A stretch of 64,000 nt of DNA, from assembly GCA_041653595.1 (NCBI GenBank), contig JBAZFB010000007.1, positions 18,527 to 82,526 of the forward strand. Reading direction: 5' to 3'. Both the position numbers and the translations under genes were made by a program. This document shows, piece after piece, positions 1 to 64,000 of this stretch. Within the stretch, counting starts at the first letter, position 1. Each line of letters starts with the position of its first letter. The DNA is from Candidatus Omnitrophota bacterium. Lineage in GTDB: Bacteria > Omnitrophota > Gorgyraeia > Pluralincolimonadales > Pluralincolimonadaceae. The notes under the pieces were generated by a model. It saw only the letters and a program-made list of their open reading frames with translations. It did no database searches and was not told where the DNA came from.

Positions 1-285
1 CCAGCCAGTAATCGAAATGTATGTCGGCCTCGAGCGGGATGTTTATCTTTTTCATTATTTTGGCGAGGGCGTCACAGCATGAGGCATCTTTTACCGCGGT
101 GCGCACGATATCGCAACCGGCGAGCTCAAGCTCTTTTATCTGCGCGACCGTAGCGGCAACATCCATGGTATCGGTCTTGGCCCCGCTGAGGCGGGATTTT
201 ATCATCGATTGAACTGTTACAGGGCTCGTCCCGCCTATCTTCACCCCGCCTAAGTTTATAGTCCTTGTCTTGCGCCTTATTATTT
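1..285 (-). CDS. ispG: 4-hydroxy-3-methylbut-2-enyl diphosphate synthase IspG/GcpE, N-terminal portion only; the gene continues past the window start
   Basis: Minus-strand translation from ATG at 283-285 gives MKIIRRKTRTINLGGVKIGGTSPVTVQSM...IVRTAVKD...IPLEADIHFDYWL with no stop down to position 1. This matches the conserved IspG N-terminus (RRKTR, VQSM, ADIHFDY). Position downstream of rseP is the conserved dxr-rseP-ispG order. Confidence 0.8.
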
Positions 286-1344
286 TCATTTCCCTATCAT
301 CCTGAATATGTCGCCGTATGTCGCGAAGAGCATCAAAGCGATAAAGAACATCCAGCCCGCCTGCATGGCGATCTCCTGCACCTTCCTGCTGAGAGGCCTG
401 CCCATTATTTTTTCTATGCCGAGGAATAATATCAGCCCCCCGTCGAGCGGCGGGACCGGAAGCACATTGAACATCCCGAGCAAGGCGCTGATGAGGGCGG
501 TCAGCAGAAGGAACGGAACTATGCCGATCTTCGCGGCCGCGTTCATCGTCCCGAAGATGCCTACCGGCCCCATGACATTCTCCTTGAACGGGAGTTTGCC
601 GGTTATCAGGCTCCAGAGGCCCTTATAGGTCATATAGGTGAAATCGATCAGCTTCTTTCCGCCCGCCGCGAACGATCCGAAGAAGCCGTATTTCTGGACG
701 CTGCGCTCGTCGGAGTTCATTATGCCGACCTGGGCGATGCGGACCTTGTTGCCGAAGACATCCTTTGTTTCGCGGATCATGGGCCTGATGAGAAGGTCTA
801 ATTTCTTCCCGGCCCGGTCGATGGCCAGCTTGACGTCGCCTTCGGTCTTCTTATGCATAATACCGGTAAGCTCCTCCCAGTCGCCGACGGCTTTGCCGTC
901 GATGGCCAGGACCCTGTCGCCGACCTGCATTCCCGCCTTCTTGGCCGGGTAATCCTCGACCAACGCGCCTACTTTTGTCGTTATTACCGGATAACCGATC
1001 ATGAACACCGCCGAAAGGAGCACGTAGCCGAGAAGGTAATTGAGGGCAGAGCCCGCGGCAAATACCTTAAACCTGTTGCCTACAGAATGCGATGCCAATT
1101 CTCCTTTATCCCCGGTAAGTTTTTCCGAAGGGTCTTCCCCGAGCAGCTTAACGTATCCGCCGAGCGGCAAAACGCCGAGCCTGTATTCGACCCCGCCCTT
1201 TTTGACGGAAAAGATCGGCGGGCCGAACCCGATCGAGAATGTCTCGACTTTTATCCCGACCCTGCGGGCGACCAGGAAATGCCCCAACTCATGTATGATT
1301 ATCATCACGGAAAACGCGAGTACTACAAGGATCCAGGATAGCAT
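286..1344 (-). CDS. rseP: RIP site-2 zinc metalloprotease RseP (M50 family with PDZ domain)
   Basis: HELGH zinc motif inside the N-terminal TM helix, a central PDZ-like segment, and C-terminal LDGG. Conserved position after dxr. Confidence 0.9.
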   Translation of the reverse strand: MLSWILVVLAFSVMIIIHELGHFLVARRVGIKVETFSIGFGPPIFSVKKGGVEYRLGVLPLGGYVKLLGEDPSEKLTGDKGELASHSVGNRFKVFAAGSALNYLLGYVLLSAVFMIGYPVITTKVGALVEDYPAKKAGMQVGDRVLAIDGKAVGDWEELTGIMHKKTEGDVKLAIDRAGKKLDLLIRPMIRETKDVFGNKVRIAQVGIMNSDERSVQKYGFFGSFAAGGKKLIDFTYMTYKGLWSLITGKLPFKENVMGPVGIFGTMNAAAKIGIVPFLLLTALISALLGMFNVLPVPPLDGGLILFLGIEKIMGRPLSRKVQEIAMQAGWMFFIALMLFATYGDIFRMIGK

Positions 1345-2489
1345 CAGATCAAGCTCCTCGCCTGTTGTCTTGCCCAGGCGTCTATTTGAAGTATCTCATC
1401 GAGCGAAGGATTAGCCTTTGACCTGTGCTTGGCTAAAACTCCCCCGATGATCTTCGGTATCTGTGTGAATTTTATCTTCTTGCCGAGGAACGCCAACACG
1501 GCTTCCTCGTTCGCGGCATTTAACACCGCGGGCTGCGAACCGCCGTTCTTCGCCGCCTCGTATGCCATTTTAAGGCACGGGAACTTTTTGAAGTCCGGCG
1601 GCGAGAACGTGAACTTGCCGAGCTTCACGAAATCGAGCGCCGGGAGCGTCGACTTTACCCTGCGCGGATACGAGAACGCGTACATTATAGGCAGGCGCAT
1701 ATCCGCCTGCGACAACTGCGCCATTATCGACCCGTCGACGAACTCGACCATCGAATGTATTATCGCCTCGGGGTGTATCAGGACGTCTATCTTGCCGACA
1801 TCGACGCCGAAGAGCCATTTCGCCTCGATTATCTCGAGGCCCTTGTTCATCAGCGTCGCCGAATCCACCGATATCTTCTTGCCCATCTTCCAGCGTGGAT
1901 GGTTTACTACCTCATCGGGAGAAAGGGCTTCAAATTTTTTCGCGTCTAAATTCTTTAACGGCCCGCCCGAGCCTGTAAGGTATATCTTCTTTAAGTCTTC
2001 CCTGTTGTGGCCGTTTAAGCACTGGAATATCGCGCTGTGCTCGGAATCGACAGGTATTATCTTCGTGCCGCGCTTCTTCGCGCGCGCGGTTATTATCCCG
2101 CCGGCCATGACGAGCGGCTCTTTGTTCGCGAGCGCGACTGTCCTGACCGAATCTATCGCGTATAATGTCGGCAAGAGCCCTGCCGCGCCGACTATCGAGA
2201 CGAGCGTGATATCCGCGTCCTTATGCCCGGCTAGCTCGTTTATGCCTTCGTAGCCGCCTAATACCCTTATCCCGGTGCCTGATAGGGCCTTCCGGACGCC
2301 GTTTACCTTCGCTTCGTTGCATATCGCGACGGCTTTGGGGCGGAATTTCTTTGCCTGGCGGACGAGGAGGTCGGCGTTGGAATGAGCCGCGAGCCCGGCC
2401 ACCGAGAACTCACGCGGGTGCCTCGCGATGACATCCAGCGCGTTAGCGCCGATAGAGCCCGTTGAACCCAGTATGTTTATCTTTTTCAT
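1344..2489 (-). CDS. dxr: 1-deoxy-D-xylulose 5-phosphate reductoisomerase
   Basis: N-terminal [14 protein letters not shown]-binding motif and Dxr-typical length (381 aa). Lies in the conserved uppS-cdsA-dxr-rseP block. Confidence 0.95.
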
Positions 2490-3343
2490 TTGAGGAATTT
2501 AAGGGCGTAAAAATATAAGGTCGGCGCCGTGAACAAAATGCTGTCTATGAGGTCCAGCATCCCGCCCATCCCCGGGATAAGCACCGCCGAATCCTTGACC
2601 TGGCTGTCGCGTTTTATCAATGACTCGGTCAGGTCGCCTACCTGCGCCAACACCCCTAAAATACAGCCCAGGATGAACAGGTGATGCAGCGGGATAGACG
2701 GCAGGAACGACTTGCTTATCAGGGCGGCGGCCACGCTGCATACGAATCCGCCTATCGCCCCCTCGACGGATTTCTTCGGGCTTATCCTCGCTATGAGGCT
2801 GTGCTTGCCGAAATACGTCCCGACAAAATAAGCGCCTATATCGCCGATCTTCGTGACCAGGAGCAGGAACGCCACCAGCAGGCTCCCGGCCGGCAGGCCG
2901 TCAGGCTCTATGAGTTTCAACTTCAAGAGGAAACTGAACGTCCAGCTGATATAAAGAATGCCGAATATCATCGTCGAGACGCCGACTATCGCCTGGTCGC
3001 TCTCCCTGCGGGTGAACTGCAGGATGAATATGATGAGGAGTACGGCGATGATGAAAAGCAGTTCCCACCCTTTCGTGGGCTCGAAGGTGAAGTATATCGA
3101 CGTCGGGACGAGGATGGCTATCGAGATCCCGCTTATCTTGAATATCGGTATCCCCTTCTTCTCGACGAGCGAATAGAACTCGTTGAGCGCCGCCGCTATC
3201 ATGACGGTAAGGACCAGGCAGAAGAACCAGTCCGGCCAGACGAGGACGGTAAAGAACACGAATAAAATTATGAGGACCGAGCTTATCAGCCGCGGTATAA
3301 GGTTGTTATGGCTATTGCGGTTGTCATCCGCCTGTCCCGTCAT
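2486..3343 (-). CDS. cdsA: phosphatidate cytidylyltransferase CdsA
   Basis: Polytopic membrane protein with the C-terminal CTP-transferase signature ([10 protein letters not shown]...). The track ORF extends to 3460, but the ATG at 3343 overlaps the uppS stop (ATGA) and gives a normal-length CdsA. Confidence 0.85.
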
Positions 3344-4047
3344 GCCCCGAACCTTCTTTCGCGTTTCCTGTATTCCTTTATGGCGTCCATGAGGTCGTCC
3401 TTCCTGAAATCCGGCCAGAGTTTCGGCGTCACGTATAATTCCGCGTAAGATATCTGCCACAAAAGGAAATTTGATATCCGCATTTCGCCCGAGGTGCGGA
3501 TCAGCAGGTCCGGGTCGGGCTGGCCGGCGGTATACAGGAACCCGCCGAATGAATCCTCGTCGAGATCGTCGACGCCGAGCTTGCCGGCCTTTACCTGCGA
3601 GGCGAACCTCTTAGCCGCGTCCACGATCTCACCCCTGCCGCTGTAATTGAGCGCGACGTTGAGCGTCATTTTTCCGCAATCGGCGGTCGCTTCCATCGCC
3701 TTTTTTAATTTAGGCCGCACGAAATCCGGCAGGGCGCCCATCCTGCCGATAAAATTAAGCCTTATGCCGTTCTTTAAAAAAGACTGTAATTCCTTGTCTA
3801 TATATTCGTTAAGGAAGCGCATGAGCGCGTCGACTTCCGCTTTAGGGCGTTTCCAGTTCTCCGAGGAGAACGCGTAGAGCGTAAGGTGTTTTATGCCCAG
3901 TTCGCGGCACGACTTAATGACTTCCCTGACGGCCTTCATCCCGGCGCGGTGGCCCATTACTCGCGGCAGCCCGCGCTTTTTGGCCCACCTGCCGTTCCCG
4001 TCCATTATGACGGCGATATGCAAAGGAAGAACGTCTTTATCGGGCAT
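3340..4047 (-). CDS. uppS: undecaprenyl diphosphate synthase (cis-prenyltransferase)
   Basis: HIAVIMDGNGRWA motif, ~235 aa, upstream of cdsA. Confidence 0.95.
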   Translation of the reverse strand: MPDKDVLPLHIAVIMDGNGRWAKKRGLPRVMGHRAGMKAVREVIKSCRELGIKHLTLYAFSSENWKRPKAEVDALMRFLNEYIDKELQSFLKNGIRLNFIGRMGALPDFVRPKLKKAMEATADCGKMTLNVALNYSGRGEIVDAAKRFASQVKAGKLGVDDLDEDSFGGFLYTAGQPDPDLLIRTSGEMRISNFLLWQISYAELYVTPKLWPDFRKDDLMDAIKEYRKRERRFGA

Positions 4048-4049
4048 CT

Positions 4050-5630
4050 TTAGGTATGGACTCTATAGTCTATCTCCGGAAAGATATTATCCTTCCATTC
4101 GATATCGGCGAGCCATCCTTCGTTGATGCGGTCCGCCTTTATATCATCATAGAGCCGGGTAAATCTCAATATATGGTCTTTGGTCCTCTTGACGGCGTAC
4201 TGGACGACCGTGCCGGTCTTCATTATGAACGCCCAGTCGCTCGACTGCGCGAGCAGTAGTTCGCGCAGCGCCTGGTTGAGGGCGCGGCGCTGCAGGCCTG
4301 TCGCGTCCTTATAAGTATCGGCCAATTCCGTCATGCGGTCCGAGGCCTTATGCAGGTGCCTGTATATCCAATCGTTGGAGCCGTCGAGCCAGTGCTCGGC
4401 GTATCCCTTATAGCCCCAGCTCGACAACGACGGGGTCGAGACCTGGTTGCGGGGGTTCTGCTCGAGGTATTCCGAAGGCGTTATGGGCTTGACGGTCTTC
4501 TGGTCGTAATGCAGTTTCCTGAAAAGGAAATCGAGGAACATCGGCCCCTCGTACCACCAGTGGCCGTAGAGTTCGGCGTCGTAAGGGGCCACGATGATCG
4601 GCTTCTTCCCCATCACGTCGAAGAGGTACTCCGCCTGCTTCTCCCTGTTGTGCATGAAATTCCCGGCGTGCGCGCCTGCCGAGTCGCGGGCCCAGTCGGG
4701 ATTATACGGTTCCTTCTGGTCGGTCTTGCCTGTTATCCTGTAATATTTTATGCCCGTGTTTATGCGTATGCCGGCCTCGTGGATGTAGGGCTTTATGTAG
4801 TCGAAGTCGAGGTCGAAACCGATATCGCGGTAGAAATCGCGGTAATTAAAATCGCCGGGATAGCCCTCGATGGAGCTCCAGACCTGTTTTGACGACTCGA
4901 AATCCCTGCCGAAGGCGGCGACGCCTGACTTGCAGAATATCGGCGCGTAGACGCCGTATTTCGGGCGCGGGCTGGCGTGGAGTATCGCGTGCGTATCTAC
5001 GAAGAAATACCTTATTCCGGCTTCTTTCACGTGCCGGTCGACGCCGGGGTAATATCCGCATTCGGCGAGCCACGTGCCGCGCGGGCGCCTGCCGAAAAAC
5101 CTTTCGTAATTATTCGCGCCGACCTGGACCTGCGCCTGGACCGATTTCGGGTTCACTTCCATAAGCGGCAGGAAGCCGTGCGTGGCGTTGCAGGTTATGA
5201 TCTCGAGCTTGCCCATATCCTGGAATTCCTTGAAAGCGGCGAGGATGTTCTTGTGGTATTTGTCGACGAATATCTGCCGCGTCTCGATGAATTTTGCCTG
5301 GTACATCAGGGCGAGCCGGTTGAAGGCGGGTTCCCATCTCGTGCGTTCTACTTCTTTGGCGGAGAGTTCGATGAGGGATTCGAGGTGCCTCACGTACCTG
5401 TCCTGCAGGAGCGGGTCGGCGAGCATCGAACAGAGCGTCGGCGTGATAGACATCGTTATGCGGAAATCCACGCCGTCTTTGACCAACCCGTTATAGACGC
5501 TGATTAGCGGGATGTAGGTCTCGGTTATCGCCTCGTAAAGCCAGTCCTCCTCGAGGAAGTCCTCGTACTCCGGATGCCGTACATAAGGAAGATGGCTGTG
5601 CAGGACTATACAGAGATAGCCTTTTTCCAT
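4050..5630 (-). CDS. glycoside hydrolase family 57 protein, 1,4-alpha-glucan branching enzyme type
   Basis: N-terminus GYLCIVLHSHLPYVRHPE is the GH57 branching-enzyme signature (HxHLP). 526 aa with a C-terminal helical domain, consistent with GH57 GlgB-like enzymes. Confidence 0.85.
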   Translation of the reverse strand: MEKGYLCIVLHSHLPYVRHPEYEDFLEEDWLYEAITETYIPLISVYNGLVKDGVDFRITMSITPTLCSMLADPLLQDRYVRHLESLIELSAKEVERTRWEPAFNRLALMYQAKFIETRQIFVDKYHKNILAAFKEFQDMGKLEIITCNATHGFLPLMEVNPKSVQAQVQVGANNYERFFGRRPRGTWLAECGYYPGVDRHVKEAGIRYFFVDTHAILHASPRPKYGVYAPIFCKSGVAAFGRDFESSKQVWSSIEGYPGDFNYRDFYRDIGFDLDFDYIKPYIHEAGIRINTGIKYYRITGKTDQKEPYNPDWARDSAGAHAGNFMHNREKQAEYLFDVMGKKPIIVAPYDAELYGHWWYEGPMFLDFLFRKLHYDQKTVKPITPSEYLEQNPRNQVSTPSLSSWGYKGYAEHWLDGSNDWIYRHLHKASDRMTELADTYKDATGLQRRALNQALRELLLAQSSDWAFIMKTGTVVQYAVKRTKDHILRFTRLYDDIKADRINEGWLADIEWKDNIFPEIDYRVHT

Positions 5631-6668
5631 TTATTTTGTGTATTTCTTGACTATGGGCGTTATCGTGCGCTCTTCCGCCTTGTCGTGCGAGACACCCTTT
5701 ACCGGTATCACCTGCTCCCCGTCGGGAAGCGCGAAACGCAGGGAAAACGACCCGTCCCGGTTGAGCTTTATGGGCCTGCCCTGGACTGTGACCGTCGCGT
5801 CCGGCTCGGTCGCGCCGTATACTATCAGCTCTGTGTTGACGACCATCCAGAAGCCGCGGAATTTCTCCGGGCGGACGAACGAGCTGATGCCGCCGGAGGC
5901 GAGCGCCTGCTGGAGTCGTTCCTTCATTATCTTTTTTATCTGGGCCTTGCCCGGCGACGCGCCGGCGAACCCGCCCCAGAGGCCGTAGAGCTTCAGGAAC
6001 TGCTCCTCGATCGACATCCACTCTTCGTCGATGACGTCCGAGGCGTTGTCGCGCGGCGTGGAGACGATATTCGAGCGGGCTATGAGTATGAACTTCCCGC
6101 TCGATGTAATGACGCCCAGGTCCACGCACCAGGACCTGTCCGCCTCGCCGACGTTGATGTACCAGTTGACCGCGGCCGAATTGATGTCTATATCAAAAAA
6201 CCTGTTGGCGTTCAAGCCGTTAAAATCCTTGCCGGTGACATCATAGACGCGCAGGACCTTCCTTAGGTTGTCCCAAGATGCGCTTGCCTCGCGCTCTATC
6301 TGCATGCGCCTTTCGTCGCCGACCTCCCAATAAGCGAATATCCAATGGGGGTCCCTCGTCATCACGACGATGCGCGTATCGCCGTATTTTGACGGCAGCT
6401 CCTCATGCTCCCATTGCCGCGGAGGCAGATACGGCGTTGGGCGCGGATAATATTTTGATTCCTCGGCCCTGTCGCGGCCCAATTCGACCCTTTGGGCCAC
6501 GCCCGCAGTTATTTTCCTGACGGCGCGCGCTTTTCTGGCCTTTTTTAAGACGGGTCTGGCTTTCTTTCTCGCGGCCTTCACCGTTTTTTTCGTCTTTTTC
6601 ACTATCTTTTTGACGGCCCTGGTTTTGGCCTTTGCCCTTTTCTTCATGAAAATCCGCCTCCCTTCCAA
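5631..6668 (-). CDS. DUF4912-family protein with a lysine/arginine-rich N-terminal tail
   Basis: The first ~55 aa are K/R/A-rich (KKRAKAKTRAVKKIVKKTKKTVKAARKKARPVLKKARKARAV). A conserved block follows (YGDTRIVVMTRDPHWIFAYWEV) that I recognise as the DUF4912 core. That family often sits next to GH57 genes. Confidence 0.6.
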   Translation of the reverse strand: MEGRRIFMKKRAKAKTRAVKKIVKKTKKTVKAARKKARPVLKKARKARAVRKITAGVAQRVELGRDRAEESKYYPRPTPYLPPRQWEHEELPSKYGDTRIVVMTRDPHWIFAYWEVGDERRMQIEREASASWDNLRKVLRVYDVTGKDFNGLNANRFFDIDINSAAVNWYINVGEADRSWCVDLGVITSSGKFILIARSNIVSTPRDNASDVIDEEWMSIEEQFLKLYGLWGGFAGASPGKAQIKKIMKERLQQALASGGISSFVRPEKFRGFWMVVNTELIVYGATEPDATVTVQGRPIKLNRDGSFSLRFALPDGEQVIPVKGVSHDKAEERTITPIVKKYTK

Positions 6669-6674
6669 TAATCA

Positions 6675-6709
6675 AACGTCGTCCCCGGATGATGAGGACG
6701 ACGTTTTTT
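6675..6709. terminator. GC-rich hairpin (10-bp stem AACGTCGTCC/GGACGACGTT, 11-nt loop) flanked by an A-run and a T-run; factor-independent terminator-like element between the OmpA-like gene and the DUF4912 gene
   Basis: Perfect inverted repeat seen directly. T6 follows the stem on the plus strand. On the transcribed minus strand the stem is followed by UUUGAUUAUU. Lies in a 64-bp intergenic gap. Confidence 0.45.
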
Positions 6710-6732
6710 CGCTTCCGCTATCTAAAGCCGTC

Positions 6733-7407
6733 CTATTTAGTGTATTCCGACTCCTTCTCGTGTTCCTTTAGGAATTCGGATTCCGCTTTCGACATCCTGG
6801 GCAGTATTATTATCTCTACCCTTCTGTTCTTCTGCCTGCCTTCGATTGTATCGTTGGAGGCCACGGGGCGGTATTCGCCGTAACCGGTAGCCTGCAATTT
6901 CTTGGGCGCGATGCCCTTCTCCTCCAGATAATGGAGGACTGACGTCGCCCGCGCCGTAGAGAGTTCCCAGTTCGATTTCCAGCCGGATTTCTTTATCGGC
7001 TCGTTATCGGTGTGGCCCTCTACCGCGATGTTCCTGTCCGGGGCCTTATCGGTTATCACCTTCGCGACCTTATCCAGCACTTCATGCGCAGGCGTCTTTA
7101 CCTTCGCCTTGCCGGAATCGAAGAGCACTTCGGCGAGGAACGTCACGACGAGGCCGCGTTCGCTCATCTCCACGCTGACGCCTTGTTCGCCCTTCAATCT
7201 CCTCTCGAGCTCGGCCCTGGCCGACTCAAGTTCCCTGTTCTCCTGGTCCCTCAATAATTTGAGGCGCTCGACCTCAGCCTTGAGGTCCTCTATCTTCCGC
7301 ATATCGTTGGGGCTGCGCTTGTAGAAACCTACCGCGCAACCGGAGGCCGCAAAGACCGCGGCCAATAATAACGCGACGACGCCTAATCTGGATATCTTAA
7401 ACATCAC
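6733..7407 (-). CDS. OmpA-family lipoprotein with an N-terminal coiled-coil spacer and a C-terminal OmpA/MotB peptidoglycan-binding domain
   Basis: Lipobox (LAAVFAASGC). A heptad-like charged segment LKAEVERLKLLRDQENRELESARAELERRLKGE. C-terminal OmpA_C motif (GHTDNEP...NWELSTARA). Confidence 0.8.
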   Translation of the reverse strand: MMFKISRLGVVALLLAAVFAASGCAVGFYKRSPNDMRKIEDLKAEVERLKLLRDQENRELESARAELERRLKGEQGVSVEMSERGLVVTFLAEVLFDSGKAKVKTPAHEVLDKVAKVITDKAPDRNIAVEGHTDNEPIKKSGWKSNWELSTARATSVLHYLEEKGIAPKKLQATGYGEYRPVASNDTIEGRQKNRRVEIIILPRMSKAESEFLKEHEKESEYTK

Positions 7408-7904
7408 TTGCCTCCTTTTTTCGGTGTAGCCTTATCGAAATTGGTAACCGGGGCCGCCTCGTTCTCCGTGGTTCCGGCCGGTAAAATATATGTGCTTAGT
7501 TTCGCCCATGTCTTCGCGCCGACTTTGCCGTCTGCCTTAAGGCCGTTCGCGGCCTGGAATTCCTTTATAGCTTTCTTGGATTTGGCGCCTAATTTCCCGT
7601 CAATCGCGCCGGGATCGTACCCTGCGTTTTTAAGGGCGGCCTGTATCTGCCTGTTCTTTGTAGCTTCATCGGGAGCCAATTTGATGCCGGCTTCCTGGGG
7701 CTTGTTCTCTTTCATCTCTTCGGTTATAGGGGGATTGGGCTCGAGCTGTTCGGGTTTTACGAGTTCTATCTCCGGCTGCGAGGTGCCGAGCGACGCGGGC
7801 TGCTGTTCTGCGGGTTTTACTTTCCTGCCCATCGCCAGTACGACGCTGGACAACAGAAATATCGATATCACGGCCACCAAGGCTACCACAGCTCTTCTTG
7901 ACAT
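7404..7904 (-). CDS. membrane-anchored putative peptidoglycan-binding protein (PG_binding_1-like domain)
   Basis: N-terminal TM anchor, low-complexity linker, then IQAALKNAGYDPGAIDGKLGAKSKKAIKEFQAANGLKADGKVGAKTW, which resembles the PG_binding_1 repeat. Confidence 0.6.
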   Translation of the reverse strand: MSRRAVVALVAVISIFLLSSVVLAMGRKVKPAEQQPASLGTSQPEIELVKPEQLEPNPPITEEMKENKPQEAGIKLAPDEATKNRQIQAALKNAGYDPGAIDGKLGAKSKKAIKEFQAANGLKADGKVGAKTWAKLSTYILPAGTTENEAAPVTNFDKATPKKGGK

Positions 7905-7916
7905 GCCCTATCTCCT

Positions 7917-8699
7917 TTAGTTGTTAGGCCCCTTTGCGGGTACCAGACTTTGTTTTATATTTTTCGACGGAACAAAACACGTAAGGTCCCAGTTCGCCTT
8001 TCCGCCGTAGACCGCGAATGAAATACCTGTTATCCTGGCGCCGTTGAGATCGAGGTCTTCCGGGTCGATCGTCCATTTTTCCCACTTGCCCGGCTCCGGT
8101 AAAGTACCGTCATATATCACCGGCTCGTCCTCGTTGAATACGAATACCTCTTCCTCTCCCTCGCGGTAGAGGCCGATCTCGCCTTCCCTGTCCTCCGCCT
8201 CGAACCTGAACGTCAACATTATCCCGGACGGGGGATCCTTGGGATCGAGATACACATATTGTTCCAGTACATAGCCGTCAGGGACGTCGACCGGGGCGGA
8301 CCTGTAAGAATGCTCGGCCAAACCTTTTGCCGCCGGCTGCGTGTGGGACTTTTCACCGCTGTATTTTACCGCAGTATCCCAATCCCATGTCCCCTGGGTC
8401 ACCGCTCCGGCGGGAAGAAAATCGTCGAAGATGACCGTTACTTCTTCTTCTACGGGTCTCGCCTGCGGAAACTCGGCCGGCTTCTCAGGCTGCGGTGCCG
8501 CCGGTGTTGCAGGGGGCGGCACAGGCGCCTCTGCGGCCGGCGACGTCGACGATGTCGCGGCCAAGGGCGCAGCAGTCATTGCCTTATCTTCAGGATTTGC
8601 CGAATTGAAAAAAGAAATCAAAGTGAGGGCTAAAACCGCTGAATAGAAAGGCCTCCGCACCGGAGCAACTCCTTTTTTTATCTTATCAAAAAAGCGCAT
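7917..8699 (-). CDS. hypothetical secreted/anchored protein with a Pro/Ala-rich linker and an acidic C-terminal domain
   Basis: Signal-anchor-like N-terminus, APVPPPATPAAPQPEKPAEFP linker, and a ~180 aa domain with no motif I recognise. Minus-strand ORF with coding-like composition, co-oriented with its neighbours. Confidence 0.5.
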   Translation of the reverse strand: MRFFDKIKKGVAPVRRPFYSAVLALTLISFFNSANPEDKAMTAAPLAATSSTSPAAEAPVPPPATPAAPQPEKPAEFPQARPVEEEVTVIFDDFLPAGAVTQGTWDWDTAVKYSGEKSHTQPAAKGLAEHSYRSAPVDVPDGYVLEQYVYLDPKDPPSGIMLTFRFEAEDREGEIGLYREGEEEVFVFNEDEPVIYDGTLPEPGKWEKWTIDPEDLDLNGARITGISFAVYGGKANWDLTCFVPSKNIKQSLVPAKGPNN

Positions 8700-8708
8700 C
8701 TATGTCAA

Positions 8709-9716
8709 TTAAAAGCGGGTTCTTACCAGGTGTATAACGTAATAAGTCAACGCCGATATCGCCGCAGAGCAGGGAATGGTCAGTATCCATGCCCAAATTA
8801 TCTGGCCCGCCACGCCCCATTTGACCGCGCTCAACCTTTTGAGCGAACCGACACCCATTATAGCGCCGGTGATGGTGTGCGTCGTGCTCACCGGGATGCC
8901 GAACGCCGAAGACATGAATAACGTCGCCGCGGCGCCTGACTCGGCGCAAAAACCGTCGACCGGCTTGAGTTTCGAAACCTTCTGGCCCATCGTCTTGACG
9001 ATACGCCACCCGCCGAACATCGTGCCGAGAGCGATAGCCGCATGGCACGTCAGCACTATCCAAAGAGGGATATGGAATTTTGGCCCCAGGTAACCCGCGC
9101 TAAAGAGGAGGCTGGCGATAATGCCCATCGTCTTCTGCGCGTCATTGCCGCCGTGGCCCAAACTATAAAGCGCCGCTGATACAAGCTGCCCCTTCCTGAA
9201 AATATGGTCTACCCTTGTCGGTGAGCTCCTGCTAAAGAGCCAGTAGACCGCCACGCCGAAGGCCAACCCCAGGAAAAACCCGAGTATCGGCGAAACAAAA
9301 ATAAAAGTCACCGTCTTAATAATACCTTTCCATACGAGCGCGCCGGTGCCGGCTTTTACCAATGCCGAGCCGACCAATCCTCCGATAAGCGCGTGCGAAG
9401 AACTTGTCGGGAGCCCGAAATACCATGTGATGATATTCCAGCCGCAGGCGCCCACGAGTGTCCCGAAAATGATCGTCTTGTCTATGATCGCGATATCGAT
9501 TATCCCCTTGCCGATCGTGTTGGCGACGTGCAGGCCGAAGAAGAGGAACGCGATGAAATTAAAGAACGCCGCCCACATTACCGCGAAACGCGGGGAAAGC
9601 ACTCTCGTTGAGACGACCGTTGCTATCGAATTCGCGGAATCGTGGAAACCGTTCAGAAAATCAAAGATCAGCGCGAAAGCGATCACCGGTATTATAAGCA
9701 GGAGCCCATCATGCAT
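8709..9716 (-). CDS. pit: inorganic phosphate transporter, PiT (PHO4) family
   Basis: Duplicated GFHDSAN / GxNDAQK motifs (FLNGFHDSANSIAT ... HGGNDAQKTMGII) and polytopic topology. Confidence 0.9.
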   Translation of the reverse strand: MHDGLLLIIPVIAFALIFDFLNGFHDSANSIATVVSTRVLSPRFAVMWAAFFNFIAFLFFGLHVANTIGKGIIDIAIIDKTIIFGTLVGACGWNIITWYFGLPTSSSHALIGGLVGSALVKAGTGALVWKGIIKTVTFIFVSPILGFFLGLAFGVAVYWLFSRSSPTRVDHIFRKGQLVSAALYSLGHGGNDAQKTMGIIASLLFSAGYLGPKFHIPLWIVLTCHAAIALGTMFGGWRIVKTMGQKVSKLKPVDGFCAESGAAATLFMSSAFGIPVSTTHTITGAIMGVGSLKRLSAVKWGVAGQIIWAWILTIPCSAAISALTYYVIHLVRTRF

Positions 9717-10329
9717 GCTTAAGGACTATACCCTCTATGATAACAGCTATGTCTTCGCATTTATCGGTGGCCGTCTCGAGATATTCGTAGATATCCCTCC
9801 ACTTGATGACTTCAAGCGCGTCGGCCTTCTCGTCGAATAATTTCGCTACGGCTTCCCTCTGTATCCTGTCGCCCTCGTTCTCTAGGCGGTTTATCTCGAT
9901 GCAATGCTCCATGACCTGGGAGTGTTTCAATTGCTTGAGTTTCGGCATCACGTAATTTATCTCTTCCGCCTGCTTCAAGATGACTTCCGCCATCTCTTTT
10001 ATCTCCGGCGTAGGGGCCTTAAGTTTATAGAGGACCATACGCTCGGTAGCGGCCTCGATGAAGTCCATGACGTCATCGAGGGCCGCCGTGAGCTCGTGTA
10101 TGTCTTCCCTGTCCAGGGGGGTCACAAACGTCGTGTTGAGTTTTTCCATTATCTCATGCGTGATCTGGTCGCTGTCGTGCTCGAGCCTTTCGAGCTTCGC
10201 GGCGTCCTCAGCCAAAGTGCTGAAATCGTTCGATATTTCTCTCAAGAGCTTCGCGCCCCTTAACAGGTTCTCGGCGCTTCTGACGAACATATCGAAGAAC
10301 TTCACTTCTTTAGGTATCAGGCTGAACAT
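9709..10329 (-). CDS. DUF47 / PhoU-like phosphate transport regulator (Pit accessory protein)
   Basis: All-helical ~206 aa protein with the DUF47 pattern (FDMFVRSAENL ... HELTAALDDVMDFIE). Immediately upstream of pit and overlapping it, the usual pairing. Confidence 0.8.
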   Translation of the reverse strand: MFSLIPKEVKFFDMFVRSAENLLRGAKLLREISNDFSTLAEDAAKLERLEHDSDQITHEIMEKLNTTFVTPLDREDIHELTAALDDVMDFIEAATERMVLYKLKAPTPEIKEMAEVILKQAEEINYVMPKLKQLKHSQVMEHCIEINRLENEGDRIQREAVAKLFDEKADALEVIKWRDIYEYLETATDKCEDIAVIIEGIVLKHA

Positions 10330-10367
10330 GAGACTCCTCCGCGATGAGTTTGTGGTTTATCGTTGTT

Positions 10368-12716
10368 CTATTGTGTGTCGCCCAGGGACATCTCCTTCGA
10401 ATCTCTCCTAGACCTAAGAATGACCCAAAGTATGACCGATATCCCGGCGATGCCTATAACTATGATGCCGGGGGTAAGGGTCTCGTTCTTTATCATGATG
10501 CCTACGATCAATAAAGCGACCATGTTCATGACTTTAATGAGCGGGTTCAGCGCGGGACCGGCCGTATCCTTTAAAGGATCTCCTACTGTATCGCCGGTAA
10601 CCGAGGCCTTATGGGCTTCGGAGCCTTTTCCGCCGTACAGGCCGTCCTCTATCGTTTTCTTGGCATTATCCCAGGCGCCGCCTGCGTTAGACATAAATAC
10701 CGCCAACAGCTGGCCCGAGAGGATCATGCCGGCGAGGAAACCGCCGAGCGCCTCTTTATGGAGCAACAAGCCGACAAGTATAGGAGCGAGTATCGCCAGG
10801 AGTCCCGGGCCGACAAGTTCGCTCTGCGCGGCCGCGGTGCAGATGCCGACCACGCGCCCGTAATCCGGCGTTTTCGTGCCTTCCCATATCTCTTTGTCCT
10901 TGAACTGGTTCCTTACTTCATGGACGATGAGAAATGCGGCGCGGCCTACTGCCCTTATCGTCATCGAGCTGAACAAGAACGGTATTGCGCCGCCGATCAG
11001 CAGGCCGATGAACACGTTCGGCTCTGAGATCGAGAGAGATGCCGCTATCTGCTCGTATGTTTGTCCGGTGGCTTTCGCGATGTCGGTGATATAAGCGTTA
11101 AATAGCGAAACGGCCGCTACGACTGCCGAACCTATCGCGATGCCTTTGGTGATAGCTTTTGTGGTATTGCCTACCGCGTCAAGGTCGGCCAGGGTCTGGC
11201 GCGCGGCCTTATCGAGATGCGCCATCTCGCCGATGCCGTTCGCGTTATCCGCGACCGGACCGAAGACATCCATCGAGATGTTGTTGCCGGTCAATGTCAA
11301 CATGCCGATACCGCACATCGCGACGCCGTAAGCGATATACGTCGGGTTCGTGCCGGCGTAGATCAGGACCGAAGCGCCGATAGCCGCCGCGATTATCAGG
11401 ATGGCCCAGACCGTCGACTCGTATCCGACGGCGATGCCGGTGATGATCGTGGTCGCGTGGCCGGTCTGCGTCGCTCTCGCGATGGACTTTACAGGCGCGG
11501 CTTCGGGTTTCGTGAAATATTCCGTCACGCGGTTTATGGTGATGGCCAGGATGATACCGACCATTGTCGTGTATACTGGCCTCATATCAAGCCCGGCCAC
11601 GCCGAAGCTCGCCCAATTCGCAAGCTGCGTCTTCTCAGGGAACCTCAGATAATAGAACCCGATGGCGCAGAAACCGACGATCGAGACCGCGGCCGACGAC
11701 CAGAAACCGACGTTGATGGCGTGCATCGCATTCCTGACCTTATCGCTCGTACGGACAAGGTAGGTGCCGAAGATGGAACTTAAAACTCCGACCGCGCGGA
11801 CTAAGAGCGGGAATATGACGCCCTTGTGGCCGAACGACGCCCATCCGAGGATCATCGCCGAGACGATCGTGACTTCATAAGACTCGAAGATGTCAGCCGC
11901 CATGCCTGCGCAGTCGCCGACGTTATCGCCGACGTTATCGGCGATGGTCGCGGCATTCCTTGGATCATCTTCCGGGATGCCCTTTTCGATCTTCCCGACG
12001 AGGTCCGCGCCGACATCAGCGGCTTTCGTGTAGATACCTCCGCCGACCCTCATGAACAAAGCCAGGAGCGTGCCGCCGAAACCGAAACCGAGCAGGACTT
12101 CATACGCCTGCTCGCCGTATATCATGAATATTACCGTGCCGCCCAACAGCCCGAGGCCGTCGGTGAGCATACCGGTGATCGTTCCCGTGCGATAGGCGAT
12201 CTTAAGCGCCTGGCCGAAGCTCGTCCTCGCGGCCGCGGCTACGCGGACATTTCCCTGGACAGCCAGGTTCATGCCGACGAAACCGACCATCGCCGAGAAG
12301 AACGCGCCCATCAAAAACGCGCACGACCTTCCTATCTGTATGTGCGTGGCGCCCGCGGTGAAATACAGCGCGGCCGTCAGGATGAACATCAAAAATACTA
12401 TCGCCTTGAACTGGCGGCTTAAGTACGCGTTCGCGCCGATGCGGATGGCATCGGAGATCTCCTGCATCTTCGGCGTCCCTTTGTCATAGCGGAGCACCTG
12501 CGCCATCAAAAACCCGGCATATAAAAGACCGAGTATGGCGACACCAAGGATCGACCATAGCGCGAATTTTTCCATCACCGAAAAAGCCGGGCTGTACATG
12601 AAAGCGAACGCCTTGAACCCCTCGCCCGCGGGCGCAACGGCTTCCAACGCCAGCGCCATATTGGACAATAATACTAGTGCGGCAACAACTAAGAATAACT
12701 TAGACGACCTTTTCAT
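10368..12716 (-). CDS. hppA: membrane-bound proton/sodium-translocating pyrophosphatase (H+-PPase)
   Basis: GDNVGDNVGDCAG and DxxGD motifs, ~780 aa with ~16 TM segments. Start trimmed to MKRSSKLF; the track's upstream extension uses a non-ATG start. Confidence 0.95.
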   Translation of the reverse strand: MKRSSKLFLVVAALVLLSNMALALEAVAPAGEGFKAFAFMYSPAFSVMEKFALWSILGVAILGLLYAGFLMAQVLRYDKGTPKMQEISDAIRIGANAYLSRQFKAIVFLMFILTAALYFTAGATHIQIGRSCAFLMGAFFSAMVGFVGMNLAVQGNVRVAAAARTSFGQALKIAYRTGTITGMLTDGLGLLGGTVIFMIYGEQAYEVLLGFGFGGTLLALFMRVGGGIYTKAADVGADLVGKIEKGIPEDDPRNAATIADNVGDNVGDCAGMAADIFESYEVTIVSAMILGWASFGHKGVIFPLLVRAVGVLSSIFGTYLVRTSDKVRNAMHAINVGFWSSAAVSIVGFCAIGFYYLRFPEKTQLANWASFGVAGLDMRPVYTTMVGIILAITINRVTEYFTKPEAAPVKSIARATQTGHATTIITGIAVGYESTVWAILIIAAAIGASVLIYAGTNPTYIAYGVAMCGIGMLTLTGNNISMDVFGPVADNANGIGEMAHLDKAARQTLADLDAVGNTTKAITKGIAIGSAVVAAVSLFNAYITDIAKATGQTYEQIAASLSISEPNVFIGLLIGGAIPFLFSSMTIRAVGRAAFLIVHEVRNQFKDKEIWEGTKTPDYGRVVGICTAAAQSELVGPGLLAILAPILVGLLLHKEALGGFLAGMILSGQLLAVFMSNAGGAWDNAKKTIEDGLYGGKGSEAHKASVTGDTVGDPLKDTAGPALNPLIKVMNMVALLIVGIMIKNETLTPGIIVIGIAGISVILWVILRSRRDSKEMSLGDTQ

Positions 12717-12720
12717 TTTA

Positions 12721-14001
12721 TTACTTCTTTCCTCCCATCTTGAATACCTGCTCACGCCTGCTACCAACAGAGACGAGTTCTATCTTTACGCCAATGAGGC
12801 TCTCGAGCTTCCTGAGGTACCTCTTGGCGTTAGTTGGTAATTTCGAGAAGCTCCCGGTGCCCGAGGTATCCTCTCCCCAGCCCGGAAGCTCTTCATAGAC
12901 CGGCTCGACATCCCAGAGCATCTCGATGTTCGCCGGAAAATCTTTATATGTCTTTCCTTTATACTTGTACGCGACCGCGATCTTTATTGTCTCCAACTCG
13001 TCTAAGACATCGAGTTTCGTGACCACGATGGCATCGAGGCTGTTGACCAGCGCCGAGTGCCGGACTATCAGGCTGTCGAACCAGCCGCATCTCCTGGGCC
13101 GGCCGGTCGTCGCGCCGAACTCCTTGCCCTTCTGCCTTATGACTTCCATCAGGTCCGGGCCGAATTCGGTGGGAAAAGGCCCTTCCCCGACGCGCGTAGT
13201 ATACGCCTTTACCACGCCGACTACTTTGTCGATCTTCGACGGACCGAGGCCTGTGCCGGTGCACGCGCCGCCGGCTGTCGCGTTGGAACTCGTGACATAC
13301 GGGTACGTGCCGTGGTCGACGTCAAGGAGCGTCCCCTGCGCGCCTTCGAGCAGGAGCCTTTTTTTCTTCTTGACCGCCTCGTTTAAGATTATGGTGGTAT
13401 TGCAGGCGTACTTCGCTATCTTCTTCCTGTATTCGACGAACTGGTTATAGATCTCGTAGAACGAGAACCCCGAATGGCCGTACAATTTCTGCAGGGTCTC
13501 GTTCTTTGCCGCGATATTCTCGCTTAATTTCTTTTTGAATAACTCGTCATCTAAAAGGTCTGCGAGCCTGATGCCGCACCTGCCGACCTTGTCGACATAA
13601 CACGGCCCGATACCGCGGCCTGTCGTGCCGATCTTCTTGCGGCGCTCGCTTAGGCGGTCGATCTCCTTGTGATAAGGGAATATCAGGTGGACCTGGTCGC
13701 TGACCTTCAGGTTATCATCGACTTCTATCCCTTTGGAGCGCAAGCTTTCTATTTCGCTTATGAGCGCCTCCGGGTCTACGACGACGCCGTTGCCGATGAC
13801 GCAGATCTTGCCTTTATGCAGTATCCCGGACGGGACAAGATGCAGGATGAACTCCTCGTTGCCGATGACCACGGTGTGGCCGGCGTTATTGCCGCCCTGG
13901 TACCGCACGATATAATCGGCGTCGCGGGAGAAGATATCTATTATCTTCCCCTTGCCCTCGTCTCCCCACTGCGCGCCTACTACGACTGTGTTTTTTGCCA
14001 T
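12721..14001 (-). CDS. purA: adenylosuccinate synthetase
   Basis: N-terminal VVVGAQWGDEGKGK P-loop and GGNNAGHT motif, 426 aa. Confidence 0.95.
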   Translation of the reverse strand: MAKNTVVVGAQWGDEGKGKIIDIFSRDADYIVRYQGGNNAGHTVVIGNEEFILHLVPSGILHKGKICVIGNGVVVDPEALISEIESLRSKGIEVDDNLKVSDQVHLIFPYHKEIDRLSERRKKIGTTGRGIGPCYVDKVGRCGIRLADLLDDELFKKKLSENIAAKNETLQKLYGHSGFSFYEIYNQFVEYRKKIAKYACNTTIILNEAVKKKKRLLLEGAQGTLLDVDHGTYPYVTSSNATAGGACTGTGLGPSKIDKVVGVVKAYTTRVGEGPFPTEFGPDLMEVIRQKGKEFGATTGRPRRCGWFDSLIVRHSALVNSLDAIVVTKLDVLDELETIKIAVAYKYKGKTYKDFPANIEMLWDVEPVYEELPGWGEDTSGTGSFSKLPTNAKRYLRKLESLIGVKIELVSVGSRREQVFKMGGKK

Positions 14002-14002
14002 A

Positions 14003-15586
14003 TTAGAATTTTATCAGTTTGGCGTCCAGCACATGTTTCGCCGAACGTATCTCTTTCATGACCGGTTCCGGGACTTCCTCATCGAGGTTGAGGACCGTCA
14101 TCGCGTGGCCGCCGACCTTCGTCCTCCCCAGCGTCATGCCTGCGATATTGATCTTGTGTTGGCCGAGCACGGTCCCTATCTGGCCGACGATCCCGGGCTT
14201 GTCCTCGTTCGAGAGTATCAAAAGATACCCGGTAGTCGAGGCCTCTACGTAGAAATCGTTTATCTTGACTATGCGCGGGTTCTTCCTCGGGGAGAGCGTG
14301 CCGGCAACCACAACCTTGCCCTTGTCGGTCTGCGCCTCGACGATTATGAGGTTTGCGAACTCCTCGGCCTGCGAGGTCTTCGTTTCAACGATCTTTATCC
14401 CGCGCTCCTTGGCTATGAACGATGCGTTGACGAAATTGACCGTCTCCTGGAGTACGGGCGTCAGCAGCCCTTTCAGGAAGGCGATCGTCACCGACGCGAG
14501 GTCATGCTCGATGATATCTCCGGAATATTGGACCTTCACTTCCGCTATCCTTGCATCGGCCAACTGCCCGACCACAAGCCCCATCTTTTCGGCAAGGGTA
14601 ATATACGGCCGTATGACCTTGTATATCTCCGGGTCGACGCACGGGACGTTTACGGCGTTCCTGCAGCCGCGGCCCAGAAGCGCGTCGGCGACCTGCTTGG
14701 CGACCTCGATGGCGACGTTTACCTGCGCCTCCTCGGTGGACGCGCCCAAATGCGGCGTCGCGACGAGCTTTTCGTTCTTGAACATCGTGAAATCTTTCGG
14801 CGGTTCCTCCTCGTATACGTCGAGGGCCGCGCCCGCGACCTTGCCCGACTCGAGGGCCTTGATGAGCGCCTTCTCGTCGATGATGCCGCCGCGCGCGCAG
14901 TTGATCAGGCGCACGCCTTTTTTCATCTGCTCGAATTCCTTTTCGCCTATCAAGTGTTTCGTCTCGCTGGTTATAGGCGTGTGGACGGTGATGTAATCCG
15001 ATTCAGTAATAATATCTTTTATTTCTACCAGCTCGACGCCGAGGTCGTTTGCCCTCGCGACCGTAAGGAACGGGTCGTAAGCAATGACCCTCATGCCGAA
15101 CGCCATACCGCGCCTGGCGACTTCGGTGCCGATGCGGCCGAGGCCGATGATGCCGAGCGTCTTGCCGTAGAGCTCGACGCCCATATATTTATTCCTGTCC
15201 CATTTGCCTTCTTTTAACGAGGCGTTCGCGTTCGGGACGTTGCGCGACATCGAGAGCATCAAAGACCACGTGTGCTCGCAGGTGGATATCGTGTTTCCGG
15301 CCGGCGTATTCATGACGATGATACCGCGTTTCGAGGCGGCATCCGCGTCGACATTATCCAATCCGACGCCCGCGCGCCCGATGACCTTAAGTTTCGTCGC
15401 GGCTTCTATGATATCCTTGTTGACCTTGGTGCTGCTGCGGACGACGAGGGCGTCATAATCCTTTATGATCGCCTTGAGTTCCTCCGGCGGGAGCTTCAAC
15501 TTCACATCCACCTGAAGTTCTTTTTCGTCCTTTAATACTTTTAACCCTTCTTCGGACAGCGCGTCGCTTACGAGCACCTTGTACAT
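14003..15586 (-). CDS. serA: D-3-phosphoglycerate dehydrogenase with C-terminal ACT domain
   Basis: 2-hydroxyacid dehydrogenase NAD-binding motif GIIGLGRIG, catalytic region, and an ASB+ACT tail. 527 aa, typical of long-form SerA. Confidence 0.95.
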   Translation of the reverse strand: MYKVLVSDALSEEGLKVLKDEKELQVDVKLKLPPEELKAIIKDYDALVVRSSTKVNKDIIEAATKLKVIGRAGVGLDNVDADAASKRGIIVMNTPAGNTISTCEHTWSLMLSMSRNVPNANASLKEGKWDRNKYMGVELYGKTLGIIGLGRIGTEVARRGMAFGMRVIAYDPFLTVARANDLGVELVEIKDIITESDYITVHTPITSETKHLIGEKEFEQMKKGVRLINCARGGIIDEKALIKALESGKVAGAALDVYEEEPPKDFTMFKNEKLVATPHLGASTEEAQVNVAIEVAKQVADALLGRGCRNAVNVPCVDPEIYKVIRPYITLAEKMGLVVGQLADARIAEVKVQYSGDIIEHDLASVTIAFLKGLLTPVLQETVNFVNASFIAKERGIKIVETKTSQAEEFANLIIVEAQTDKGKVVVAGTLSPRKNPRIVKINDFYVEASTTGYLLILSNEDKPGIVGQIGTVLGQHKINIAGMTLGRTKVGGHAMTVLNLDEEVPEPVMKEIRSAKHVLDAKLIKF

Positions 15587-15600
15587 TTTGTCCTCTCCTC

Positions 15601-16257
15601 TTAGATTATTATAAGGGCACCGCAGATCATTATTGCCAGCCCTGCCAAAGCGTGCGTGTAACGTTCTATCTTCCTTGCCGGAAGCAGGTCAAGTCCTAAT
15701 AAAGACACCGTGATGACGCCGATCATGGTGACGATCGTAACGGCTCCGAAGATGATCGTCACCACGGCCGCTTCCATCATGCTGTTCCTCATCGCCGGGT
15801 ACATGACGAGAGGTATCAGCACCTCGCACGGCCCGAATATGAATATCGCGAAGAGCACCCACGGCGTTATGTTCGCCTCGCTGCCGCGGTCATGCACATG
15901 GAGATGCTCGTCGTTATGCGTATGGATCTTATTCCTGGCGGCCTGCCTCATTCCCCATATGAAATACACCAGGCCGAATGCTATGAACAGCCACGCCGCT
16001 ATGCTGTCCCGCGCGGCATCGAAGGCTTTTATCTTGCTTAGCGCCACTCCGAGGGCGAGGCCTATTACCCCCAAAAGGACGGCGCTTAAAATATGCCCTA
16101 TGCCGCACAAAAATGTTATAAAGACCGTCTTCGGCAAAGACCATTTGCGGGCGCGCGCGATCATTATAAAAGGAACATAATGGTCTGGGCCTGCTATCGT
16201 ATGGAAGAAACCCAGTGATGCCGCCGTGGCGGCCAACACCATCGTTTCGCCAGACAC
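15601..16257 (-). CDS. putative metal (Ni/Co-type) transporter-like membrane protein with a histidine-rich loop
   Basis: Six predicted TM helices in two halves. The first helix carries FFHTIAGPDH (H-x5-DH, close to the NiCoT HX4DH signature); the second half has GPCE. Central loop HTHNDEHLHVHDRGSE. Family assignment is uncertain. Confidence 0.45.
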   Translation of the reverse strand: MSGETMVLAATAASLGFFHTIAGPDHYVPFIMIARARKWSLPKTVFITFLCGIGHILSAVLLGVIGLALGVALSKIKAFDAARDSIAAWLFIAFGLVYFIWGMRQAARNKIHTHNDEHLHVHDRGSEANITPWVLFAIFIFGPCEVLIPLVMYPAMRNSMMEAAVVTIIFGAVTIVTMIGVITVSLLGLDLLPARKIERYTHALAGLAIMICGALIII

Positions 16258-16266
16258 TTAAATCTC

Positions 16267-17433
16267 CTATGCTGCTTCGACCGGACCCCTGTCGCGGCCT
16301 TCGAGCAATACTTCTTCGGCGGCCTCGACCCCTACTCCGGGTTCACCCCTGAATCCCATCTCGGCGAGCGCCATGCCGAGCACGGCGATCGTCATGAGTA
16401 TGTCCGTATCCGTTATATAACCCATATGCGCGATGCGGATAACCTTGCCCTTAAGCTCGGCCTGGCCTCCGGCTATTCCCACGCCGTATTTATCCCTCAT
16501 ATGTTTTACGAGTTTCTCGCCGTCTATGCCTTCGGGTAAGCGCACAGCCGTAACGCCGTTCGAGGGCGCGGTCGGCGCGAAGAGCTTAAGCCCCATCGCC
16601 TCCATCGCCTCGCGGGTCGCGAGAGCCAGTATCTTGTGGCGGTTAAATATCACGTCGAGGCCTTCCTTCTTCATCATCCTCAGCGTCTCGCGCAGCGCGA
16701 TGACCAGCGATATCGCCGGGGTGAAAGGAGTGTCCGTCGCATCGATCGCTTTTTTCGCCTTCTTAAGGCTAAGGTAATATCTCGGACTCTTGGATTTCTC
16801 GACCTTCTCCCACGCCTTCTTGCTCAAAGATATGAATGCGAGCCCCGGGGGTATCATGAGCCCCTTCTGCGAACCGGAGACCACGACGTCTATGCCCCAA
16901 TCGTCGGTCTTTATATCTTCGGCTCCGAGGCCGGAGATCGCGTCGACCGCGATGACCGCGTTATGGGCCTTGGTTATCTGGGCTATCGCTTTGATGTCGG
17001 TCAGCACGCCGGTCGAGGTCTCGCACAGCGTCGTAAAGACCGCCTGTATGCCCGCGTCCTTCTTTAATTCCGCTTCGATGGCTTTCGGGTCGACCGCCTT
17101 GCCCCATTCAACGTTTATTATTATAGGAGTAATGCCGTATGCTTTGCAGAGTTCGGTCCATCTCTCGCCGAATTTACCGCCCTGAACGCATATCGCCTTA
17201 TCGCCCGGCGAAAGCAGGTTGGCGACCGCGGCTTCCATGGCGCCGGTGCCCGAGGAGGTCAACGTTATTACGTCATTTTGCGTCTGGAAAACAAATTTTA
17301 AGAGTTCGCATACTTCCTTAAATATCTCCATGAACTCCGGGGTCCTGTGATGGATTATCGGTTCTGCCATGGCGAGCAATGCCTGAGGCGGGACAGGCGT
17401 GGGTCCCGGCGTCATAAGATAATTCTTTTTCAT
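16267..17433 (-). CDS. class V aminotransferase (serine-pyruvate/phosphoserine aminotransferase type); probably the phosphoserine aminotransferase partner of serA
   Basis: MTPGPTPVP N-terminus and PLP-lysine region (SGSQKGLMIPPG), typical of AGT/class V enzymes. Close to serA. Confidence 0.8.
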   Translation of the reverse strand: MKKNYLMTPGPTPVPPQALLAMAEPIIHHRTPEFMEIFKEVCELLKFVFQTQNDVITLTSSGTGAMEAAVANLLSPGDKAICVQGGKFGERWTELCKAYGITPIIINVEWGKAVDPKAIEAELKKDAGIQAVFTTLCETSTGVLTDIKAIAQITKAHNAVIAVDAISGLGAEDIKTDDWGIDVVVSGSQKGLMIPPGLAFISLSKKAWEKVEKSKSPRYYLSLKKAKKAIDATDTPFTPAISLVIALRETLRMMKKEGLDVIFNRHKILALATREAMEAMGLKLFAPTAPSNGVTAVRLPEGIDGEKLVKHMRDKYGVGIAGGQAELKGKVIRIAHMGYITDTDILMTIAVLGMALAEMGFRGEPGVGVEAAEEVLLEGRDRGPVEAA

Positions 17434-17444
17434 TCCTTACCCTC

Positions 17445-19814
17445 CTAGGTTTGTATTGGTAAATGTTGGTATACGGCGGCTTTCCTGCATTTCCTTTCAA
17501 GCGCTATCTCCAGGACCTGGTCCATATATTCGACGGGTATTATCTTTAAATCCTTTAATACGGCCTTCGGTATCTCCACGAGGTCCTTTTCGTTCTCTTT
17601 CGGTATTATGACCGTCTTGATGCCGACCATGTGCGCGGCGAGTATCTTTGACTTGAGCCCGCCTATCGGCAGGACTTTGCCTCGCAGGGTTATTTCGCCC
17701 GTCATCGCGACGTCTTTTTTTACCGGGCATTTCGTCAGGCTCGATACAAGCGCGGTCGCCATCGTGATGCCGGCCGACGGGCCGTCCTTCGGTATCGCGC
17801 CTTCAGGTACGTGTATATGGATATCCAGTTTCTTATAAAAATTATCATCTATGCCGAATTCCCTGGCGTGCGAGCGGATATAACTCAACGCCGCCTGCGC
17901 CGATTCCTGCATGACCTCGCCGAGTTTTCCGGTCAGGGTCAATTTCCCTTTTCCGGTCATGAGGGTCGATTCTATGGAGATGATATCGCCGCCCGCCTCT
18001 GTCCAGGCAAGCCCCGTGGAGACACCGACCTCGTTCTTCTCTTCCTTCTTCGGCTCGGTGAACTGGACCGGGCCGAGATATTTCTCGATCCGCTTTCCGG
18101 TAAGGCGAATCTTCAGGTCCTTCTCTTTCTTCACGACGTCCTTGGCTATCCGCCTGCAGACGCGCGCTATCTCGCGCTCGAGGTTCCGGACGCCCGCCTC
18201 GCGCGTATACCTGCGCACTATCCTTAATATGGCATCCGCAGTGAATTTTATATTCTCTTCCTTAAGGCCGTGCAGTTTTATCTGCTTGGGGATAAGGAAC
18301 CCCTGCGCGATCTTCACCTTTTCGTATTCGGTATAACCCGAAAGTTTTATCATCTCCATCCTGTCCTGCAGGGGCAGGGGTATATTGTCCTGGAAGTTCG
18401 CTGTCGTAATGAACATGACATCCGAGAGGTCGAACTCCACTTCGAGATAATGGTCGGAAAATGTCGAATTCTGCTCCGGGTCGAGCACCTCGAGCAGCGC
18501 CGCGGCGGGGTCGCCCCTGAAATCCGTGGACATCTTGTCGACCTCGTCGAGCAAAAAGACCGGGTTCCTCGATTTCGCTTTCCTTATGGATTGTACGACG
18601 CGGCCCGGGAGGGATCCGATATATGTCCTGCGGTGGCCGCGTATCTCGGCCTCGTCACGAACGCCTCCGAGGGAGACGCGGACGAAATTGCGGCCGAGCG
18701 TCCGGGCGATGGACTTCGCCAGCGAGGTCTTTCCCACGCCGGGAGGCCCGACGAAACAGAGTATCTGGCCCTTCATCGACTTTACGAGCTTGCGGACGGC
18801 AAGGTATTCGAGGATCCTTTCCTTCGGTTTCTCGAGGCCGTAATGGTCCTCGTTCAATATCTTCTCGGCGTTCTTGATGTCGAGGTTGTCGTCGGTCTTG
18901 ACAGACCACGGCAGCGCGACGAGCCAGTCGATGTAATTACGCGAGACGGTCGCCTCCGGGGAGGTCGGGTACATCCTCGAGAGTTTCTCGACCTCGCGCA
19001 GCGCTATATCCAGCGCTTCCTTCGGCATCTTCGCCTGTTTTATCTTCTCCTTAAGGTCATCAAGCTCGTTCTTATAATCGTCCTTCTGGCCGAGCTCTTT
19101 CTCTATGGCCTTAAGCTGTTCCTGGAGGAAATATTCCTTTTGCGCTTTCTCTATCTGCTTCCTGACGGTAGATGATATCTTTTTTTCTATCTGGAGTATG
19201 CCGATCTCGGAATTGAGGACTTCGGTAAGGCGCTTGATCCTCTCGACCGGATCGATGATCTCGAGTATCACCTGCCTCTCCGCGACCCTCATCGTGAGAT
19301 ACGACGCGACCGTGTCCGCCATCTGGTCCGGGTCCGGGATGTTCGCGATCGTCGCGAACGCCTCGGTCGGGACGCGCTGGTTCAGTTTGACATACTCCTC
19401 GAACTGGTTGACCAGCGAGCGCATCTGCGCCTCGACCTCGATCGTCTTCTCGACCGGCACTGAGGCGTATTCGATCCCTGCATTAAGATATTCCTTGGTA
19501 GGCAGGAGTTTCTTTACCTTCGCGCGGTAGAGCCCCTCGACGAGTAACTTATACGAGCCGTCCGGCAGTTTTACCGACTGGATTATCTGGCCGACCGTGC
19601 CGGACTGGTAGATATCGTCAAGCGAAGGTTCCTCGACCTTTACCGATCTCTGCGCGCAGAGAAGGATCGTCTTATCTTTGGATAAGGCTTCCTCGACCGC
19701 GGCTATGGACTTCTCGCGCCCGACCACAAGGGGGACGACCATAAAAGGAAATACGACCATATCCCTCAGGGGCAGAAGCGGCAATGACTCTTTTAACTGG
19801 TGTTCTTTTTTCAT
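17445..19814 (-). CDS. lon: ATP-dependent Lon protease
   Basis: N-terminal LON domain ([13 protein letters not shown]), AAA+ Walker [10 protein letters not shown], and C-terminal protease domain with catalytic PKDGPSAG. Confidence 0.95.
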
Positions 19815-19836
19815 ATTCTATGGATAGGGAATAAAG

Positions 19837-20445
19837 TTATTTTTTCTTTCCGGTTATGACTTCATCGACCAGGCCGTAGGTCTTCGCCTCTTCGGCGCTC
19901 AGGAAATAATCCCTGTCCGTGTCTTTCTTTATCTTGTCGAGCGGCTGGCCTGTGTGCTTGGCGAGTATCTCTTCTATCTTGTCGCGCATCCTCAATATCT
20001 CTTTCGCCTGGATGCTTATATCCGCGGCCGCGCCCTGCGTCCCGCCCCAGGGCTGGTGCATCATTATGCGCGCGTTCGGGAGGGCGAACCTCTTGCCCTT
20101 CGTGCCGGCGGCTAAAAGTATCGCGCCCATAGAGGTCGCCTGTCCGATGCAGTAAGTGCAGACATCGGGTTTCAAGAACTGTATCGTATCGTAGACCGCG
20201 AGTCCGGAAGTCACGACCCCGCCCGGCGTATTTATGTATACGCTGATGTCCTTATCGGGATCTTCCATCTGCAGGAAGAGCAGCTGGGCGATGACAAGGT
20301 TGGCGACGACATCGTCTATCGGAGTGCCGATAAATATTATCCTGTCCTTAAGGAGCCTCGAATAGATGTCATACGCGCGTTCCCCGCGCCCTGACTGCTC
20401 GACTACCATGGGAACGAGCATCTGCGACCGTTCCTTGTCTGCCAT
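19837..20445 (-). CDS. clpP: ATP-dependent Clp protease proteolytic subunit
   Basis: [17 protein letters not shown] and TYCIGQAASMGA(ILL) active-site region, 202 aa. Confidence 0.95.
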
Positions 20446-20446
20446 T

Positions 20447-21721
20447 TTAGACCTCCTCTATTTTCGCGTTTTCAATGAGGAACTCCATCGCCTTGTCCTG
20501 CGATATCTCGGCTTTAATGTCTTCCATGAGGTTATTTTCTTCGAGATATTTTTTCGCTTCCTCTGCCGTCTTCTTGGCTCGCGCCGCCAAAAGCTCGACG
20601 CGCTTGCTGATATCCTCTTCGGACGCTGCCAGCTTCTCCAGCTCGGCGATCTTATCGAGTATAAAATACGACTTCACTCGCCTGACCGCCTCGTCCCTGA
20701 ATTTCTGTTTCATGGCGGCCTCTTCCTTCTCGATATCCTCTTTCTTATATCCCATATACTGGAGCCTGTTCTGCGCGTCTTTTAACAGGTGCTCGGCCTC
20801 CGTGTCCACCATCATCTCCGGGGCCTCGAAATTCGCGCCCTTGATGAGCTGGCCTACGAGGTCCTCTTCCACCTTGAACCTCGCCTCCTGTTCCTTCGCC
20901 TTGGTGAGCTCTTCGCGGATATTCCCGCGAAGCTCGAGCAGGGACTTGAACCCGCCGACGTCCTTGGCGAACTCGTCGTCGATCGCCGGCGCTATCTTCT
21001 CCTTGACCTGGTTGACGGTTATTATGAATACGGCCTGTTTTCCGGCCTGCTCCTTGCGCGGATAATTCAGCGGCATTATGGTATTGACCGTCCTCGTATC
21101 GCCGGGGACCGCGCCCAAAAGCTGGCTCATGAACTCGGGTTTCGTAGATTTCGGGTTGAGCGGGAACCAGACGTTCTCGTTCTTCTCGCCGGGCTTGGCC
21201 TCTACCGATATCTCGACGTCGCAAAGGCACCAGTCGTTCTCCTTCGCCGGGCGCCCCTCGACATCCTTAAGCTGGGAGTGCCTCTCCTGGAGGTCCTCTA
21301 TCACCTTATCGACATCCTCGGTCGCGACCTGGGCTTTCTGCCTCACGGCCTTGAGGCCTTTGTAGTTCTTCAATTTCACTTCGGGCCGCACGTGGACCTC
21401 CGCCTTGAACGAGAGCTGCTTCTCCGCCTCGAAAATTATATCGGTAACCGACGGCATGCCTATCATGTCGATGCCGGCGTCTTTTACCGCCTTCATCACC
21501 GCCTCGCCGATGAGGCGCTTCTTGACCTCCTCGCCGGCCTTGTCCTTATAATGCGTCTCCACGAGATAGCGCGGGGCCTTGCCTACCCTGTAACCCGGCA
21601 CCTCGGCGTATTTCTCGATCTCGCCGATTATCTCTTCGTATTTATTTTTTATATGGTCCGCGGGGACCTCTATCTCGAAACCCCTGCGCGAACCTCCAAG
21701 GTCTTTGCTTTTTACTTTCAT
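20447..21721 (-). CDS. tig: trigger factor (ribosome-associated PPIase chaperone)
   Basis: N-terminal ribosome-binding domain ([10 protein letters not shown]...), central FKBP-like domain and C-terminal arm. 424 aa, immediately upstream of clpP as usual. Confidence 0.9.
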
Positions 21722-21731
21722 GATGATCGCT

Positions 21732-22286
21732 TCAGGTCTTTATCAGACCGAAGTCACCGTCCTTTCTCTTATATATTACATTTATCCTGTTGTCCTCGGC
21801 GCTCCTGAAGACGATGAATTCGCCCTTCGATATCTTCAACTCCTCCACGGCTTCCTCGACCGACATAGGTTTCTCGGCGACGCGCTGGGTCTCGACTATC
21901 CTCGGGCCGGCGGCCTCCCTTTCGGGCCTGAAGACGCCCCTTATCGCGGATAACGACCTGGCCGCGAGCTCCCTGATCCTGCCGGAAGAGCCTTTTACCC
22001 TGTGCTCCTTTATCTTGTCGTGGAGTTTCCTCAACTGTTTTTCGAGGGAAGCGATCGCCGCGTCGATCGACGCGTACATATCCGAGGTCGTCTCGGTCGC
22101 GGTCAGCTTGAAGTGCTTGCCGATTACCGTCAGCTCGGCGACGTGGCGGAACTTCTCGACCGAAAGGATGACGTGCGACTCGAGGATCTTGTGGTAGAAT
22201 TTGTCCAGCTTCGCTATCTTATCGTTTACGTGGGCCTTCATGCCTTCCGTGACATCAAAATGCCTGCCCGTGATGACTACGTCCAT
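21732..22286 (-). CDS. hpf: ribosome hibernation promoting factor, long form
   Basis: MDVVITGRHFDVTEGMKAHV N-terminal RaiA/HPF fold plus a C-terminal dimerisation domain, 184 aa. Strong SD AAGGAGG 6 nt upstream of the ATG. Confidence 0.9.
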   Translation of the reverse strand: MDVVITGRHFDVTEGMKAHVNDKIAKLDKFYHKILESHVILSVEKFRHVAELTVIGKHFKLTATETTSDMYASIDAAIASLEKQLRKLHDKIKEHRVKGSSGRIRELAARSLSAIRGVFRPEREAAGPRIVETQRVAEKPMSVEEAVEELKISKGEFIVFRSAEDNRINVIYKRKDGDFGLIKT

Positions 22287-22309
22287 GTTACCTCCTTAAG
22301 TATCGGCCA

Positions 22310-22362
22310 CTCACCCTCTTTTAGCTAAAACATCTTTAGGGTGAGCAACTTCGTTGCTCACA
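22310..22362 (-). promoter_or_regulatory. two mutually exclusive RNA hairpins in the lptB-hpf leader
   Basis: Seen directly: a 9-bp stem GUGAGCAAC/GUUGCUCAC with a GAAG (GNRA) loop at 22341-22362 that overlaps the lptB stop. An alternative 8-bp stem CUCACCCU/AGGGUGAG at 22310-22345 shares the CUCAC nucleotides, and its loop contains the palindrome UUUUAGCUAAAA. Confidence 0.4.
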
Positions 22363-23083
22363 TTCTAAACTTTTCGCCTAAGTAGATCTGCCTCGCCTTC
22401 GGGTCGGAGATGAGCTCTTCCGCGGTGCCGGATATCAGGACTTTTCCGTCGGACATTATATAAGACCTGTCGGTTATGGAAAGCGTTTCGCGGACATTAT
22501 GGTCGGTCAAAAGTATGCCGAGCCCTTTCTCCCTCAGCGAACAGATTATCTCCTGGCACTCGGCGACCGCTATCGGGTCGATGCCCGAGAACGGTTCATC
22601 TAACAATATGAAAGTGGGTTCGGTCACTAGCGCGCGGGTTATCTCCAGGCGCCTGCGCTCGCCGCCGGACAAAGTATAGGCGTAGTTCCTGGCGAGATGC
22701 GATATCCTCAATTCGCCCAGGAGCATCTCAAGCCTCTTGCGGCGCTCCTTCTTCGATATCCTTAGCGTCTCGAGGATGGCCATTATATTCTCCTCGACGG
22801 TAAGTTTCCTGAATATCGACGGCTCCTGCGCAAGGTATCCTATGCCGCAGCGGGCGCGCCTGTGCATCGGCAGGCCGGTTATCTCCTGGTTATCAAAGAA
22901 TATCTGGCCGCTATCCGGCTCGACCAGGCCGACTATCATATAAAAGGTCGTCGTCTTCCCCGCGCCGTTAGGCCCGAGCAGTCCAACTATCTCTCCGCGC
23001 CTGACCGATATATCGACCCCGTTGACAACGCGGCGGCGGTTATATGTCTTTTGGAGACCCTTCGTTTCGAGGAGGTGCATCAA
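22358..23083 (-). CDS. lptB: LPS export ABC transporter ATP-binding protein
   Basis: Walker [13 protein letters not shown] signature LSGGERRR, Walker B, 241 aa with the LptB-typical C-terminal extension. Adjacent to an OstA-like gene. Confidence 0.9.
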
Positions 23084-23089
23084 AGATCC

Positions 23090-23872
23090 TTATTTTTGCT
23101 TTTCTTTCTTATCTTCGGGATATATCATTACCTTTGGAGATCCCGTGAGGATGACCTTCTGCTCAGGCGCGAGGTAAGTCGCCTCGTCGCTGTACGTCCA
23201 GCTGCCTTCCCTCATTATCTTCACGTTGCCCCTGGCTACTATTTTCGAGACCTGCTTTGTCTTCGTGTCGTAATATGCCGTCGCCGTGTCGCAGAATACC
23301 TGGCCGCGCTCGTCTTCTACCTTGACGTTCTTGTTGAAGACGGCGTAGCTTTTGCCGTAATCTATCTCCATCGGCCCGTCGCAGGTTATGGTCGTAGGCG
23401 TTTTAGTGGCGAACTCGCCTACGCTCTTTCCCTTTGCGTCGGACTTCATCACGACCGGCTTATCGGTCACTACCTTCTGTTCGGCGTTCTTCCAGTCGAG
23501 CGCGTCGGTCTTCATCTCCGTGCCGTTAGTGCCGGTCACGACGACGTTCGACTCGAAATGCGCGTCGTTCGAACCCCTGTTGAATGAGCCTTTGTCGGCC
23601 GTAAGCGTCATGTCGCTCTGGTCGCCGTAGGCCTTAGCGACGATATCGGTAAGATTGACCACCTCGGAGACTATATCCGCGGATTTGCCCTGGACCTCCC
23701 ATTTCTTCTTGCCGGTCTTCTCGAAACCGGACAGCGAGAACGCCATCATCCTCTGGTCGCCCGAGATCTCCGCCTCTTCCTCGGGCGGGGCCGGCGCTTT
23801 CGCCTGTTTGCCTTCACAGCCCGTGAACAAGAACACCACCAGCAGGGCGGTCGCGACCTTATTTAATCTCAT
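23090..23872 (-). CDS. LptC/LptA-family (OstA-like beta-jellyroll) periplasmic LPS transport protein, lipoprotein-anchored; possibly a fused LptC-LptA
   Basis: Lipobox LFTGCEG, then two OstA-like segments (FSLSGFEKTGKKKWEV... and ITCDGPMEIDYGKSYAVFNKNVKVED...IVARGNVKI). Sits between lpxL and lptB. Confidence 0.7.
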   Translation of the reverse strand: MRLNKVATALLVVFLFTGCEGKQAKAPAPPEEEAEISGDQRMMAFSLSGFEKTGKKKWEVQGKSADIVSEVVNLTDIVAKAYGDQSDMTLTADKGSFNRGSNDAHFESNVVVTGTNGTEMKTDALDWKNAEQKVVTDKPVVMKSDAKGKSVGEFATKTPTTITCDGPMEIDYGKSYAVFNKNVKVEDERGQVFCDTATAYYDTKTKQVSKIVARGNVKIMREGSWTYSDEATYLAPEQKVILTGSPKVMIYPEDKKEKQK

Positions 23873-24801
23873 TTTGAGCCCTTCATTTCATTCAGGACGA
23901 ACCCTTTCGCAGTCTGGGGGTTCGTCTTCCATCTGTTATGCATCCAGACCCATTGCGAAGGGTACTTCCGTATATACGACTCGACGACCTTCGACCACTT
24001 TTCCGTATTTATTTTTATATCGTTCTCTTTATTTCCGGTTATCTCGAGCTCGAGCGGCTCCTCGACATATATGGTGTGGCTATTCCCCTCGCGCACTATG
24101 AACATCGGGATTATCGGCACGGCCGTTGCGAGGGCAAGTATGACCGGCGCGGTCGGCGTGTAAGCCGGACGCCCGAAGAAATCCACAAAAACCCCGTCGA
24201 CGGAGGATATATCCTGGTCGGCAAGTATCGCGATCGATTGCCCGCCGCGCAGCAGCCTGAGTATCGTCTTTACCGACTCGTCCCGCATCACGACGTTGAC
24301 GCCCATCTTCCGGCGCAGGCCGTTCATCCAATCGTCAAACTTCACGTAACGCAGCCTCCGGGCGAGGACGTTCACCGGGTATTTTTTGAGGCCGAACCAT
24401 CCGGCAAGGAGCTCCCAGTTGCCTAGATGCGCCGAGAGGACTATAAAACCCCTCTTCTGCGAAAGAGCCTTGTCTACTATATCGAGGCCTCTTATCCTGA
24501 CGTGCCTGTCTATGTTCCGGGTGGTCAGTTTAGAAGCGCTTAATATCTCAAAAAGGTTCTCGCCTAAATTGCGGAAGATACCCTTGGCGATAGCCCTTAT
24601 TTCAGCTTCGGTCTTCTCTCCCTTGAACGCGATCCTGAGGTTCTCTATCGCGCTCTTCCTGTGGCCGGGCACCAAAAAAAAGGCGCACTCTCCCATTCGC
24701 CTGCCTAAAAATTTGTTAATTTTTATCGGGAAGAGAAGCGAGATAAAACTGGCTGTCCTAAGAAGGTAATAAAGATACCTTCTCCTGATTCTGTGCTTCA
24801 C
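23869..24801 (-). CDS. lpxL: lipid A biosynthesis late acyltransferase (LpxL/HtrB/LpxM family)
   Basis: N-terminal hydrophobic anchor, the NLxxxFP-type motif (ENLRIAFKGE), HLGNWEL acyltransferase H-box, and C-terminal KYPSQWVWMHNRWK. GTG start. Confidence 0.85.
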   Translation of the reverse strand: MKHRIRRRYLYYLLRTASFISLLFPIKINKFLGRRMGECAFFLVPGHRKSAIENLRIAFKGEKTEAEIRAIAKGIFRNLGENLFEILSASKLTTRNIDRHVRIRGLDIVDKALSQKRGFIVLSAHLGNWELLAGWFGLKKYPVNVLARRLRYVKFDDWMNGLRRKMGVNVVMRDESVKTILRLLRGGQSIAILADQDISSVDGVFVDFFGRPAYTPTAPVILALATAVPIIPMFIVREGNSHTIYVEEPLELEITGNKENDIKINTEKWSKVVESYIRKYPSQWVWMHNRWKTNPQTAKGFVLNEMKGSK

Positions 24802-24809
24802 AACGGGTT

Positions 24810-24838
24810 ATAATAGCAAAAGATATGCGTGAAGTCAA
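24810..24838 (-). promoter_or_regulatory. candidate sigma70-type promoter TTGACT-N17-TATTAT directly upstream of lpxL; the -10 box ends 8 nt before the GTG start, so the transcript may be leaderless
   Basis: Minus-strand sequence cgcTTGACTtcacgcatatcttttgcTATTATaacccgttGTG. Read directly from the 40-bp pilP-lpxL gap. Confidence 0.35.
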
Positions 24839-24841
24839 GCG

Positions 24842-25258
24842 CTAACGCCCTATCCTGAGGGTCCTTATCTCATCGCCGGACTTGACGGTCACGGCGTCTT
24901 TCGTTATCTCCAATATCTTGTATCCCGATACCTGGTCGCCTACTTTCGCCACCTTGCCGTCTATTATGCAATAGCTCTTCCCGGGGTCGCAGAAGATCCC
25001 GCTAAGAGATGCCGGGCCTGCGCCGGCCTCGGCCGGCCCGCCGCCGATCGCGAACGGGTCCCTGCCCCAGGATTTGAACGAGCTTGTCATACGCTCTTTT
25101 TGGAAGACGGGTTTTTGGGCCGGGGCTGCGGCCGCGGGAGCGGTTTTCGCCTCCTCCGGCTTTTTAGCGCGCGGCTTCAGGACGGCCATCGCGGTAACGG
25201 CAATAAATATCGCGATGACTACCCCAAGGATGACTAATTGCTGTTTATTCTTGTCCAC
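24842..25258 (-). CDS. pilP: PilP/GspC-like pilus assembly protein (TM anchor plus C-terminal beta domain)
   Basis: N-terminal TM, Ala/Pro linker, RDPF motif (WGRDPFAIG), and a C-terminal segment GYKILEITKDAVTVKSGDEIRTLRIG resembling the PilP/GspC HR domain. Follows pilO. Confidence 0.55.
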   Translation of the reverse strand: MDKNKQQLVILGVVIAIFIAVTAMAVLKPRAKKPEEAKTAPAAAAPAQKPVFQKERMTSSFKSWGRDPFAIGGGPAEAGAGPASLSGIFCDPGKSYCIIDGKVAKVGDQVSGYKILEITKDAVTVKSGDEIRTLRIGR

Positions 25259-25826
25259 TTTCGGCCTCTTCCAGGGTATACGTGAACACCTTCATATCCA
25301 CTATTAATTTCGGGAACGTCCTCTCGTCTTTCGCGATCCGGAATTCCGGGACGGCCGCAAAACTGCTCTCCAGACTATCCAACGATCCGAGATAATCCCC
25401 GAGGCTCTTATAGGCCGCCCTCATCTTTATGTCTATGGGTAACGCCTTGCAATTGAACGCCGCGGACATCTCAGGGAGCGGTTCGGCCGGCTGGGGCGTT
25501 ATCGAGATGAAATCTATGTTGAGACCCTTACCCTTCTTCGCCAACTCCTCGAGTATAGCCGGCGTCGGGCTCTTTGAAGGGAGCCGCTTGCGCAGGTCCC
25601 CGACTTTCGCCTCTACCCCGGCCTTATCCAATTTGAACGCGGAAAGTTTATTGCGACCGGCGGTAAGCTGGGCATTGAGCTCGCGCCAGGTCTTCTTCTT
25701 CTCGGCCAGTTCCTTCCTCGCCGGAGCGAGAACCACCGCGAACAGAATAAGGAATATGACGATCCCGGTGATGACCGCCACAGCCGTCTTATTCTTCTTC
25801 AGTCCTATATTTTTCAGAACAGGCAT
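25245..25826 (-). CDS. pilO: PilO/GspM-like pilus assembly protein
   Basis: Single N-terminal TM, coiled-coil segment and C-terminal ferredoxin-like region. Position directly after the PilM-PilN fusion. Confidence 0.6.
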   Translation of the reverse strand: MPVLKNIGLKKNKTAVAVITGIVIFLILFAVVLAPARKELAEKKKTWRELNAQLTAGRNKLSAFKLDKAGVEAKVGDLRKRLPSKSPTPAILEELAKKGKGLNIDFISITPQPAEPLPEMSAAFNCKALPIDIKMRAAYKSLGDYLGSLDSLESSFAAVPEFRIAKDERTFPKLIVDMKVFTYTLEEAESGQE

Positions 25827-27280
25827 TTGATATCGAACTCCGTATTTGAATTCATGCCTTCGCCCATCTTGGCGTTCAATAGCGTCACGCTCTTGAACAT
25901 GCCTCCTTCAAGCGACGATATGATGCCGGACAGGGCCTTTTCGCGGTTCTTGACGTCGCCTGTGATCTGGCCGCTTATCTCTAAACCGGACGCGTCAGCC
26001 TTAAGGCTCGAGAGGACCGCGTATTTCGGGAGCCTGTTGCTGAGTTCTTTTAACGCCTCTTTCCACGGCGGGATGCCTGAGAGGACCGAGTCGATAAACG
26101 CCTTCCTTTCGGAGAGTTCTACCGCGAGGCGCTCATAATGCGATGTTATCTCCAGCTGGGGTTTCATGACCTCCATCTCCTTTATCCCGTAGCTTATCTT
26201 CTTGTCGTAGTTAGCCAGCTGCATCCTCATGCCGATAAAAGAGAGCACCAGGGAAACGGCGACCGCGGCTACCACCGACTCGACCGCCGCTTTCTCGAAT
26301 GTGCGTATGGTCTTTTGTTTTAATTCCGGCGGCAAAAGGTTTATCCCCCGGCCCTCGCTTAAGGCCGCGCCTACGGCGTTGGCGAAGATGCCTGATGCCG
26401 GGGCCGGATCGGCGAGCGCGCCCTTTTCCAGAGAGATCCCCTTAAATGGGTCTCCCTGAGAGACCGGAACGCCGATGTTCTCCTGTAAAAATTCCGCCAG
26501 TCCCTTTATCGACGCGCCGCCTCCGGTTAGGAAGACCGACCCGACCTTGTCTCCGGACGATTCGTTCCCGTAATAGTGGAGGGACCGGTCGATCTCCTGC
26601 GCCAGCCGTTCCGCCGCCGGGCGGTTCAGGTCTTTGGTGATCGCGGCGGCGCCTGAATTGACATTTCTTGTGAACGCAAGATAACCGTCTTTTATGATAT
26701 TTATCCCGGTATAATTATGCCCGATATCCACGACCGCGGCGGCCTCGCCTCCCTTAAGGCCCATGCGGTTCGACAGCTTCTCTATGGCAATAGGCGGCGG
26801 GAAGAGCGCGGCCGGGCTGATGCCCGCCCCGGCGAGGGCTCCCACTATACTGTCTACCGCCTTTGCCGGCATCACGGCCAGCTTCACTTTGTATTTGCTT
26901 ACGCCTCCCTCGGCGGTCTCCTGCAGTTTGTAATCAATAAGGAGCTCGTCAAGCGGCAGGGATACCTTCTCTTTCACCTGCCATCTCACTGCCTCGGGTA
27001 TCTCCCGGTCCGACATCTTTGGTATCGTGAAATAACGCAGGCATCCTTCCGGGCAATCGGCTACGCAGGTGACCCTGGCGGATTTGACACTCATGCCGGC
27101 CACGGCCTTCTTTACGCCTTCCTCTTTCGGGACGAGGCCGGCTTTTTTTAAAATGATATCTCCGGCAGGCCCGGTCCCTATCTCGACCGCTTTTATCGCC
27201 GAGGAACCGATATCTATGCCTATATATATCTCTTTCTTTTTGAAATTCATTGCTCGTAACTCTCTTTCCAGGAAGAGCAT
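25814..27280 (-). CDS. pilMN: PilM-PilN fusion protein (actin-like ATPase domain fused to a PilN transmembrane/periplasmic domain); GspL-like architecture
   Basis: Residues ~10-330: PilM-like actin fold (IGIDIGSSAIKAVE..., FLTGGGASIKGLAEFL). Residues from ~330: classic PilN opening (GINLLPPELKQK), followed by a TM and a periplasmic domain. 488 aa. Confidence 0.85.
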   Translation of the reverse strand: MLFLERELRAMNFKKKEIYIGIDIGSSAIKAVEIGTGPAGDIILKKAGLVPKEEGVKKAVAGMSVKSARVTCVADCPEGCLRYFTIPKMSDREIPEAVRWQVKEKVSLPLDELLIDYKLQETAEGGVSKYKVKLAVMPAKAVDSIVGALAGAGISPAALFPPPIAIEKLSNRMGLKGGEAAAVVDIGHNYTGINIIKDGYLAFTRNVNSGAAAITKDLNRPAAERLAQEIDRSLHYYGNESSGDKVGSVFLTGGGASIKGLAEFLQENIGVPVSQGDPFKGISLEKGALADPAPASGIFANAVGAALSEGRGINLLPPELKQKTIRTFEKAAVESVVAAVAVSLVLSFIGMRMQLANYDKKISYGIKEMEVMKPQLEITSHYERLAVELSERKAFIDSVLSGIPPWKEALKELSNRLPKYAVLSSLKADASGLEISGQITGDVKNREKALSGIISSLEGGMFKSVTLLNAKMGEGMNSNTEFDIKCLF

Positions 27281-27666
27281 GCAAGGAACTTGCCGCTTCC
27301 ATCGTCCGTATAGACGGCGACGAGGCGCGCTTTTATCTCTTTCCCCGTTGCGGGGAGGTCAAGAGGCATCTTGCCCCGCACATCGATAGTTAACGTATCG
27401 GAAACGCGGGTGACCGCTACATACTCGACCGTCCCGTCGCCGAGCGGTATGGGCGCGGGAACGGCCGCGACCGGACGCCCGGCCCGCACATCGCTCAATA
27501 TATTGTCAACGCCTGCCTGGGCCAGATATAACGCCTTCGCATCGTCGAGCTGAAATCCGGCGGATCTTGTATTGGAAGAGACCATGGATACTATAGCCAT
27601 CGTCATGACGGCGAGGGCCGTCATGAACACAAATGTGATTATCAGCGCGAAACCACGCCCTCTCAT
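27247..27666 (-). CDS. minor pseudopilin, GspK/PilX-like (short)
   Basis: N-terminus MRGRGFALIITFVFMTALAVMTMAIV resembles GspK (no Glu5). 139 aa. Located after the GspI-like and GspJ-like genes. Confidence 0.5.
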   Translation of the reverse strand: MRGRGFALIITFVFMTALAVMTMAIVSMVSSNTRSAGFQLDDAKALYLAQAGVDNILSDVRAGRPVAAVPAPIPLGDGTVEYVAVTRVSDTLTIDVRGKMPLDLPATGKEIKARLVAVYTDDGSGKFLACSSWKESYEQ

Positions 27667-28184
27667 ATGCCCCTCGGCCTGACTTTAGCCATGAATTGGA
27701 TCGATTCCGCCCCGCTCGCAAATGTCAGGTCGATCCCCACGACCCTTATCTGGGACGGGACTATCACGAGCATCGGGTTGGTGTTATCATCGGGCCTGTA
27801 ATACCTGAACGCCAGCGACTGGACGTTCCGCGCCACCACCGGCCCGCCGGCGCCGTCCTGCGTGCGCAGCAGGTTGCCGCGCGCCAGCCGGTAGCGGATG
27901 GTCTCCTGGCTGCCGTCGCCGTCGACATCCGCGAGGAAAGTCAGGCTGCGGGTGTCCGTCGGCGCTATAAAAGACGTGGCCTGCCTCAGGTCGCATGACA
28001 TAGTATTCAGTCCGTAAGATATATCTTTAATGAAACCTCCCCTCGTCATTTCTTCGCCCAATATCCTTAACCCGACCATGTAAGTAAGGGCTATGGCGCA
28101 CATTAAAACGGAAACGAGCGCCATATTAAAGACGACCTCTATCAGGGTGAGGCCGCGCCCGTCCCTAATTGACATCCGAGACAT
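27663..28184 (-). CDS. minor pseudopilin, GspJ/PilW-like (prepilin-type N-terminus)
   Basis: GLTLIEVV prepilin cleavage/methylation motif followed by a hydrophobic helix, 173 aa. Confidence 0.7.
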   Translation of the reverse strand: MSRMSIRDGRGLTLIEVVFNMALVSVLMCAIALTYMVGLRILGEEMTRGGFIKDISYGLNTMSCDLRQATSFIAPTDTRSLTFLADVDGDGSQETIRYRLARGNLLRTQDGAGGPVVARNVQSLAFRYYRPDDNTNPMLVIVPSQIRVVGIDLTFASGAESIQFMAKVRPRGI

Positions 28185-28536
28185 ACGTGACTAAGGATAT
28201 CTTCACGTCTCCCGACCTTTGCCTCCAATAGATATTGACCGTTACCTGTTTAAGGTTCGGTTTAGCGCCCAGGACCAGGACCTCCCTCTCAAATAACGCG
28301 TAAGGGCTGCCTGCCGCCGTCCTCGCCTCGGGGACTATCGAGGCATACGGGACGTTGCGAATCTCTTCCATCTTCACCTGCGCAAGCGCGGTAGCGAGCA
28401 CCGTATTCTCGTTCTCGACGCTGCCGTAAATGCCCATACTTAATATTTGCAGCAGCACTACCGCGCCGGCCGCGAAAAGCGCGATCACGATCAGGATCTC
28501 TATCAGCGTAAAACCGCGCGCGCCGATTTTGGCCAA
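28165..28536 (-). CDS. minor pseudopilin, GspI/PilV-like (prepilin-type N-terminus)
   Basis: GFTLIEILIVIALFAAG motif, 123 aa. Confidence 0.7.
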   Translation of the reverse strand: MAKIGARGFTLIEILIVIALFAAGAVVLLQILSMGIYGSVENENTVLATALAQVKMEEIRNVPYASIVPEARTAAGSPYALFEREVLVLGAKPNLKQVTVNIYWRQRSGDVKISLVTYVSDVN

Positions 28537-28539
28537 AAG

Positions 28540-28995
28540 CTAAAAACCTCCCGAACCCGGAGTCCCGTTTGAGACGAAGATATCATCGCCTGTCGCGCCT
28601 GCGGGATTCACCGTTCCCGTGGCGCTGATACCTGTTATCGTAGCCGTCCTGTTGGGGCCGAGAGACCAGATCACATAATACGCTCCGCTGACCGCATATC
28701 TGTACTGCGTCGTCGCCGAGGCGCCGAACGGGTCATATAAAACAGAGCCTAGTATCTGCGGGATGGCCGTCGTCAACTGGGTCTCCCAACTACCGCCCGC
28801 TGCCGGATACGTATGCGGGTTGCGGTGCATATACCACGATTCTACCGCTGCCTGCAACGTCCTCAATTCCGCGGCGGCCTTGGTCGTGTTGCCCTCGTCG
28901 CGCATGCCTCCGAACCTCGGCAGGGCGATCCCTATCAGTATCGCGATGACCATGATGACGATAAGAAGTTCTACAAGCGTAAACCCCTTCCTCAT
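28540..28995 (-). CDS. gspG: major pseudopilin / type IV pilin, GspG-like
   Basis: KGFTLVELLIVIMVIAILIGIALP is a canonical class III signal plus the GspG/PilA N-terminal helix. Start trimmed to the ATG at 28993-28995, preceded by AAAGGAGGAAG. Confidence 0.85.
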   Translation of the reverse strand: MRKGFTLVELLIVIMVIAILIGIALPRFGGMRDEGNTTKAAAELRTLQAAVESWYMHRNPHTYPAAGGSWETQLTTAIPQILGSVLYDPFGASATTQYRYAVSGAYYVIWSLGPNRTATITGISATGTVNPAGATGDDIFVSNGTPGSGGF

Positions 28996-29014
28996 CTTAC
29001 TTCCTCCTTTCGTT

Positions 29015-29066
29015 AATGGTAGATGGTGAACATCTACCATTCGCGCTTGACGCATATGTCAAGCGC
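29015..29066 (-). promoter_or_regulatory. two consecutive perfect hairpins/palindromes between gspF and the major pseudopilin gene
   Basis: 29043-29066: GCGCTTGAC-GCATAT-GTCAAGCGC (9-bp arms), abutting the gspF stop. 29015-29041: AATGGTAGATG-GTGAA-CATCTACCATT (11-bp arms). Both read directly. The SD and ATG of gspG lie 20 nt downstream. Confidence 0.45.
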
Positions 29067-30281
29067 TCACCTTCTTAACACTTTTACCAGGTCGAACATA
29101 GGAACCAATATCGAGGCCATGATGACGGCCACGACACTACCCATTATCAATAAAAATGCCGGCTCGAGAAGGGACGTGAGCCTCTTTATGTGATAAGCGA
29201 CGGCCGCCTCGTAGAGATCGGCGACCTTATTCAGCATTATGTCGAGGTTGCCGGTCTCCTCGCCTGCCGCGATCATCTGGACCGTATCCGGAGGGAACTC
29301 CGCGCTCGCTTTAAGCGGCTCTGATATCTTGCTCCCGCCGCGCACCGCCTCGCGCGCTTTCGCGACCACGCGCGATAAGACCTCGTTGCCGATAGTCGCC
29401 TCGAGTATCTCCAGCGATTCGAGTATATCCACGCCGCTCGCCGAAAGCGTGGAGAGCATCCGGGCGAACCTGGCTATGGCCGCCTTGCGGATGAGCGGAC
29501 CGACCACCGGGACGGCGAGTTTAAGGCCGTCGACCTTTAAGCGCCCTCCGCGGGTATCCGCGTAGATACGCGCGGCCAGGAAAAGCGCGGTCAGGCCGAG
29601 GGCGAAAATGTACCAGTAATCTTTTATCGCCATCCCCGCGCCGTAGAGTATGCGCGTGACGATCGGGAGCGGAATATTTGCCCGCAAGAATATATCCGCG
29701 AACTTCGGTATTATGAACGTAACTATGAATAAAATAACGACGGCCGCGGCTACGGACAGGACCGCGGGATACAATAACGCGCCGCTGACCTTCTGCCTAA
29801 GGTCCAGCTCGTTCTCGCCGAAATCGGCCAGCCTCTTCAACACGAGGGAAAGGTTGCCGCTCGCCTCGCCCGCCTTGACCATGCTTATCGTGAGCCTGGA
29901 AAAAGCCAGCGGGTGGGCCATAAGCGCCTCAGAGAGCGAAGAACCTGTCTCCACCTTGACCGTGACGTCTTCCAGTAATTTTCTAAGCCTCCTGTTCTCC
30001 GTCTGAGCGGAGATGGTCCTAAGCGAGGTCAAGAGGGGCAATCCCGCTTCGAGCATATTCGATAATTGGATATTAAAGAATATCATATCCTCGGGTTTTA
30101 TGCCCCCGAACCCGCCGATAAAGTCCCCGACAGAAAATCCGCCGGAGGCGACCGAGACCCCGGTTATAACATACCCCATCTTGCGGAGTTTTTCGACGAG
30201 ATCGGCCTCTGCCGGAGCTTCCATCACCCCTTCCACGAATTTCCCCGATTCGTCTCTCGCCTTATAGCGGTATAGGGACAT
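29067..30281 (-). CDS. gspF: type II secretion / type IV pilus inner-membrane platform protein (GspF/PilC family)
   Basis: 404 aa with duplicated T2SSF domains and three TM segments; typical GspF/PilC. Confidence 0.95.
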   Translation of the reverse strand: MSLYRYKARDESGKFVEGVMEAPAEADLVEKLRKMGYVITGVSVASGGFSVGDFIGGFGGIKPEDMIFFNIQLSNMLEAGLPLLTSLRTISAQTENRRLRKLLEDVTVKVETGSSLSEALMAHPLAFSRLTISMVKAGEASGNLSLVLKRLADFGENELDLRQKVSGALLYPAVLSVAAAVVILFIVTFIIPKFADIFLRANIPLPIVTRILYGAGMAIKDYWYIFALGLTALFLAARIYADTRGGRLKVDGLKLAVPVVGPLIRKAAIARFARMLSTLSASGVDILESLEILEATIGNEVLSRVVAKAREAVRGGSKISEPLKASAEFPPDTVQMIAAGEETGNLDIMLNKVADLYEAAVAYHIKRLTSLLEPAFLLIMGSVVAVIMASILVPMFDLVKVLRR

Positions 30282-30283
30282 GC

Positions 30284-31981
30284 CTATTCTTCCTGTTGGG
30301 TGACCCTCAGGACTTCCTCGAGGGTAGTTATGCCGGCCTTGACCTTCTCTATGCCGTCCTCCTGCATCGTCTTCATTCCGTTCTTGATAGCGGCCTTCCT
30401 TATCTCCGCGGAAGAGGATTTTGCGACGGTAAGCGCCCTTATGGCGTCGTCGGGAAGCATCAATTCGAATATGCCGACCCTGCCTTTATACCCGGTATGC
30501 AGGCACTTGTCGCAGCCCCTGCCGCGGTAAAACTTTACCTGTTTCGATGATGACAGGCCCACCTCTTCCGATAATTTCGCGGAGGGGACGTAGTTCTCCC
30601 TGCAATCCTTGCATATGACGCGGACGAGCCTCTGGGCTATGACGGCCAGGACCGAAGAGCTGACCAGGAACGGTTCGACGCCCATGTCCACGAGGCGCGC
30701 GACCGCGCCGGGAGCGTCGTTGGTATGGAGCGTGGATAATACGAGATGGCCGGTAAGCGCCGCCTGTATCGCCACCTCGGCGGTGTCGAGGTCGCGGATC
30801 TCGCCGACCATTATGATGTCCGGGTCCTGCCGGAGGATGGAACGCAGGCCGTTCGCGAAAGTGAGCCCGGCCTTCGTATTTATCTGCATCTGCCGCACGA
30901 GCTTCAACCTGTATTCGATCGGATCCTCTATCGTCACGATATTCTTTTCCGGGGAATTTATGGTGCTTAACGAGGAATAGAGCGTGGTCGTCTTTCCGGA
31001 GCCGGTCGGGCCGGTCACGAGTATTATGCCGTAAGGCCTGCGTATAAGTTTCTCGTATACGTTAAGCATCTCCCGGGAGAAACCGAGTTCGCTCAATCCC
31101 AAGAGGATGCTGTTCAGGTCGAGGAGCCTTATGACGACATTCTCGCCGTATACGGTAGGTATCGTCGAGACCCTGCAGTCTATCTGGCGGTTCTCGATCT
31201 TCAGCTGGAACCTCCCGTCCTGGGGGACCCTCCTCTCCGCGATATCCATTCCCGAGAGGATCTTTATCCTCGATATTATCGCCGACTGGAGGTCTTTCGG
31301 CGGGGAGATGACCTCGTGCAGGACGCCGTCAACCCTGTATCTCGTCCCCAGGAAGATCTCGTCGGGTTCTATGTGTATATCCGAGGCCCCGGCCTTTATC
31401 GCCTCGCTTATCAGGAGATTCACGAGCTTGACTATCGGCGCCTCCTCGACGAGCCCCTGCAGGGCCTTGAGGTCGGATTCCGCGCCCTCTTTTATCTGAA
31501 ATTTATCTTTATCGACGGATTTTACGATATCATCCATCGTCCCGCGCGCGCCGTAATACTGGTCGAAGGCCCCGATAAGTTCCTTCTCCGGGACGACGAC
31601 AGGCTCCACTTCGCATTTGGCCTTAAGGCGGGCTTCGTCCAGGGCAAAGATATCCAGCGGGTCTACCATGGCGATGGTAAGGGTCCCTCCGATCTTGAAT
31701 AAAGGAAGGATCATGTTCTTTCTGCAGAAATTTTCGGGGAGGATATCGATGACTTTTGGGTCGATGAAATAATTCGAGAAATCTATGCGCGGGATGCCGA
31801 GCTGCTGCTCGAAAAAGGAGATGATGGCGTCCTCTTCGACCATGCCGAGCCTTGTCAGGACGCGGCGAAGAGGCTCTTTTGTCCTGTCGGCCTCCTCCTT
31901 AGCCTTCTTGAGCTTCTCCGGAGTAACAAGGCCGCGCTCGACCAGAGCTTCGCCAAGAGACTTCTTCTCTCCCTTCGGCAT
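30284..31981 (-). CDS. gspE: type II secretion / type IV pilus assembly ATPase (GspE/PilB family) with an N-terminal T2SSE_N-like domain
   Basis: Walker A GPTGSGKTT, Asp box, His box, and a tetracysteine motif (CKDC...CDKC). N-terminal ~150 aa extension. ATG at 31979-31981 is preceded by AAGGAG; the track start at 31987 is GTG. Confidence 0.95.
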   Translation of the reverse strand: MPKGEKKSLGEALVERGLVTPEKLKKAKEEADRTKEPLRRVLTRLGMVEEDAIISFFEQQLGIPRIDFSNYFIDPKVIDILPENFCRKNMILPLFKIGGTLTIAMVDPLDIFALDEARLKAKCEVEPVVVPEKELIGAFDQYYGARGTMDDIVKSVDKDKFQIKEGAESDLKALQGLVEEAPIVKLVNLLISEAIKAGASDIHIEPDEIFLGTRYRVDGVLHEVISPPKDLQSAIISRIKILSGMDIAERRVPQDGRFQLKIENRQIDCRVSTIPTVYGENVVIRLLDLNSILLGLSELGFSREMLNVYEKLIRRPYGIILVTGPTGSGKTTTLYSSLSTINSPEKNIVTIEDPIEYRLKLVRQMQINTKAGLTFANGLRSILRQDPDIIMVGEIRDLDTAEVAIQAALTGHLVLSTLHTNDAPGAVARLVDMGVEPFLVSSSVLAVIAQRLVRVICKDCRENYVPSAKLSEEVGLSSSKQVKFYRGRGCDKCLHTGYKGRVGIFELMLPDDAIRALTVAKSSSAEIRKAAIKNGMKTMQEDGIEKVKAGITTLEEVLRVTQQEE

Positions 31982-32048
31982 CACCACTCCTTGTAAGAAG
32001 GGCTGCTTTTTTACGACTTTTTAAATTGTTAACTTATTCCGATTAAAT

Positions 32049-32078
32049 AGTATACGTGAGCGGGATTTTTTTGTCAAC
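32049..32078 (-). promoter_or_regulatory. candidate sigma70 promoter TTGACA-N18-TATACT in the kdsC-gspE intergenic region, reading into gspE
   Basis: Minus-strand sequence cgtTGACAaaaaaatcccgctcacgTATACTatttaatcgg, ~60 nt upstream of the gspE ATG. AT-rich 108-bp gap. Confidence 0.45.
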
Positions 32079-32095
32079 GTATTTTGGGCTGGGGA

Positions 32096-32605
32096 CTATT
32101 CCGGCCATTTATTCTGGGCCTTGAGGATGATCTCTATAAGCTCGCGTATCGCGCCGCGGCCGCTTCCTGCATTCGTGGTGTAATGGGCGGCGGATTTGAC
32201 CTCGGGCCTGCTGTAAGGGACCGCGACGGCGAGGCCGGCGCGCTTCATGATCGGCATATCTATCAGGTCGTCACCGATAAAGCACGCCTCTTCATCGGTA
32301 ATCTTGAATATCCTGAGGAGCTTTTCATAGGCCGCGCCCTTGTCTTTCACGTTCATAAAGGCCTTGGTGATATGGCAGACCTTCGCCCTGCGGGAGACTA
32401 TGCGGGATTTCTTGGCGGTCACTATCGCGGACTTCAGGCCGGCCCTCCACCAGAGGGTCAGGCCGTACCCGTCCTGAACGTCGAACGCCTTGAACTCGTC
32501 GCCGTAGTTGTCGTATATTATCTTGCCGTCTGTCATGACCCCGTCGACGTCCAGGATAAGCAGCTTTATCTTGGCGGCCCTTTCCCGGATATCCATACTA
32601 AACAA
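32096..32605 (-). CDS. kdsC: 3-deoxy-D-manno-octulosonate 8-phosphate phosphatase (HAD family)
   Basis: LLILDVDGVMTDG HAD motif I and GDDLIDMP motif, 169 aa. Downstream of kdsD. Confidence 0.9.
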   Translation of the reverse strand: MFSMDIRERAAKIKLLILDVDGVMTDGKIIYDNYGDEFKAFDVQDGYGLTLWWRAGLKSAIVTAKKSRIVSRRAKVCHITKAFMNVKDKGAAYEKLLRIFKITDEEACFIGDDLIDMPIMKRAGLAVAVPYSRPEVKSAAHYTTNAGSGRGAIRELIEIILKAQNKWPE

Positions 32606-33554
32606 GCCCCGCCTTCAAGAGATCCTGCACGTCGACAAGGCCTATAGGCCTCCTCTTATTGTCGACAACCGGTATCTCGTCTATCTTCCTCTCGCGCAGG
32701 ATCCGGAACGCGTCCGCGGCGAGCATCTCTTTCGATATGGTTATAGGGTTCCTTGTCATGACTTCCCTGACCTGTCTCAGGGGGAGCGCGGCGTCTTTTC
32801 CAAGGTGCCGCCTCAGGTCGCCGTCGGTGAATATGCCGACTAGGACGCCTTTCTTGTTCACTACGCTTGCCGAACCGGCCCGCGCCTCGGTTATTCTAAG
32901 GAGGACGGCCTTTACCTTCGCGTCATCTTTCACTACCGGGTTTGCCTTGCCTTTCCTCATGATATCCCCGACTTTCAGGATAAGCCTCTTGCCGAGGGAG
33001 CCGCCCGGGTGATAGAACGCGAAATCCTCTTCTTTAAAACCGCGGCGGTCGAGCAGGGTTATCGCGAGCGCGTCTCCCATCGCGAGCATCGCTGTCGTCG
33101 ACGCGGTTGGGGCGAGGTTCAGGGGGCACGCCTCCCTCTTGACCGCGACGTTAAGCACGACATCGCTGTACCTGGCGAGCGAAGACTCCGTATTCCCCAC
33201 CATCGCTATGAGCTTCGCGCCGATCTTCTTTAAAGTGGGAAGGAGCCTTATAATCTCCTCAGTCTCTCCCGAATTTGATATGGCCAGGACGACATCGTCT
33301 TTCGTGACCCTGCCGAGGTCGCCGTGTATCGCGTCGGCCGGATGCAGGTAGAGGCTGGGCGTCCCGGTCGACGACAATGTCGCCGAGATCTTCGCGCTGA
33401 TAAAACCGGGTTTCCCCATTCCGGTAACGACCACCTTTCCCCTGCAGGCAAGCATGAGCTTGACCGCCTTTTCGAAATTCGCGTCGACCCGCTTTATGAG
33501 CGAAAAAATAGCTTCCGCCTCGATCTTAAGGACCTCCTTAGCCCGCCTCATCAT
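32598..33554 (-). CDS. kdsD: arabinose-5-phosphate isomerase (SIS domain plus tandem CBS domains)
   Basis: SIS domain (VVVTGMGKPGFISAKISATLSSTGTPS) and C-terminal CBS pair, 318 aa. Confidence 0.9.
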   Translation of the reverse strand: MMRRAKEVLKIEAEAIFSLIKRVDANFEKAVKLMLACRGKVVVTGMGKPGFISAKISATLSSTGTPSLYLHPADAIHGDLGRVTKDDVVLAISNSGETEEIIRLLPTLKKIGAKLIAMVGNTESSLARYSDVVLNVAVKREACPLNLAPTASTTAMLAMGDALAITLLDRRGFKEEDFAFYHPGGSLGKRLILKVGDIMRKGKANPVVKDDAKVKAVLLRITEARAGSASVVNKKGVLVGIFTDGDLRRHLGKDAALPLRQVREVMTRNPITISKEMLAADAFRILRERKIDEIPVVDNKRRPIGLVDVQDLLKAGLV

Positions 33555-33557
33555 CTC

Positions 33558-36737
<3,180 letters not shown>

Positions 36738-36750
<13 letters not shown>

Positions 36751-37742
36751 TGGTGGTCTTTTATGCGCGCTTTCAATTCATTCTGCGATGTCGTCGCGAC
36801 ACCGACCTTCCCGACTACTATACCTCCGGCGAAATTGGAGATATGCGCGGACTCTATCATCTTCGCCCCGGCGCATAAGGCCGCCGCGAAGACCGCGATC
36901 ACCGTATCCCCGGCGCCTGATACGTCGAATACCTCCTGCGCGACTGTCGGGATATGTGTTATCCTGCCTCCGCGCTCAAAGAGCCGCATTCCTTGCTCGC
37001 CCAATGTGATGAGCGCAGCCTGCAGTTTTAACCTCTGCAGGAGGGACCGGCCCAGCCTGTTCAATGACGCGTCGTCCGACGCCTTTATGCCGCCCATCGC
37101 CTCCGCCTCTTTGCGGTTGGGGGTTATGACTGTCACCCCTTTGTAATATGAAATATGCTCTTCCTTCGGGTCGACGGCTATCACTTTCCCGTGCTTTCTC
37201 GCGAGAGGGATCACTTCTTTCAGGACGGCCGGGGTTATGACCCCTTTGCCGTAATCTTCTATTATTATGCCGTCAACATCTTTTATCTTTTTCTTTATGT
37301 AATCTGCGAGTTCTTTATGGACCGGCCCGCTTAAATGGCTGGAATTCTCCCGGTCTATCCTCACGACCTGCTGGTGGCGCGCGACGACCCTCGTCTTCAA
37401 TGTCGTTGGCCTGCCGGGGTCCGAGACGATGCCCTCAAGGTTTACGCCCTTCTTCTTCAGGATAGTCTCGAGCTGCCGGCCATGCTCGTCTTTCCCTATC
37501 ACGCCGGCGAGATACGCCTTCGCCCCTATCGCGCTTATATTGTTCGCCACGTTAGCCGCGCCGCCCGGCATAAGCGACTCGCGCTCTACCAGGACGACAG
37601 GCACCGGCGCCTCGGGCGATATCCTCGATGAATCGCCCCATATGAACTCGTCGAGTATCAGGTCCCCGATGACCAATATCTTCACGCCCTTGAATTTCGA
37701 TATCGTATGCTCTATCTTAGAGAGGTCGTCGTGCTTTAACAT
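36738..37742 (-). CDS. hldA: D-glycero-beta-D-manno-heptose-7-phosphate kinase (RfaE domain I / HldA-type pfkB sugar kinase)
   Basis: pfkB ribokinase fold with GAGDT motif (DVSGAGDTVIA), 334 aa. Stand-alone kinase domain with no fused adenylyltransferase. Confidence 0.8.
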
Positions 37743-37743
37743 A

Positions 37744-38661
37744 TCAGCGCCTTTTCTTTTTTTTGAGAATGGATACGTAATCTTTTATCCCCTTTTCGAT
37801 GCCGTATTGGGGAATGAATTTAAGCTCGGCCCTGCTCCAGGACATATCCGCGTGCGTCCTGTCCTGGTAAAAACCGTAGGGGTTGTCGAAATACTCCGGC
37901 TGCAGGTCTTTCTTCATCGCCTTATCCAGGACCTCTATCACCTTATTGAAAGTATTCGGCTCTCCGGTCCCGGCGTTAAATACGCCGCTCTTATCGTATT
38001 TTAAGGCTTTCAAATTCGCGCCGACGATGTCTTTGACGTATACGAAATCGCGGTACTGCTCGCCCCACTTGAATATCCTCGGGTTCTTCCCGGCCGCCAT
38101 CTGCAGGTAGAGCTGGTATATCATGCTCGCCGCCTTTTTCTTGTGCGTCTCGCCCGGGCCGTATACGTTGAAATAGCGCAGGCCGATGACCGAGAAATCC
38201 GGGTTCTCCTTCACGAAGGCCTTCGCGGCCTGTTCCATCCTGACCTTGCTCTCGCCGTATATGTTCGCCGGCGCGGGCCTGTCGGTCTCCTTCATCGGGA
38301 CTTTCCCTTTCCCGTAAGTCGCGGCGCTCGAGGCATAGACTATCTTTTTGCAGCCGATGGATTTCGCGTATATGAGGAGGCGCTTGAAGGCGTCAACGTT
38401 CACCGAGAACATCAGGTTCCTGTCGGTCACGGTAGTGTCGGTTATCGCGGCCTCATGGAATATCGCGTCGCATTCTTTGAGGAATTTAGGGTAATTCGCG
38501 TTGCGGATGTCGGCGTGCATGAAATCGCCCTTGTAGCGGGCGAGGTTCTCCCTCTTTCCCTCCGAAAGGTCGTCCAAGGCGGTGACTTTGCCGTGTTTTT
38601 GGAGCTCTAAAGCGAGGTTGGAGCCGATCAATCCGGCGGCTCCGGTAACCAGGAATTTCAT
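37744..38661 (-). CDS. hldD: ADP-L-glycero-D-manno-heptose-6-epimerase
   Basis: MKFLVTGAAGLIGSNL Rossmann motif and SDR-extended fold, ~305 aa. Start trimmed to the ATG at 38659-38661, preceded by AAGGGG. Confidence 0.9.
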   Translation of the reverse strand: MKFLVTGAAGLIGSNLALELQKHGKVTALDDLSEGKRENLARYKGDFMHADIRNANYPKFLKECDAIFHEAAITDTTVTDRNLMFSVNVDAFKRLLIYAKSIGCKKIVYASSAATYGKGKVPMKETDRPAPANIYGESKVRMEQAAKAFVKENPDFSVIGLRYFNVYGPGETHKKKAASMIYQLYLQMAAGKNPRIFKWGEQYRDFVYVKDIVGANLKALKYDKSGVFNAGTGEPNTFNKVIEVLDKAMKKDLQPEYFDNPYGFYQDRTHADMSWSRAELKFIPQYGIEKGIKDYVSILKKKKRR

Positions 38662-38686
38662 TATTGATAACCCCTTGTTCTTCCAA

Positions 38687-38715
38687 AGTTTACCACCAAC
38701 CTGCCCCGATGTCAA
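38687..38715 (-). promoter_or_regulatory. candidate promoter TTGACA-N17-TAAACT upstream of hldD
   Basis: Minus-strand sequence aaTTGACAtcggggcaggttggtggTAAACTttgg in the 94-bp gap; the -10 is a 4/6 match. Confidence 0.3.
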
Positions 38716-38755
38716 TTCCTATCCTTGGATCTCAGCGGTTTATGCGGGAAAGATA

Positions 38756-39826
38756 TCAGGTCTTAGTGAGGAGGCTTTCGGCGGCGGTCAAGACTTCCTC
38801 GACCGTGATGGCGTCGAGGCATTTGAAGCTGAGCTTGCAGTTGTGCGCGAGGCATTCCTCGCACCCTACATCCTTGTGGATGACGATGTCGTCCGGTCCG
38901 ACCGGGCCCCACCTCTGCGGCGAGAGGCCGGGATCGAGGCGGCCGAAGATCGAGACCACGGGCGTGCCTACGGCAACAGCGATATGGACCGGGCCGGAAT
39001 CGTTGGAGATAAGGAGCTTGCACTTCTTGAGCAGCGCGGCGACTTCGCCGAGCGAATGCTCTTCGGATAGGACCAGGGGCTTGTGGAGCATCCCTGTCTC
39101 GACCTCCTTTACGGTGTTGACATCCGACGGCCCTCCGATTATCACTATCTTAACGTTGTGCTTGTCGATAAGCTCGTCGGCCACGCGCCCGAACCTGTAT
39201 GCCGCCCAGCGTTTCGACCGGCAGCTCGCGCCCGGATGCACCGCGACGATGGTATCCTTTCCGCCGAGGTCGTTCAACGCCATAAACCTGTCGATAACCC
39301 TTTCATATTCCGGCTTCACCGGCATATACAGCGTCCTGTCTTTCGCGGCTATGCCGATCGCGCGCAGGACATCGAAATTATAATCTATCTCGTGCTTCTC
39401 GCCCAGGTGCTTCGTGTCCTTAAGCCGCTTCGTCAGTAAAAAACCCCACCTCTTGTCATAACCGGCGCGTTCCGGTATGCCCGCCAGGAAAGGTATGAGG
39501 TTAGACCTGAGGGTCGGGTGCAGGATTATCGCGAGGTTGAAACCTTTCCTCCTCAACTCAAGTATGAACTTGAGGCTGCCGAAGAACCCGTTATGCTTAT
39601 TATCCTTGTCGTAGAGTATGACCTCGTCCAGGTACGGGTTCCCGTCAACGATATCCTCCACATACGGCCGCGCCATGAACGCTATATGGGAGTTGGGATA
39701 CGCCTCCCTCACGGCCTTTATCGACGGAGTGGAAAGGAGCACGTCGCCTATCCTGTCCGTCCTGATGATGAGTATCCTGTATTTTCTTTTATTTGCGTTC
39801 ATCGAGTATCTTCTTCGCCGCGTCAA
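38756..39826 (-). CDS. glycosyltransferase family 9 (ADP-heptose:LPS heptosyltransferase-like), copy 1
   Basis: GT9 N-terminal signature ILIIRTDRIGDVLLSTP and C-terminal ISNDSGPVHIAVAVGTP. Confidence 0.85.
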   Translation of the reverse strand: MTRRRRYSMNANKRKYRILIIRTDRIGDVLLSTPSIKAVREAYPNSHIAFMARPYVEDIVDGNPYLDEVILYDKDNKHNGFFGSLKFILELRRKGFNLAIILHPTLRSNLIPFLAGIPERAGYDKRWGFLLTKRLKDTKHLGEKHEIDYNFDVLRAIGIAAKDRTLYMPVKPEYERVIDRFMALNDLGGKDTIVAVHPGASCRSKRWAAYRFGRVADELIDKHNVKIVIIGGPSDVNTVKEVETGMLHKPLVLSEEHSLGEVAALLKKCKLLISNDSGPVHIAVAVGTPVVSIFGRLDPGLSPQRWGPVGPDDIVIHKDVGCEECLAHNCKLSFKCLDAITVEEVLTAAESLLTKT

Positions 39827-40760
39827 AGACTTCGTCGGCGCTCACCGCCTTCATGCATTCGAGGTTATACCTGCACAATGCCGTCTCGCACGGCGAACAA
39901 TGTAGCTCCTTAAATACCGCGGTCCCGGCCCCTGCCCTCGGGCCGTACTTCACGGGATCTGTCGGCCCGAATATCGCGACCGCCGGCGTCCCGATCGAAC
40001 CGGCTATATGCAGCGGCGCGCTGTCGTTGGTCACCAGGAGAGAGGACCGTTTTATGATGCACACCAGCTCGCGCAGGTCCGTCATCCCGGCTACCGATAC
40101 CGCGTAATTCCTCATCTTTGCCAGTATCCTTTCGCAGATCTCTTTGTCGGAATCGTCGCCGACGAAAATTATCTTCAACTTGAAGGCGTCGATGAGCAGA
40201 TCGCAGGCCCCGGCGAACCCGTCTTCCCTCCATCTCTTTATATGGCTCTTCGCGCCCGGGCTCACGCATATATATTTATCGTCGCTGAGTATCCCTTTTG
40301 CGGTCAACAGCCTCGAAGCCCTTTCGGAGTCGTCCCTGCCTATCCATACGGGATACGGCCCGCCGGCGGCTGTGATACCGAATTCCCTGATCTTCGCCAG
40401 ATGCTCGTCTATCTTATGGCATACTTCCCCTGCCCGGCCTTTCACATGTTTATTGCAAAACCGGGCGCCCACGAAAAGGCCGAACAGGCTGCTGCGCAGG
40501 TCGATAAGAAGGTCGTACCTGTTGCGCCTGAGGCGGGCCAGAAGCTTTATCTTGGAAACCGGCGGCTCGGAGTTGCGGTAGACATACATCTTCCCTATGC
40601 GCGGATCGCCCTCGAATAACTCCGCGGCGCGGGGCCCTGCCACAACATCTATCGCCGCGTCCTTGAAATTTTCCCGCAGCGCGCCGATGACCGGGAACGT
40701 CAGGACGACGTCGCCGATATTGCTTAACGTCACGACGAGTATCTTCTTTATGTTTTCCAT
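39789..40760 (-). CDS. glycosyltransferase family 9 heptosyltransferase-like, copy 2
   Basis: ILVVTLSNIGDVVLTFP ... VTNDSAPLHIAGSIGTP. Start trimmed to MENIKK. Confidence 0.85.
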   Translation of the reverse strand: MENIKKILVVTLSNIGDVVLTFPVIGALRENFKDAAIDVVAGPRAAELFEGDPRIGKMYVYRNSEPPVSKIKLLARLRRNRYDLLIDLRSSLFGLFVGARFCNKHVKGRAGEVCHKIDEHLAKIREFGITAAGGPYPVWIGRDDSERASRLLTAKGILSDDKYICVSPGAKSHIKRWREDGFAGACDLLIDAFKLKIIFVGDDSDKEICERILAKMRNYAVSVAGMTDLRELVCIIKRSSLLVTNDSAPLHIAGSIGTPAVAIFGPTDPVKYGPRAGAGTAVFKELHCSPCETALCRYNLECMKAVSADEVFDAAKKILDERK

Positions 40761-41791
40761 TTGAGGAGCTTTTCCGCCTCGAGCATAACATCTTCCACGG
40801 TAACGGCCTTCATGCAAAGAGCTTCTTCGCACTTAAGGTCATAACAAGGTGTCTTGCATCCGGGCTTTCCCGAATCCTTCTGAATGACCGCATATATTCC
40901 CTCCCCGTACGGCCCGGTGATCTTGGGGTCGGTGGGGCCGAATATCGCTATCGTCCTGGCGCCCTGGCTCACCGCTATATGCATAGGGCCCGAATCATTG
41001 GAGATGACAAGGGAAGCGCGTTTCATTATCGCGGCCAGCTGCCTTATAGTAGTCTCGCCGGCGGCGATGACGGGCTTATGCTTCATCATGCCGGATATCT
41101 TATTAGACAACTCAACGTCCTTTTGCGCCCCGGTAATGATAATGGGAACCTTATATTTTTCGTTTAACCTGTCGCCCAGTCCGGAAAAATCCACGGCCGG
41201 CCAGCGCTTGGGGTCCCAGTTCCCGCCGGGGTTCAATATGATGAACCTGTCGCCCTCGCCTATGCCGTGCGACTGCAAGAACTCGCCGGCGAAGGCTTCG
41301 TCTTCCTTGCCGGTGAATAATTCCATGCTCTTCCCGTCGTCTTCACCCGTTATGACCTTTACGATATTAAGGAACTGCTCGACCTTATGGATATCCGGCG
41401 GCTGGGGCTTTATCTTCTTCGTAAGGAGAAAACCCCTTTTCGGGTTGTCTATGCCTACCCGCTCCCTGATCCCGGAGAGCGCGACCATGAGCGTCCGCGT
41501 AAGCGACCTGTGGAAGAGGAAGACGCAGTCGAAACGGCGCGACCTTAACTCCGAAATAAGCTTGAGCTTGCCGATCAGCCCTTTATTCCTGCCCTTTTCG
41601 TCGTATATTATCAGTTCGTTCAGGTGCGGGTTTAGCTCGAGGATCTCTTCGCAGCGGGGCACGACCATGCACGCTATGTGGGCCCCGGGAAAATGCTTCC
41701 TGAGCGCCCTGATGGCCGGCGTCGAGAAGAGGACGTCCCCTATCCAGTTCACATTGACTATCAGTATTCTGTCGATTTTTTCTTTTTCCAT
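40748..41791 (-). CDS. glycosyltransferase family 9 heptosyltransferase-like, copy 3
   Basis: ILIVNVNWIGDVLFSTP ... ISNDSGPMHIAVSQGAR. Confidence 0.85.
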   Translation of the reverse strand: MEKEKIDRILIVNVNWIGDVLFSTPAIRALRKHFPGAHIACMVVPRCEEILELNPHLNELIIYDEKGRNKGLIGKLKLISELRSRRFDCVFLFHRSLTRTLMVALSGIRERVGIDNPKRGFLLTKKIKPQPPDIHKVEQFLNIVKVITGEDDGKSMELFTGKEDEAFAGEFLQSHGIGEGDRFIILNPGGNWDPKRWPAVDFSGLGDRLNEKYKVPIIITGAQKDVELSNKISGMMKHKPVIAAGETTIRQLAAIMKRASLVISNDSGPMHIAVSQGARTIAIFGPTDPKITGPYGEGIYAVIQKDSGKPGCKTPCYDLKCEEALCMKAVTVEDVMLEAEKLLKWKT

Positions 41792-42570
41792 CTGTGCGCC
41801 TTAAACCACATGTAATATCCCGATGTCTTTAACCTGAAATCCAACGAGCTGAACGGGCCGGAAGCGATCTTTACGCGTTTCAACCGGTAGGCGTCCAAAG
41901 CTATAGAGTTGTCACGCGGCATGGTCACGAAACCCGCCTTGTATCCCGCGTCCCTGAGTATGTCCCTCGTATAATCGTTAAACCCGCCGTAAGGGAAACA
42001 AAAGGCGTAGACCGGTTTCCCTGTGATGGCCTCTATCGCCTTCTTGGATTCGACTACTTCCCTCCTGAACCCCTCTTTAGTGGTCCCTTCGATAAACGGA
42101 TGCGTGACCGAATGGCTCTCAATATCGATGCCCGCGTCAGACATCTCTTTCATCTGCGCGGCATTAACGAAATCCGGCTTCCCTATAGAACCGGAGATGA
42201 CGAAGATGGTAGCCGGGATCTTATACTCCTTGAATACAGGAAAAGCGTTCACGTAATTATCCAGGTAGCCGTCATCGAAGGTCACCGCAACGATATTGCG
42301 CGGCATATTTTTCCCGCTCCTTATCATATCGGCGAGCTGCGCGGACGAAACGATGTCATATTTCCTGTCCCTGAGGTATTTCATCTGGGCGCGGAACTCC
42401 TTTACCGGGACGCTCAACTTAAGTTTAGCGCCATGGTCGTCGACCGAGTGGTACATGAGTATGGGCGGGTAATAACACTTCTCGAGAAAATTGCGCCCGC
42501 CGAAATAGAGCGCCGCGGCCGCGGCCAAAACAAGGGCTATAATTATTTTTTTCGGATTACTTAGAGCCAT
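41761..42570 (-). CDS. polysaccharide deacetylase (CE4 / NodB homology domain), secreted or anchored
   Basis: N-terminal signal/anchor. NodB motifs TFDDG and HSVTHP. Confidence 0.8.
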   Translation of the reverse strand: MALSNPKKIIIALVLAAAAALYFGGRNFLEKCYYPPILMYHSVDDHGAKLKLSVPVKEFRAQMKYLRDRKYDIVSSAQLADMIRSGKNMPRNIVAVTFDDGYLDNYVNAFPVFKEYKIPATIFVISGSIGKPDFVNAAQMKEMSDAGIDIESHSVTHPFIEGTTKEGFRREVVESKKAIEAITGKPVYAFCFPYGGFNDYTRDILRDAGYKAGFVTMPRDNSIALDAYRLKRVKIASGPFSSLDFRLKTSGYYMWFKAHRWKKKKSTEY

Positions 42571-43657
42571 CTATCACCTCTCTGTATACTTTTTCCACCT
42601 GCCGGGCCATCTTATCCGCCGTAAAATGCGCCTTGGCGTATTTTTTCGCGGCGGCGCTTATCTTTACGGCGAATTCCCGGTCGATTAAAATTTTCTTGAT
42701 AGCCTCTTTGAGTTTCCGGCTGTCCAGCGGGTCGGCCAAAACCCCTATCTCCGCGTCTTTCTGCATCGCCCTGAAATCTCCCACATCGGATGAAACGACC
42801 GGGACGTCCATCAACATAGCCTCTACGATGGACAGGCCGAACCCTTCGCTTGTGCTGGGCCTTACGAACACATCCATCACGGAGAGGAGATCGTGGGTAT
42901 CCAGGGTGTTCCCGACAAAACGCACATTGTCCGCGATACCAAGCTCCGAGACCCTGGCCTTGATCTTATCCTCTATCCTTCCGCTTCCGATTATCAATAA
43001 TTGCGCGCCCGGGACGTCGTCGAGCAGCGCCTTGAACGCCTCGAGGAGGATCATATGGCCCTTCTCTTCCGAAAGCCTCGCTATTATACCGATAACCGGC
43101 CCCCCGTTCAATTTATATCTTTTCCTTATTTCCCGTTTTTCCTGCTCTTTATATACATGCTCAAACCTTGAGGTATCCAGCCCGTTGTATATCAACCGGA
43201 TCTTCTTCTCGTCCCTGTTGAAATCATTTTTCAGGTGGCCGACGACCGACATACTAATGGCTATCGTCATCTCTCCCCAGCACGGCAGGACCTTCCTGAA
43301 AAAATGAGGCTTGTAAAAACCGTGCCATGTCGCGACATAAGGGACCTTGGTCATACTGGAGAGCATGCACGCGGCGAACTGCGCGACCCTCGTCTGGGCA
43401 TGTATTATCTCTATCTTCTCCTCCTTCACCAATTCCCATAACCTGAATACGGTCGCGGTTATCTTCGGGCTGGCGATCGATTTCGTCCCTAACGGGACCT
43501 TCACCGCCTTTACTTCCGGTAAGAGTTGTTTCTCCAGTTCCCCTCCCGCCGAAGCCACGAAGACTGAATGTCCCATAAGTTGCAGGGCATTAGCCAGGGT
43601 AACGGTGTACCTCTCGATGCCTCCTACACGCAGGTTGCTTGTTAAAAGTAATATCCT
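42557..43657 (-). CDS. glycosyltransferase family 4 (GT-B, RfaG/group 1)
   Basis: MRILLLTSNLRVGGIERY N-terminus and C-terminal EGFGLSIVEAM motif. Start trimmed to MRILLL. Confidence 0.85.
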   Translation of the reverse strand, partial: RILLLTSNLRVGGIERYTVTLANALQLMGHSVFVASAGGELEKQLLPEVKAVKVPLGTKSIASPKITATVFRLWELVKEEKIEIIHAQTRVAQFAACMLSSMTKVPYVATWHGFYKPHFFRKVLPCWGEMTIAISMSVVGHLKNDFNRDEKKIRLIYNGLDTSRFEHVYKEQEKREIRKRYKLNGGPVIGIIARLSEEKGHMILLEAFKALLDDVPGAQLLIIGSGRIEDKIKARVSELGIADNVRFVGNTLDTHDLLSVMDVFVRPSTSEGFGLSIVEAMLMDVPVVSSDVGDFRAMQKDAEIGVLADPLDSRKLKEAIKKILIDREFAVKISAAAKKYAKAHFTADKMARQVEKVYREVIDGSK

Positions 43658-45759
43658 CATTTCGGCAACATCACCCCGTCGATCGCTTTTAAGACGTCTT
43701 CCACGGTGATCTCCCTCATGCATCTTATATCCGAACAGACCGGCTTATAGCACGGCGAACATTTCAGGTCCCTTATCACTACCGCGCAATTTTCCGAAGG
43801 CGGCAGGTGGCGATCCGGGTCCGTAGGGCCGAAGAGCGCGACAAATGGCACGGCCATAGCCGCGGCAATATGCATCGGCGCGCTGTCGCTTGTCACGAGG
43901 CATTTAAACCTTTTCATAAGCGCCGCGAGTTCGGGAAGAGATGTCTTCCCGACCAGGTTTATCGGCTTGGACCTCGCCAGTGATAATATCTCGTCGCTCG
44001 TGTTCGCATCGGTTTCCGACCTGCCGCCTATAAGGACAGCCCTTATCTCGCGCTCGCCTAACAGGTCGCAAAGCCTCGCGAAATTCTCGGAGGGCCATTT
44101 TTTTGTGGCCCAGCGCGGGCTCGCGGACGGATTTATTCCGACAAGCGTCTGGTTCTCTCCTACCCACTCCGCCTCAAGCATCTTTTTTATATTTTCCGTA
44201 TCCGAGGCCGAGGGCCAGAGCTCAAGTTTCTTCGACGCGCCCTCTATGCCCATCATCGACAGGACCCCGAACTGGTGGTCCACCGGCGGGAGCGGCCCTT
44301 TGGCGTCCCTTATGGTCCTGTTAAGCAGGAACCAGTATTTACCTTTCCTGTAGCCGTACCTGCGCGGGGCCGCGCTCAGGAAAGCGAACAGGTGGCTCTT
44401 GGAGCTATTCTGGAGATCGACCACTTCCTCGAACCCGTACCTCCTGATCTCGGCCGCCAATTCGAAGAACCTGAGCCATCCCTTATCCCTGCCTTCCCTG
44501 TCATATATTATCGTCTCGTCTATATAAGGGCATCCTTTAAGCGCCTGGCTCTCGACCCTGCCTATCAGCAGGGCTATATACGCCTTCGGATATTTCTGGC
44601 GGATCGCGCGGATCGAAGGCGTGGCGAGGACGCAGTCGCCGACAGCGCTTATTTTCATTATAAGTATCCTCTTTACCCCTAGCGCCTCATCGTATACCCT
44701 AAGCGTCTCGGTCACCAGCCTGTCAAGGTTGAACTTCTCCTCGACGTCTTTCCTGGCGCGCTGCGTGACCTCCCTGGCGAATTTCCGGTCCTTGAGCAGT
44801 CTCACGATCGCCTCTGCCATAGGCTGCGGGTCTTCCGGCGGGACGATAAGCCCGTTCTCGCCGTCCCTCATTATCTCCATAACGCCGCCTACGCCGGTCG
44901 CCACGACCGGCACGCCTGAGGCGAACGCCTCTATTATCACCATCCCGAACCCCTCCGGCACTACGCTCGCCATGACGAGGAGGTCGAGCCTCGCGAGTAT
45001 ATCCGGGATATCGCTCCTCGCGCCGAGGAATTCGACATACCTGGAAAGCCCGAGCCTGTTCACCAGGCTCTCGAGCTCCTGCTTATATCTCTCCTTCTCC
45101 GGCGGGGCATCTCCCACGATGACGACCTTGATGCGGGGGATGTACCTCACAACTTTAGATACCGCCCGTATGAAATATTTATGGCCTTTTATCGGCGAGA
45201 GCCTGCCTATTATCCCTATCGTATATTCATGTTTTACCGATTCGTCCGGCTCCCTGTATTTGAATTTTTCCACGTCCACGCCCCTGTAGACCAGCCTTAT
45301 CCTGCGGAACGGGACCTTGAAATTATCCATCATGTGCTTGGCTACCACCTGGCTCACCGCGATGACGAGCTTGCCCCATCCCATTACCTTGCTGAAACTT
45401 AAAAATTTCTTCGAGTAATGGGCGTGGCAGGTGGTGATGAACGCGACGCCGGCGCCCCGCGCGGCATAATAGCCTATTATGGCCGGGACCCTGCTCTCCG
45501 CGTTAAGGACATCCGCCTTCTCCTGCCTCAATATCCTTTTGACCGCGGGTATCATCCTGAGGACGGTAAGCGGGTTCTTGCTGTGGACGGGAAGGCTGTA
45601 ATGTTTTATCCCGTTCGCCTCAAGGTGCTTTACCATCTCCCCGCCGTTGGATATGACGGTTATATTATGGCCGAGCTTGACCATCCTAAGGCAGAAATTG
45701 AGCACCCCAATCTCAACTCCGCCCGAATTCAACCTCGGTACTATATGGATTATCTTCAT
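43657..45759 (-). CDS. bifunctional glycosyltransferase: N-terminal GT4 domain fused to a C-terminal GT9 heptosyltransferase-like domain
   Basis: Residues 1-370 are GT4-like (MKIIHIVPRLNSGGVE..., EGFGMVIIEAFASGVPVV). Residues ~375-700 are GT9-like (ILIMKISAVGDCVLATPSIRAI ..., TSDSAPMHIAAAMAVP). Confidence 0.8.
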   Translation of the reverse strand: MKIIHIVPRLNSGGVEIGVLNFCLRMVKLGHNITVISNGGEMVKHLEANGIKHYSLPVHSKNPLTVLRMIPAVKRILRQEKADVLNAESRVPAIIGYYAARGAGVAFITTCHAHYSKKFLSFSKVMGWGKLVIAVSQVVAKHMMDNFKVPFRRIRLVYRGVDVEKFKYREPDESVKHEYTIGIIGRLSPIKGHKYFIRAVSKVVRYIPRIKVVIVGDAPPEKERYKQELESLVNRLGLSRYVEFLGARSDIPDILARLDLLVMASVVPEGFGMVIIEAFASGVPVVATGVGGVMEIMRDGENGLIVPPEDPQPMAEAIVRLLKDRKFAREVTQRARKDVEEKFNLDRLVTETLRVYDEALGVKRILIMKISAVGDCVLATPSIRAIRQKYPKAYIALLIGRVESQALKGCPYIDETIIYDREGRDKGWLRFFELAAEIRRYGFEEVVDLQNSSKSHLFAFLSAAPRRYGYRKGKYWFLLNRTIRDAKGPLPPVDHQFGVLSMMGIEGASKKLELWPSASDTENIKKMLEAEWVGENQTLVGINPSASPRWATKKWPSENFARLCDLLGEREIRAVLIGGRSETDANTSDEILSLARSKPINLVGKTSLPELAALMKRFKCLVTSDSAPMHIAAAMAVPFVALFGPTDPDRHLPPSENCAVVIRDLKCSPCYKPVCSDIRCMREITVEDVLKAIDGVMLPK

Positions 45760-47708
45760 AGTATCTTATCGAGCCCCGCCCGGATAGCCTCCATGTCCCC
45801 GCTTAATATATCGGCCTGCTTGTGGTTTATCAGGTGTTTGATATCGCCGCTTATATCCGCCGGGGCCGACACCGCGAGCAGCCCTTCTTTTTCCAGGTTG
45901 CGTACGGAAACTTCCTGTTTCGTCCCCGAAAATTTATTTATTTTTTGCGGCATGAATACCGCTACGGGTTTCCCGGAACTCACGGCTTCGGTCACCATCG
46001 CGACCGATTCGCCGGAAACGACGATCACATCCGACAGCGCGAGGATCCCTTCCACCGCCCCTTCGAAATTATTATCGTTCGCGATCAGGAGGAGTTTGAC
46101 CCTTTCCGATTTGCCGTAACGTTCCTTCAGCGCGAATTCGACCGCCCTCGGAGTCCTCCTCGAGGTCGTGATGAGCACGTCGGCGTCGATATCTCCGGCT
46201 GCCTCCATGACCCGGTCTACCACCTCTACCGCCAATTCTTTCTCGAACGCGTAAGACTTGGAATCTCCGCCCAGCAGCACGCCGATGATCCTGCCCCTGC
46301 TCACGACGGCATGTCTTTTCAGTTTCTCGCCGTATTCGCGCAGGGAATTTTTATCAAGGTCGGTCACCGCCCCCTTGGTGAAGACGGCATTACCGGAATC
46401 CCCGGCTTTGTCGTGGACCGGGATAACGCTGAGGCTAAAATCCTTTATGTTGTACATATTCGGCTTCATGATGACCACGGCCTTTGAGCCGAGCTCTCTC
46501 TTGAAAGCGAGGTTAACGCCGGCGAGCGATGCGCCGCATGATACCACATAATCGGCATAGGCGGCCCTCAGGTTGGCATAAACTTCTTCCGGGAAACAGA
46601 ACGAGAGGCTGTGAAGGCCCATGCCAAGGAGTGAACCTATGTCGAAGACCGTCCTCGCGAGACCGCTCCTGAATTTGACCTCGAGCGTCTCTATCACCGT
46701 GTCTTCCGCGGAGAAACCTCTTTCCACGCGGGCTTTCCTGATCGTATTGGCGAGGGCGCGGGATTGCTTGAAATGGCCAGCCCTCCCGTCGCTTAACACG
46801 AGGACATACCTGGCCGGGGTTGATTTCCAGCGCTTGTGCAGCCATAGCCATTGCCCGGGGTATTTCTCAATATAGCCCGCGAGCTTATCCGTGAACCTCT
46901 GGAGTATCTCGTGTATATCCTTCTTTATATCTTCCGACTGGAGGACAGAGATATCGTCCTCGATCATGACCGTATGATACGGGCCTTTCTGCCGTATTAT
47001 GACGACCGGGAATATCAAGGCTCCGGTCCTCAGGGAAAAATTAGCCGCTCCCTTAGGCGTGGATGCGGGCCGCCCGAGAAAATCCACGAATTCCCCGCGT
47101 TTTCCGCCGTCCTGGTCGGACAATATCCCGACCGTTTCCTTCCTCCTCAAGGCGTCAGTTATCTCTTCTATCGCGTCGTCCTTGAATATGACGTTCGCGC
47201 CTTTCGAACCGCGCATCTTATTCAGGTAATCGTTGAGCCTCTTAAGTTTTTGGAAACGGACAAGGACGTTCATCTTGAATCCAAAGGTAGAACCAGTCAA
47301 GGAACACAGTTCCCAGTTGCCGAAATGGGCGGTGAGGAAGATGACGCCCCTGTCTTCCTCCTTTGCCGCGCTCCTTACCTTATCGAGGCCTTCCACTCTG
47401 ATGTATTTGCTAACGTAATCCTCATCGAACTGCGGGAACTTCAGGAGTTCTATATAGGACTGCGCTAGGTTCTGGTATATTTCTTTTATTATGCGGTTCG
47501 CCTGCGAAGGCGTATACCTGCCCCTGAACGCGGCGCGCAGGTTGGCGTAAGCTACGGTCTTGCGCCTGCCCATCGTATAATATATGAGGCTCCCGAACCG
47601 CCTTGCTATCCAGAGTGAAAGCTTAAGCGGAAGCAGGCGGAATACGAACGCCTCAAGCCTTACGAATAAATATAGGATCCAGTCCGCCAAAAAAGTGCTC
47701 CTCGTCAT
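45756..47708 (-). CDS. two-domain protein: N-terminal LpxL/HtrB-family lipid A acyltransferase fused to a C-terminal ELM1-family (Mito_fiss_Elm1, GT-B-like) domain
   Basis: N-terminal half carries the acyltransferase H-box AHFGNWEL and YPGQWLWLHKRWK. C-terminal half carries the ELM1-family hallmarks LVLSDGRAGH and TTSRRTP. 650 aa. Confidence 0.7.
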   Translation of the reverse strand: MTRSTFLADWILYLFVRLEAFVFRLLPLKLSLWIARRFGSLIYYTMGRRKTVAYANLRAAFRGRYTPSQANRIIKEIYQNLAQSYIELLKFPQFDEDYVSKYIRVEGLDKVRSAAKEEDRGVIFLTAHFGNWELCSLTGSTFGFKMNVLVRFQKLKRLNDYLNKMRGSKGANVIFKDDAIEEITDALRRKETVGILSDQDGGKRGEFVDFLGRPASTPKGAANFSLRTGALIFPVVIIRQKGPYHTVMIEDDISVLQSEDIKKDIHEILQRFTDKLAGYIEKYPGQWLWLHKRWKSTPARYVLVLSDGRAGHFKQSRALANTIRKARVERGFSAEDTVIETLEVKFRSGLARTVFDIGSLLGMGLHSLSFCFPEEVYANLRAAYADYVVSCGASLAGVNLAFKRELGSKAVVIMKPNMYNIKDFSLSVIPVHDKAGDSGNAVFTKGAVTDLDKNSLREYGEKLKRHAVVSRGRIIGVLLGGDSKSYAFEKELAVEVVDRVMEAAGDIDADVLITTSRRTPRAVEFALKERYGKSERVKLLLIANDNNFEGAVEGILALSDVIVVSGESVAMVTEAVSSGKPVAVFMPQKINKFSGTKQEVSVRNLEKEGLLAVSAPADISGDIKHLINHKQADILSGDMEAIRAGLDKIL

Positions 47709-48738
47709 TTATTTTTATTTCCACCGCCAGCGCCAGCATCTTCACGCCCAAACCGGGATCCGCCGCGCCGGCCTGTTTTATGCGCGGCAGGTCTTTCTCG
47801 GTCGTTACAATCGTATCTATTCCCTTGCCCTTGCACTCAGCGGCGATCCTGCCGATCTCGCGCGAAGAATAGATATGGTGGTCCATGAAAAAATACGCCG
47901 CGGCGATATTCGCCCCGAGCGAGACCACGCTATCCTCAAAAGAAGCCGGGTCGCCTATCGCGCATAAGAGCGCGACCGACTTGTTATTCAGGCAATCGAT
48001 CGGGGCATCGGCGCCCCCCATCGCGTCATAAAGGCGCCGCGGCTCGTATGAGGCGTTAAATATCGCCGCATCGGGATTGACATCCCTTATTCTGTCTTTC
48101 AATATCTCCGCCCTGCCCTGGCTCGCCTCTTCCGGGAGGACCTTGGTCACTACGATGATATGGGCCCTCTTAAGCGCCGAGACCGGCTCCCTGAGTATGC
48201 CCCTCGGGATCAATTTCCCGTTGCCGAAAGGGTTGTCCGAACTGACCGCGACCACATCGACGTCCCTCTTGAGCCTCAGGTGCTGGAAACCGTCGTCAAG
48301 CAATATAATATCCGGCGCGTATTTCTCCTCGGCCTCTTTTGCGGACGCTATCCTGTCGCGCCCCACGAGGACCGGGACCCCGTCAAGCGAGCTCTTGAAG
48401 ACCTCGGCTTCGTCGGCAATGCCCGTATCCCTGTCCTTCATGTAACCTCGCGTCAGTATCACGACCTTCTTCCCTTTTTCCCTGAATCTACGCGCGATCT
48501 CCGCGGTCAAAGGGGTCTTGCCTGTCCCTCCCAGCGTTATATTCCCGACGCTTATTACCCTGCATTTGGGACGATAAGACCTGACGATCCCCCTCTTCAA
48601 AAGAAATCTCGTGACCGCTAAAACAGAGACGTAGTCAAATGACAGCCCATAAAGGAGCAGCTTGAGGGCCGCGGCTGCGGGGCCTTGCGCCTCATCGGTC
48701 ATCAACGAATAAAAATACCGCCTGATCTTCTCGCTCAT
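47653..48738 (-). CDS. lpxK: tetraacyldisaccharide 4'-kinase
   Basis: SVGNITLGGTGKTP P-loop, 361 aa. Confidence 0.9.
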   Translation of the reverse strand: MSEKIRRYFYSLMTDEAQGPAAAALKLLLYGLSFDYVSVLAVTRFLLKRGIVRSYRPKCRVISVGNITLGGTGKTPLTAEIARRFREKGKKVVILTRGYMKDRDTGIADEAEVFKSSLDGVPVLVGRDRIASAKEAEEKYAPDIILLDDGFQHLRLKRDVDVVAVSSDNPFGNGKLIPRGILREPVSALKRAHIIVVTKVLPEEASQGRAEILKDRIRDVNPDAAIFNASYEPRRLYDAMGGADAPIDCLNNKSVALLCAIGDPASFEDSVVSLGANIAAAYFFMDHHIYSSREIGRIAAECKGKGIDTIVTTEKDLPRIKQAGAADPGLGVKMLALAVEIKINDEEHFFGGLDPIFIRKA

Positions 48739-50009
48739 ATTCTTCCAAGAAACGGTTTGATAAGATAGAAATCTTTTTTAGCGGCGCCGGCCTTAGACTC
48801 CAGCGTCCGCCTCGCGTTCTCGCCCATCTTGCGCCGCTCGGCATCGTTCTCGAGCAGGACGCGCAGCGAGGCGACTAGCTCGGCTTCGTCCCCGACCTTC
48901 ACTGCCCCTCTCGCCGAGATGAGGTCGTTCGTTATCTCCTCAAAATTATGCGTATACGGGCCGAATAGCACTACCTTCGAATGGTACGCGGCCTCGAGGG
49001 GGTTCTGCCCGCCTTTATTTATCAGGCTCCCTCCGATGAAGACGATATCGGCGGCGGCGTAGAGATGGGAGAGCCTGCCCATCACGTCCAATATCAGCAC
49101 CTCTTTCTCCCCAAGCGCCCCCGTCTCCGGTCCTGAAACGAGCCGCGGGGTCAATCCTGATCCCCTTACAAGGCCGGCCACGCTGCCGGTCCTGTCCGTA
49201 TGCCTCGGCGCGATGAGCAGCCTCAACTCGGGAAATTCCTCAGAGAGTTCTTTATAGCAGCGCAATATCTTCTCTTCCTCTCCGGGGTTGGTCGAACCCG
49301 CGACCAATAATTTCTCTCCGGCCCCCAGCCCCAGCTTTTTCCTTAAGATATCCGGGGGATCGCCGGGGCTCTTCATCAGGGCCGCGTCATATTTCAGGTT
49401 CCCCGTAGCCTTCACTCTCTCTTTCGGCGCCCCGAGGGAGATGATCTTTTCGGCGTCGGCCCCGGACTGCATAAGGAAAAGGTCTATCTTTTGCAGGACA
49501 TCTTTAAGCAGCGGCCTTACCATGCCGTAATTCCTGAACGAGCCGGGCGAGACCCTGCCGTTGAATATCGCTATTTTCGCGCCGTTTTTTTTCAAAGAAG
49601 CTATCAGGTTCGGCCATATCTCGGTCTCGGCGATGAGGGCGATCTCCGGCCTTACCAGCTTTACGACCCTGTCCGTTATGCCGCTCAGGTCGAGAGGCAG
49701 GTATATTATAGCGACGGCATCTTTGAATTTCTCGCGGGCTATCTTATTGCCGGTAGCGGTGACTGTCGAGACGATTATCTTGCCGCCCGGGAGGTTCCTT
49801 CTCAGTTCCTCATAAAGCGGGACGCTCGCCATCACTTCGCCCACCGAGACGGCATGCAGCCAGACCGCCCCGGAGTCTTTTATCTTTGAAAGTGTTTCGC
49901 TGTCGAAGATCCCGAGCCGCTGGCTGCTGAAACTCCGCCATTTGCCTGAGAGCAAAAAATACGGGAGATAAAAAACGGAGAATATTACAAAAAACAGGTC
50001 GTAGAGCAT
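48735..50009 (-). CDS. waaA: 3-deoxy-D-manno-octulosonic acid transferase (Kdo transferase)
   Basis: N-terminal anchor, WLHAVSVGE motif, GT30 fold, 424 aa. Overlaps the lpxK start (co-transcribed lpxK-waaA). Confidence 0.9.
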   Translation of the reverse strand: MLYDLFFVIFSVFYLPYFLLSGKWRSFSSQRLGIFDSETLSKIKDSGAVWLHAVSVGEVMASVPLYEELRRNLPGGKIIVSTVTATGNKIAREKFKDAVAIIYLPLDLSGITDRVVKLVRPEIALIAETEIWPNLIASLKKNGAKIAIFNGRVSPGSFRNYGMVRPLLKDVLQKIDLFLMQSGADAEKIISLGAPKERVKATGNLKYDAALMKSPGDPPDILRKKLGLGAGEKLLVAGSTNPGEEEKILRCYKELSEEFPELRLLIAPRHTDRTGSVAGLVRGSGLTPRLVSGPETGALGEKEVLILDVMGRLSHLYAAADIVFIGGSLINKGGQNPLEAAYHSKVVLFGPYTHNFEEITNDLISARGAVKVGDEAELVASLRVLLENDAERRKMGENARRTLESKAGAAKKDFYLIKPFLGRI

Positions 50010-50022
50010 CTCTTTTTGGTTT

Positions 50023-50925
50023 TTAAGCCCGCGGGTGCGCTTTTGTATACGCGGACTTGAGCCTTTCGGTAGTTATATGGGTATATATCTGGGTCGTCGA
50101 GAGGTTGGCGTGGCCGAGAAGCTCCTGCACGCTCCTCAGGTCGGCGCCGTGGTCGAGCATATGCGTCGCGAATGAATGGCGCAGGGTGTGCGGCGATATC
50201 TTCTGCTGGATGCTCGCCTTGGTTATATATTTATTTATTATCCTTCTTATCGACCTGTCGGTCAGCCTGCCGCCGTTCTTGTTGAAGAAGAGCGCTTTAT
50301 CCCGCACTTCCATGGAAGTGCGGGACTTAGTCTCCTTCGCGACCGGCCTGCGCGCCTTCAGGTAATCCCTTATAGCCTGGAGCGCCCTCTCGCCTATCGG
50401 CACTATCCTCTCTTTTTTGCCCTTGCCGAACACTTTTATGATCCCGCCTATCTGGTCGATGTAGTCCATATTCAGGCCGACGAGCTCGCTCACCCTTATC
50501 CCTGTCGAATAGAGAGTCTCGAGTATCGCCCTGTCCCTGAGCCCCACCTCGCCCTCCCTGTCGGGCGATTCCAGGAGCAGGACTATCTCTTTTTCGTCCA
50601 GGAACTTCGGGAGGTGTTTGTCCCGCTTTGGCGTCGAAAGCGACGACGCGGGGTTGTTCTTTATTATCCCTTCCCTGAAGAGGAACTTGAAAAAAGACCT
50701 TATCGAGGCGATCTTGCGGGCGATCGAGACCTTCGACAGGTTCTGTTCCTTGACATGCGCCAGATACCTGCGCAGCGAGATGTAATCGACCTTCTCTATC
50801 GGCTCTTCCTTGAGGAATTCATTCAATGATTTGAGATCGACCGAATAGTTTATTAGCGTATGTTTCGAGGCGTTCCTCTCGATCTCAAGATATCTTATGA
50901 ATTTCTCGACGTATCTATCTATCAA
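50023..50925 (-). CDS. xerC: tyrosine site-specific recombinase XerC/XerD family
   Basis: N-terminal SAM-like domain and C-terminal catalytic HTLRHSFATH...LLGH...Y, 300 aa. Confidence 0.9.
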   Translation of the reverse strand: MIDRYVEKFIRYLEIERNASKHTLINYSVDLKSLNEFLKEEPIEKVDYISLRRYLAHVKEQNLSKVSIARKIASIRSFFKFLFREGIIKNNPASSLSTPKRDKHLPKFLDEKEIVLLLESPDREGEVGLRDRAILETLYSTGIRVSELVGLNMDYIDQIGGIIKVFGKGKKERIVPIGERALQAIRDYLKARRPVAKETKSRTSMEVRDKALFFNKNGGRLTDRSIRRIINKYITKASIQQKISPHTLRHSFATHMLDHGADLRSVQELLGHANLSTTQIYTHITTERLKSAYTKAHPRA

Positions 50926-53219
50926 GGCTGCGGCTCCTGCTTGGGCTTATCTTCGGGCTTGCCCTCGCCTGTCGGCGAGGACTGCGCATCGCCTTCTGTT
51001 TGCTTGGGCTTGCCCTCGTCTGCGGACGAGGACTGCGCATCGCCTTCTGTTTGCTTGGGCTTGTTCTCCACGTGCCGGCAGGTGGGGAACCTGGAACAAC
51101 CGTAGAACGCGCCCCGGCGCGACCTGCGTTCTACGAGCTCGCCGTCGCACCCCGGCTCCGGGCACTTTATGCCGGTCGTGACCAAAGGTTTGGCGTTCTT
51201 GCATTCGGGAAATCCTGAACAGCTCTTGAACCTGCCGCGCCTGCCCCACTTTATTATCATCTTCCGTCCGCACTTCTCGCAGACCTCATCGAGCTCCTCG
51301 ACATCTTTCTTGACGTCTTTCATCTCGACCTGGGCCTTTGAGAGCCACTGCGAAAAAGGCCCGTAGAAATCCCTGAGGACCTGCGCCCACTCGACTTTGC
51401 CTTCTTCTATCTCATCGAGCTCTTCTTCCATCTTGGCGGTGAATTCCTCGTCTATGATGACCGGGAAGCTTTGGGTGAGAAGGTCATTGACGACCGTGCC
51501 CAATTCCGTAGGCCATAGCGCTGAGCCTTCACGCCTGACGTAATTGCGGGCGACGACCGTCTCGATGGTGGGCGCGTAAGTGGAAGGGCGGCCGATGCCG
51601 TCTTCCTCGAGCGCCTTTACCAGCGAGGCGTCGGTAAATCTTGGCGGCGGTTTCGTGAAATGCTGGGTCGGGTCGAGTTTTATAAGGTCGACCGTATCGC
51701 CTATCGCGAGTTTCGGTATATATGCCTTCTTCTTGTCCTTTTCTTCCTCTTCATCGTCATACGCGGCCTTAAAGCCGGGGAATATTACAGTCGAGCCCGA
51801 AGCCCTGAACAGGCACTTTCTTGCCTCTATATCTATGGATACGACAGACATGACCGCAGGCCTCATCTGGCTGGCGATGAATTTCGCCCATATCAATTTG
51901 TATAATTTATACTGGTCGGGCGTGAGATATTGCTTTATCGCGTCCGGCTCCCTGGCGGCCGAGGACGGGCGGATCGCCTCGTGGGCTTCCTGCGCGGCTT
52001 TTTTGGACTTATATACATTCGCTTCGGGAGGAAGATAATCTTTCCCGAATTTGTCTTTTATGTAGAACCTTGCCTCCTCTATCGCGGAGAAGGCCACTTT
52101 TACCGAGTCGGTCCTCATGTAAGTGATGAGACCGACAGTGCCCTCGGTCCCGATATCGAGGCCTTCGTAGAGCTGCTGGGCTATCTTCATCGTCTTCCCG
52201 GCCCTGTAATGCAGTTTATTGAAGGATTCCTGCTGCATCTTCGAGGTAGTGAAAGGGGCCTGCGGGTTCATCCTCTTCTCGGTTTCCTTTATATCCTTTA
52301 CCGTATATTTCGCGCCTGAGAGCTCCGCAAGTATCTTATCCGAAGACGCTTTATCTTTAACCTCGGCCTTCGCGTCGTTGATCTTATCCAGCTGCGCGAA
52401 AAAGGATTTCTTATCTTTTTTCTTCTTGAGTTCCGCTTCGAGTTCCCAATATTCAACCGCGACGAACGCCTGTATCTCGCGCTCGCGGTCGACGATGAGT
52501 TTTACCGCGACCGACTGGACCCTTCCCGCGCTCAATCCGCGCGTTATCTTTTTCCAGAGGAGCGGGCTTAAAGAGTAGCCGACTATCCTGTCGAGGACGC
52601 GGCGGGCCTGCTGGGCATTTACCAGCTTGATATCTATCTCGGCGGGATTATCGAAAGCTTCGAGTATCGCCTTCTTCGTTATCTCGTGGAATACGACCCT
52701 CTTGACCTTTTTGTTCTTCCCGAGATACCCGGCCAGGTGCCAGCCTATAGCTTCGCCTTCGCGGTCAGGGTCGGTCGCGATATAAATGGTGTCTTTGTCC
52801 TTCGCTTCGGCCTTCAACTCGCTGAGCAATTTTTTCTTTTTAGCGATCACTTTATAGGTAGGCGTGAAATTGTTCTCTATGTCAATTCCCATCTTTCGCA
52901 TGGGCAGGTCGATGACGTGGCCCATGGATGAGCGGACGGTGTAACCTTTACCGAGGAACTTTTCTATCGTTTTGGCTTTTGCCGGCGACTCGACTATGAC
53001 CAGGGCGCCGCCCTTGCCGCCGCCTACAGGCAGGATTATCTCGACCTTGTCGCCTTCTTTAAGTTTCACGGAATCATATTTCGACCTGTCGAGTATATTG
53101 AGGTTCAATTCGACGGCCGCGTATTTCACGTCGGCCTTAAGGTCCGAGATGAGCCCGGCGACCGTAATGCCGTCATCGGCCTGGATATCTTTTCCGTTCA
53201 CGCATATCTTTATCATCAA
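50922..53219 (-). CDS. topA: DNA topoisomerase I with an in-frame N-terminal ThiS/MoaD-like ubiquitin-fold domain (68 aa ending in GGG) and a C-terminal Lys/Pro-rich tandem repeat
   Basis: Residues 1-68 (MMIKICVNGKDIQADDGITVAGLISDLKADVKYAAVELNLNILDRSKYDSVKLKEGDKVEIILPVGGG) have ThiS length and the terminal Gly-Gly. They run without a stop into the TopA Toprim start ALVIVESPAKAKTIEKFLG. Two Zn-ribbon motifs. C-terminal 17-aa repeats GKPKQTEGDAQSS... Confidence 0.9.
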   Translation of the reverse strand: MMIKICVNGKDIQADDGITVAGLISDLKADVKYAAVELNLNILDRSKYDSVKLKEGDKVEIILPVGGGKGGALVIVESPAKAKTIEKFLGKGYTVRSSMGHVIDLPMRKMGIDIENNFTPTYKVIAKKKKLLSELKAEAKDKDTIYIATDPDREGEAIGWHLAGYLGKNKKVKRVVFHEITKKAILEAFDNPAEIDIKLVNAQQARRVLDRIVGYSLSPLLWKKITRGLSAGRVQSVAVKLIVDREREIQAFVAVEYWELEAELKKKKDKKSFFAQLDKINDAKAEVKDKASSDKILAELSGAKYTVKDIKETEKRMNPQAPFTTSKMQQESFNKLHYRAGKTMKIAQQLYEGLDIGTEGTVGLITYMRTDSVKVAFSAIEEARFYIKDKFGKDYLPPEANVYKSKKAAQEAHEAIRPSSAAREPDAIKQYLTPDQYKLYKLIWAKFIASQMRPAVMSVVSIDIEARKCLFRASGSTVIFPGFKAAYDDEEEEKDKKKAYIPKLAIGDTVDLIKLDPTQHFTKPPPRFTDASLVKALEEDGIGRPSTYAPTIETVVARNYVRREGSALWPTELGTVVNDLLTQSFPVIIDEEFTAKMEEELDEIEEGKVEWAQVLRDFYGPFSQWLSKAQVEMKDVKKDVEELDEVCEKCGRKMIIKWGRRGRFKSCSGFPECKNAKPLVTTGIKCPEPGCDGELVERRSRRGAFYGCSRFPTCRHVENKPKQTEGDAQSSSADEGKPKQTEGDAQSSPTGEGKPEDKPKQEPQP
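50940..51069 (-). repeat. 51-bp tandem direct repeat (2 full copies plus partials) encoding the 17-aa C-terminal repeat of TopA
   Basis: Near-identical units seen directly: cttgggcttgccctcg(c/t)ctg(t/c)gg(c/a)gaggactgcgcatcgccttctgtttg. Confidence 0.7.
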
Positions 53220-54319
53220 CTTTTCCTTACGTACGATTTGCCGGGCAGCTGCGCGATGATGCCTTTGAGCTCGAGCTTGGTAAGGCTGTGCATAACTTCG
53301 GCGACGGGAAGCCCTGTCCCGTCCACTATCTCATCTATATTTACGGGTGTCCCGCTTAATCTCACGAATACATCCTCTTCCTGCCGGCCCAGCCCGCCGG
53401 GAATACGCTCCGGCTCTTCCGGCCTTTCCGCCTTCATATGGCCTCTGATGACATCGCCCAGCTCCTCTATGACGTCATCGGCCGACTCGACGAGTTTGGC
53501 GCCCTGCCTTATCAGCATATTCGTCCCGGCAGAGGTCGCTGCGCGCGCCTGCCCGGGGACAGCAAATAACTCTCTTCCCTGCTCCAGCGCGAAATCTGTC
53601 GTGATCAAGGCGCCTGAATTCTTCGCGGCCTCCACGACTACCACGCCCAGCGAAAGTCCGCTTATTATCCTGTTCCTTCTCGGGAAATTATCCTTATACG
53701 GTTCCATCGCCATCGGGAACTCCGAGACGACCGCGCCGTTCTTTGAGATCTCTTCGGCCAGCCCCATATGCTCTTCCGGATAGATATTAGCGAGGCCGCT
53801 GCCGAGCACAGCTATGGTCCTGCCTTTGGCTTTCAGCGCGCCCTTATGGCCGGCCGCGTCTATGCCGCGAGCCAACCCCGAGACGACGGTCATGCCGTGA
53901 GCGGCCAATTCATAGCCCAGCCTCTCGGCGGTCTGCAGGCCGTAACGGCTCGCGTGCCTCGAGCCGACTATACCTATGGAATACCTGTCCTCGGCCGTCA
54001 ATTCCCCTTTTACGTAAAGGATGATCGGAGGGTCATAGATATCTTTAAGGTTTACAGGGTAATCTTTATCAAGATAAGAGATCACTTTGACGTTGCGCCT
54101 CTCGATAAGCTTCATCTCGCCCTTGAGTGCTTTATCTTTATCGCAACTTATTATCGCGCTTGAGACCTTCGGGCCTATCTGGTCTACTTTCTCTAATTCT
54201 GCTTTCGTGGCGGAGAATATCTTTTCAACTGCCCCAAAGTGCTTCATCAGATTATTAAACCTAATAAAACCTATATCGGGAATACAATTTAAAACTATCA
54301 AAAGCTCTTTTTCGTTCAT
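53216..54319 (-). CDS. dprA: DNA processing protein DprA (Smf)
   Basis: Rossmann-like DprA core (IGIVGSRHASRYG, VVSGLARGIDAAGH) and a C-terminal winged-helix-like tail. Its stop overlaps the topA start (ATGA). Confidence 0.9.
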   Translation of the reverse strand: MNEKELLIVLNCIPDIGFIRFNNLMKHFGAVEKIFSATKAELEKVDQIGPKVSSAIISCDKDKALKGEMKLIERRNVKVISYLDKDYPVNLKDIYDPPIILYVKGELTAEDRYSIGIVGSRHASRYGLQTAERLGYELAAHGMTVVSGLARGIDAAGHKGALKAKGRTIAVLGSGLANIYPEEHMGLAEEISKNGAVVSEFPMAMEPYKDNFPRRNRIISGLSLGVVVVEAAKNSGALITTDFALEQGRELFAVPGQARAATSAGTNMLIRQGAKLVESADDVIEELGDVIRGHMKAERPEEPERIPGGLGRQEEDVFVRLSGTPVNIDEIVDGTGLPVAEVMHSLTKLELKGIIAQLPGKSYVRKS

Positions 54320-54840
54320 TAAGAGATCTCCCCGTCTTCTTTAAGTAGGGATATTATTTTTTCCGCGACTTCATCGACGCTCAAATTGTCGGTATCTATC
54401 CTGTGGTCAGCCTGAGCATAGAATTCCGCGCGTTTCGCTAACAGCTCGGAGATCTTTTCCTTGGGATCGCTTACGTTGAGCAAAGGCCGGTGGGTGTGGC
54501 CTTTCGTCCTTTCCAGGATCTTGGCCGGTGACGCGTCAAGATAGAATAAGATGCCATTCGATTTCAAATTAACGACATTTTCCTTATCGATAACGGCGCC
54601 TCCGCCGGTGCCGGTAACGACACCCGTATACAAGGAGGCCATCTCCTTCACGGCATCTTTCTCGACTTTCCTGAAGTAGGGCTCACCTTTCTTGGCAAAT
54701 ATCTCGGCGATAGGCATGCCTTCGCGCTTCTCGATCTTCTCATCGAGGTCAACAAAATCCCTTTTGAGTAATCCGGCAAGCGCCTTTCCAACGGCTGTCT
54801 TGCCTGCGCCCATGAACCCGACTAATATTATGTTTTTCAT
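54319..54840 (-). CDS. aroK: shikimate kinase
   Basis: MKNIILVGFMGAGKTAVGK P-loop, 173 aa. Confidence 0.9.
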   Translation of the reverse strand: MKNIILVGFMGAGKTAVGKALAGLLKRDFVDLDEKIEKREGMPIAEIFAKKGEPYFRKVEKDAVKEMASLYTGVVTGTGGGAVIDKENVVNLKSNGILFYLDASPAKILERTKGHTHRPLLNVSDPKEKISELLAKRAEFYAQADHRIDTDNLSVDEVAEKIISLLKEDGEIS

Positions 54841-54857
54841 CTTTTTAATATTTCTAT

Positions 54858-54954
54858 GTTGAAATTTAAGTCTCGCTTGGCCTTATTTATTACTCGCTTC
54901 ATCCGATATCTACTGCGTCATAAACCGGCCCTGCGCGAGACATTAAATTTCAAC
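54858..54954. repeat. 12-bp perfect inverted repeat (GTTGAAATTTAA ... TTAAATTTCAAC), extended by GTCTCGC/GCGAGAC, enclosing ~60 nt in the aroC-aroK intergenic region; candidate structured RNA
   Basis: Arms at 54858-54869 and 54943-54954. Inner arms at 54871-54877 and 54935-54941. AT-rich 124-bp spacer. The aroK leader after the stem has no Shine-Dalgarno. Confidence 0.5.
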
Positions 54955-54964
54955 TTCGACATAT

Positions 54965-56011
54965 TCAAAATCCTTTCACCTGCTTTATGTATCCGTCGAA
55001 ATTGCGCTTCATCTCCTTTAAGGAATCTCCGCCGAACTTCTCAGCCATCGCGCAAGCCGTGACGAACGCGAGCGCCGCTTCCCCTACCACGGATACGGCA
55101 TGCACCGCGCATACGTCGTGCCTCTCGACCTGTGCCTCGGCCTTCTTCTTCGTCTTTATGTCTACGGTTTCCAGCGGGGTTCCCAGCGTAGCGATAGGTT
55201 TCATCGCTATCTTCACTATTATGGGCTCGCCGTTGCTGATGCCGCCTTCTATCCCGCCCGCGTTATTGGACTTGCGCGAGAAACCGCCTTGTTTATCCAG
55301 GATTATCTCGTCGTGCACCTTGGAGCCGGGGAGTCTCGCCGCGGCGAAACCTAGGCCTATCTCCACGCCCTTTATCGCCTGTATCGACATCATAGCGCCC
55401 GCGATTATCGCGTCGAGGCGCCTGTCCGACTGGACATGGCTTCCCAGGCCGATAGGCACACCCGCGGCCGTTATCTCGCAGATGCCGCCGATGGTATCGC
55501 CGGTCTTCGCGCATTCCTCGACCTTCTTCAACATATCCTTCTGGTTTACGGCGCCGCCAATCTCGATGACATGGCTGGCTATCCTTATGCCGAACTCCTC
55601 CAAAAGCATCTTGCAGATGGCCCCTACGGCGACGCGCATCGCCGTCTCGCGCGCGCTCGCCCTCTCCAATATGTCGCGGATGTCCTCCCTATCGTATTTT
55701 ATTACCCCGGCCAGATCGGCGTGCCCGGGCCGCGGCCTTGTGACGGCCGGGAGGCTGTCTATCGAGGCATCCTTGTTCTCAATAGATAATGCGATAGGAC
55801 TGCCGATAGTGATGCCTTTTCGCAGGCCGCCAAGTATCTGGACGGTATCCGACTCTATGGCCATCCTGGCCCCGCGCCCGAAACCGGACTGCCTGCGTTT
55901 GAGCTCGAGGTTTATCTGCCCTCTTTCTACCTTAAGGCCGGCCGGCATACCCTCGAGGATGCCGAGTAATACCTTTCCGTGAGATTCCCCAGCGGTCAAA
56001 TATCTTAACAT
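54965..56011 (-). CDS. aroC: chorismate synthase
   Basis: MLRYLTAGESHGK N-terminus and conserved chorismate synthase core, 348 aa. Confidence 0.95.
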   Translation of the reverse strand: MLRYLTAGESHGKVLLGILEGMPAGLKVERGQINLELKRRQSGFGRGARMAIESDTVQILGGLRKGITIGSPIALSIENKDASIDSLPAVTRPRPGHADLAGVIKYDREDIRDILERASARETAMRVAVGAICKMLLEEFGIRIASHVIEIGGAVNQKDMLKKVEECAKTGDTIGGICEITAAGVPIGLGSHVQSDRRLDAIIAGAMMSIQAIKGVEIGLGFAAARLPGSKVHDEIILDKQGGFSRKSNNAGGIEGGISNGEPIIVKIAMKPIATLGTPLETVDIKTKKKAEAQVERHDVCAVHAVSVVGEAALAFVTACAMAEKFGGDSLKEMKRNFDGYIKQVKGF

Positions 56012-56047
56012 TTCACATCCCTCCTATTTATAGTCAACGCTAGAGCG

Positions 56048-56827
56048 TTAACTATACGGGAAATAAAAAAGTATGTCCTCCCTGAACATGACGCACACAA
56101 AAGCCGCAAGGACAAGGAACGGGCCGTATTGTATCGTGTCCTGCTTTTTCATTAATAATTTCGGGATGCCGACGATCGAGCCGAATACCGGCGCGAGAAA
56201 GAAAGCCGCGACGGTGAGCTTCCATCCCAGGAAAGCCCCGATGAACATGAACAGCATAAGGTCCCCGCCGCCCATCGCTTCCTTTTTATAAGCTATCCTC
56301 CCGAGCGCACCGATAAGGAAAAGTGACACAAAACCGAATACCATCCCGAAAAACGAATCGCCTAAGGCCCAGAGCCTCGAGGCCTCCCCTTGAAGCCTCG
56401 GGTACGCCGCGCTCACAATCAGCCCTAAGACCGCCCCGGGTATGGTAAGCTCGTCGGGTATTATCCAGTGCTCGATATCTATGAACGATACTATTATAAG
56501 GACCGAAAAGAGCGCCGCATATATCGCGAAGTCGGGGCTCGCTTTGTATCTCCAGTAGGCGGCGGTAAACATCAGCGCTGTCAGCGCCTCGACCGCGAAA
56601 TACCTGAAAGATATCTTCGCCTTGCAATAGGCGCACCTGCCGCGGAGCACCAAATAGCTCACGAACGGGATGTTCAGGTACCACGGTATCGGCCTCCGGC
56701 ATCCCGGGCAATGCGACGCGGGAAATACTATCGACTCGCCGCGCGGCATCCTGTATATGCATACGTTAAGAAAACTGCCGACTATCGAGCCGGCCAAAAA
56801 CACGAAGACGTAGATTATCGCCGTCAT
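56048..56827 (-). CDS. pilD: prepilin peptidase (A24 family, PilD/GspO)
   Basis: N-terminal Zn-finger CPGCRRPIPW...CAYCK and an aspartate-containing polytopic core, 259 aa. Confidence 0.9.
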   Translation of the reverse strand: MTAIIYVFVFLAGSIVGSFLNVCIYRMPRGESIVFPASHCPGCRRPIPWYLNIPFVSYLVLRGRCAYCKAKISFRYFAVEALTALMFTAAYWRYKASPDFAIYAALFSVLIIVSFIDIEHWIIPDELTIPGAVLGLIVSAAYPRLQGEASRLWALGDSFFGMVFGFVSLFLIGALGRIAYKKEAMGGGDLMLFMFIGAFLGWKLTVAAFFLAPVFGSIVGIPKLLMKKQDTIQYGPFLVLAAFVCVMFREDILFYFPYS

Positions 56828-57693
56828 TTCCTTATGGCTTTCTTTAGCGCCGCGCGCATCACCGCTACAGGCGCCTTCTTCCCGGTGAAGTGTTCAAATG
56901 AAAGCACGCCCTGGTACAAAAGCATGCCCAGCCCGTTCGATGCTTTTATCCCCCTCTTTTTGGCCTCTTTCAACAACGGCGTCGCCGGAGGGTTATATAC
57001 GATATCGTAAACCGCCAGGTCCTTGTGCAGGGCCTTGGGATCCACGATACACGGGTCGCCCTTATGCATCCCGACCGGGCTCGCGTTGACCAGCAGGTCC
57101 GAACCGAGGACCTCCTCGTCTATGCGCGACCTCAGGAACGGGATATGCTTCGTGCCGCAGCGCGGGAAATCTTTTTTGGTCTTTGCCGCGAGGTCTTTCG
57201 CCCTCTTCTCTATCTGGTCGACAAAAGTGACGGACTTCGCGCCCTCCCTCGCGAGGACGAACGCTATCGCCTTCGCCGCCCCGCCTGCGCCGAAGAGCAA
57301 AACCGATTTGCCTTTGGGATTTGCCTTCAGGTCGTTTTTCAGCGAACGGATGAACCCCTCCCCGTCCGTGTTATAGGCCCTGGCCTTACCCTTCCTGAAG
57401 ACTATCGTGTTCGCGGCGCCGATCCCCTTCACCTCAGGCGAAAGCTCGTCTACAAGCGGCAAGACCGCTTGTTTATGCGGTATCGTAACGTTGATACCCG
57501 AGACCCCAAGCGCCTTCAGGCTGCGGAACGCGGACTTAAGCGCGCGCGGCGGGACCTCGAACGGGATGTATACGGCATCTATCCCCAGAGAAGCGAATGC
57601 CGCATTTTGAAAATGCGGCGATAGTGTGTGCTTGACCGGGAACCCTATTATCCCGAAGACCTCGGTCTTTCCGCTTAATTTTTTAGATCTCAA
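56824..57693 (-). CDS. aroE: shikimate dehydrogenase
   Basis: N-terminal substrate domain (GIIGFPVKHTLSP) and NADP Rossmann motif (LLFGAGGAAKAIA), 289 aa. Confidence 0.9.
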   Translation of the reverse strand: MRSKKLSGKTEVFGIIGFPVKHTLSPHFQNAAFASLGIDAVYIPFEVPPRALKSAFRSLKALGVSGINVTIPHKQAVLPLVDELSPEVKGIGAANTIVFRKGKARAYNTDGEGFIRSLKNDLKANPKGKSVLLFGAGGAAKAIAFVLAREGAKSVTFVDQIEKRAKDLAAKTKKDFPRCGTKHIPFLRSRIDEEVLGSDLLVNASPVGMHKGDPCIVDPKALHKDLAVYDIVYNPPATPLLKEAKKRGIKASNGLGMLLYQGVLSFEHFTGKKAPVAVMRAALKKAIRK

Positions 57694-59215
57694 TTTTCAA
57701 TCTCTTGTTTTCCTTATGCAGCAATTTGTTCACCGCGTTGAGGTACGCCTTCGCGCTCGCCTCGATGACATCCGTGGAAGCCGATTTGCCTATAGCCTCC
57801 TTATCCTTCGAGCGCACGCGCACCGTGACCTCGCCCAACGCGTCCTTGCCCTTGGTCACCGCCTGTATCGAATAATCCATCATCTCGCCTTTAGTCTTGG
57901 TTATCTTGTCTATCGCCTTGCAGCAGGCGTCGACAGGGCCGTCGCCCCCGGCCTCGGCGGTCTTTATGCCGGCCTTCGAGCGGAGTCTCACTTCGGCGAC
58001 AGGGGCGACATCCGTCCCCGCGGTCGTATGGAAAGAGACCAATTTCCATGTCTCGCTGACCCCGCCGGTCCCCTCTTCAACAAGGGTCTCGAGGTCCTCG
58101 TCATAGATGGACTTCTTTTTATCGGCCAATACCTTGAAACGCCCGAACGCCTTCTCGATCTCAGTTTCGCTCAAAGAATATCCGAGCTTCTTTATCTTAT
58201 CCATAAAAGCGTGGCGGCCCGAATGCTTTCCCAATACGAGGCTCGAGGCGCTCAACCCTATCTCCTGCGGGCTCATTATCTCGTAGGTCGTGCGCTTTTT
58301 TAATATGCCGTCCTGGTGTATGCCGGACTCGTGCGCGAACGCGTTCTGCCCGACTATCGCCTTGTTCGGCTGGACCATGATGCCGGTCAACTTCGAAACG
58401 AGCCTGCTCGCCTTCGAGATCTCTTCCGTCACTATGCCGGTAGAGAAGTTTTCGAAGAAATCGTTCCTGGTCTTTATGACCATGACGATCTCCTCCATCG
58501 ACGCGTTGCCTGCGCGCTCCCCGATGCCGTTTATCGTGCACTCGACCTGCCGCGCGCCGTTCTTTACCGCGGCGATGGAATTCGCGACCGCGAGCCCGAG
58601 GTCATTATGGCAATGGACGCTGATCACCGCCCTGCCGATGTTCGGAACATGGTTCTTTATGTCGCGTATCAAGGCGCCGAATTCATCGGGTATCGCGTAA
58701 CCGACCGTATCCGGGACGTTTATCGTTGTAGCGCCGGCAATTATCACCCGCTCGATGACGCGGTAGAGGAAATCCTTCTCGCTCCGCGAAGCATCCTCAG
58801 GCGAGAACTCCACGTCATCGGTAAAGTTCCGGGCGTATTTCACCCCTTCGACGGCGAGTTTTACGATCTCGTCCTCGGCCTTACGCAATTTGTACTTCAT
58901 GTGTATCTTCGACGTCGCAAGAAAAACATGTATGCGTTTCTTCTTCGCCGGCTTGATCGCCGCGCCGGCCGCCTCGATGTCTTTCTTCATGCAGCGCGCG
59001 AGGCCGCAGATGACAGGCCCTTTTATCTTTTCGGCGATGGACTTTACCGCCGCGAAATCGCCGGGCGATGATACCGGGAAACCCGCCTCTATGACGTCCA
59101 CGTTGAGGCGGACGAGCTGCCTTGCCACCTCGAGCTTCTCATGGTCTTCAAGCGAAGCGCCGGGGCACTGCTCGCCGTCGCGCAATGTCGTGTCGAATAT
59201 TATTATCTTTTCCAT
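57683..59215 (-). CDS. leuA: 2-isopropylmalate synthase (LeuA/CimA family, with C-terminal regulatory domain)
   Basis: DRE-TIM barrel (IFDTTLRDGEQ, HCHNDLGLAVANS) plus the LeuA dimer/regulatory domain, 510 aa. Position next to ilvC. Citramalate synthase cannot be excluded. Confidence 0.85.
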   Translation of the reverse strand: MEKIIIFDTTLRDGEQCPGASLEDHEKLEVARQLVRLNVDVIEAGFPVSSPGDFAAVKSIAEKIKGPVICGLARCMKKDIEAAGAAIKPAKKKRIHVFLATSKIHMKYKLRKAEDEIVKLAVEGVKYARNFTDDVEFSPEDASRSEKDFLYRVIERVIIAGATTINVPDTVGYAIPDEFGALIRDIKNHVPNIGRAVISVHCHNDLGLAVANSIAAVKNGARQVECTINGIGERAGNASMEEIVMVIKTRNDFFENFSTGIVTEEISKASRLVSKLTGIMVQPNKAIVGQNAFAHESGIHQDGILKKRTTYEIMSPQEIGLSASSLVLGKHSGRHAFMDKIKKLGYSLSETEIEKAFGRFKVLADKKKSIYDEDLETLVEEGTGGVSETWKLVSFHTTAGTDVAPVAEVRLRSKAGIKTAEAGGDGPVDACCKAIDKITKTKGEMMDYSIQAVTKGKDALGEVTVRVRSKDKEAIGKSASTDVIEASAKAYLNAVNKLLHKENKRLKIEI

Positions 59216-59246
59216 TTTTTCTGGTGCTTTGCACCACCTCGCTATT

Positions 59247-60236
59247 TTATTTTATCCAGGGCATCATCTTACGGAGCTTCTTGCCGACGACCTCTATAAG
59301 ATGGTTTTCATCCCTTTTCATTAACTTGTCAAAGTTCTTCCTTCCGGTCTCGTTCTCTTCCAGCCATTCCTTCGCGAACGCGCCGGATTGTATATCCTTG
59401 AGTATCTTCTTCATCTCTGCGCGGGCCGCGTCGGTCACTATCCTCTTGCCGCGCGTAAGGTCGCCGTATTTGGCGGTATCAGAGACGCGCTGGCGCATCC
59501 CCTGTATGCCCGTCGAGTAGATCAGGTCGGTGATGAGCTTAAGCTCGTGCAAACACTCGAAATAAGCGATCTCGGGCTGGTATCCCGCCTCGACCAGCGT
59601 ATCGAAACCGGCCATGATGAGCTCGGTCACGCCGCCGCAGAGGACGACCTGTTCGCCGAACAGGTCCGTCTCGACCTCTTCCTTGAACGTCGTCTCAATG
59701 ACGCCTGCCCTCGTGCCGCCTATGCCTTTGGCGTAAGCGAGCGCCGTCTTCAGGGCGTTGCCGCTGTGGTCCTGGTATATAGCGACCAGGCACGGGACGC
59801 CTTTGCCTTCCTCGAACTGGGTCCTTACAAGCGCGCCCGGCCCTTTAGGCGCTATCATAAAGACATCGACATTCTTCGGCGGGACTATCCCCCTGAAATG
59901 GATGTTGAAGCCGTGCGAAAAATTGAGCGCCTTCCCCTCGGTCAGGTGCTTCTCGACGAACGATTTATATATCTTCGCCTGGAGGTGGTCCTGCGTGAGT
60001 ATCTGGATCACGTGCGCCTCTTTCGAGGCCGTCTCGGCGGACATCGGCTTGAAGCCGTCCTTGACCGCCTGCTCGTAGTTCGGCGTCCCCTCGAGTTCGG
60101 AAACGATGACCTCTACGCCGCTGTCCTTAAGGTTCAGCGCCTGGGCGCGGCCCTGGTTGCCGTATCCGACTATCGCTACTTTCTTCCCCTTCAAAAAGTT
60201 CAGGTCCGCGTCTTTGTCATAATATATCTTCAACAT
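59247..60236 (-). CDS. ilvC: ketol-acid reductoisomerase
   Basis: [21 protein letters not shown] Rossmann motif, 329 aa. Confidence 0.95.
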
Positions 60237-60752
60237 TTATTCCTCTTCCTCCTTTATTGTTTTTGGTTTCTCCCTTGATTCCGTCTCCATCGCTATCTTT
60301 CCCGTGCGGACTATCTCCTTGATACCGAACTGCCTCAAGAGCTCGATGAGGTCATCTATGTGCGAGGTCTCGCCCACAGCCTCTATAGTTATCGTATGCA
60401 GGCCGAGGTCCGCGACGTTCGCTTTCATCGTCTCGGCGATCTCGATTATCTTAGTGCGATCGTTCTGGGCGCGGATGCCGACTTTTATCAATATCAGTTC
60501 GCGGTCGATGAATTTCGTCTTCGTCAGGTCGGTGACCGTGATGACATCGATCAACTTGTTCAGCTGCTTCTTGATCTGTTCGAGTGTCCGCTCGTCGCCC
60601 TCGGCGACTATCGTCATCCTCGAAACGCTCGGGTCCTCGGTCTCGCCGACCGCGAGCGAATCTATGTTGAATCCGCGCGCCGAAAAAAGGCCGGATATGC
60701 GCGCGAGGACTCCCGGGTGGTTCTCGACAAGCACCGATATTGTCTGTCTCAT
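60237..60752 (-). CDS. ilvN: acetolactate synthase small (regulatory) subunit, ACT domain
   Basis: [29 protein letters not shown] signature, 171 aa. Between ilvB and ilvC. Confidence 0.9.
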
Positions 60753-62422
60753 GCCATGCTCCCTATCATATCATCGAGGCGTTTACCGGCCGGGACCATC
60801 GGGTAAACATTCTCCTCCGGCTCGACTATAAAGTCCATGACGACGGTGTTCTTTGTGCGCATCGCCTTTTCTATCGCGGGACGGACCTCTTCTTTTTTGC
60901 TGATCCGTATCCCGACCGCGCCATACGCCTCGGCTATCTTGACAAAGTCCGGGTTCTCGAGCTTCGTATGGGAATACCTCTTCCCGTAGAAGAGCTCCTG
61001 CCACTGGCGGACCATGCCGAGATACGAGTTATTGAGTATCGCTATCTTGATGTCTATCTTGTTGACGACCGCGGTCGCGAGTTCCTGTATGTTCATCTGT
61101 ATCGACCCGTCGCCGCTTATGACGAAAACCTCTGAACCGGGCTTGCCGACTTTCGCTCCTATTCCCGCGGGAAAGCCGTAGCCCATCGTCCCGAGCCCGC
61201 CGCTTGAGAGCAGCTCGCGCGGACGCATGAAATTATACCACTGCGCCGTCCACATCTGGTGCTGGCCGACGTCGGTGGCGATTATCGCCTCTCCCTTCGT
61301 CGCCTCGCAGATCTGCTGGATGACATACTGCGGGCGGAGCCTGTCGTCCATCTTGTAATTGAGCGGATGTTTCTGCTTCCACTCGAGGATCTTCTCGGTC
61401 CACTCTTTGTCGTGCGGCCTGTGGACTATCTTCAAGAATTCTTCCAGGACGCACTTGACGTCCCCGACTATCGGGACATCGACCGCCACGCTCTTGGATA
61501 TTGCCGACGGGTCGATGTCTATATGGATCACCTTCGCGTGCGGGGCGAACTCGTCTATCTTCCCGGTAACGCGGTCATCGAACCGCGCGCCTATCGCTAT
61601 AAGGAGGTCGCAGTTCTGGACAGCATGGTTCGCGTATCCGGTCCCGTGCATGCCGAGCATGCCGAGCGATAATTCGTGGTTACCGGGGAACGAGCCCAAA
61701 CCGAGCAATGTCATCGTGACCGGGGAATTTATCTTCTCGGCGAACTCTTTCAATTCTTTCGCCGCGCCTGAGAGGATGACCCCGCCGCCCGCGTATATGA
61801 CGGGACGTTTCGATTCCGAGACCATCTTGACCGCCCTCTTGATCTGCCCGGGATGCCCGCAATACGTCGGCTTGTAGCCGCGGACGCTGACCTTCTCCGG
61901 ATAATGGAACTCGGTCTCGGCCAACTGGACATCGGACGGCAGGTCTATGAGGACAGGCCCCGGTCTTCCGGTCGAGGCTATATGGAACGCCTCCTTGACC
62001 GTCCGCGCGAGGTCTTTGACGTCCTTGACGAGGTAATTATGCTTGGTTATCGGGCGCGTGATGCCGATAATATCGGCCTCCTGGAACGCGTCGTTCCCGA
62101 TCATGAACGTCTTGACCTGCCCGGTTATCGCGACCATAGGTATCGAATCCATATACGCGGTCGCTATTCCTGTGACGAGGTTCGTGGCGCCCGGGCCTGA
62201 TGTCGCTATGCAGACGCCGGGTTTGCCGGTCGCGCGCGCGTAGCCGTCGGCGGCGTGCGCCGCTCCCTGCTCGTGCCTGACCAAATAAAATTTCAAGTCA
62301 GAGTGATATAAGGCGTCAAAGAGCGGCAATGCCTGCCCGCCGGGATAGCCGAATATCGCCCCGACATTCTCTTTTTTGAGCGATTCAACCAATATCCTCG
62401 CCCCGTTCATTTTAGTTGTCAT
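60749..62422 (-). CDS. ilvB: acetolactate synthase large subunit (ThDP-dependent)
   Basis: ThDP-binding motif [14 protein letters not shown] and FAD/central domains, 557 aa. Confidence 0.95.
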
Positions 62423-62429
62423 TTAATCA

Positions 62430-64000
62430 TTAACCTTTCATAACGGCGCCGGTGCTCGCAGATGTGACGAGTTTCGCGTAACGCGCGAGGTAGCCCGTCG
62501 TTATCTTCGGCTTATGCGCCTTGATCGATCTCATCCGTTTAGTCAATTCGGCCTTCGAGATCTTCAGTTCCAGTTTCCTCTTGTTGATGTCGATCTCGAT
62601 CGTGTCGCCGTCCCTGATCGCGGCGAGAGGCCCGCCCTCGGCCGCCTCAGGCGCTATATGCCCGATGCACGGCCCCTGTGTGCCGCCGGAGAATCTTCCG
62701 TCTGTGATCAAAGCGACTTTATCGGCTAATCCCATACCGACGATGGCCGCGGTCGGGGATAACATCTCCCTCATGCCCGGCCCGCCCTTGGGGCCTTCAT
62801 AGCGGATGACAACGCAGTCGCCTGCGGTTATCTTCCTGTCCATGATAGCCTTCATCGCGTCTTCCTCGGAATTAAAACATTTCGCCTTGCCGGTGAAATG
62901 CTTTATCTTCTCCTGAACGGCGCTCTGCTTGACTACGGCACCGTCCGGGGCAATATTGCCCTTCAGGACGGCTATACCTCCTTCTTTATGGTAAGGCCTG
63001 TTAAGCGGCCTGATGACCTCTTCATCGTCTATGCGCGCGGCGTCGGCGATCTGGTAGATCGTCCTGCCGCTGACCGTCGGGAGGTTGCTCAATTCCGGCT
63101 TAAGCCTCTTCAAGACCGCGGGAATGCCGCCCGCGAACTCGAGGTCTTCCATAAAATATTTGCCCGACGGCAAAATATCCGAGATATGCGGCGTCTGCCT
63201 GCTTATTTTATCGAAGATATCGAGCGGCATTTTTATGCCCAGCTCATGCGCGATAGCCGTCACATGCAAAACCGTGTTCGTCGACCCGCCGAGCGCCATA
63301 TCGACGCGCAGCGCGTTCTCGAACGCCCTCGGAGTCAATATCTTTCTGGGTGTTATATCCTTTTTAACAAGCTCGACGATACGCTCGCCGCTTAAATAAG
63401 CGATTCTTTCCCTCTTCGCCGATGCCGCGAGGGCAGTAGCCCCGCCCGTCATAGCGATGCCAAGCGCCTCGGAAAGGCAGCTCATCGTATTCGCGGTATA
63501 AAGCCCCTGGCAGGCGCCTGCGCCCGGGCAAGCGTTGCACTCGAGTTCTTCGAGCTCTTCTCTTGTGATCTCTCCTGCCCTGTGCCTTCCGACCGCCTCG
63601 AACGTATCCTTGACGAGCGAGAGGCGTTTTAACCCCGAACGGCCAGAAAGCATCGGCCCGCCGGTGACGACGATAGCCGGGATATTCATCCTGCACGCCG
63701 CCATCATCATTCCCGGGGTGATCTTGTCGCAATTTGTAAGCAAAATAAGCCCGTCCAAGGCATGGGCTGTCGTGACCATCTCGACCGAATCGGCAATAAG
63801 CTCCCTCAGCGGAAGCGAGCAATGCATGCCCAAATGGCCCATGGCGATGCCGTCGCAGATAGCGGGTATTCCGAAGACAAAGGCTGTGCCGCCTGCCGCG
63901 TAAATGCCGTGCTCGATCGAGCGCTCAAGCTCGCGTAAATGGATATGGCCGGGAACGAGGTCAGTAAAACTGGAGGCTATGCCGATGAACGGCCGCTCCA
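62430..64000 (-). CDS. ilvD: dihydroxy-acid dehydratase, C-terminal ~520 aa; the N-terminus lies beyond the window end
   Basis: The track ORF starts at an internal Met. Manual minus-strand translation from 64000 stays open and reads [29 protein letters not shown]...[15 protein letters not shown], matching the IlvD N-terminal region. C-terminal ILVD_EDD signature present. Confidence 0.9.

Follow-up and report, generated by a model that had tools for sequence, protein, structure and literature searches.

A T2SS-like filament gene module between kdsC and lpxL in the LPS locus of Candidatus Omnitrophota

In the 64-kb stretch of Candidatus Omnitrophota DNA analysed here (the window), nine minus-strand filament genes separate kdsC from lpxL. 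They form a gene module of a family found widely in Candidatus Omnitrophota, and the closest matches of the window genes are in Omnitrophota MAGs (96-100% identity). We judge the module to be a lineage-specific variant, not described before, of a known machine. We think it probable that it encodes a type IV filament machine with the architecture of a T2SS, inserted once, vertically kept, expressed from its own promoter and served by a distal secretin, and that its position among the LPS genes is historical.

Read along the minus strand, the locus begins with the upstream LPS genes kdsD (32598-33554; SIS and CBS matches in Pfam) and kdsC (32096-32605; HAD hydrolase match). These are followed by the genes for an assembly ATPase (E), a platform protein (F), a major prepilin, three minor prepilins, a PilM-PilN fusion, PilO and a GspC/PilP-like protein. 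The downstream LPS unit (22358-24801), also on the minus strand, consists of lpxL (23869-24801; Lip_A_acyltrans), a gene for an LptC-LptA fusion lipoprotein (23090-23872; LptC and LptD_N, scoring 59 against the TIGR04409 LptC cutoff of 38) and lptB (22358-23083; ABC_tran). All nine module genes are intact, and are also conserved in relatives. The earlier note had placed T2SS-like genes within the LPS locus, and every gene it named is present at its position on the minus strand; its count of ten filament genes does not stand, since its own list sums to nine.

The first module gene (30284-31987, minus strand; likely start the ATG at 31981, preceded by AAGGAG) encodes a GspE/PilB-type ATPase with an N-terminal MshEN domain (Pfam T2SSE 475 bits, MshEN 80 bits). 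It passes the GspE equivalog cutoff (TIGR02533, 652 against 630), falls below that of PilB (TIGR02538, 659 against 676), and finds its best PDB matches in PilB (543 bits) and GspE (467 bits). The ATPase is no further from PilB than from GspE. These features bear on a different reading, in which the module builds a surface adhesive or attachment fibre of T4P/MSH type rather than a secretion piston; we regard this as possible but on balance unlikely. In its favour are the MshEN domain, the PilB match and an MshE-type c-di-GMP motif that scores just above its cutoff (40.3 bits, cutoff 38), although, read by eye, not every key Arg and Gln of that motif is conserved. The platform protein GspF/PilC (29067-30281, minus strand) matches Pfam T2SSF in two repeats (205 bits) and lies below the TIGR02120 GspF cutoff (365 against 424).

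Four prepilin genes follow on the same strand. The major pseudopilin (28540-29055, or 28540-28995 from the likely start at 28995) is assigned as GspG-type by N_methyl and its sequence, with the leader MRKG/FTLVELL, E5 present and no cysteines. Family matches among orthologues were counted in a pooled scan of 148 proteins, 26 of them major-pilin orthologues, 21 of which match Pfam T2SSG. The GspI-like minor pseudopilin (28165-28536; N_methyl, G/FTLIE) aligns over its full length with TIGR01707 gspI, scoring 28 bits where the cutoff is 44, and 4 pooled orthologues match Pfam T2SSI. The pilin in the J position (27663-28184) has a class III signal motif (G/LTLIE) and no family match, and is assigned by position. 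That in the K position (27247-27666; PilX_N match) reads G/FALII, without E5, and is truncated here to 139 aa with no head domain left; its orthologues in sister subclades are 503 aa long with T2SSK, T2SSK_1st and HHH_3 domains, and 6 orthologues match Pfam T2SSK in the pooled scan. A regex scan of the 64-kb window found no GspH-like fourth E5 pilin. The four prepilins are presumably processed by the prepilin peptidase PilD/GspO (56048-56827, minus strand; A24_N_bact 121 bits, Peptidase_A24 74 bits), whose gene is unlinked to the module and lies between aroE and aroC.

The pilins argue in both directions on the adhesive fibre. Modules of other clades (L022, L029 and L036) carry an F5/8 type C carbohydrate-binding head on the K-position tip pilin, and in this they resemble an adhesive pilus more closely than a secretion piston. 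However, the tip pilin of the window is headless, the major subunit is of GspG type without cysteines for a D-region, T2SSK domains occur in the sister subclades, and the genes are ordered as in gsp operons. A second T2SSE-family (PilT-like) ATPase, which would serve for retraction, is absent among the approximately 60 window ORFs scanned.

From E and F through the major and minor pilins, the first six genes also stand in the order of comG operons, and there are weak matches to ComGA, ComGB, ComGC and ComGE, a dprA gene within the window, and a ComEC near a paralogous secretin locus (L071). A competence pseudopilus for DNA uptake nevertheless seems to us very improbable. Every Com match is far below its cutoff, comG operons lack PilMN, PilO and the HR protein, and dprA, 21 kb distant, belongs to an unrelated run of genes. 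The search for a DNA-binding minor pilin gave nothing beyond 5 weak ComP_DUS matches among the 148 pooled proteins.

The last three module genes, again on the minus strand, complete the likeness to a T2SS. The PilM-PilN fusion (25814-27280, also delimited as 25814-27250; PilM_2 88 bits and a weak PilN match), identical to P0121 and P0122, has the topology of GspL, with an actin-like cytoplasmic domain, one TM and a periplasmic PilN-like domain; it scores 26 against the GspL cutoff of 65 (TIGR01709). A bitopic PilO/GspM-like protein (25245-25826; Pfam PilO 43 bits) has 26 orthologues matching PilO and 6 matching T2SSM in the pooled scan. The 138-aa GspC/PilP-like protein (24842-25258) comprises an N-terminal TM, a Pro/Ala linker, a WGRDPF motif and a C-terminal HR-type beta domain. 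Four lines of evidence, each weak, agree on its HR-type identity: a match to NCBIfam GspC_delta (E=1.4e-4); a profile whose top PDB match is the GspC HR domain 2lnv (E 0.14-0.23); a C-terminal domain modelled by AF2 at pLDDT 78-88, for which four of the top six Foldseek matches are GspB 4wfw, GspC-GspD 3oss_C, LspC and PulC HR; and pooled orthologues matching Pfam T2SSB (8) or T2SSC (5). GspF, GspG, GspI, GspL and GspC all fall below the curated T2SS cutoffs. The earlier note had read the E-F-G-I-J-K-L-M-C order and content as mirroring a T2SS, the fusion as GspL-like in architecture and the last gene as PilP/GspC HR-like, and the gene content, order and logic, the topology and the matches just listed uphold it on each point.

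As that note had also observed, the cluster is without a secretin, GspH or retraction ATPase: there is no match to Pfam Secretin among the approximately 60 ORFs scanned in the 64-kb window, and the ORF and regex scans returned no candidate for the other two. Nor does a secretin lie within 10 kb on either side of the module in about 46 of the 47 orthologous loci with readable flanks. The only orthologous module with a secretin directly after the HR protein is L022; GspC/PilP-like homologues stand directly upstream of secretins in this locus and in L006, L057 and L071, which are more distant systems (L006 and L071 being called paralogous). The P-like proteins of the window and of L006/L071-type loci are homologous (26-29% identity) and have the WGRDPF motif in common. 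That motif and the core of the beta domain are near-invariant across 38 orthologues, including copies without an adjacent secretin, which fits a retained binding partner. A published T2SS detection model permits gspD to be a 'loner' lying apart from the cluster (PMC6668835), and secretins are abundant in the phylum, where two families gave 2055 and 1171 matches. We infer that the secretin is encoded elsewhere in the genome. However, none of the best 240 secretin matches was traced to a module-bearing kdsC-linked genome, and none of the 20 secretin clusters with NCBI accessions that were looked up falls in the accession blocks of such genomes. A distal secretin is therefore an assumption of our model.

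Two sigma-70-type promoters frame the module, as had been claimed before. The first, in the kdsC-gspE gap (32077-32049, minus strand; TTGACA-17-TATACT, 11/12), retains the same hexamers and spacing in 13 orthologous loci, with PilMN diverged to ~49% identity. The second, in the 40-nt gap after the module (24838-24810, minus strand; TTGACT-17-TATTAT, 10/12, with a TG extended -10), precedes lpxL-lptCA-lptB; it is kept as TTGACT-17-TATCAT in 13 further orthologous loci (14 with the window), with degenerate variants in 4 more distant loci. Over the whole region, promoter-like matches are not above chance (9 found, 7.6 expected). Since both promoters are conserved in relatives, the module is predicted to be transcribed from its own promoter, as a unit separate from lpxL-lptCA-lptB. 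No terminator was found between the module and lpxL, and transcription may therefore run on into the lpt genes.

Comparison with relatives bears out the insertion. Immediate adjacency of kdsC and lptCA is seen in 64 related contigs, 2 contigs have the arrangement kdsC-lpxL-lptCA, and in 29 loci the module lies upstream of lptCA. All 29 of these module-bearing kdsC-linked loci fall on one side of an NJ tree of LptB, ClpP and Tig, and so the module looks like a single ancient insertion, vertically inherited. The same nine-gene order recurs in about 47-49 Omnitrophota-type loci, many orthologous modules being in unrelated contexts, beside response regulators, histidine kinases or transporters.

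The earlier note had suggested a link to outer-membrane biogenesis, that is, a secretin-independent periplasmic pseudopilus coupled to LPS transport. This is consistent with the missing terminator, with the scarcity of adjacent secretins, and with the persistence of the module between kdsC and (lpxL-)lptCA-lptB even at PilMN identities of 23-30% (L027, L050 and L056). However, synteny across the clade covers the whole neighbourhood, including the unrelated tig-clpP-lon; its conservation is thus not specific to the module, and position alone says little. The LPS block of the other major clade (the 64 contigs) is the same but lacks the module, many of the orthologous modules are distant from all LPS genes, and the module and the lpt unit have one conserved promoter each. 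Furthermore, the conserved HR-type domain is one that touches the secretin in GspC-GspD (3oss) and in the PulD-PulC outer-membrane complex (6hcg), and a secretin does follow it in L022 and the three distant systems. We give this coupling scant credence, and a functional LPS link of the module is unsupported.

Further points count for the fibre: copies away from LPS genes adjoin CheY-like regulators and a GGDEF kinase, the Pfam families matched are PilM_2, PilN and PilO, and the literature ties pilus/T2SS loci to a predatory lifestyle in Omnitrophota. If true, an adhesive fibre would suit attachment to host or prey in these small, possibly epibiotic bacteria, though it would still require a secretin from elsewhere.

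Under the T2SS-like reading that we prefer, the unlinked peptidase would cut the four prepilins, and the GspE-type ATPase and GspF platform would polymerise a short GspG-type pseudopilus, primed by a tip of I/J/K-like minor pilins. The GspL-like PilM-PilN fusion and the GspM/PilO-like protein would link the ATPase to the periplasm, while the HR-type domain of the last protein would dock on the N0 domain of the distal secretin, through which folded proteins may be expelled or a short fibre displayed. The ancestor of one large Omnitrophota clade would have acquired the module at the kdsC/lptCA junction in a single event, with vertical descent since, leaving the module's place in the LPS block probably historical rather than functional.

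Set against the diderm kdsD-kdsC-lptC-lptA-lptB locus, the flanking genes and their order are the same, but nine T2SS-like genes and lpxL are interposed here and across one clade, LptC and LptA form one fused lipoprotein, rpoN is absent and hpf comes after lptB. With the proteobacterial T2SS (Gsp/Pul/Xcp) the module shares the order E-F-G-(I-J-K)-L-M, an ATPase passing the GspE cutoff, a GspG-family major pseudopilin, a K-position pilin without E5 (with T2SSK domains in sister clades), the L-position topology, an HR-type protein, the lack of a retraction ATPase, a prepilin peptidase encoded apart, and a gspD that may be a loner. It differs as follows: a recognisable PilM+PilN fusion occupies the L position in place of a GspL-family protein; its C-like protein (TM, linker and HR only) lacks a PDZ or coiled-coil, and the gene for it comes last, at the 3' end, not ahead of gspD; there is no GspH or GspN, and the GspK of this genome is truncated; neither the locus nor its surroundings contain a secretin; and most components are under the curated Gsp cutoffs.

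The type IVa pilus (PilBCD with PilMNOPQ) likewise has PilM_2, PilN and PilO domains, a PilP-like HR-fold protein, a PilB-like ATPase with an MshEN N-terminus, and prepilins processed, like the four of the module, by a PilD-type peptidase. In the module, by contrast, PilM and PilN are fused, no pilQ follows the pilP-like gene, PilT/PilU are lacking, the major subunit is short, cysteine-free and GspG-type, and a single E-to-P operon replaces separate pilBCD and pilMNOPQ loci. Finally, the MSHA locus (mshIJKLMN-EGF) and L006/L071 share with it a PilM-N-type fusion, PilO-like and P-like proteins and an MshEN ATPase; there, however, a secretin comes directly after the P-like gene, and in L071 so does an ExeA/MshM-like AAA_22 ATPase, neither of which the window locus possesses.

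Pfam and NCBIfam annotation places nine T2SS-like filament genes between kdsC and lpxL, within a tightly packed run of co-directional genes on the minus strand. Read in the direction of transcription, rfaE, kdsB, pyrG and kdsA lie upstream of kdsD (32598-33554) and kdsC (32096-32605), which are followed by a GspE/PilB ATPase (30284-31987; Pfam T2SSE, TIGR02533), a GspF/PilC platform protein (29067-30281; Pfam T2SSF), four prepilins (28540-29055, 28165-28536, 27663-28184 and 27247-27666), a PilM-PilN fusion (PilMN, 25814-27280; PilM_2 and PilN), a PilO-like protein (25245-25826; Pfam PilO) and a 138-aa P-like protein (24842-25258). Beyond these are lpxL (23869-24801), an LptC-LptA fusion gene (lptCA, 23090-23872) and lptB (22358-23083), then hpf, tig, clpP and lon. 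The filament cluster that the earlier note had described in this LPS locus is present, but we count nine genes in it rather than ten. A prepilin peptidase of the GspO/PilD type (56048-56827, minus strand; A24_N_bact and Peptidase_A24), the only one in the window, lies between the shikimate genes aroE and aroC, 24 kb upstream of the pilin genes, and is presumed to serve the four prepilins.

Several other features of the window were recorded. The minus strand carries about 55 of its 60 ORFs (1-64000), and the GC skew stays negative from end to end; unrelated pathways are interleaved in the co-directional run, with pyrG among the kds genes and pilD among the aro genes. The LptC-LptA fusion, 260 aa long (LptC 9-145, OstA/LptA-like 168-249), has an apparent lipobox, LFTGC, in place of a transmembrane anchor and is kept in ~100 related loci. 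Lon directly follows clpP, without clpX between them (17445-20445, minus strand), as they do in all related loci. The LPS core region encodes a 700-aa GT4-GT9 glycosyltransferase fusion (43657-45759, minus strand) and a 650-aa protein in which a second LpxL-like acyltransferase is fused to an Elm1-like domain (45756-47708, minus strand). Topoisomerase I (50922-53219, minus strand) has a ThiS-like domain of ubiquitin fold at its N-terminus (Pfam ThiS, E=5e-11). At 42633-43709 the longest ORFs are on the plus strand and lack a Pfam match; a GT1-like motif, EGFGLSIVEA, lies on the minus strand near 42838, and the true gene may be a frameshifted or miscalled one on that strand.

Two different queries supplied the related loci: 61 came from species-representative genomes scanned with a PilMN profile, and 80 from metagenomes scanned with a profile of LptC-LptA, the latter being annotated alongside those from genomes. 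The window departs from the canonical kdsD-kdsC-lptC-lptA-lptB junction in that kdsC and lptC are separated by lpxL and by 7.1 kb of T2SS-like genes. The insertion between kdsC and lptCA that had been proposed is confirmed by this comparison, the junction being uninterrupted in 64 related contigs (rfaE-kdsB-kdsA-kdsD-kdsC-lptCA-lptB-tig-clpP), while the module lies upstream of lptCA in 29 loci. Two further loci, L137 and L142, have the order kdsC-lpxL-lptCA without a filament module, possibly an intermediate or secondary-loss state. In a midpoint-rooted neighbour-joining tree of LptB, ClpP and Tig, every module-bearing locus, including the distant L027, L050 and L056, lies to one side of the root, and all the uninterrupted loci lie to the other. 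Across loci with 49-96% PilMN identity, the order from rfaE to lon is identical. The simplest reading is that there was one ancient insertion, which would have been kept by vertical descent. Independent, repeated insertions were suggested by the PilMN tree, also midpoint-rooted, and were judged less likely after the LptB, ClpP and Tig tree, both trees being neighbour-joining only.

Of the promoter matches in the region, the best two fall exactly within its two intergenic gaps. The first, TTGACA-17-TATACT (11 of 12 positions), lies between kdsC and gspE, and the second, TTGACT-17-TATTAT with a TG (10 of 12), is found within the 40 nt that separate lpxL from the last module gene; promoter-like matches in the region as a whole occur at chance level. 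The hexamer pair and spacing of the first are identical in 13 orthologous loci, and the second is kept as TTGACT-17-TATCAT or TTGACT-17-TATTAT in 14, PilMN identity among the loci with conserved promoters being ~49-62%. We take this conservation as footprint evidence that the two predicted promoters are real, and both of the sigma70-like promoters previously said to frame the module thus hold up in match and in conservation. Given two such promoters, lpxL-lptCA-lptB would be transcribed separately from the module. As no terminator is predicted between the module and lpxL, read-through from the former into the latter is possible.

The best-supported reading of the module's place in the LPS block is that it reflects history, since the module appears to have its own conserved promoter, its orthologues are found in unrelated surroundings, an LPS block of the same make-up stands without the module in the other major clade, and the synteny includes tig, clpP and lon, which are not LPS genes. 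These observations also bear on the functional link to outer-membrane biogenesis that the earlier note had raised, and do not support it.

As to the machine itself, the window ATPase matches Pfam T2SSE at 475 bits. In the NCBIfam scan it scores above the GspE cutoff (TIGR02533, 652.4 against 630.25) and below the PilB cutoff (TIGR02538, 658.8 against 675.65), while its PDB matches are to PilB at 543 bits and GspE at 467 bits; we regard the PDB and NCBIfam scores as near-equal and rejected them as a means of discriminating GspE from PilB. The ATPase also carries an MshEN domain, for which the c-di-GMP motif model NF053729 gives a borderline score (40.3, cutoff 38). Several key Arg/Gln positions of the motif are replaced on reading the sequence, and for this reason we treat c-di-GMP binding as uncertain. 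The platform protein has two Pfam T2SSF repeats (205 bits) and scores 364.5 against TIGR02120, under the cutoff of 424. The PilM-PilN fusion is laid out as an actin-like domain, one transmembrane segment and a PilN-like periplasmic domain; its predicted topology is that of GspL, and it scores 26 bits against the GspL model TIGR01709 (cutoff 65). It is identical to NCBI protein MFA5339349.1 and to a JGI protein, and 96% identical to proteins of the Omnitrophota MAGs GCA_028716565.1 and GCA_028714115.1. Four proteins encoded close to the ends of the window have no exact match among recorded sequences. The protein in the M position matches Pfam PilO; among 148 small-protein orthologues that were pooled from related loci and scanned against Pfam, PilO was matched by 26 and T2SSM by 6.

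Class III signal peptides are present in all four prepilin translations (MRKG/FTLVE, ARG/FTLIE, GRG/LTLIE and GRG/FALII, in gene order). For the window's major pilin itself (prepilin 1; mature length ~147 aa, no cysteines), the only matches are to N_methyl and, at the N-terminus, to TIGR01710. In the pooled scan, which includes 26 major pilins, T2SSG was matched by 21 members (best E 2.9e-9), and these matches mark the major subunit as GspG-type. The second prepilin, an I-like minor pilin, has a weak gspI match (28 bits, cutoff 44), T2SSI being matched by 4 members of the pool, and the third is assigned to the J position by its place in the operon only. Glu5 is present in these three and absent from the fourth, an absence that is typical of GspK and PilX. 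T2SSK, T2SSK_1st and HHH_3 were matched by 6 pooled proteins each. The T2SSK domains occur only in 503-aa K-position orthologues, while the window copy is truncated to 139 aa. No further prepilin was found in the 64-kb window by a regex scan, including any GspH-like fourth pilin with Glu5, and the reported lack of GspH holds to that extent.

The heads of the K-position pilins differ among orthologous modules. A T2SSK and HHH_3 head is present in the 503-aa proteins (L003:8490-10001, L004:8493-10004), and an F5/8 type C carbohydrate-binding head in proteins of 264-286 aa (L022:8593-9453, L029:9122-9964, L036:9184-9978). Others, of 340-420 aa, have unknown domains, and there is no head in the window's subclade (139 aa) or in L005 (135 aa). 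Such interchangeable heads (T2SSK, F5/8 lectin, none) hint that targets differ from lineage to lineage in this phylum, whose members are thought to be predatory or dependent on hosts. There are two possible functions for the machine, and it may serve either. The first is display of a short adhesive fibre, for which the lectin heads of some orthologues, the MshEN domain of the ATPase and the signatures of PilM, PilN and PilO speak. The second is protein secretion, favoured by the GspG-type subunit, by an operon ordered as in gsp clusters, by the T2SSK domains of sister clades and by the lack of PilT. In this genome the K-position pilin is reduced to 139 aa from the 503 aa of sister subclades.

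The product of the last module gene has a transmembrane helix at its N-terminus and a beta domain at its C-terminus, together with a Pro/Ala linker and a WGRDPF motif, and lacks a PDZ domain. It matches NCBIfam GspC_delta at E=1.4e-4, and the top PDB match of its orthologue profiles is the GspC HR domain 2lnv (E 0.14-0.23). An AlphaFold single-sequence model has a pLDDT of 68 overall and 78-88 in the beta domain. Four of its six best Foldseek matches, none of which is below E=0.05, are GspB 4wfw, GspC-GspD 3oss_C (rmsd 2.5 A), LspC and the PulC HR domain. Among the pooled orthologues, T2SSB was matched by 8 and T2SSC by 5. These four weak lines agree on an HR-type beta domain. Among 38 orthologues, the WGRDPF motif and the core of the beta domain hardly vary, and the protein is homologous to the product of the gene directly upstream of the secretin in L006, L022, L057 and L071.

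The same nine-gene order is found in ~47-49 of all fetched loci, nearly all from Omnitrophota MAGs and a few labelled Scalindua or Planctomycetia. Outside the clade in which the module is linked to kdsC, it is usually preceded by one to four genes of ~120 aa, which in L005 are CheY-like response regulators beside a PAS-kinase-GGDEF gene. The genes that follow vary; we considered whether those after the P-like gene could be divergent secretins, and rejected this, finding SNF transporters, histidine kinases, a GT9 enzyme, GDH and PMT_2 instead. Three loci (L029:3-6236, L033, L041:2-6214) have an ORF of >2,000 aa directly upstream of GspF, at the usual place of GspE, which runs off the locus edge and has no GspE match; it may be linked to the giant genes reported in Omnitrophota. 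One contig, L042, carries tandem E-F-pilins-PilMN modules (4030-12517 and 14208-21557) with a histidine kinase between them.

No ORF in the 64-kb window matches Pfam Secretin, in agreement with the reported absence of a secretin at the locus, and none lies within 10 kb either side of the module in ~46 of 47 orthologous loci. Among the orthologous modules, only in L022 does a secretin directly follow the HR protein (Pfam Secretin, 142 bits). It belongs to a large Omnitrophota family (1171 matches); in the closed genome CP070684.1 (L071), one member of that family and an ExeA/MshM-like AAA_22 gene come after a paralogous module that is more distant. A second family (2055 matches) follows an MSH/T4P-like PilMN-PilO-P set in L006. 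From the sizes of these families and these pairings, secretins paired with this HR-type protein are common in the phylum. In CP070797.1 (L072:1-8051) a giant gene of 7,263 aa lies immediately upstream of a PilM-like fragment, which is followed by three small genes, a P-like gene, an L022-family secretin and an AAA_22 (ExeA-like) gene. Among the best 120 listed matches of each of the two families, none is tied to a genome with a kdsC-linked module, and the NCBI accessions of 20 secretin clusters do not match the accession blocks of the module proteins; we consider the missing match, from the best 120 matches per family, weak negative evidence. A Gsp-type cluster without a secretin is not unusual in itself, since gspD is a 'loner' that may be encoded apart in the published T2SS detection model (PMC6668835).

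That the machine is independent of a secretin and tied to LPS seems to us very improbable. We would give equally little credence to a module clade without any secretin, in which the HR protein docks elsewhere, for example on the adjacent Lpt bridge or LptD, and the pseudopilus is confined to the periplasm. Behind such a reading stand the retention of the module beside lptCA-lptB over deep divergence and the failure to find a secretin in a genome with a kdsC-linked module. If the clade did lack secretins, the pseudopilus would be one for outer-membrane or LPS biogenesis, or for envelope spanning in ultra-small bacteria, and the module would gain in interest should complete genomes of its clade turn out to be without them.

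The best-supported reading is a type IV filament machine of T2SS architecture, which relies on the unlinked prepilin peptidase and, as we infer, on a secretin that is likewise encoded elsewhere. If so, Candidatus Omnitrophota typically has a compact T2SS-like module of nine genes, which keeps PilM, PilN and PilO signatures in a Gsp-type operon, with a PilM-PilN fusion in the place of GspL. Such a module would lend itself, as a natural intermediate, to studies of how T4P alignment proteins gave rise to T2SS components. The locus is also a warning to annotators against reading function from position, the site in the LPS block being probably that of an ancient, separately transcribed insertion in a fully syntenic region. 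The Omnitrophota literature describes T2SS/Tad-like loci with gspD beside giant genes, and our literature searches found no description of this module or of its position in the LPS block.

Comparison with known systems sets the module apart from ComG competence, against whose models the window proteins score below cutoff (ComGA 266, cutoff 300; ComGB 148, cutoff 240; ComGC 32, cutoff 75). The MshL secretin and MshM (AAA_22) of the MSHA system are absent from the window, while the paralogue L071 has both. In respect of the type IVa pilus, equivalents of M, N, O and P of pilMNOPQ are present; however, M and N are fused, and it is lpxL, rather than a secretin, that follows the P-like gene. The window's one T2SSE-family protein falls below the PilB cutoff and leaves no PilT or PilU, as the earlier note had it in finding no retraction ATPase, and the major pilin, having no cysteines, lacks a disulfide-bonded D-region. 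Of the T2SS (Gsp), the GspD secretin is missing from the window, whereas the GspE-family ATPase, the GspG-family major pseudopilin and the prepilin peptidase, which may be unlinked, are all present. We class the module as a lineage-specific variant of a known machine.

Follow-up and report, generated by a model that had tools for sequence, protein, structure and literature searches.

What does an ELM1 domain do when it is fused to a lipid A acyltransferase? The question is raised by a gene at 45756-47708, on the minus strand of a 64,000-nucleotide stretch of DNA from a Candidatus Omnitrophota bacterium (GCA_041653595.1, JBAZFB010000007.1:18527-82526). We will call this stretch the window. The original prediction for this gene was that an LpxL-family acyltransferase is covalently fused to an ELM1-family domain, and that the substrate of the ELM1 domain is lipid A or the Kdo core, with the domain serving as either a GT-B-like transferase or a substrate-binding module. 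We find that the protein joins two already known types of enzyme, rather than being a novel kind of system.

The fusion protein and its gene cluster

The predicted fusion is present: the gene is a single open reading frame of 650 amino acids, and its sole stop codon is the terminal one. (A TTG at codon 7 is a possible alternative start; this would give 644 amino acids, which is the length of the closest homolog.) In a Pfam search, residues 7-295 matched PF03279 (Lip_A_acyltrans, the LpxL family; E = 4.8e-50, 170.9 bits versus a cut-off of 22.3) and residues 310-610 matched PF06258 (Mito_fiss_Elm1; E = 1.6e-43, 149.4 bits versus a cut-off of 27). A missing match to PF06258 had been proposed as grounds for rejecting the idea, and the match is there. 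An AF2 model of the full-length protein has two confident domains (pLDDT 89, pTM 0.84). The three motifs that had been reported, HFGNWE, LVLSDGRAGH, and TSRRTP, are all found, at residues 128-133, 303-312, and 515-520.

The N-terminal module (residues 1-298; 46815-47708) is identified as an LpxL-type lipid A secondary acyltransferase by PF03279 and by Foldseek. It has a moderately hydrophobic N-terminal helix, as judged by hydropathy, and its C-terminal end is the conserved QWLWLHKRWKSTP. The HFGNWE motif (47310-47327) aligns with the H-x4-E catalytic dyad (H128 and E133), and H128-FGNW-E133 does not vary among 33 aligned homologs. LpxL and LpxM (HtrB and MsbB) are Kdo-dependent secondary acyltransferases of lipid A. 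The module shares with them a full-length match to PF03279, the H-x4-E dyad, and the hydrophobic N-terminal helix, and the best Foldseek matches for the N-terminal half of the model were the LpxM structures 5KNK and 5KN7 (the latter from Acinetobacter baumannii; E = 9e-15 and 7e-14, target TM 0.69). PatA, a PIM acyltransferase, was a strong match as well. Unlike LpxL and LpxM, the fused protein is extended by a glycosyltransferase, and it scores below the cut-offs of all 17 NCBIfam equivalog models for LpxL, LpxM, or LpxP (the best was NF006270, with 166 bits versus 248), so these models assign neither its acyl chain specificity nor its position (2' or 3'). As had been predicted, the window encodes a second LpxL paralog (23869-24801, minus strand; PF03279 E = 1e-56). 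This is a stand-alone protein of 310 amino acids with the motif AHLGNWEL. It is 34% identical to the fused module and is encoded upstream of an lptC/lptA-like gene and lptB.

The C-terminal module (residues 299-650; 45759-46814) is identified by PF06258, BLASTP, and AF2. Its N-terminal Rossmann half begins with DGRAGH (D307 to H312; 46773-46790); other key motifs are H432-D433 (46410-46415) and SRRT (S516-R517-R518-T519; 46152-46163). An AF2 model of this domain alone (pLDDT 86.9) has a GT-B fold, and the Foldseek matches of the ELM1 models (pLDDT 87-89) were GT-B enzymes (E = 4e-8 to 1e-6). WaaA was absent from the top 50 structural matches of the domain model. The modeled fold, with its two Rossmann halves, is confident, and we assign this half to the GT-B glycosyltransferases, in the ELM1/GtrOC1 family. 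NCBI names these proteins "ELM1/GtrOC1 family putative glycosyltransferase."

The fusion gene lies between waaA-lpxK and a gene encoding a GT4::GT9 fusion, in an 18-kb cluster of lipid A, Kdo, and heptose genes. Both of the neighbors named in the original prediction are confirmed: lpxK, encoding tetraacyldisaccharide 4'-kinase (47653-48738; PF02606 E = 2.2e-72; TIGR00682 153 bits versus a cut-off of 92), and waaA, encoding the GT30 Kdo transferase (48735-50009; PF04413 E = 7.4e-59; NF004388 E = 2.1e-98, which is below the equivalog cut-off). The fusion gene had been described as immediately upstream of them, but all three are on the minus strand, so it is transcriptionally downstream of both. 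The 3' end of lpxK overlaps the start of the fusion gene. The stop codon of the fusion gene, in turn, overlaps the ATG of the GT4::GT9 gene (ctATGA). This gene (43657-45759, minus strand) encodes 700 amino acids, its GT9 half scores above the heptosyltransferase II cut-off, and no other downstream partner of ELM1 is as well conserved.

The remaining genes of the cluster are also on the minus strand. They encode another GT4 glycosyltransferase (42557-43723), a polysaccharide deacetylase (41761-42570) that is homologous to Pda1 (A1S_2901) of A. baumannii (28% over 215 amino acids, E = 4e-26), and three heptosyltransferase-like GT9 proteins (40748-41791, 39789-40832, and 38756-39826; together spanning 38756-41791). 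A run of genes for the supply of sugar donors (32598-38715) comprises hldD (37744-38715), heptose-7-phosphate kinase (36738-37742), kdsB (36004-36750), pyrG (34385-36007), kdsA (33558-34388), and kdsD (32598-33554). Thus kdsB, kdsA, kdsD, and pyrG are part of one gene string with the fusion gene.

Similarity to KdoT

According to the original prediction, no function had been assigned to bacterial ELM1 proteins. This is outdated, as A1S_2903 (GtrOC1) of A. baumannii has been assigned as KdoT (PMC10936431, 2024; PMC12856342, 2025). KdoT is the first characterized bacterial member of the ELM1 family: it is a CMP-Kdo:Kdo2-lipid IVA transferase that adds a third Kdo (KdoIII), and it prefers Kdo2-lipid IVA by about two-fold over the hexa-acylated form (PMC12856342). 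KdoT is membrane-associated though it has no transmembrane helices, and it is catalytically sufficient in vitro; in vivo it depends on GnaT (PMC12856342). R180 of the SRRT motif is needed for activity, while single alanine substitutions at D8, H13, H109, or D110 had no visible effect (PMC12856342). A distant homolog from Rickettsia gave partial complementation, and the characterized members (KdoT, its Acinetobacter orthologs, and the Rickettsia homolog) all restore KdoIII-dependent core synthesis (PMC12856342).

In the A. baumannii OC locus (L003), the kdoT gene (8998-9888) directly follows ilvE, and D8, H13, H109, D110, R179, and R180 of its product agree with the published numbering (PMC12856342). 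By BLASTP, the ELM1 half of the fusion protein is 25% identical to KdoT over 284 amino acids (E = 2e-18). D8 corresponds to D307, H13 to H312, H109-D110 to H432-D433, and R179-R180 to R517-R518; the SRRT motif aligns with S177-R179/R180-T of KdoT, and TTSRRTP is identical. All of the residues that were highlighted by the KdoT study (PMC12856342) are therefore kept. SRRT is invariant in both of the alignments of ELM1 relatives that we examined, and it is a hallmark of the whole family, rather than being specific to KdoT.

The likeness to KdoT extends to the GT-B fold and to the setting, as kdoT shares its LPS core cluster with genes for GT4 enzymes and the homologous deacetylase. But KdoT is a stand-alone protein of 296 amino acids with no membrane anchor, and the Omnitrophota-type domain, which is the C-terminal half of a larger protein, has an insertion of about 30 amino acids in its N-terminal Rossmann half. 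The Omnitrophota-type domains form their own clade, apart from KdoT and from a Methylophaga protein that we describe below. They are about 25-28% identical to KdoT, and they score somewhat higher against KdoT (71-79 bits) than against an ELM1 protein from Roseomonas (about 58 bits), in a comparison in which KdoT was the only ELM1 sequence from A. baumannii. GtrOC14, GtrOC19, and GtrOC22 are further ELM1 paralogs in A. baumannii, and they presumably form different linkages, so membership in the family does not fix CMP-Kdo as the donor.

The acceptor position is likely to differ from that of KdoT. A. baumannii has no heptose and carries KdoIII on O5 of KdoI, whereas the cluster in the window has genes for heptose synthesis and four GT9 domains. 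O5 of KdoI is the position that is usually occupied by heptose. Given the four GT9 domains and the genes for ADP-heptose synthesis, the acceptor position must differ from that in A. baumannii if heptose holds O5.

Pfam took the name of PF06258 from plant ELM1, a mitochondrial fission factor, which has only this family name in common with the Omnitrophota protein. In plants, ELM1 is described not as an enzyme but as a recruitment factor, which brings a dynamin-related protein to mitochondria. The bacterial context shows no relation to organelle fission, and the Pfam name is misleading for the bacterial members.

Conservation and related fusions

We examined loci from 80 species representatives of Omnitrophota (from GTDB). 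LpxL::ELM1 was present in 72 of the 80, and the H-x4-E dyad and SRRT were kept in all 71 complete copies. More broadly, the uninterrupted frame is found in over 120 protein clusters, down to 39% identity, including proteins from a closed chromosome (CP070837.1) and from single-cell genomes. The junction between the modules is rigid, with no indels or length variation in the homologs that we compared. A stop between the two halves had been named as the finding that would undo the fusion; instead, the frame is continuous and conserved. The fusion is a genuine gene of an Omnitrophota lipopolysaccharide cluster, and it is conserved in the phylum as far as we sampled it.

In 7 species, LpxK::ELM1 replaces LpxL::ELM1, and the P-loops are intact. 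These proteins (such as P0128, P0155, and L056 on CP070837.1) have an ELM1 domain from the same clade (37-42% identity) with SRRT kept, and their genes occupy the same position between waaA and the GT4::GT9 gene, but their N-terminal partner is the 4'-kinase instead of the acyltransferase. In a neighbor-joining tree (with no bootstrap), the LpxK::ELM1 proteins form one clade nested within the LpxL::ELM1 radiation, which is consistent with a secondary loss of the LpxL module. Since these 7 species have no LpxL module in cis, a physical coupling of the two reactions, acylation and glycosylation, is not required. There are also stand-alone relatives encoded next to GT4::GT9. D307, H432-D433, E574, and SRRT are invariant across the LpxL-fused, LpxK-fused, and stand-alone forms, from 98% to about 25% identity. 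The invariance of the motifs shared with KdoT (D307, H432-D433, and S516-R-R-T519) among the aligned members of all of these architectures argues against a mere substrate-binding module.

Other fusions join similar enzymes. Some Omnitrophota species have a WaaA::LpxK fusion. Methylophaga encodes an independently derived LpxL::ELM1 protein; its ELM1 half shares 35% identity with KdoT, but only 26% with the one in the window. Many uncultured Gammaproteobacteria encode LpxL::WaaA fusions of about 730 amino acids (for instance P0293, P0311, and P0381). These have the same order of domains, with an N-terminal LpxL followed by a C-terminal GT-B transferase for the Kdo region of lipid A, but their glycosyltransferase is the canonical GT30 WaaA instead of ELM1. 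They carry no annotation as fusions, and a literature search found no paper on LpxL::WaaA fusion proteins.

Proposed function and alternatives

The prediction that ELM1 works on lipid A or the Kdo core, as a GT-B-like transferase, is well supported by the homology to KdoT, by the GT-B model, and by the repeated fusion of ELM1 to lipid A enzymes and its synteny with their genes. We propose that the fusion protein is probably tethered to the membrane and bifunctional, adding to Kdo2-lipid IVA both an acyl chain and a sugar, the latter probably Kdo. It would act in the late steps of lipopolysaccharide assembly, on the cytoplasmic side and in association with the membrane. WaaA and LpxK, which are encoded directly upstream and appear to be translationally coupled, would make the Kdo2-lipid IVA intermediate. 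The LpxL module, with its H128-x4-E133 dyad, would transfer an acyl chain to this Kdo-bearing, tetra-acylated precursor of lipid A. The ELM1 module would add one more sugar to this intermediate, in its Kdo region; the donor, an acidic nucleotide sugar that is most likely CMP-Kdo, is most probably positioned by the arginines of SRRT. The GT4::GT9 enzyme would then extend the product. The N-terminal helix of LpxL may tether a glycosyltransferase that otherwise has no anchor, and the fusion would put both active sites on one substrate.

The donor might instead be another sugar, such as a hexuronic acid, a hexose, a heptose, or another ulosonic acid, which ELM1 would transfer to the inner core or lipid A within the same architecture and membrane context, with the SRRT arginines binding some other anionic group. 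The several ELM1 paralogs per OC locus, the identity of just 25% to KdoT, the separate clade, and an O5 of KdoI that is likely taken by heptose all fit this alternative, and the LpxK fusions also fit chemistry near the lipid A disaccharide itself. We nevertheless consider it rather unlikely: KdoIII-dependent core synthesis is restored by every characterized member, the motif residues are all conserved, the genes for CMP-Kdo supply are in the cluster, and the analogous LpxL::WaaA fusions join LpxL to a Kdo transferase. It is very unlikely that ELM1 is catalytically inactive and serves as a scaffold that holds Kdo2-lipid IVA for LpxL or recruits GT4::GT9. KdoT is sufficient for catalysis in vitro, the invariance of SRRT, D307, H432-D433, and E574 is the usual pattern for an active site and not for a scaffold, and the stand-alone relatives adjoin GT4::GT9. 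A scaffold would accord with the recruiting role of plant ELM1, with the alanine mutants of KdoT that had no visible effect (the family has no proven classical catalytic base), and with the dependence of KdoT on GnaT.

More improbable still is that two genes were joined by an assembly error or a frameshift, or that the LpxL-like half acts on another lipid. The source sequence is of the metagenome-assembled type, but an artifact is refuted by the conservation of the indel-free, uninterrupted architecture in independent clusters, in most of the sampled species, and on the closed chromosome. As for another lipid, PF03279 also covers PIM and lysophospholipid acyltransferases, PatA is a strong structural match, and no LpxL equivalog model reaches its cut-off; on the other hand, LpxM is the best structural match, and the gene is flanked by lpxK/waaA on one side and by the core glycosyltransferase genes on the other, in the company of kds and heptose genes.

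Beyond the bifunctional enzyme that we propose, a broader idea is speculative, and we consider it doubtful: ELM1/KdoT-type proteins might form a widespread second class of transferases that add Kdo or other ulosonic acids close to lipid A, and they would normally work in a physical assembly line for lipid A, in which glycosylation is obligatorily coupled to late acylation. In Omnitrophota, fusions would hard-wire the line, by WaaA::LpxK in some species and by LpxK::ELM1 or LpxL::ELM1 in others, with GT4::GT9 coming next. One possibility is that the product of ELM1 is the sole substrate of the fused LpxL, or the reverse. If this were true, the need of stand-alone KdoT for a partner in vivo would be explained, and the late steps of lipid A synthesis would follow a non-canonical order across a whole phylum.

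An LpxL::ELM1 fusion that is conserved across Omnitrophota

The gene at 45756-47708 (- strand) encodes a 650-residue protein, and its only stop codon is at the end. This single uninterrupted reading frame matches both PF03279 (lipid A biosynthesis acyltransferase; residues 7-295, E = 4.8e-50) and PF06258 (Mito_fiss_Elm1; residues 310-610, E = 1.6e-43), and both matches far exceed Pfam's gathering thresholds. The original prediction of an LpxL-family acyltransferase fused to an ELM1 domain is thus confirmed, and the motifs that it named are all present: HFGNWE (residues 128-133), LVLSDGRAGH (303-312), and TSRRTP (515-520). We will call this protein LpxL::ELM1, where "::" indicates domains that are fused in one protein.

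The nearest database protein, encoded in a Candidatus Omnitrophica MAG, is 98% identical. Both Pfam domains are present in over 120 clusters (at 90% identity) of homologs, down to 39% identity, with lengths of about 645 residues; those with a named source are from Omnitrophota. Across 33 aligned members (A1), the residues that never vary include H128 and E133 of the LpxL half and D307, G308, G311, H312, Q315, P430, H432, D433, T514, S516, R517, R518, T519, and E574 of the ELM1 half. The junction between the halves (QWLWLHKRWKSTPxR-VLVLxDG) has no insertions or deletions. We also scanned one genome per GTDB species and confirmed at least 490 candidate stretches as relatives. The best 80 of these loci are all from Omnitrophota (some were automatically labelled as Planctomycetia). 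Omnitrophota and the phylum of the Planctomycetia both belong to the PVC group. Using local BLAST, we found that 72 of the 80 loci encode LpxL::ELM1, seven encode a fusion of LpxK to ELM1, and one is a fragment at a contig end. All 71 complete LpxL::ELM1 proteins in this set retain both H-x4-E and SRRT. Because the loci include a closed chromosome (CP070837.1) and single-cell genomes, we can exclude mis-assembly. More broadly, conservation in the clusters, at the junction, and across the 80 loci rules out an artefact or a frameshift.

When we compared the ELM1 half to 1.84 billion representative proteins, we found 2,577 clusters at E ≤ 1e-3, and the best 150 of these are mostly fusions of around 650 residues. 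Many of the distant homologs have a cysteine motif (WRCxGCMxCMxxC, with 4-6 cysteines) within an insertion in the N-terminal Rossmann half of ELM1 (A1). In the subclade that includes the protein from the window, this insertion is five residues shorter and has just 1-2 cysteines (residues 340-390, or roughly nucleotides 46539-46691). The insertion may bind a metal or form a loop that contacts the membrane.

A cluster for lipid A and the inner core

The fusion was predicted to lie immediately upstream of lpxK and waaA. It does adjoin them, but it is downstream: all three genes are on the - strand and are transcribed in the order waaA (48735-50009), lpxK (47653-48738), and then the fusion, whose start overlaps the end of lpxK. 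On the other side, the start codon of a glycosyltransferase fusion of about 700 residues (GT4::GT9; 43657-45759, - strand) overlaps the fusion's stop codon (ctATGA). The common gene order, with around 41-43% identity, is xerC, waaA, lpxK, LpxL::ELM1, GT4::GT9, GT4, a polysaccharide deacetylase, and two or three GT9 genes. On this strand of the window, the three GT9 genes are followed by ADP-heptose 6-epimerase, heptose-7-phosphate kinase, kdsB, pyrG, kdsA, and kdsD. The epimerase, the heptose-7-phosphate kinase, kdsB, the GT9 at 38756-39826, and the GT9 half of GT4::GT9 score above curated NCBIfam cut-offs; for the last of these, the cut-off is for heptosyltransferase II. With this content, 32.6-50.0 kb is a supercluster for the late steps of lipid A synthesis and for the Kdo and heptose inner core.

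GT4::GT9 is the most constant neighbor of ELM1. It adjoins the LpxL-fused, LpxK-fused, and stand-alone forms (comparison loci L001, L002, L004, L005, and most of L006-L085). This recalls the functional pairing of an ELM1-family protein from Acinetobacter baumannii, KdoT, with the GT4 enzyme GnaT.

As predicted, the window also contains a second LpxL paralog, at 23869-24801 (PF03279, E = 1e-56). It is 34% identical to the fused LpxL module, and downstream of it lie an lptC/lptA-like gene and then lptB. The lptC/lptA-like gene (23090-23872, - strand) encodes 260 residues, with LptC at residues 9-145 and LptA/LptD_N at residues 168-249, and it may be an LptC-LptA fusion. Elsewhere in the window, the first ~70 residues of topA (50922-53219, - strand; MMIKICVNGKDIQADDG...) resemble a small domain of the ThiS/MoaD type, and the protein ends in a duplicated "KPKQTEGDAQSS" repeat. 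Since the TopA proteins of relatives have about 670 residues, versus 765 here, the annotated start of topA may be too far upstream.

Similarity to KdoT and a proposed bifunctional enzyme

The statement that bacterial ELM1-family proteins have no assigned function is outdated. In A. baumannii, deletion of the "ELM1-like" gene A1S_2903 truncates the core to Kdo2-lipid A (PMC10936431, 2024). The protein was then purified and renamed KdoT (PMC12856342, J Biol Chem, Dec 2025). KdoT cannot act on lipid IVA, its activity requires R180 of the conserved SRRT motif, and it is membrane-associated though it has no transmembrane helices. A homolog from Rickettsia complements in part. KdoT, which is known from Acinetobacter and Rickettsia, was described as a departure from the model in which WaaA adds all of the Kdo (PMC12856342).

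For comparison, we took the KdoT sequence from an A. baumannii chromosome that is filed as a plasmid (L003, 8998-9888). In its locus, this is the first gene past ilvE, with a glycosyltransferase and Pda1 next, and D8, H13, H109, D110, R179, and R180 of the recovered protein agree with the published numbering (PMC12856342). Four "plasmid" records of A. baumannii (NZ_CP104448.1, NZ_CP077849.1, NZ_CP064203.1, and CP040041.1) are 3.6-4.1 Mb, with one of 561 kb. They contain loci that belong on the chromosome (ilvE and then the OC locus, for example) and are evidently mis-filed chromosomes or fragments of them.

KdoT aligns to residues 299-650 of the fusion with E = 2e-18 (BLASTP; 25% identity over 284 residues). 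D8 and H13 of KdoT align with D307 and H312, PEHD aligns with PVHD (430-433), and TTSRRTP is identical in both. These matched positions are invariant in an alignment of LpxL-fused, LpxK-fused, and stand-alone forms together with KdoT (A2). KdoT lacks the insertion in which many distant homologs of the fusion have the cysteine motif. The polysaccharide deacetylase in the window is homologous to Pda1 (A1S_2901; E = 4e-26); without 2901 or 2900, A. baumannii does not have the GlcN branch.

The AlphaFold2 model of the full-length fusion is confident (pLDDT 89, pTM 0.84); the high pTM points just indirectly to a fixed orientation of the two halves. Using Foldseek against the PDB, the N-terminal half matches LpxM (5KNK/5KN7, E ~ 1e-14) and PatA, and the C-terminal half matches GT-B enzymes. 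A model of the ELM1 domain by itself (pLDDT 86.9) has generic GT-B matches only (UDP-sugar 2-epimerases, GT1 glycosyltransferases, and TarL, with TM scores of 0.45-0.57), and WaaA is not among its top 50 structural matches. Searching PDB sequences with a profile of ELM1, we did not find a solved structure from the family (best E = 0.15).

We propose that the fusion is probably a bifunctional enzyme that combines an acyltransferase with a KdoT-like Kdo transferase. The N-terminal helix of LpxL would hold the protein at the membrane; the ELM1 half does not have a moderately hydrophobic N-terminal segment, and the LpxL module and LpxK each have one. The LpxL half would add a secondary acyl chain via H128 and E133, and the GT-B half would add one further sugar, which is most probably Kdo, with CMP-Kdo as the donor and R517 and R518 positioning it. 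Core extension by GT4::GT9 and other glycosyltransferases would follow. In this scheme, the order of acylation and sugar addition is inferred, as are the donor and the acceptor hydroxyl. Because the cluster is equipped for heptose, the sugar probably does not go to O5 of KdoI, which is the position in Acinetobacter.

The donor is uncertain, since A. baumannii has further ELM1 paralogs (GtrOC14, GtrOC19, and GtrOC22) besides GtrOC1, which is KdoT. An enzyme of the same design whose ELM1 half transfers a different sugar is a real but distinctly less likely explanation; the residues shared with KdoT include the SRRT arginine that KdoT needs for activity. We see only a small chance that the ELM1 half is a non-catalytic module, given those same invariant residues, or that the fusion, which lies beside waaA and lpxK, has a role outside of lipid A.

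Related fusions and their implications

In seven of the 80 Omnitrophota species, LpxL::ELM1 is replaced by LpxK::ELM1, with 700-740 residues. We saw such fusions in L005 (3438-5543), L024, L033, L056, L059, L061, L066, and L077. Two long matches to ELM1, P0128 and P0155, are also LpxK::ELM1, and the gene for P0155 has the equivalent position, with waaA on one side and GT4::GT9 on the other. All of the LpxK::ELM1 proteins have an intact kinase P-loop and an intact SRRT. In a neighbor-joining tree without bootstraps, they form one clade that is nested within the LpxL::ELM1 radiation. The synteny and this tree are consistent with the secondary loss of the LpxL module. We looked for a remnant of the C-terminal motif of LpxL at the LpxK::ELM1 junction and found none. 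In two other Omnitrophota genomes, one of them from a single cell, apparent WaaA::LpxK fusions lie directly upstream of LpxL::ELM1 (L047, 527-3085, 853 residues; L049, 2739-5153, 805 residues), with WaaA at about residues 1-455 and LpxK at about 465-836.

A stand-alone ELM1 protein, P0227, is encoded directly upstream of GT4::GT9 in a genome labelled Deltaproteobacteria bacterium (L004, GCA_050258655.1). In the neighbor-joining tree, P0227 falls within the ELM1 clade of Omnitrophota, which suggests either that the gene was transferred horizontally or that the MAG was mislabelled or mis-binned. For other phyla, we sampled the linkage of stand-alone ELM1 to lpx genes via a few plasmid records.

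The gammaproteobacterium Methylophaga pinxianii also encodes LpxL::ELM1, on plasmid pWTT2411 (L086, 4906-6930; WP_226069883.1). This protein has 674 residues and a low-complexity linker of about 70 residues, and GT4, a glycosyltransferase, GT9, and O-antigen ligase are encoded downstream. In its ELM1 half, identity is 35% to KdoT and only 26% to the ELM1 half from the window, so this fusion most likely arose independently. In gammaproteobacterial MAGs, proteins related to the Methylophaga protein through LpxL are very often fusions of LpxL (N-terminal) to WaaA (C-terminal), with about 730 residues. There are occasional LpxL::GT9, tandem LpxL::LpxL, LpxL::GT2, and LpxL::EptA-like variants. (This set is P0280-P0391; we checked P0293, P0311, P0381, P0281, P0275, and P0276.) Joining a late acyltransferase to a Kdo-region transferase, as in the LpxL::ELM1 fusions of Omnitrophota and Methylophaga and in LpxL::WaaA, is thus a recurrent design.

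We did not find any paper that describes LpxL::ELM1, LpxK::ELM1, or LpxL::WaaA fusions. NCBI's name for the fusion ("ELM1/GtrOC1 family putative glycosyltransferase") and JGI's (lauroyltransferase) each cover one of the two domains, and Pfam's "mitochondrial fission ELM1" is misleading for the bacterial proteins. The fusion unites two known enzyme families and does not represent a novel type of system; once KdoT is known, it would not surprise a specialist. Its value is as support for the recent discovery of KdoT that is independent of Acinetobacter genetics: the various fusions are Rosetta-stone evidence that ELM1-type transferases work beside the enzymes of the Raetz pathway, at the stage of Kdo2-lipid IVA. 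The fusions also suggest a possible reason for KdoT's dependence on a partner in vivo, namely membrane tethering or substrate hand-over, and they offer a ready-made bifunctional construct for probing how late acylation and core glycosylation are coupled. Finally, these results extend the ELM1 family to an entire uncultivated phylum, the Omnitrophota, and they make a first concrete prediction about the inner core of its LPS.

Follow-up and report, generated by a model that had tools for sequence, protein, structure and literature searches.

A ThiS-family ubiquitin-fold domain joined in frame through Gly-Gly to topoisomerase I in Omnitrophota

Among the prokaryotic relatives of ubiquitin ThiS is the textbook case, and topoisomerase I (TopA) is an essential enzyme. 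In a stretch of 64,000 nucleotides of an Omnitrophota contig (64 kb, the window), the two appear to be encoded by one and the same gene. The locus raises the question of whether this fusion is genuine and, if so, whether the ThiS-like domain is released from TopA at its Gly-Gly motif or stays attached as a part of the topoisomerase.

A single frame encoding ThiS-like and TopA sequences

The ThiS-like part runs into TopA without an intervening stop, in a single frame of 765 codons when counted from the first in-frame TTG (50922..53219, minus strand). The sequence-only reading had placed the start at 53219, with an ATGA overlap between this gene and the dprA stop. The overlap stands, but neither the start codon nor the exact form of the overlap does: translation almost certainly begins at the ATG of position 53216 rather than at the TTG, because the codon preceding the ATG is TTA, a non-start, in two close relatives, and in the window the dprA TGA and the thiS::topA ATG share one base (TGATG), the 4-base ATGA overlap being found in two relatives (L082 and L083). 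The NCBI record MFA5339373.1, labelled 'type I DNA topoisomerase' from Candidatus Omnitrophota bacterium, is the 764-aa product of the ATG start and agrees with this assignment. The full-length fusion protein is of 85 kDa and reads ...PVGGGKGGALVIVESPAK across the ThiS-TopA junction.

Table 1 Features of the thiS::topA locus, in positions of the window.
Feature	Position	Strand	Details	Basis
dprA	53216..54319	(-)	directly upstream of thiS::topA; TGA stop overlaps ATG	
thiS::topA fusion gene	50922..53216	(-)	764 aa + stop	identical to NCBI MFA5339373.1
ThiS-family beta-grasp domain	53016..53216	(-)	residues 1-67 (MIKICVNGK...EIILPVGGG)	TIGR01683, PF02597, PDB sequence matches, AF2
Gly65-Gly66-Gly67	53016..53024	(-)	ThiS C-terminal motif, here internal; putative cleavage site	homologue alignment, AF2
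Linker KGGA	53004..53015	(-)	residues 68-71	comparison of homologues
Toprim domain	52680..53003	(-)	residues 72-179; starts LVIVESPAK without own initiator Met	Pfam
Acidic motif DPDREGE	52752-52772	(-)	in Toprim domain	sequence inspection
Topoisom_bac core	51375..52637	(-)	residues 194-614	Pfam; Foldseek
Motif ITYMRTDS	52104-52127	(-)	with active-site tyrosine Y366	sequence inspection
Two C4 zinc ribbons	51078..51281	(-)	C646-C672 and C685-C713	PF01396, two stretches
Disordered TopA C-terminal tail	50925..51068	(-)		AF2, sequence
xerC	50023..50925	(-)	directly downstream; TTG start overlaps topA TGA stop (TTGA)	

The N-terminal part scored 66.7 bits against the NCBIfam equivalog model TIGR01683 thiS (cut-off 37.45), spanning model positions 1-64 of 64 and ending exactly at the Gly-Gly, and 47.7 bits against Pfam PF02597 ThiS (cut-off 22.5) in a profile search; by curated model cut-off it belongs to the ThiS family. 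Its PDB sequence matches are ThiS structures, namely 2k5p and 3cwi (6e-9), 2lek and 1tyg_B. In the AF2 model, residues 1-62 (pLDDT 84-92) are arranged as strand-strand-helix-strand-strand-strand, with strands at 2-6, 9-13, 34-37, 40-42 and 57-61 and a helix at 19-25, a predicted order of elements that is that of the beta-grasp (ubiquitin-like) fold. Its closest and best-scoring free-standing homologues (L089/L090; P0144) look like the ordinary ThiS of thiamine synthesis, and P0144 ends in GG and is encoded in a thiS-thiG-thiH-thiE operon. The free C-terminal Gly-Gly that is characteristic of ThiS is missing here, where the Gly-Gly lies inside the chain with a linker and 693 more residues after it, and a free Gly-Gly carboxylate on the ThiS part would require proteolysis.

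The remainder of the chain matched TIGR01051 topA_bact with 816 bits (cut-off 456.4; residues 72-677), and its Foldseek matches included E. coli TopA (4rul, E=2.8e-67) and S. mutans TopA (6ozw, target-normalised TM-score, TMt, 0.96). Catalytic residues E76 (LVIVESPAK), D149/D151/E153 (DPDREGE) and Y366 (ITYMRTDS) are invariant in 63 fused homologues, and the zinc-ribbon cysteines lie at 646/649/666/672 and 685/690/707/713. Model and fold, catalytic residues and zinc ribbons are all those of a bacterial DNA topoisomerase I, and from its sequence the TopA part is a complete enzyme with intact catalytic residues, predicted to be competent in DNA relaxation. Its tail contains a 51-nt tandem duplication (50955-51063) encoding KPKQTEGDAQSS twice. 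That a ThiS-like ubiquitin-fold domain precedes a complete TopA in frame, as first proposed, is thereby borne out, TIGR01683 and TIGR01051 both being matched with no stop between them.

Distribution and inheritance of the fusion

The sequence-only reading had recommended a search for the same fusion in related genomes. It was present in 65 of the 119 top-ranking relatives of TopA, with 55-96% identity, and these fused homologues were drawn from independent NCBI, JGI, ENA and Logan assemblies. Every fused relative bearing an organism name belongs to Omnitrophota, and the placeable named members of the fusion clade, which is large, fall within class Gorgyraia (GTDB Koll11). All 63 aligned fused proteins matched both TIGR01683 thiS (E<=1e-5) and TIGR01051 topA. 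Pairwise identities of the ThiS domain followed those of the TopA core (r=0.925; Mantel 0/999), the arrangement dprA-thiS::topA-xerC-waaA-lpxK was preserved in a related locus (L001), and thiS was detected near topA at none of 80 control loci from other bacteria and at none of three other Omnitrophota loci. These comparisons show that the fusion is real, old and vertically inherited, with the ThiS and TopA parts passed on together. The thiS gene, lying between dprA and topA, has lost its stop codon and topA its start codon, hence one polypeptide composed of ThiS, an invariant Gly-Gly, a short, variable and flexible linker, and a complete TopA.

A sequencing or assembly artefact, in which a missing base hides a stop after the GGG of two genes that are really separate, could draw on a related subclade with separate genes in different frames and on a 713-nt contig (L083) that seems to end the ThiS ORF early. 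Against it, the in-frame junction is shared with 65 proteins of independent assemblies, some 91-96% identical, and beyond GGCGGCG the sequence of L083 is wholly unrelated, which makes it the end of a chimeric contig, not an indel. The indel that was initially named as a possible refutation is excluded by these 65 homologues, and an internal TopA start, named likewise, was looked for without success: the window gene has no TopA start codon downstream of the junction, TopA having lost its own initiator Met, and a Met occurs in the linker of only 2 of 66 fused sequences. We consider the chance of an artefact to be negligible.

In one subclade, nested among the fused forms, the gene has been re-split by a frameshift with thiS retained between dprA and topA, and the covalent ThiS-TopA link is by this subclade's example dispensable. 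The split-form ThiS proteins carry tails of 4 and 22 aa after the GGG, a stop directly after the Gly-Gly being absent in these forms; unless the protein can do without its C-terminus, such a tail would have to be trimmed off to do no harm.

As an evolutionary passenger, the ThiS part would descend from a thiS that happened to land upstream of topA and lost its stop, and it would now be tolerated on an essential enzyme with no function of its own. Loss of a stop codon between overlapping or adjacent genes is mechanically easy, all neighbouring genes here overlap, and a neutral fusion could persist, since separating the two again would take a fresh stop as well as a start codon for an essential gene. 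This explanation is nevertheless very unlikely, as the ThiS part is under purifying selection, dN/dS being about 0.17 for a pair of fused genes and about 0.23 for a pair of split ones. Moreover, residues N7, G8, E36, N38, D56, E59 and the GG are invariant or almost so in ThiS domains whose mean pairwise identity is only 47%, each of the 63 members passes as ThiS at the above threshold, and thiS was kept intact after fission rather than lost.

The Gly-Gly junction and the fate of the ThiS domain

The GG is kept in 66/66 fused sequences and the GGG in 64/66, the last two glycines of the motif being the invariant pair, while the residues directly following are hypervariable, the first being Ala in 33 and Ser in 16 of the 66. 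Linkers of 4-23 aa were found in the homologues (about 60 in a fragment, P0127), rich in A/S/G/K and conserved neither in length nor in sequence. The alignment thus points to specific constraint on the Gly-Gly. The AF2 pLDDT drops below 50 at residues 63-68, between two confident domains, and the junction is predicted to be exposed, with a tether that is disordered rather than docked. In free ThiS/MoaD proteins the Gly-Gly tail lies outside the fold and is where the chemistry takes place; UBL domains that are integral to larger proteins are generally without a diglycine, which processed modifiers retain. Loss of the diglycine, the mark of such integral domains, was seen in none of the 66 fused sequences, and the fusion shows what characterizes Ubl-precursor fusions, an N-terminal Ubl with a conserved Gly-Gly before its partner and a junction modelled as exposed.

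The interpretation that we rank best, at a little under an even chance, is by analogy with MoaD-MoaE fusions that of a precursor cut after the Gly-Gly to yield a ThiS carrier and an ordinary TopA, the cleavage being putative. Besides the constraint on the Gly-Gly and the exposed junction, it draws on the purifying selection on the ThiS part, the dispensable covalent link, the lack of a separate TopA start, the thiamine-type free-standing homologues and the precedents described below. A peptidase encoded elsewhere in the genome, most plausibly of the JAMM/MPN+ type, would cut the polypeptide after the Gly-Gly, freeing ThiS with the C-terminal carboxylate needed by an E1-like adenylating enzyme for thiocarboxylate formation and leaving TopA with a few extra N-terminal residues, as an ordinary DNA-relaxing enzyme. 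The fusion itself would be a co-expression arrangement, or possibly a folding aid within the same chain, in the manner of ubiquitin-ribosomal protein fusion genes in eukaryotes and of MoaD-MoaE fusions in bacteria. The released ThiS could help to make the thiazole of thiamine, or act in a different E1-dependent pathway of sulfur transfer or tagging.

The main rival, which together with processing makes up the two options of the sequence-only reading, both of them still live, is a permanent, uncleaved N-terminal accessory domain of TopA (a small non-covalent subunit in the split subclade), that is, an interaction or regulatory module whose sulfur-carrier role is lost and which might, for example, recruit TopA to a partner or gate the Toprim/active-site region. 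The invariant Gly-Gly seems to favour processing over a domain of this kind, in which its persistence beside a hypervariable linker would have no obvious reason. All 63 domains are still equivalog-level ThiS and thus give no sign of divergence to a new function, the predicted disorder of the tether and its length of 4 to about 60 residues speak against an accessory domain, and secondary fission was tolerated. In addition, a DNA-binding role is unlikely for a domain that is acidic to neutral, with a mean net charge of -1.7.

Other observations speak for the accessory domain. The linkage of thiS and topA, whether fused or adjacent, is stable and specific in the clade, being absent at the 80 control loci and the three Omnitrophota loci, and is a classic 'Rosetta stone' sign that the two share a function. 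The gene belongs to a translationally coupled dprA-topA-xerC unit devoid of thi genes and of a riboswitch. When all 60 large ORFs of the 64-kb window were compared with Pfam, none matched a ThiF/MoeB-type E1, ThiG, ThiH, ThiC, ThiE, MoaE or a JAMM peptidase, so that the initial remark that no thiF/thiG/moaD-pathway genes are nearby holds for the whole 64 kb. The only peptidases in the window are Lon, ClpP, an M50 peptidase and a prepilin peptidase, no TPP riboswitch was found in it with Rfam, and neither thiF, thiG or thiH (thiO) nor a TPP riboswitch is present in the window or in three related loci (L001, L084 and L085). The absence from the window of a peptidase candidate, an E1-like enzyme, ThiG and ThiH argues against a precursor, and the long residence of thiS in the dprA-topA-xerC operon, far from thi genes and with no TPP riboswitch, argues against a thiamine role and, by association, for a DNA-related one. 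The split forms likewise favour an accessory domain over a precursor, since they bear tails after the GGG and do not end at the Gly-Gly, and a stop right there would be the simplest solution if a free end were needed.

In the portion of the Seymour et al. source data considered, thiG and thiF are not among the entries of two complete Omnitrophota KO lists, whose genomes may lie outside the fusion clade, which would again favour the accessory domain and weigh against the precursor; one of these lists, from a genome that may likewise lie outside the clade, includes thiS, moaD, moeB (K21029) and the JAMM gene mec (K21140). Other TopA lineages of the PVC group have also gained domains, as in the chlamydial TopA-SWIB fusion (NF004966). 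Taken together, we regard a permanent accessory domain as a serious but doubtful candidate.

The precursor interpretation can be extended to a Gorgyraia-clade TopA that is a Ubl precursor with a dedicated Gly-Gly peptidase, and whose ThiS is a non-thiamine carrier or modifier of an E1-dependent pathway functionally tied to DNA topology or recombination (dprA-topA-xerC), or whose Ubl cleavage is a regulated switching-on of TopA; we hold this extension to be unlikely. A possible absence of thiG and thiF from fusion-clade genomes is part of the non-thiamine reading of ThiS.

Novelty and comparison with known systems

No description of the ThiS-TopA architecture was found in two broad beta-grasp surveys or in the literature searched, within which the original statement that no TopA with a ThiS fusion had been described holds. 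Among public Omnitrophota MAGs the architecture is common, under the bare label 'type I DNA topoisomerase', and as pipelines give these proteins no other name, ThiS is silently missed in per-protein pathway reconstructions of Omnitrophota fusion genomes. What is new is the stable, clade-wide, in-frame pairing of an essential and heavily studied TopA with ThiS via an invariant Gly-Gly. The arrangement looks like a bacterial version of the eukaryotic ubiquitin-fusion precursor genes, with processing putative. If processed, the fusion would be the third independent case, after Ub-ribosomal and MoaD-MoaE fusions, of a ubiquitin-fold leader on a housekeeping protein, and the first in which the partner is an unrelated enzyme from bacteria; an uncultured phylum would then have to possess a processing peptidase specific for Gly-Gly, and the fusion would provide a simple handle for finding it. 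If not processed, the ThiS domain would represent a regulatory appendage of a new kind at the N-terminus of a type IA topoisomerase. Should the non-thiamine carrier or the TopA switch prove true, the bacterial parallel to ubiquitin-fusion genes would be coupled to a DNA enzyme.

Activity of M. tuberculosis MoaX requires a cut between Gly82 and Ser83 (PMC4326299), a Deinococcus radiodurans MoaD-MoaE fusion is cleaved by a JAMM peptidase (PMC8832034), and for every fusion of ThiS/MoaD to a further protein a cut by JAB was predicted by Iyer et al. 2006 (PMC1779556). As in MoaX and MoaD-MoaE, the Omnitrophota fusion has a ThiS/MoaD-family carrier at the N-terminus of a larger enzyme, with an internal Gly-Gly followed by a small residue, and the Ala or Ser after its GGG resembles the Gly/Ser site of MoaX. 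However, MoaE is the pathway partner of its own carrier, whereas TopA is an unrelated essential DNA enzyme with no pathway gene nearby and a cleavage that is putative.

With canonical ThiS the domain shares an equivalog-level match to TIGR01683 and the VGGG end, and with ThiS-ThiG fusions (P0159 and P0262) a Gly-Gly buried inside the chain. Canonical ThiS, in contrast, ends at the Gly-Gly and is found with thiG and thiF or thiH, whereas the Omnitrophota domain is internal and encoded in a dprA-topA-xerC unit, and no thi gene accompanies it in the 64 kb. Like the chlamydial TopA-SWIB, the fusion consists of a complete type IA core (Toprim, catalytic Tyr, zinc ribbons) plus an extra domain in a PVC-group lineage; unlike the known TopA additions, which are C-terminal DNA- or chromatin-binding modules, the ThiS addition is N-terminal, acidic, ubiquitin-like and joined via Gly-Gly. 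No ThiS-like domain was present on solved TopA structures among the Foldseek matches.

The QbsE/QbsD and CysO/Mec systems comprise carriers that have residues past the Gly-Gly or are conjugated there, and that a JAMM peptidase processes either ahead of E1 activation or following it. With their 4- and 22-residue tails, the ThiS proteins of the split Omnitrophota forms are similar to these carriers, but in QbsE/QbsD and CysO/Mec the JAMM and E1 genes lie in the carrier's operon, and neither gene is within the 64-kb window. Gene-neighbourhood types of such systems are listed in PMC1779556.

The eukaryotic fusions differ in that theirs is ubiquitin, a protein modifier with dedicated deubiquitinases, whereas the Omnitrophota domain is a bacterial ThiS-family member for which processing and conjugation would be putative. 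In genes of the UBA52/RPS27A type, conserved across a large clade, ubiquitin stands in frame before a ribosomal protein and is released by a Gly-Gly-specific peptidase. The Omnitrophota gene shares with them a ubiquitin-fold protein ending in Gly-Gly ahead of an unrelated housekeeping protein, from which its release would here be putative.

A ThiS domain in frame with topoisomerase I

The sequence-only reading had proposed a ThiS-like domain fused in frame to the N-terminus of TopA, and the window indeed holds an uninterrupted minus-strand ORF, running from 53219 (TTG) or 53216 (ATG) to a TGA at 50922-50924, that scores above the cut-offs of both the ThiS and the bacterial TopA models. The ATG at 53216 is likely to be the start codon, because the preceding codon is TTA in two close relatives and the deposited NCBI product has 764 aa. 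The earlier claim of translation from a start overlapping the dprA stop holds as regards the overlap, with this ATG and not TTG 53219 as the likely start. The topA stop in turn overlaps the TTG start of xerC, and on account of these overlapping stops and starts dprA, thiS::topA and xerC are closely coupled as one unit.

Counted from the ATG, residues 1-67 (MIKICVNGKDIQADDGITVAGLISDLKADVKYAAVELNLNILDRSKYDSVKLKEGDKVEIILPVGGG) constitute the ThiS part, which matches PF02597 in Pfam with 47.7 bits (cut-off 22.5) and the NCBIfam ThiS equivalog TIGR01683 with 66.7 bits (cut-off 37.45), the latter covering the whole model and ending at Gly-Gly. A linker of four residues (KGGA) leads to LVIVESPAKAKTIEKFLG..., the usual N-terminus of bacterial topoisomerase I without its initiator Met. 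The TopA part is complete, with a TIGR01051 (topA_bact) match of 816 bits (cut-off 456) over residues 72-677, the Toprim glutamate and DPDREGE cluster, Y366 in ITYMRTDS and two C4 zinc ribbons, and the AlphaFold model superposes on TopA of E. coli, S. mutans, M. tuberculosis and T. maritima. ThiS and TopA are each ordinary members of their families and the novelty is their combination; the database record of the protein, MFA5339373.1, is named only 'type I DNA topoisomerase'. The tandem duplication in the TopA tail encodes KPKQTEGDAQSS[S/P]..EG twice, in a region where AF2 pLDDT is below 40.

Features of the window and of two loci with separate thiS and topA genes
Feature	Coordinates	Strand	Remarks
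Tandem duplication in the disordered C-terminal TopA tail	50955-51063	-	51 nt, 2.1 copies, 94% match; residues about 717-764
Lipid A acyltransferase (Lip_A_acyltrans) + ELM1-like domain fusion	45756-47708	-	650 aa; LPS region; also in L001, L084, L085, L087 and L088
GT4 glycosyltransferase + GT9 heptosyltransferase fusion	43657-45759	-	700 aa; LPS region
Separate thiS, locus L084	2174-2386		
Separate thiS, locus L085	5726-5995		

Every large ORF of the window was scanned against Pfam. The content is housekeeping, comprising ilv/leu and aro biosynthesis, LPS core and lipid A, and type IV pilus genes, together with Lon, ClpP, trigger factor, purA, serA, a proton-pumping pyrophosphatase, dxr and rseP; 57 of 60 large ORFs lie on the minus strand, and their stops and starts mostly overlap or nearly abut. 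No ThiF/MoeB-type E1 (adenylating enzyme), ThiG, ThiH, ThiC, ThiE, MoaE or JAMM peptidase was found among these large ORFs, which agrees, over the full 64 kb, with the earlier remark that no thiF, thiG or moaD-pathway genes are nearby. No Rfam family reached its gathering threshold in the 64 kb and the window therefore holds no TPP riboswitch.

Distribution, inheritance and fission of the fused gene

When the first 200 residues were used as query only five fragmentary fusions were returned and the fusion looked rare, and a junction profile run against 1.84 billion cluster representatives gave seven. With the full-length query, 65 of the 119 best TopA relatives carried the fusion (ThiS, Toprim, Topoisom_bac and zinc ribbons; 727-795 aa, two partial), the remaining 54 being ordinary TopA proteins of 653-710 aa. 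The 119 relatives span 55-96% identity, and every hit with an organism name was from Omnitrophota/Omnitrophica. All 63 aligned fused proteins matched both the topA and the thiS models. The variation in total length of the fused relatives may partly reflect the C-terminal tail.

The same fusion had thus been sought in related genomes, as the sequence-only reading advised, and found; with 65 fused homologues, an indel or other assembly artefact as its source is so improbable that we regard it as excluded. Placement relied on genomes whose DprA shares a 90% cluster with the window DprA, namely RIFCSPLOWO2_12_FULL_51_24 and its kin, which belong to the class Gorgyraia (GTDB Koll11), order Pluralincolimonadales (UBA6215) (Seymour et al. 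2023, PMC10066038). CG1_02_49_10, a more distant fused example, is also a member of Gorgyraia.

One candidate, an apparently unfused allele of 95% identity (P0273, ending in '...VGGDTRNIQ' and a stop), was rejected after DNA alignment. Its 713-nt contig (L083, ENA ERZ27313051) matches the window at ~97% as far as GTAGGCGGCG, which lies within the GGG codons, and then continues as unrelated sequence; this switch after GGCGGCG identifies a chimeric contig end, which yields a false 72-aa 'free ThiS'. Chimeric contig ends can therefore mimic an unfused allele.

For sequence pairs, identity in the ThiS domain (mean 47%) is correlated with identity in the TopA core (mean 68%; r = 0.925 for the correlation, Mantel 0/999), and the two parts have therefore descended together from a single old event. 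When the TopA cores were placed in a neighbour-joining tree, the unfused group P0448-P0455 fell within the fused clade, and it represents a secondary fission of the fused gene. At two loci of this group, L084 and L085, thiS stands as a gene of its own between dprA and topA, in another reading frame, and the split ThiS C-termini read GGG-NRII and a stop (a 4-residue tail) or GGG followed by 22 residues. The split topA begins at an ATG or GTG of its own, either overlapping the thiS stop or 5 nt past it. Three unfused Omnitrophota loci from different branches (L086-L088) share the synteny leuA-aroE-pilD-aroC-aroK-dprA-topA-xerC with no thiS at the topA locus, an arrangement that we take to be the ancestral state. 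Among 80 unrelated control topA loci from other bacterial phyla, retrieved through the TopA motifs LVIVESPAK and KTIxKFLG, none had a ThiS-like ORF within about 10 kb of topA. Long matches in L050 and L061 (Hafnia, Scandinavium) were discarded, as an HMM scan found no ThiS-like ORF and L061 is an ordinary enterobacterial topA.

For the ThiS domain, rough Nei-Gojobori estimates from these short sequences put dN/dS at 0.071/0.415 for a pair of fused genes and at 0.231/1.01 for a split pair; the domain is under purifying selection, fused and split alike. That it is a functionless passenger is very unlikely, given this selection and the fact that thiS was kept after fission.

The Gly-Gly junction

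Across 66 fused sequences the final two glycines are invariant (66/66) and the third is present in 64, the exceptions being AGG and CGG. The residue directly after GGG is Ala in 33/66 and Ser in 16/66. From GGG to LVIVESP the linker measures 4-23 residues (median 5; about 60 in the fragment P0127). Ala, Ser, Gly and Lys are frequent in it, and none of its positions is conserved. An internal TopA translation start, which the earlier reading had raised as a counter-argument, is ruled out, as the window has no ATG, GTG or TTG between GGG and LVIVESP and Met is found in only 2/66 linkers. The TopA of unfused relatives begins M-[AKS]-K-[SAK]-LVIVESP, and since the fused proteins often retain K-[SA] before LVIVESP, the fusion replaced the TopA start codon and was not added on top of it. 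Structure prediction, likewise proposed earlier, gave two confident parts (AF2 with a 63-sequence alignment; ThiS pLDDT 84-92, TopA core mostly >85) joined at residues 63-68 (PVGGGK), where pLDDT is below 50.

Several sequences depart from this pattern. In P0461 the linker reads GGG-APKPKSLGIVKSPAKSKTIHRKS-LVIVESP, with part of the Toprim N-terminus duplicated in degenerate form. P0127 is a 146-aa fragment of a divergent ThiS-TopA fusion, its long linker being abundant in Lys, Ala and Pro, and P0124-P0126 are also divergent fusions; no dprA was called in the 242 nt upstream of P0125 (locus L091), and the fusion may therefore have a second genomic context or occur in a second lineage. In P0133 (259 aa) a ThiS domain ending FVGGGSPARALVI... 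is followed not by TopA but by the C-terminal half of a family 9 glycosyltransferase (heptosyltransferase), either through a real rearrangement or through a chimeric assembly joined at a similar 'ALVI' stretch; the family 9 glycosyltransferases of the window lie ~10 kb downstream of topA. The alignment to the closest solved ThiS (PDB 2k5p/3cwi, Geobacter metallireducens) runs through ...MGGGK, so that at least one residue follows GGG in the deposited chain, the K being native or derived from the expression tag. P0144, among the best-scoring free-standing ThiS homologues, ends exactly in GG and lies in a canonical thiS-thiG-thiH-thiE operon.

Possible processing and comparison with known fusions

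The C-terminal diglycine of ThiS and MoaD lies outside the fold, and this end is adenylated by an E1-like enzyme and bears the thiocarboxylate. Where a ubiquitin-like domain is an integral part of a larger protein the diglycine is typically lost, but processed modifiers retain it. We tentatively read the fusion as a precursor that would be cut after Gly-Gly by a peptidase, freeing ThiS from TopA and leaving a C-terminal peptide VEIILPVGGG and a neo-N-terminal peptide (K)GGALVIVESPAK. The absolute conservation of Gly-Gly beside a drifting linker makes most sense if this end still has a use, and for that proteolysis would be needed. The organism would trim whatever follows Gly-Gly, the tails of split-gene ThiS included, and both these tails and the tolerated fission are consistent with such trimming. 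The split subclade shows that both genes can persist once the covalent link is gone, and each part is an intact member of its family, with the Gly-Gly constrained and the linker free.

Alternatively, ThiS could act as an uncleaved accessory domain of TopA, which we consider possible but not probable: the thiS-topA linkage is tight and clade-specific whether fused or split, the setting is a DNA-metabolism operon, thi genes are absent from the 64-kb window and the split forms do not end at Gly-Gly, but the diglycine is invariant, the ThiS signature undiverged, the tether disordered and of variable length, and the ThiS domain acidic. With a mean net charge of -1.7 across 66 domains, a role in DNA binding is unlikely.

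Published genome data bear on thiamine synthesis in the phylum. Seymour et al. 2023 (PMC10066038) reported thiamine biosynthesis in >75% of Omnitrophota; the module that they scored, M00127, consists only of K03147 (thiC) and a thiD-type kinase, and the figure therefore says nothing on the thiazole (ThiS/ThiF/ThiG) branch. A fused ThiS would be invisible to per-protein KO assignment. The two complete per-genome KO lists consulted from that study (IDs 58 and 231) include neither thiG nor thiF, and one of them includes thiS, moaD, moeB and the JAMM peptidase mec, which is only a weak hint.

Cleavage has precedents under the precursor reading. M. tuberculosis MoaX, a MoaD-MoaE fusion, is active only when cut between Gly82 and Ser83 (PMC4326299), the Deinococcus MoaD-MoaE fusion is cut by a JAMM peptidase (PMC8832034), and Iyer et al. 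(PMC1779556) predicted such cleavage in all fusions of ThiS/MoaD with other proteins. Two wide-ranging surveys of ubiquitin-like and beta-grasp proteins in prokaryotes (PMC1779556 among them) describe ThiS/MoaD fused to ThiG, MoaE, sulfite reductase, aldehyde ferredoxin oxidoreductase and others, with no mention of topoisomerase or Toprim as a partner. Full-text searches returned nothing relevant on a ThiS-TopA architecture, and the word 'topoisomerase' is absent from the Omnitrophota genomics papers searched. The impression that this architecture is new to the literature was therefore well founded; it is genuine and widespread in public databases, yet unremarked. It has two nearest analogues. 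MoaD-MoaE fusions, for which cleavage has been demonstrated, involve the same carrier family but a cognate partner. Eukaryotic ubiquitin-ribosomal fusions, like the present one, have an unrelated housekeeping partner, but theirs is joined to true ubiquitin.
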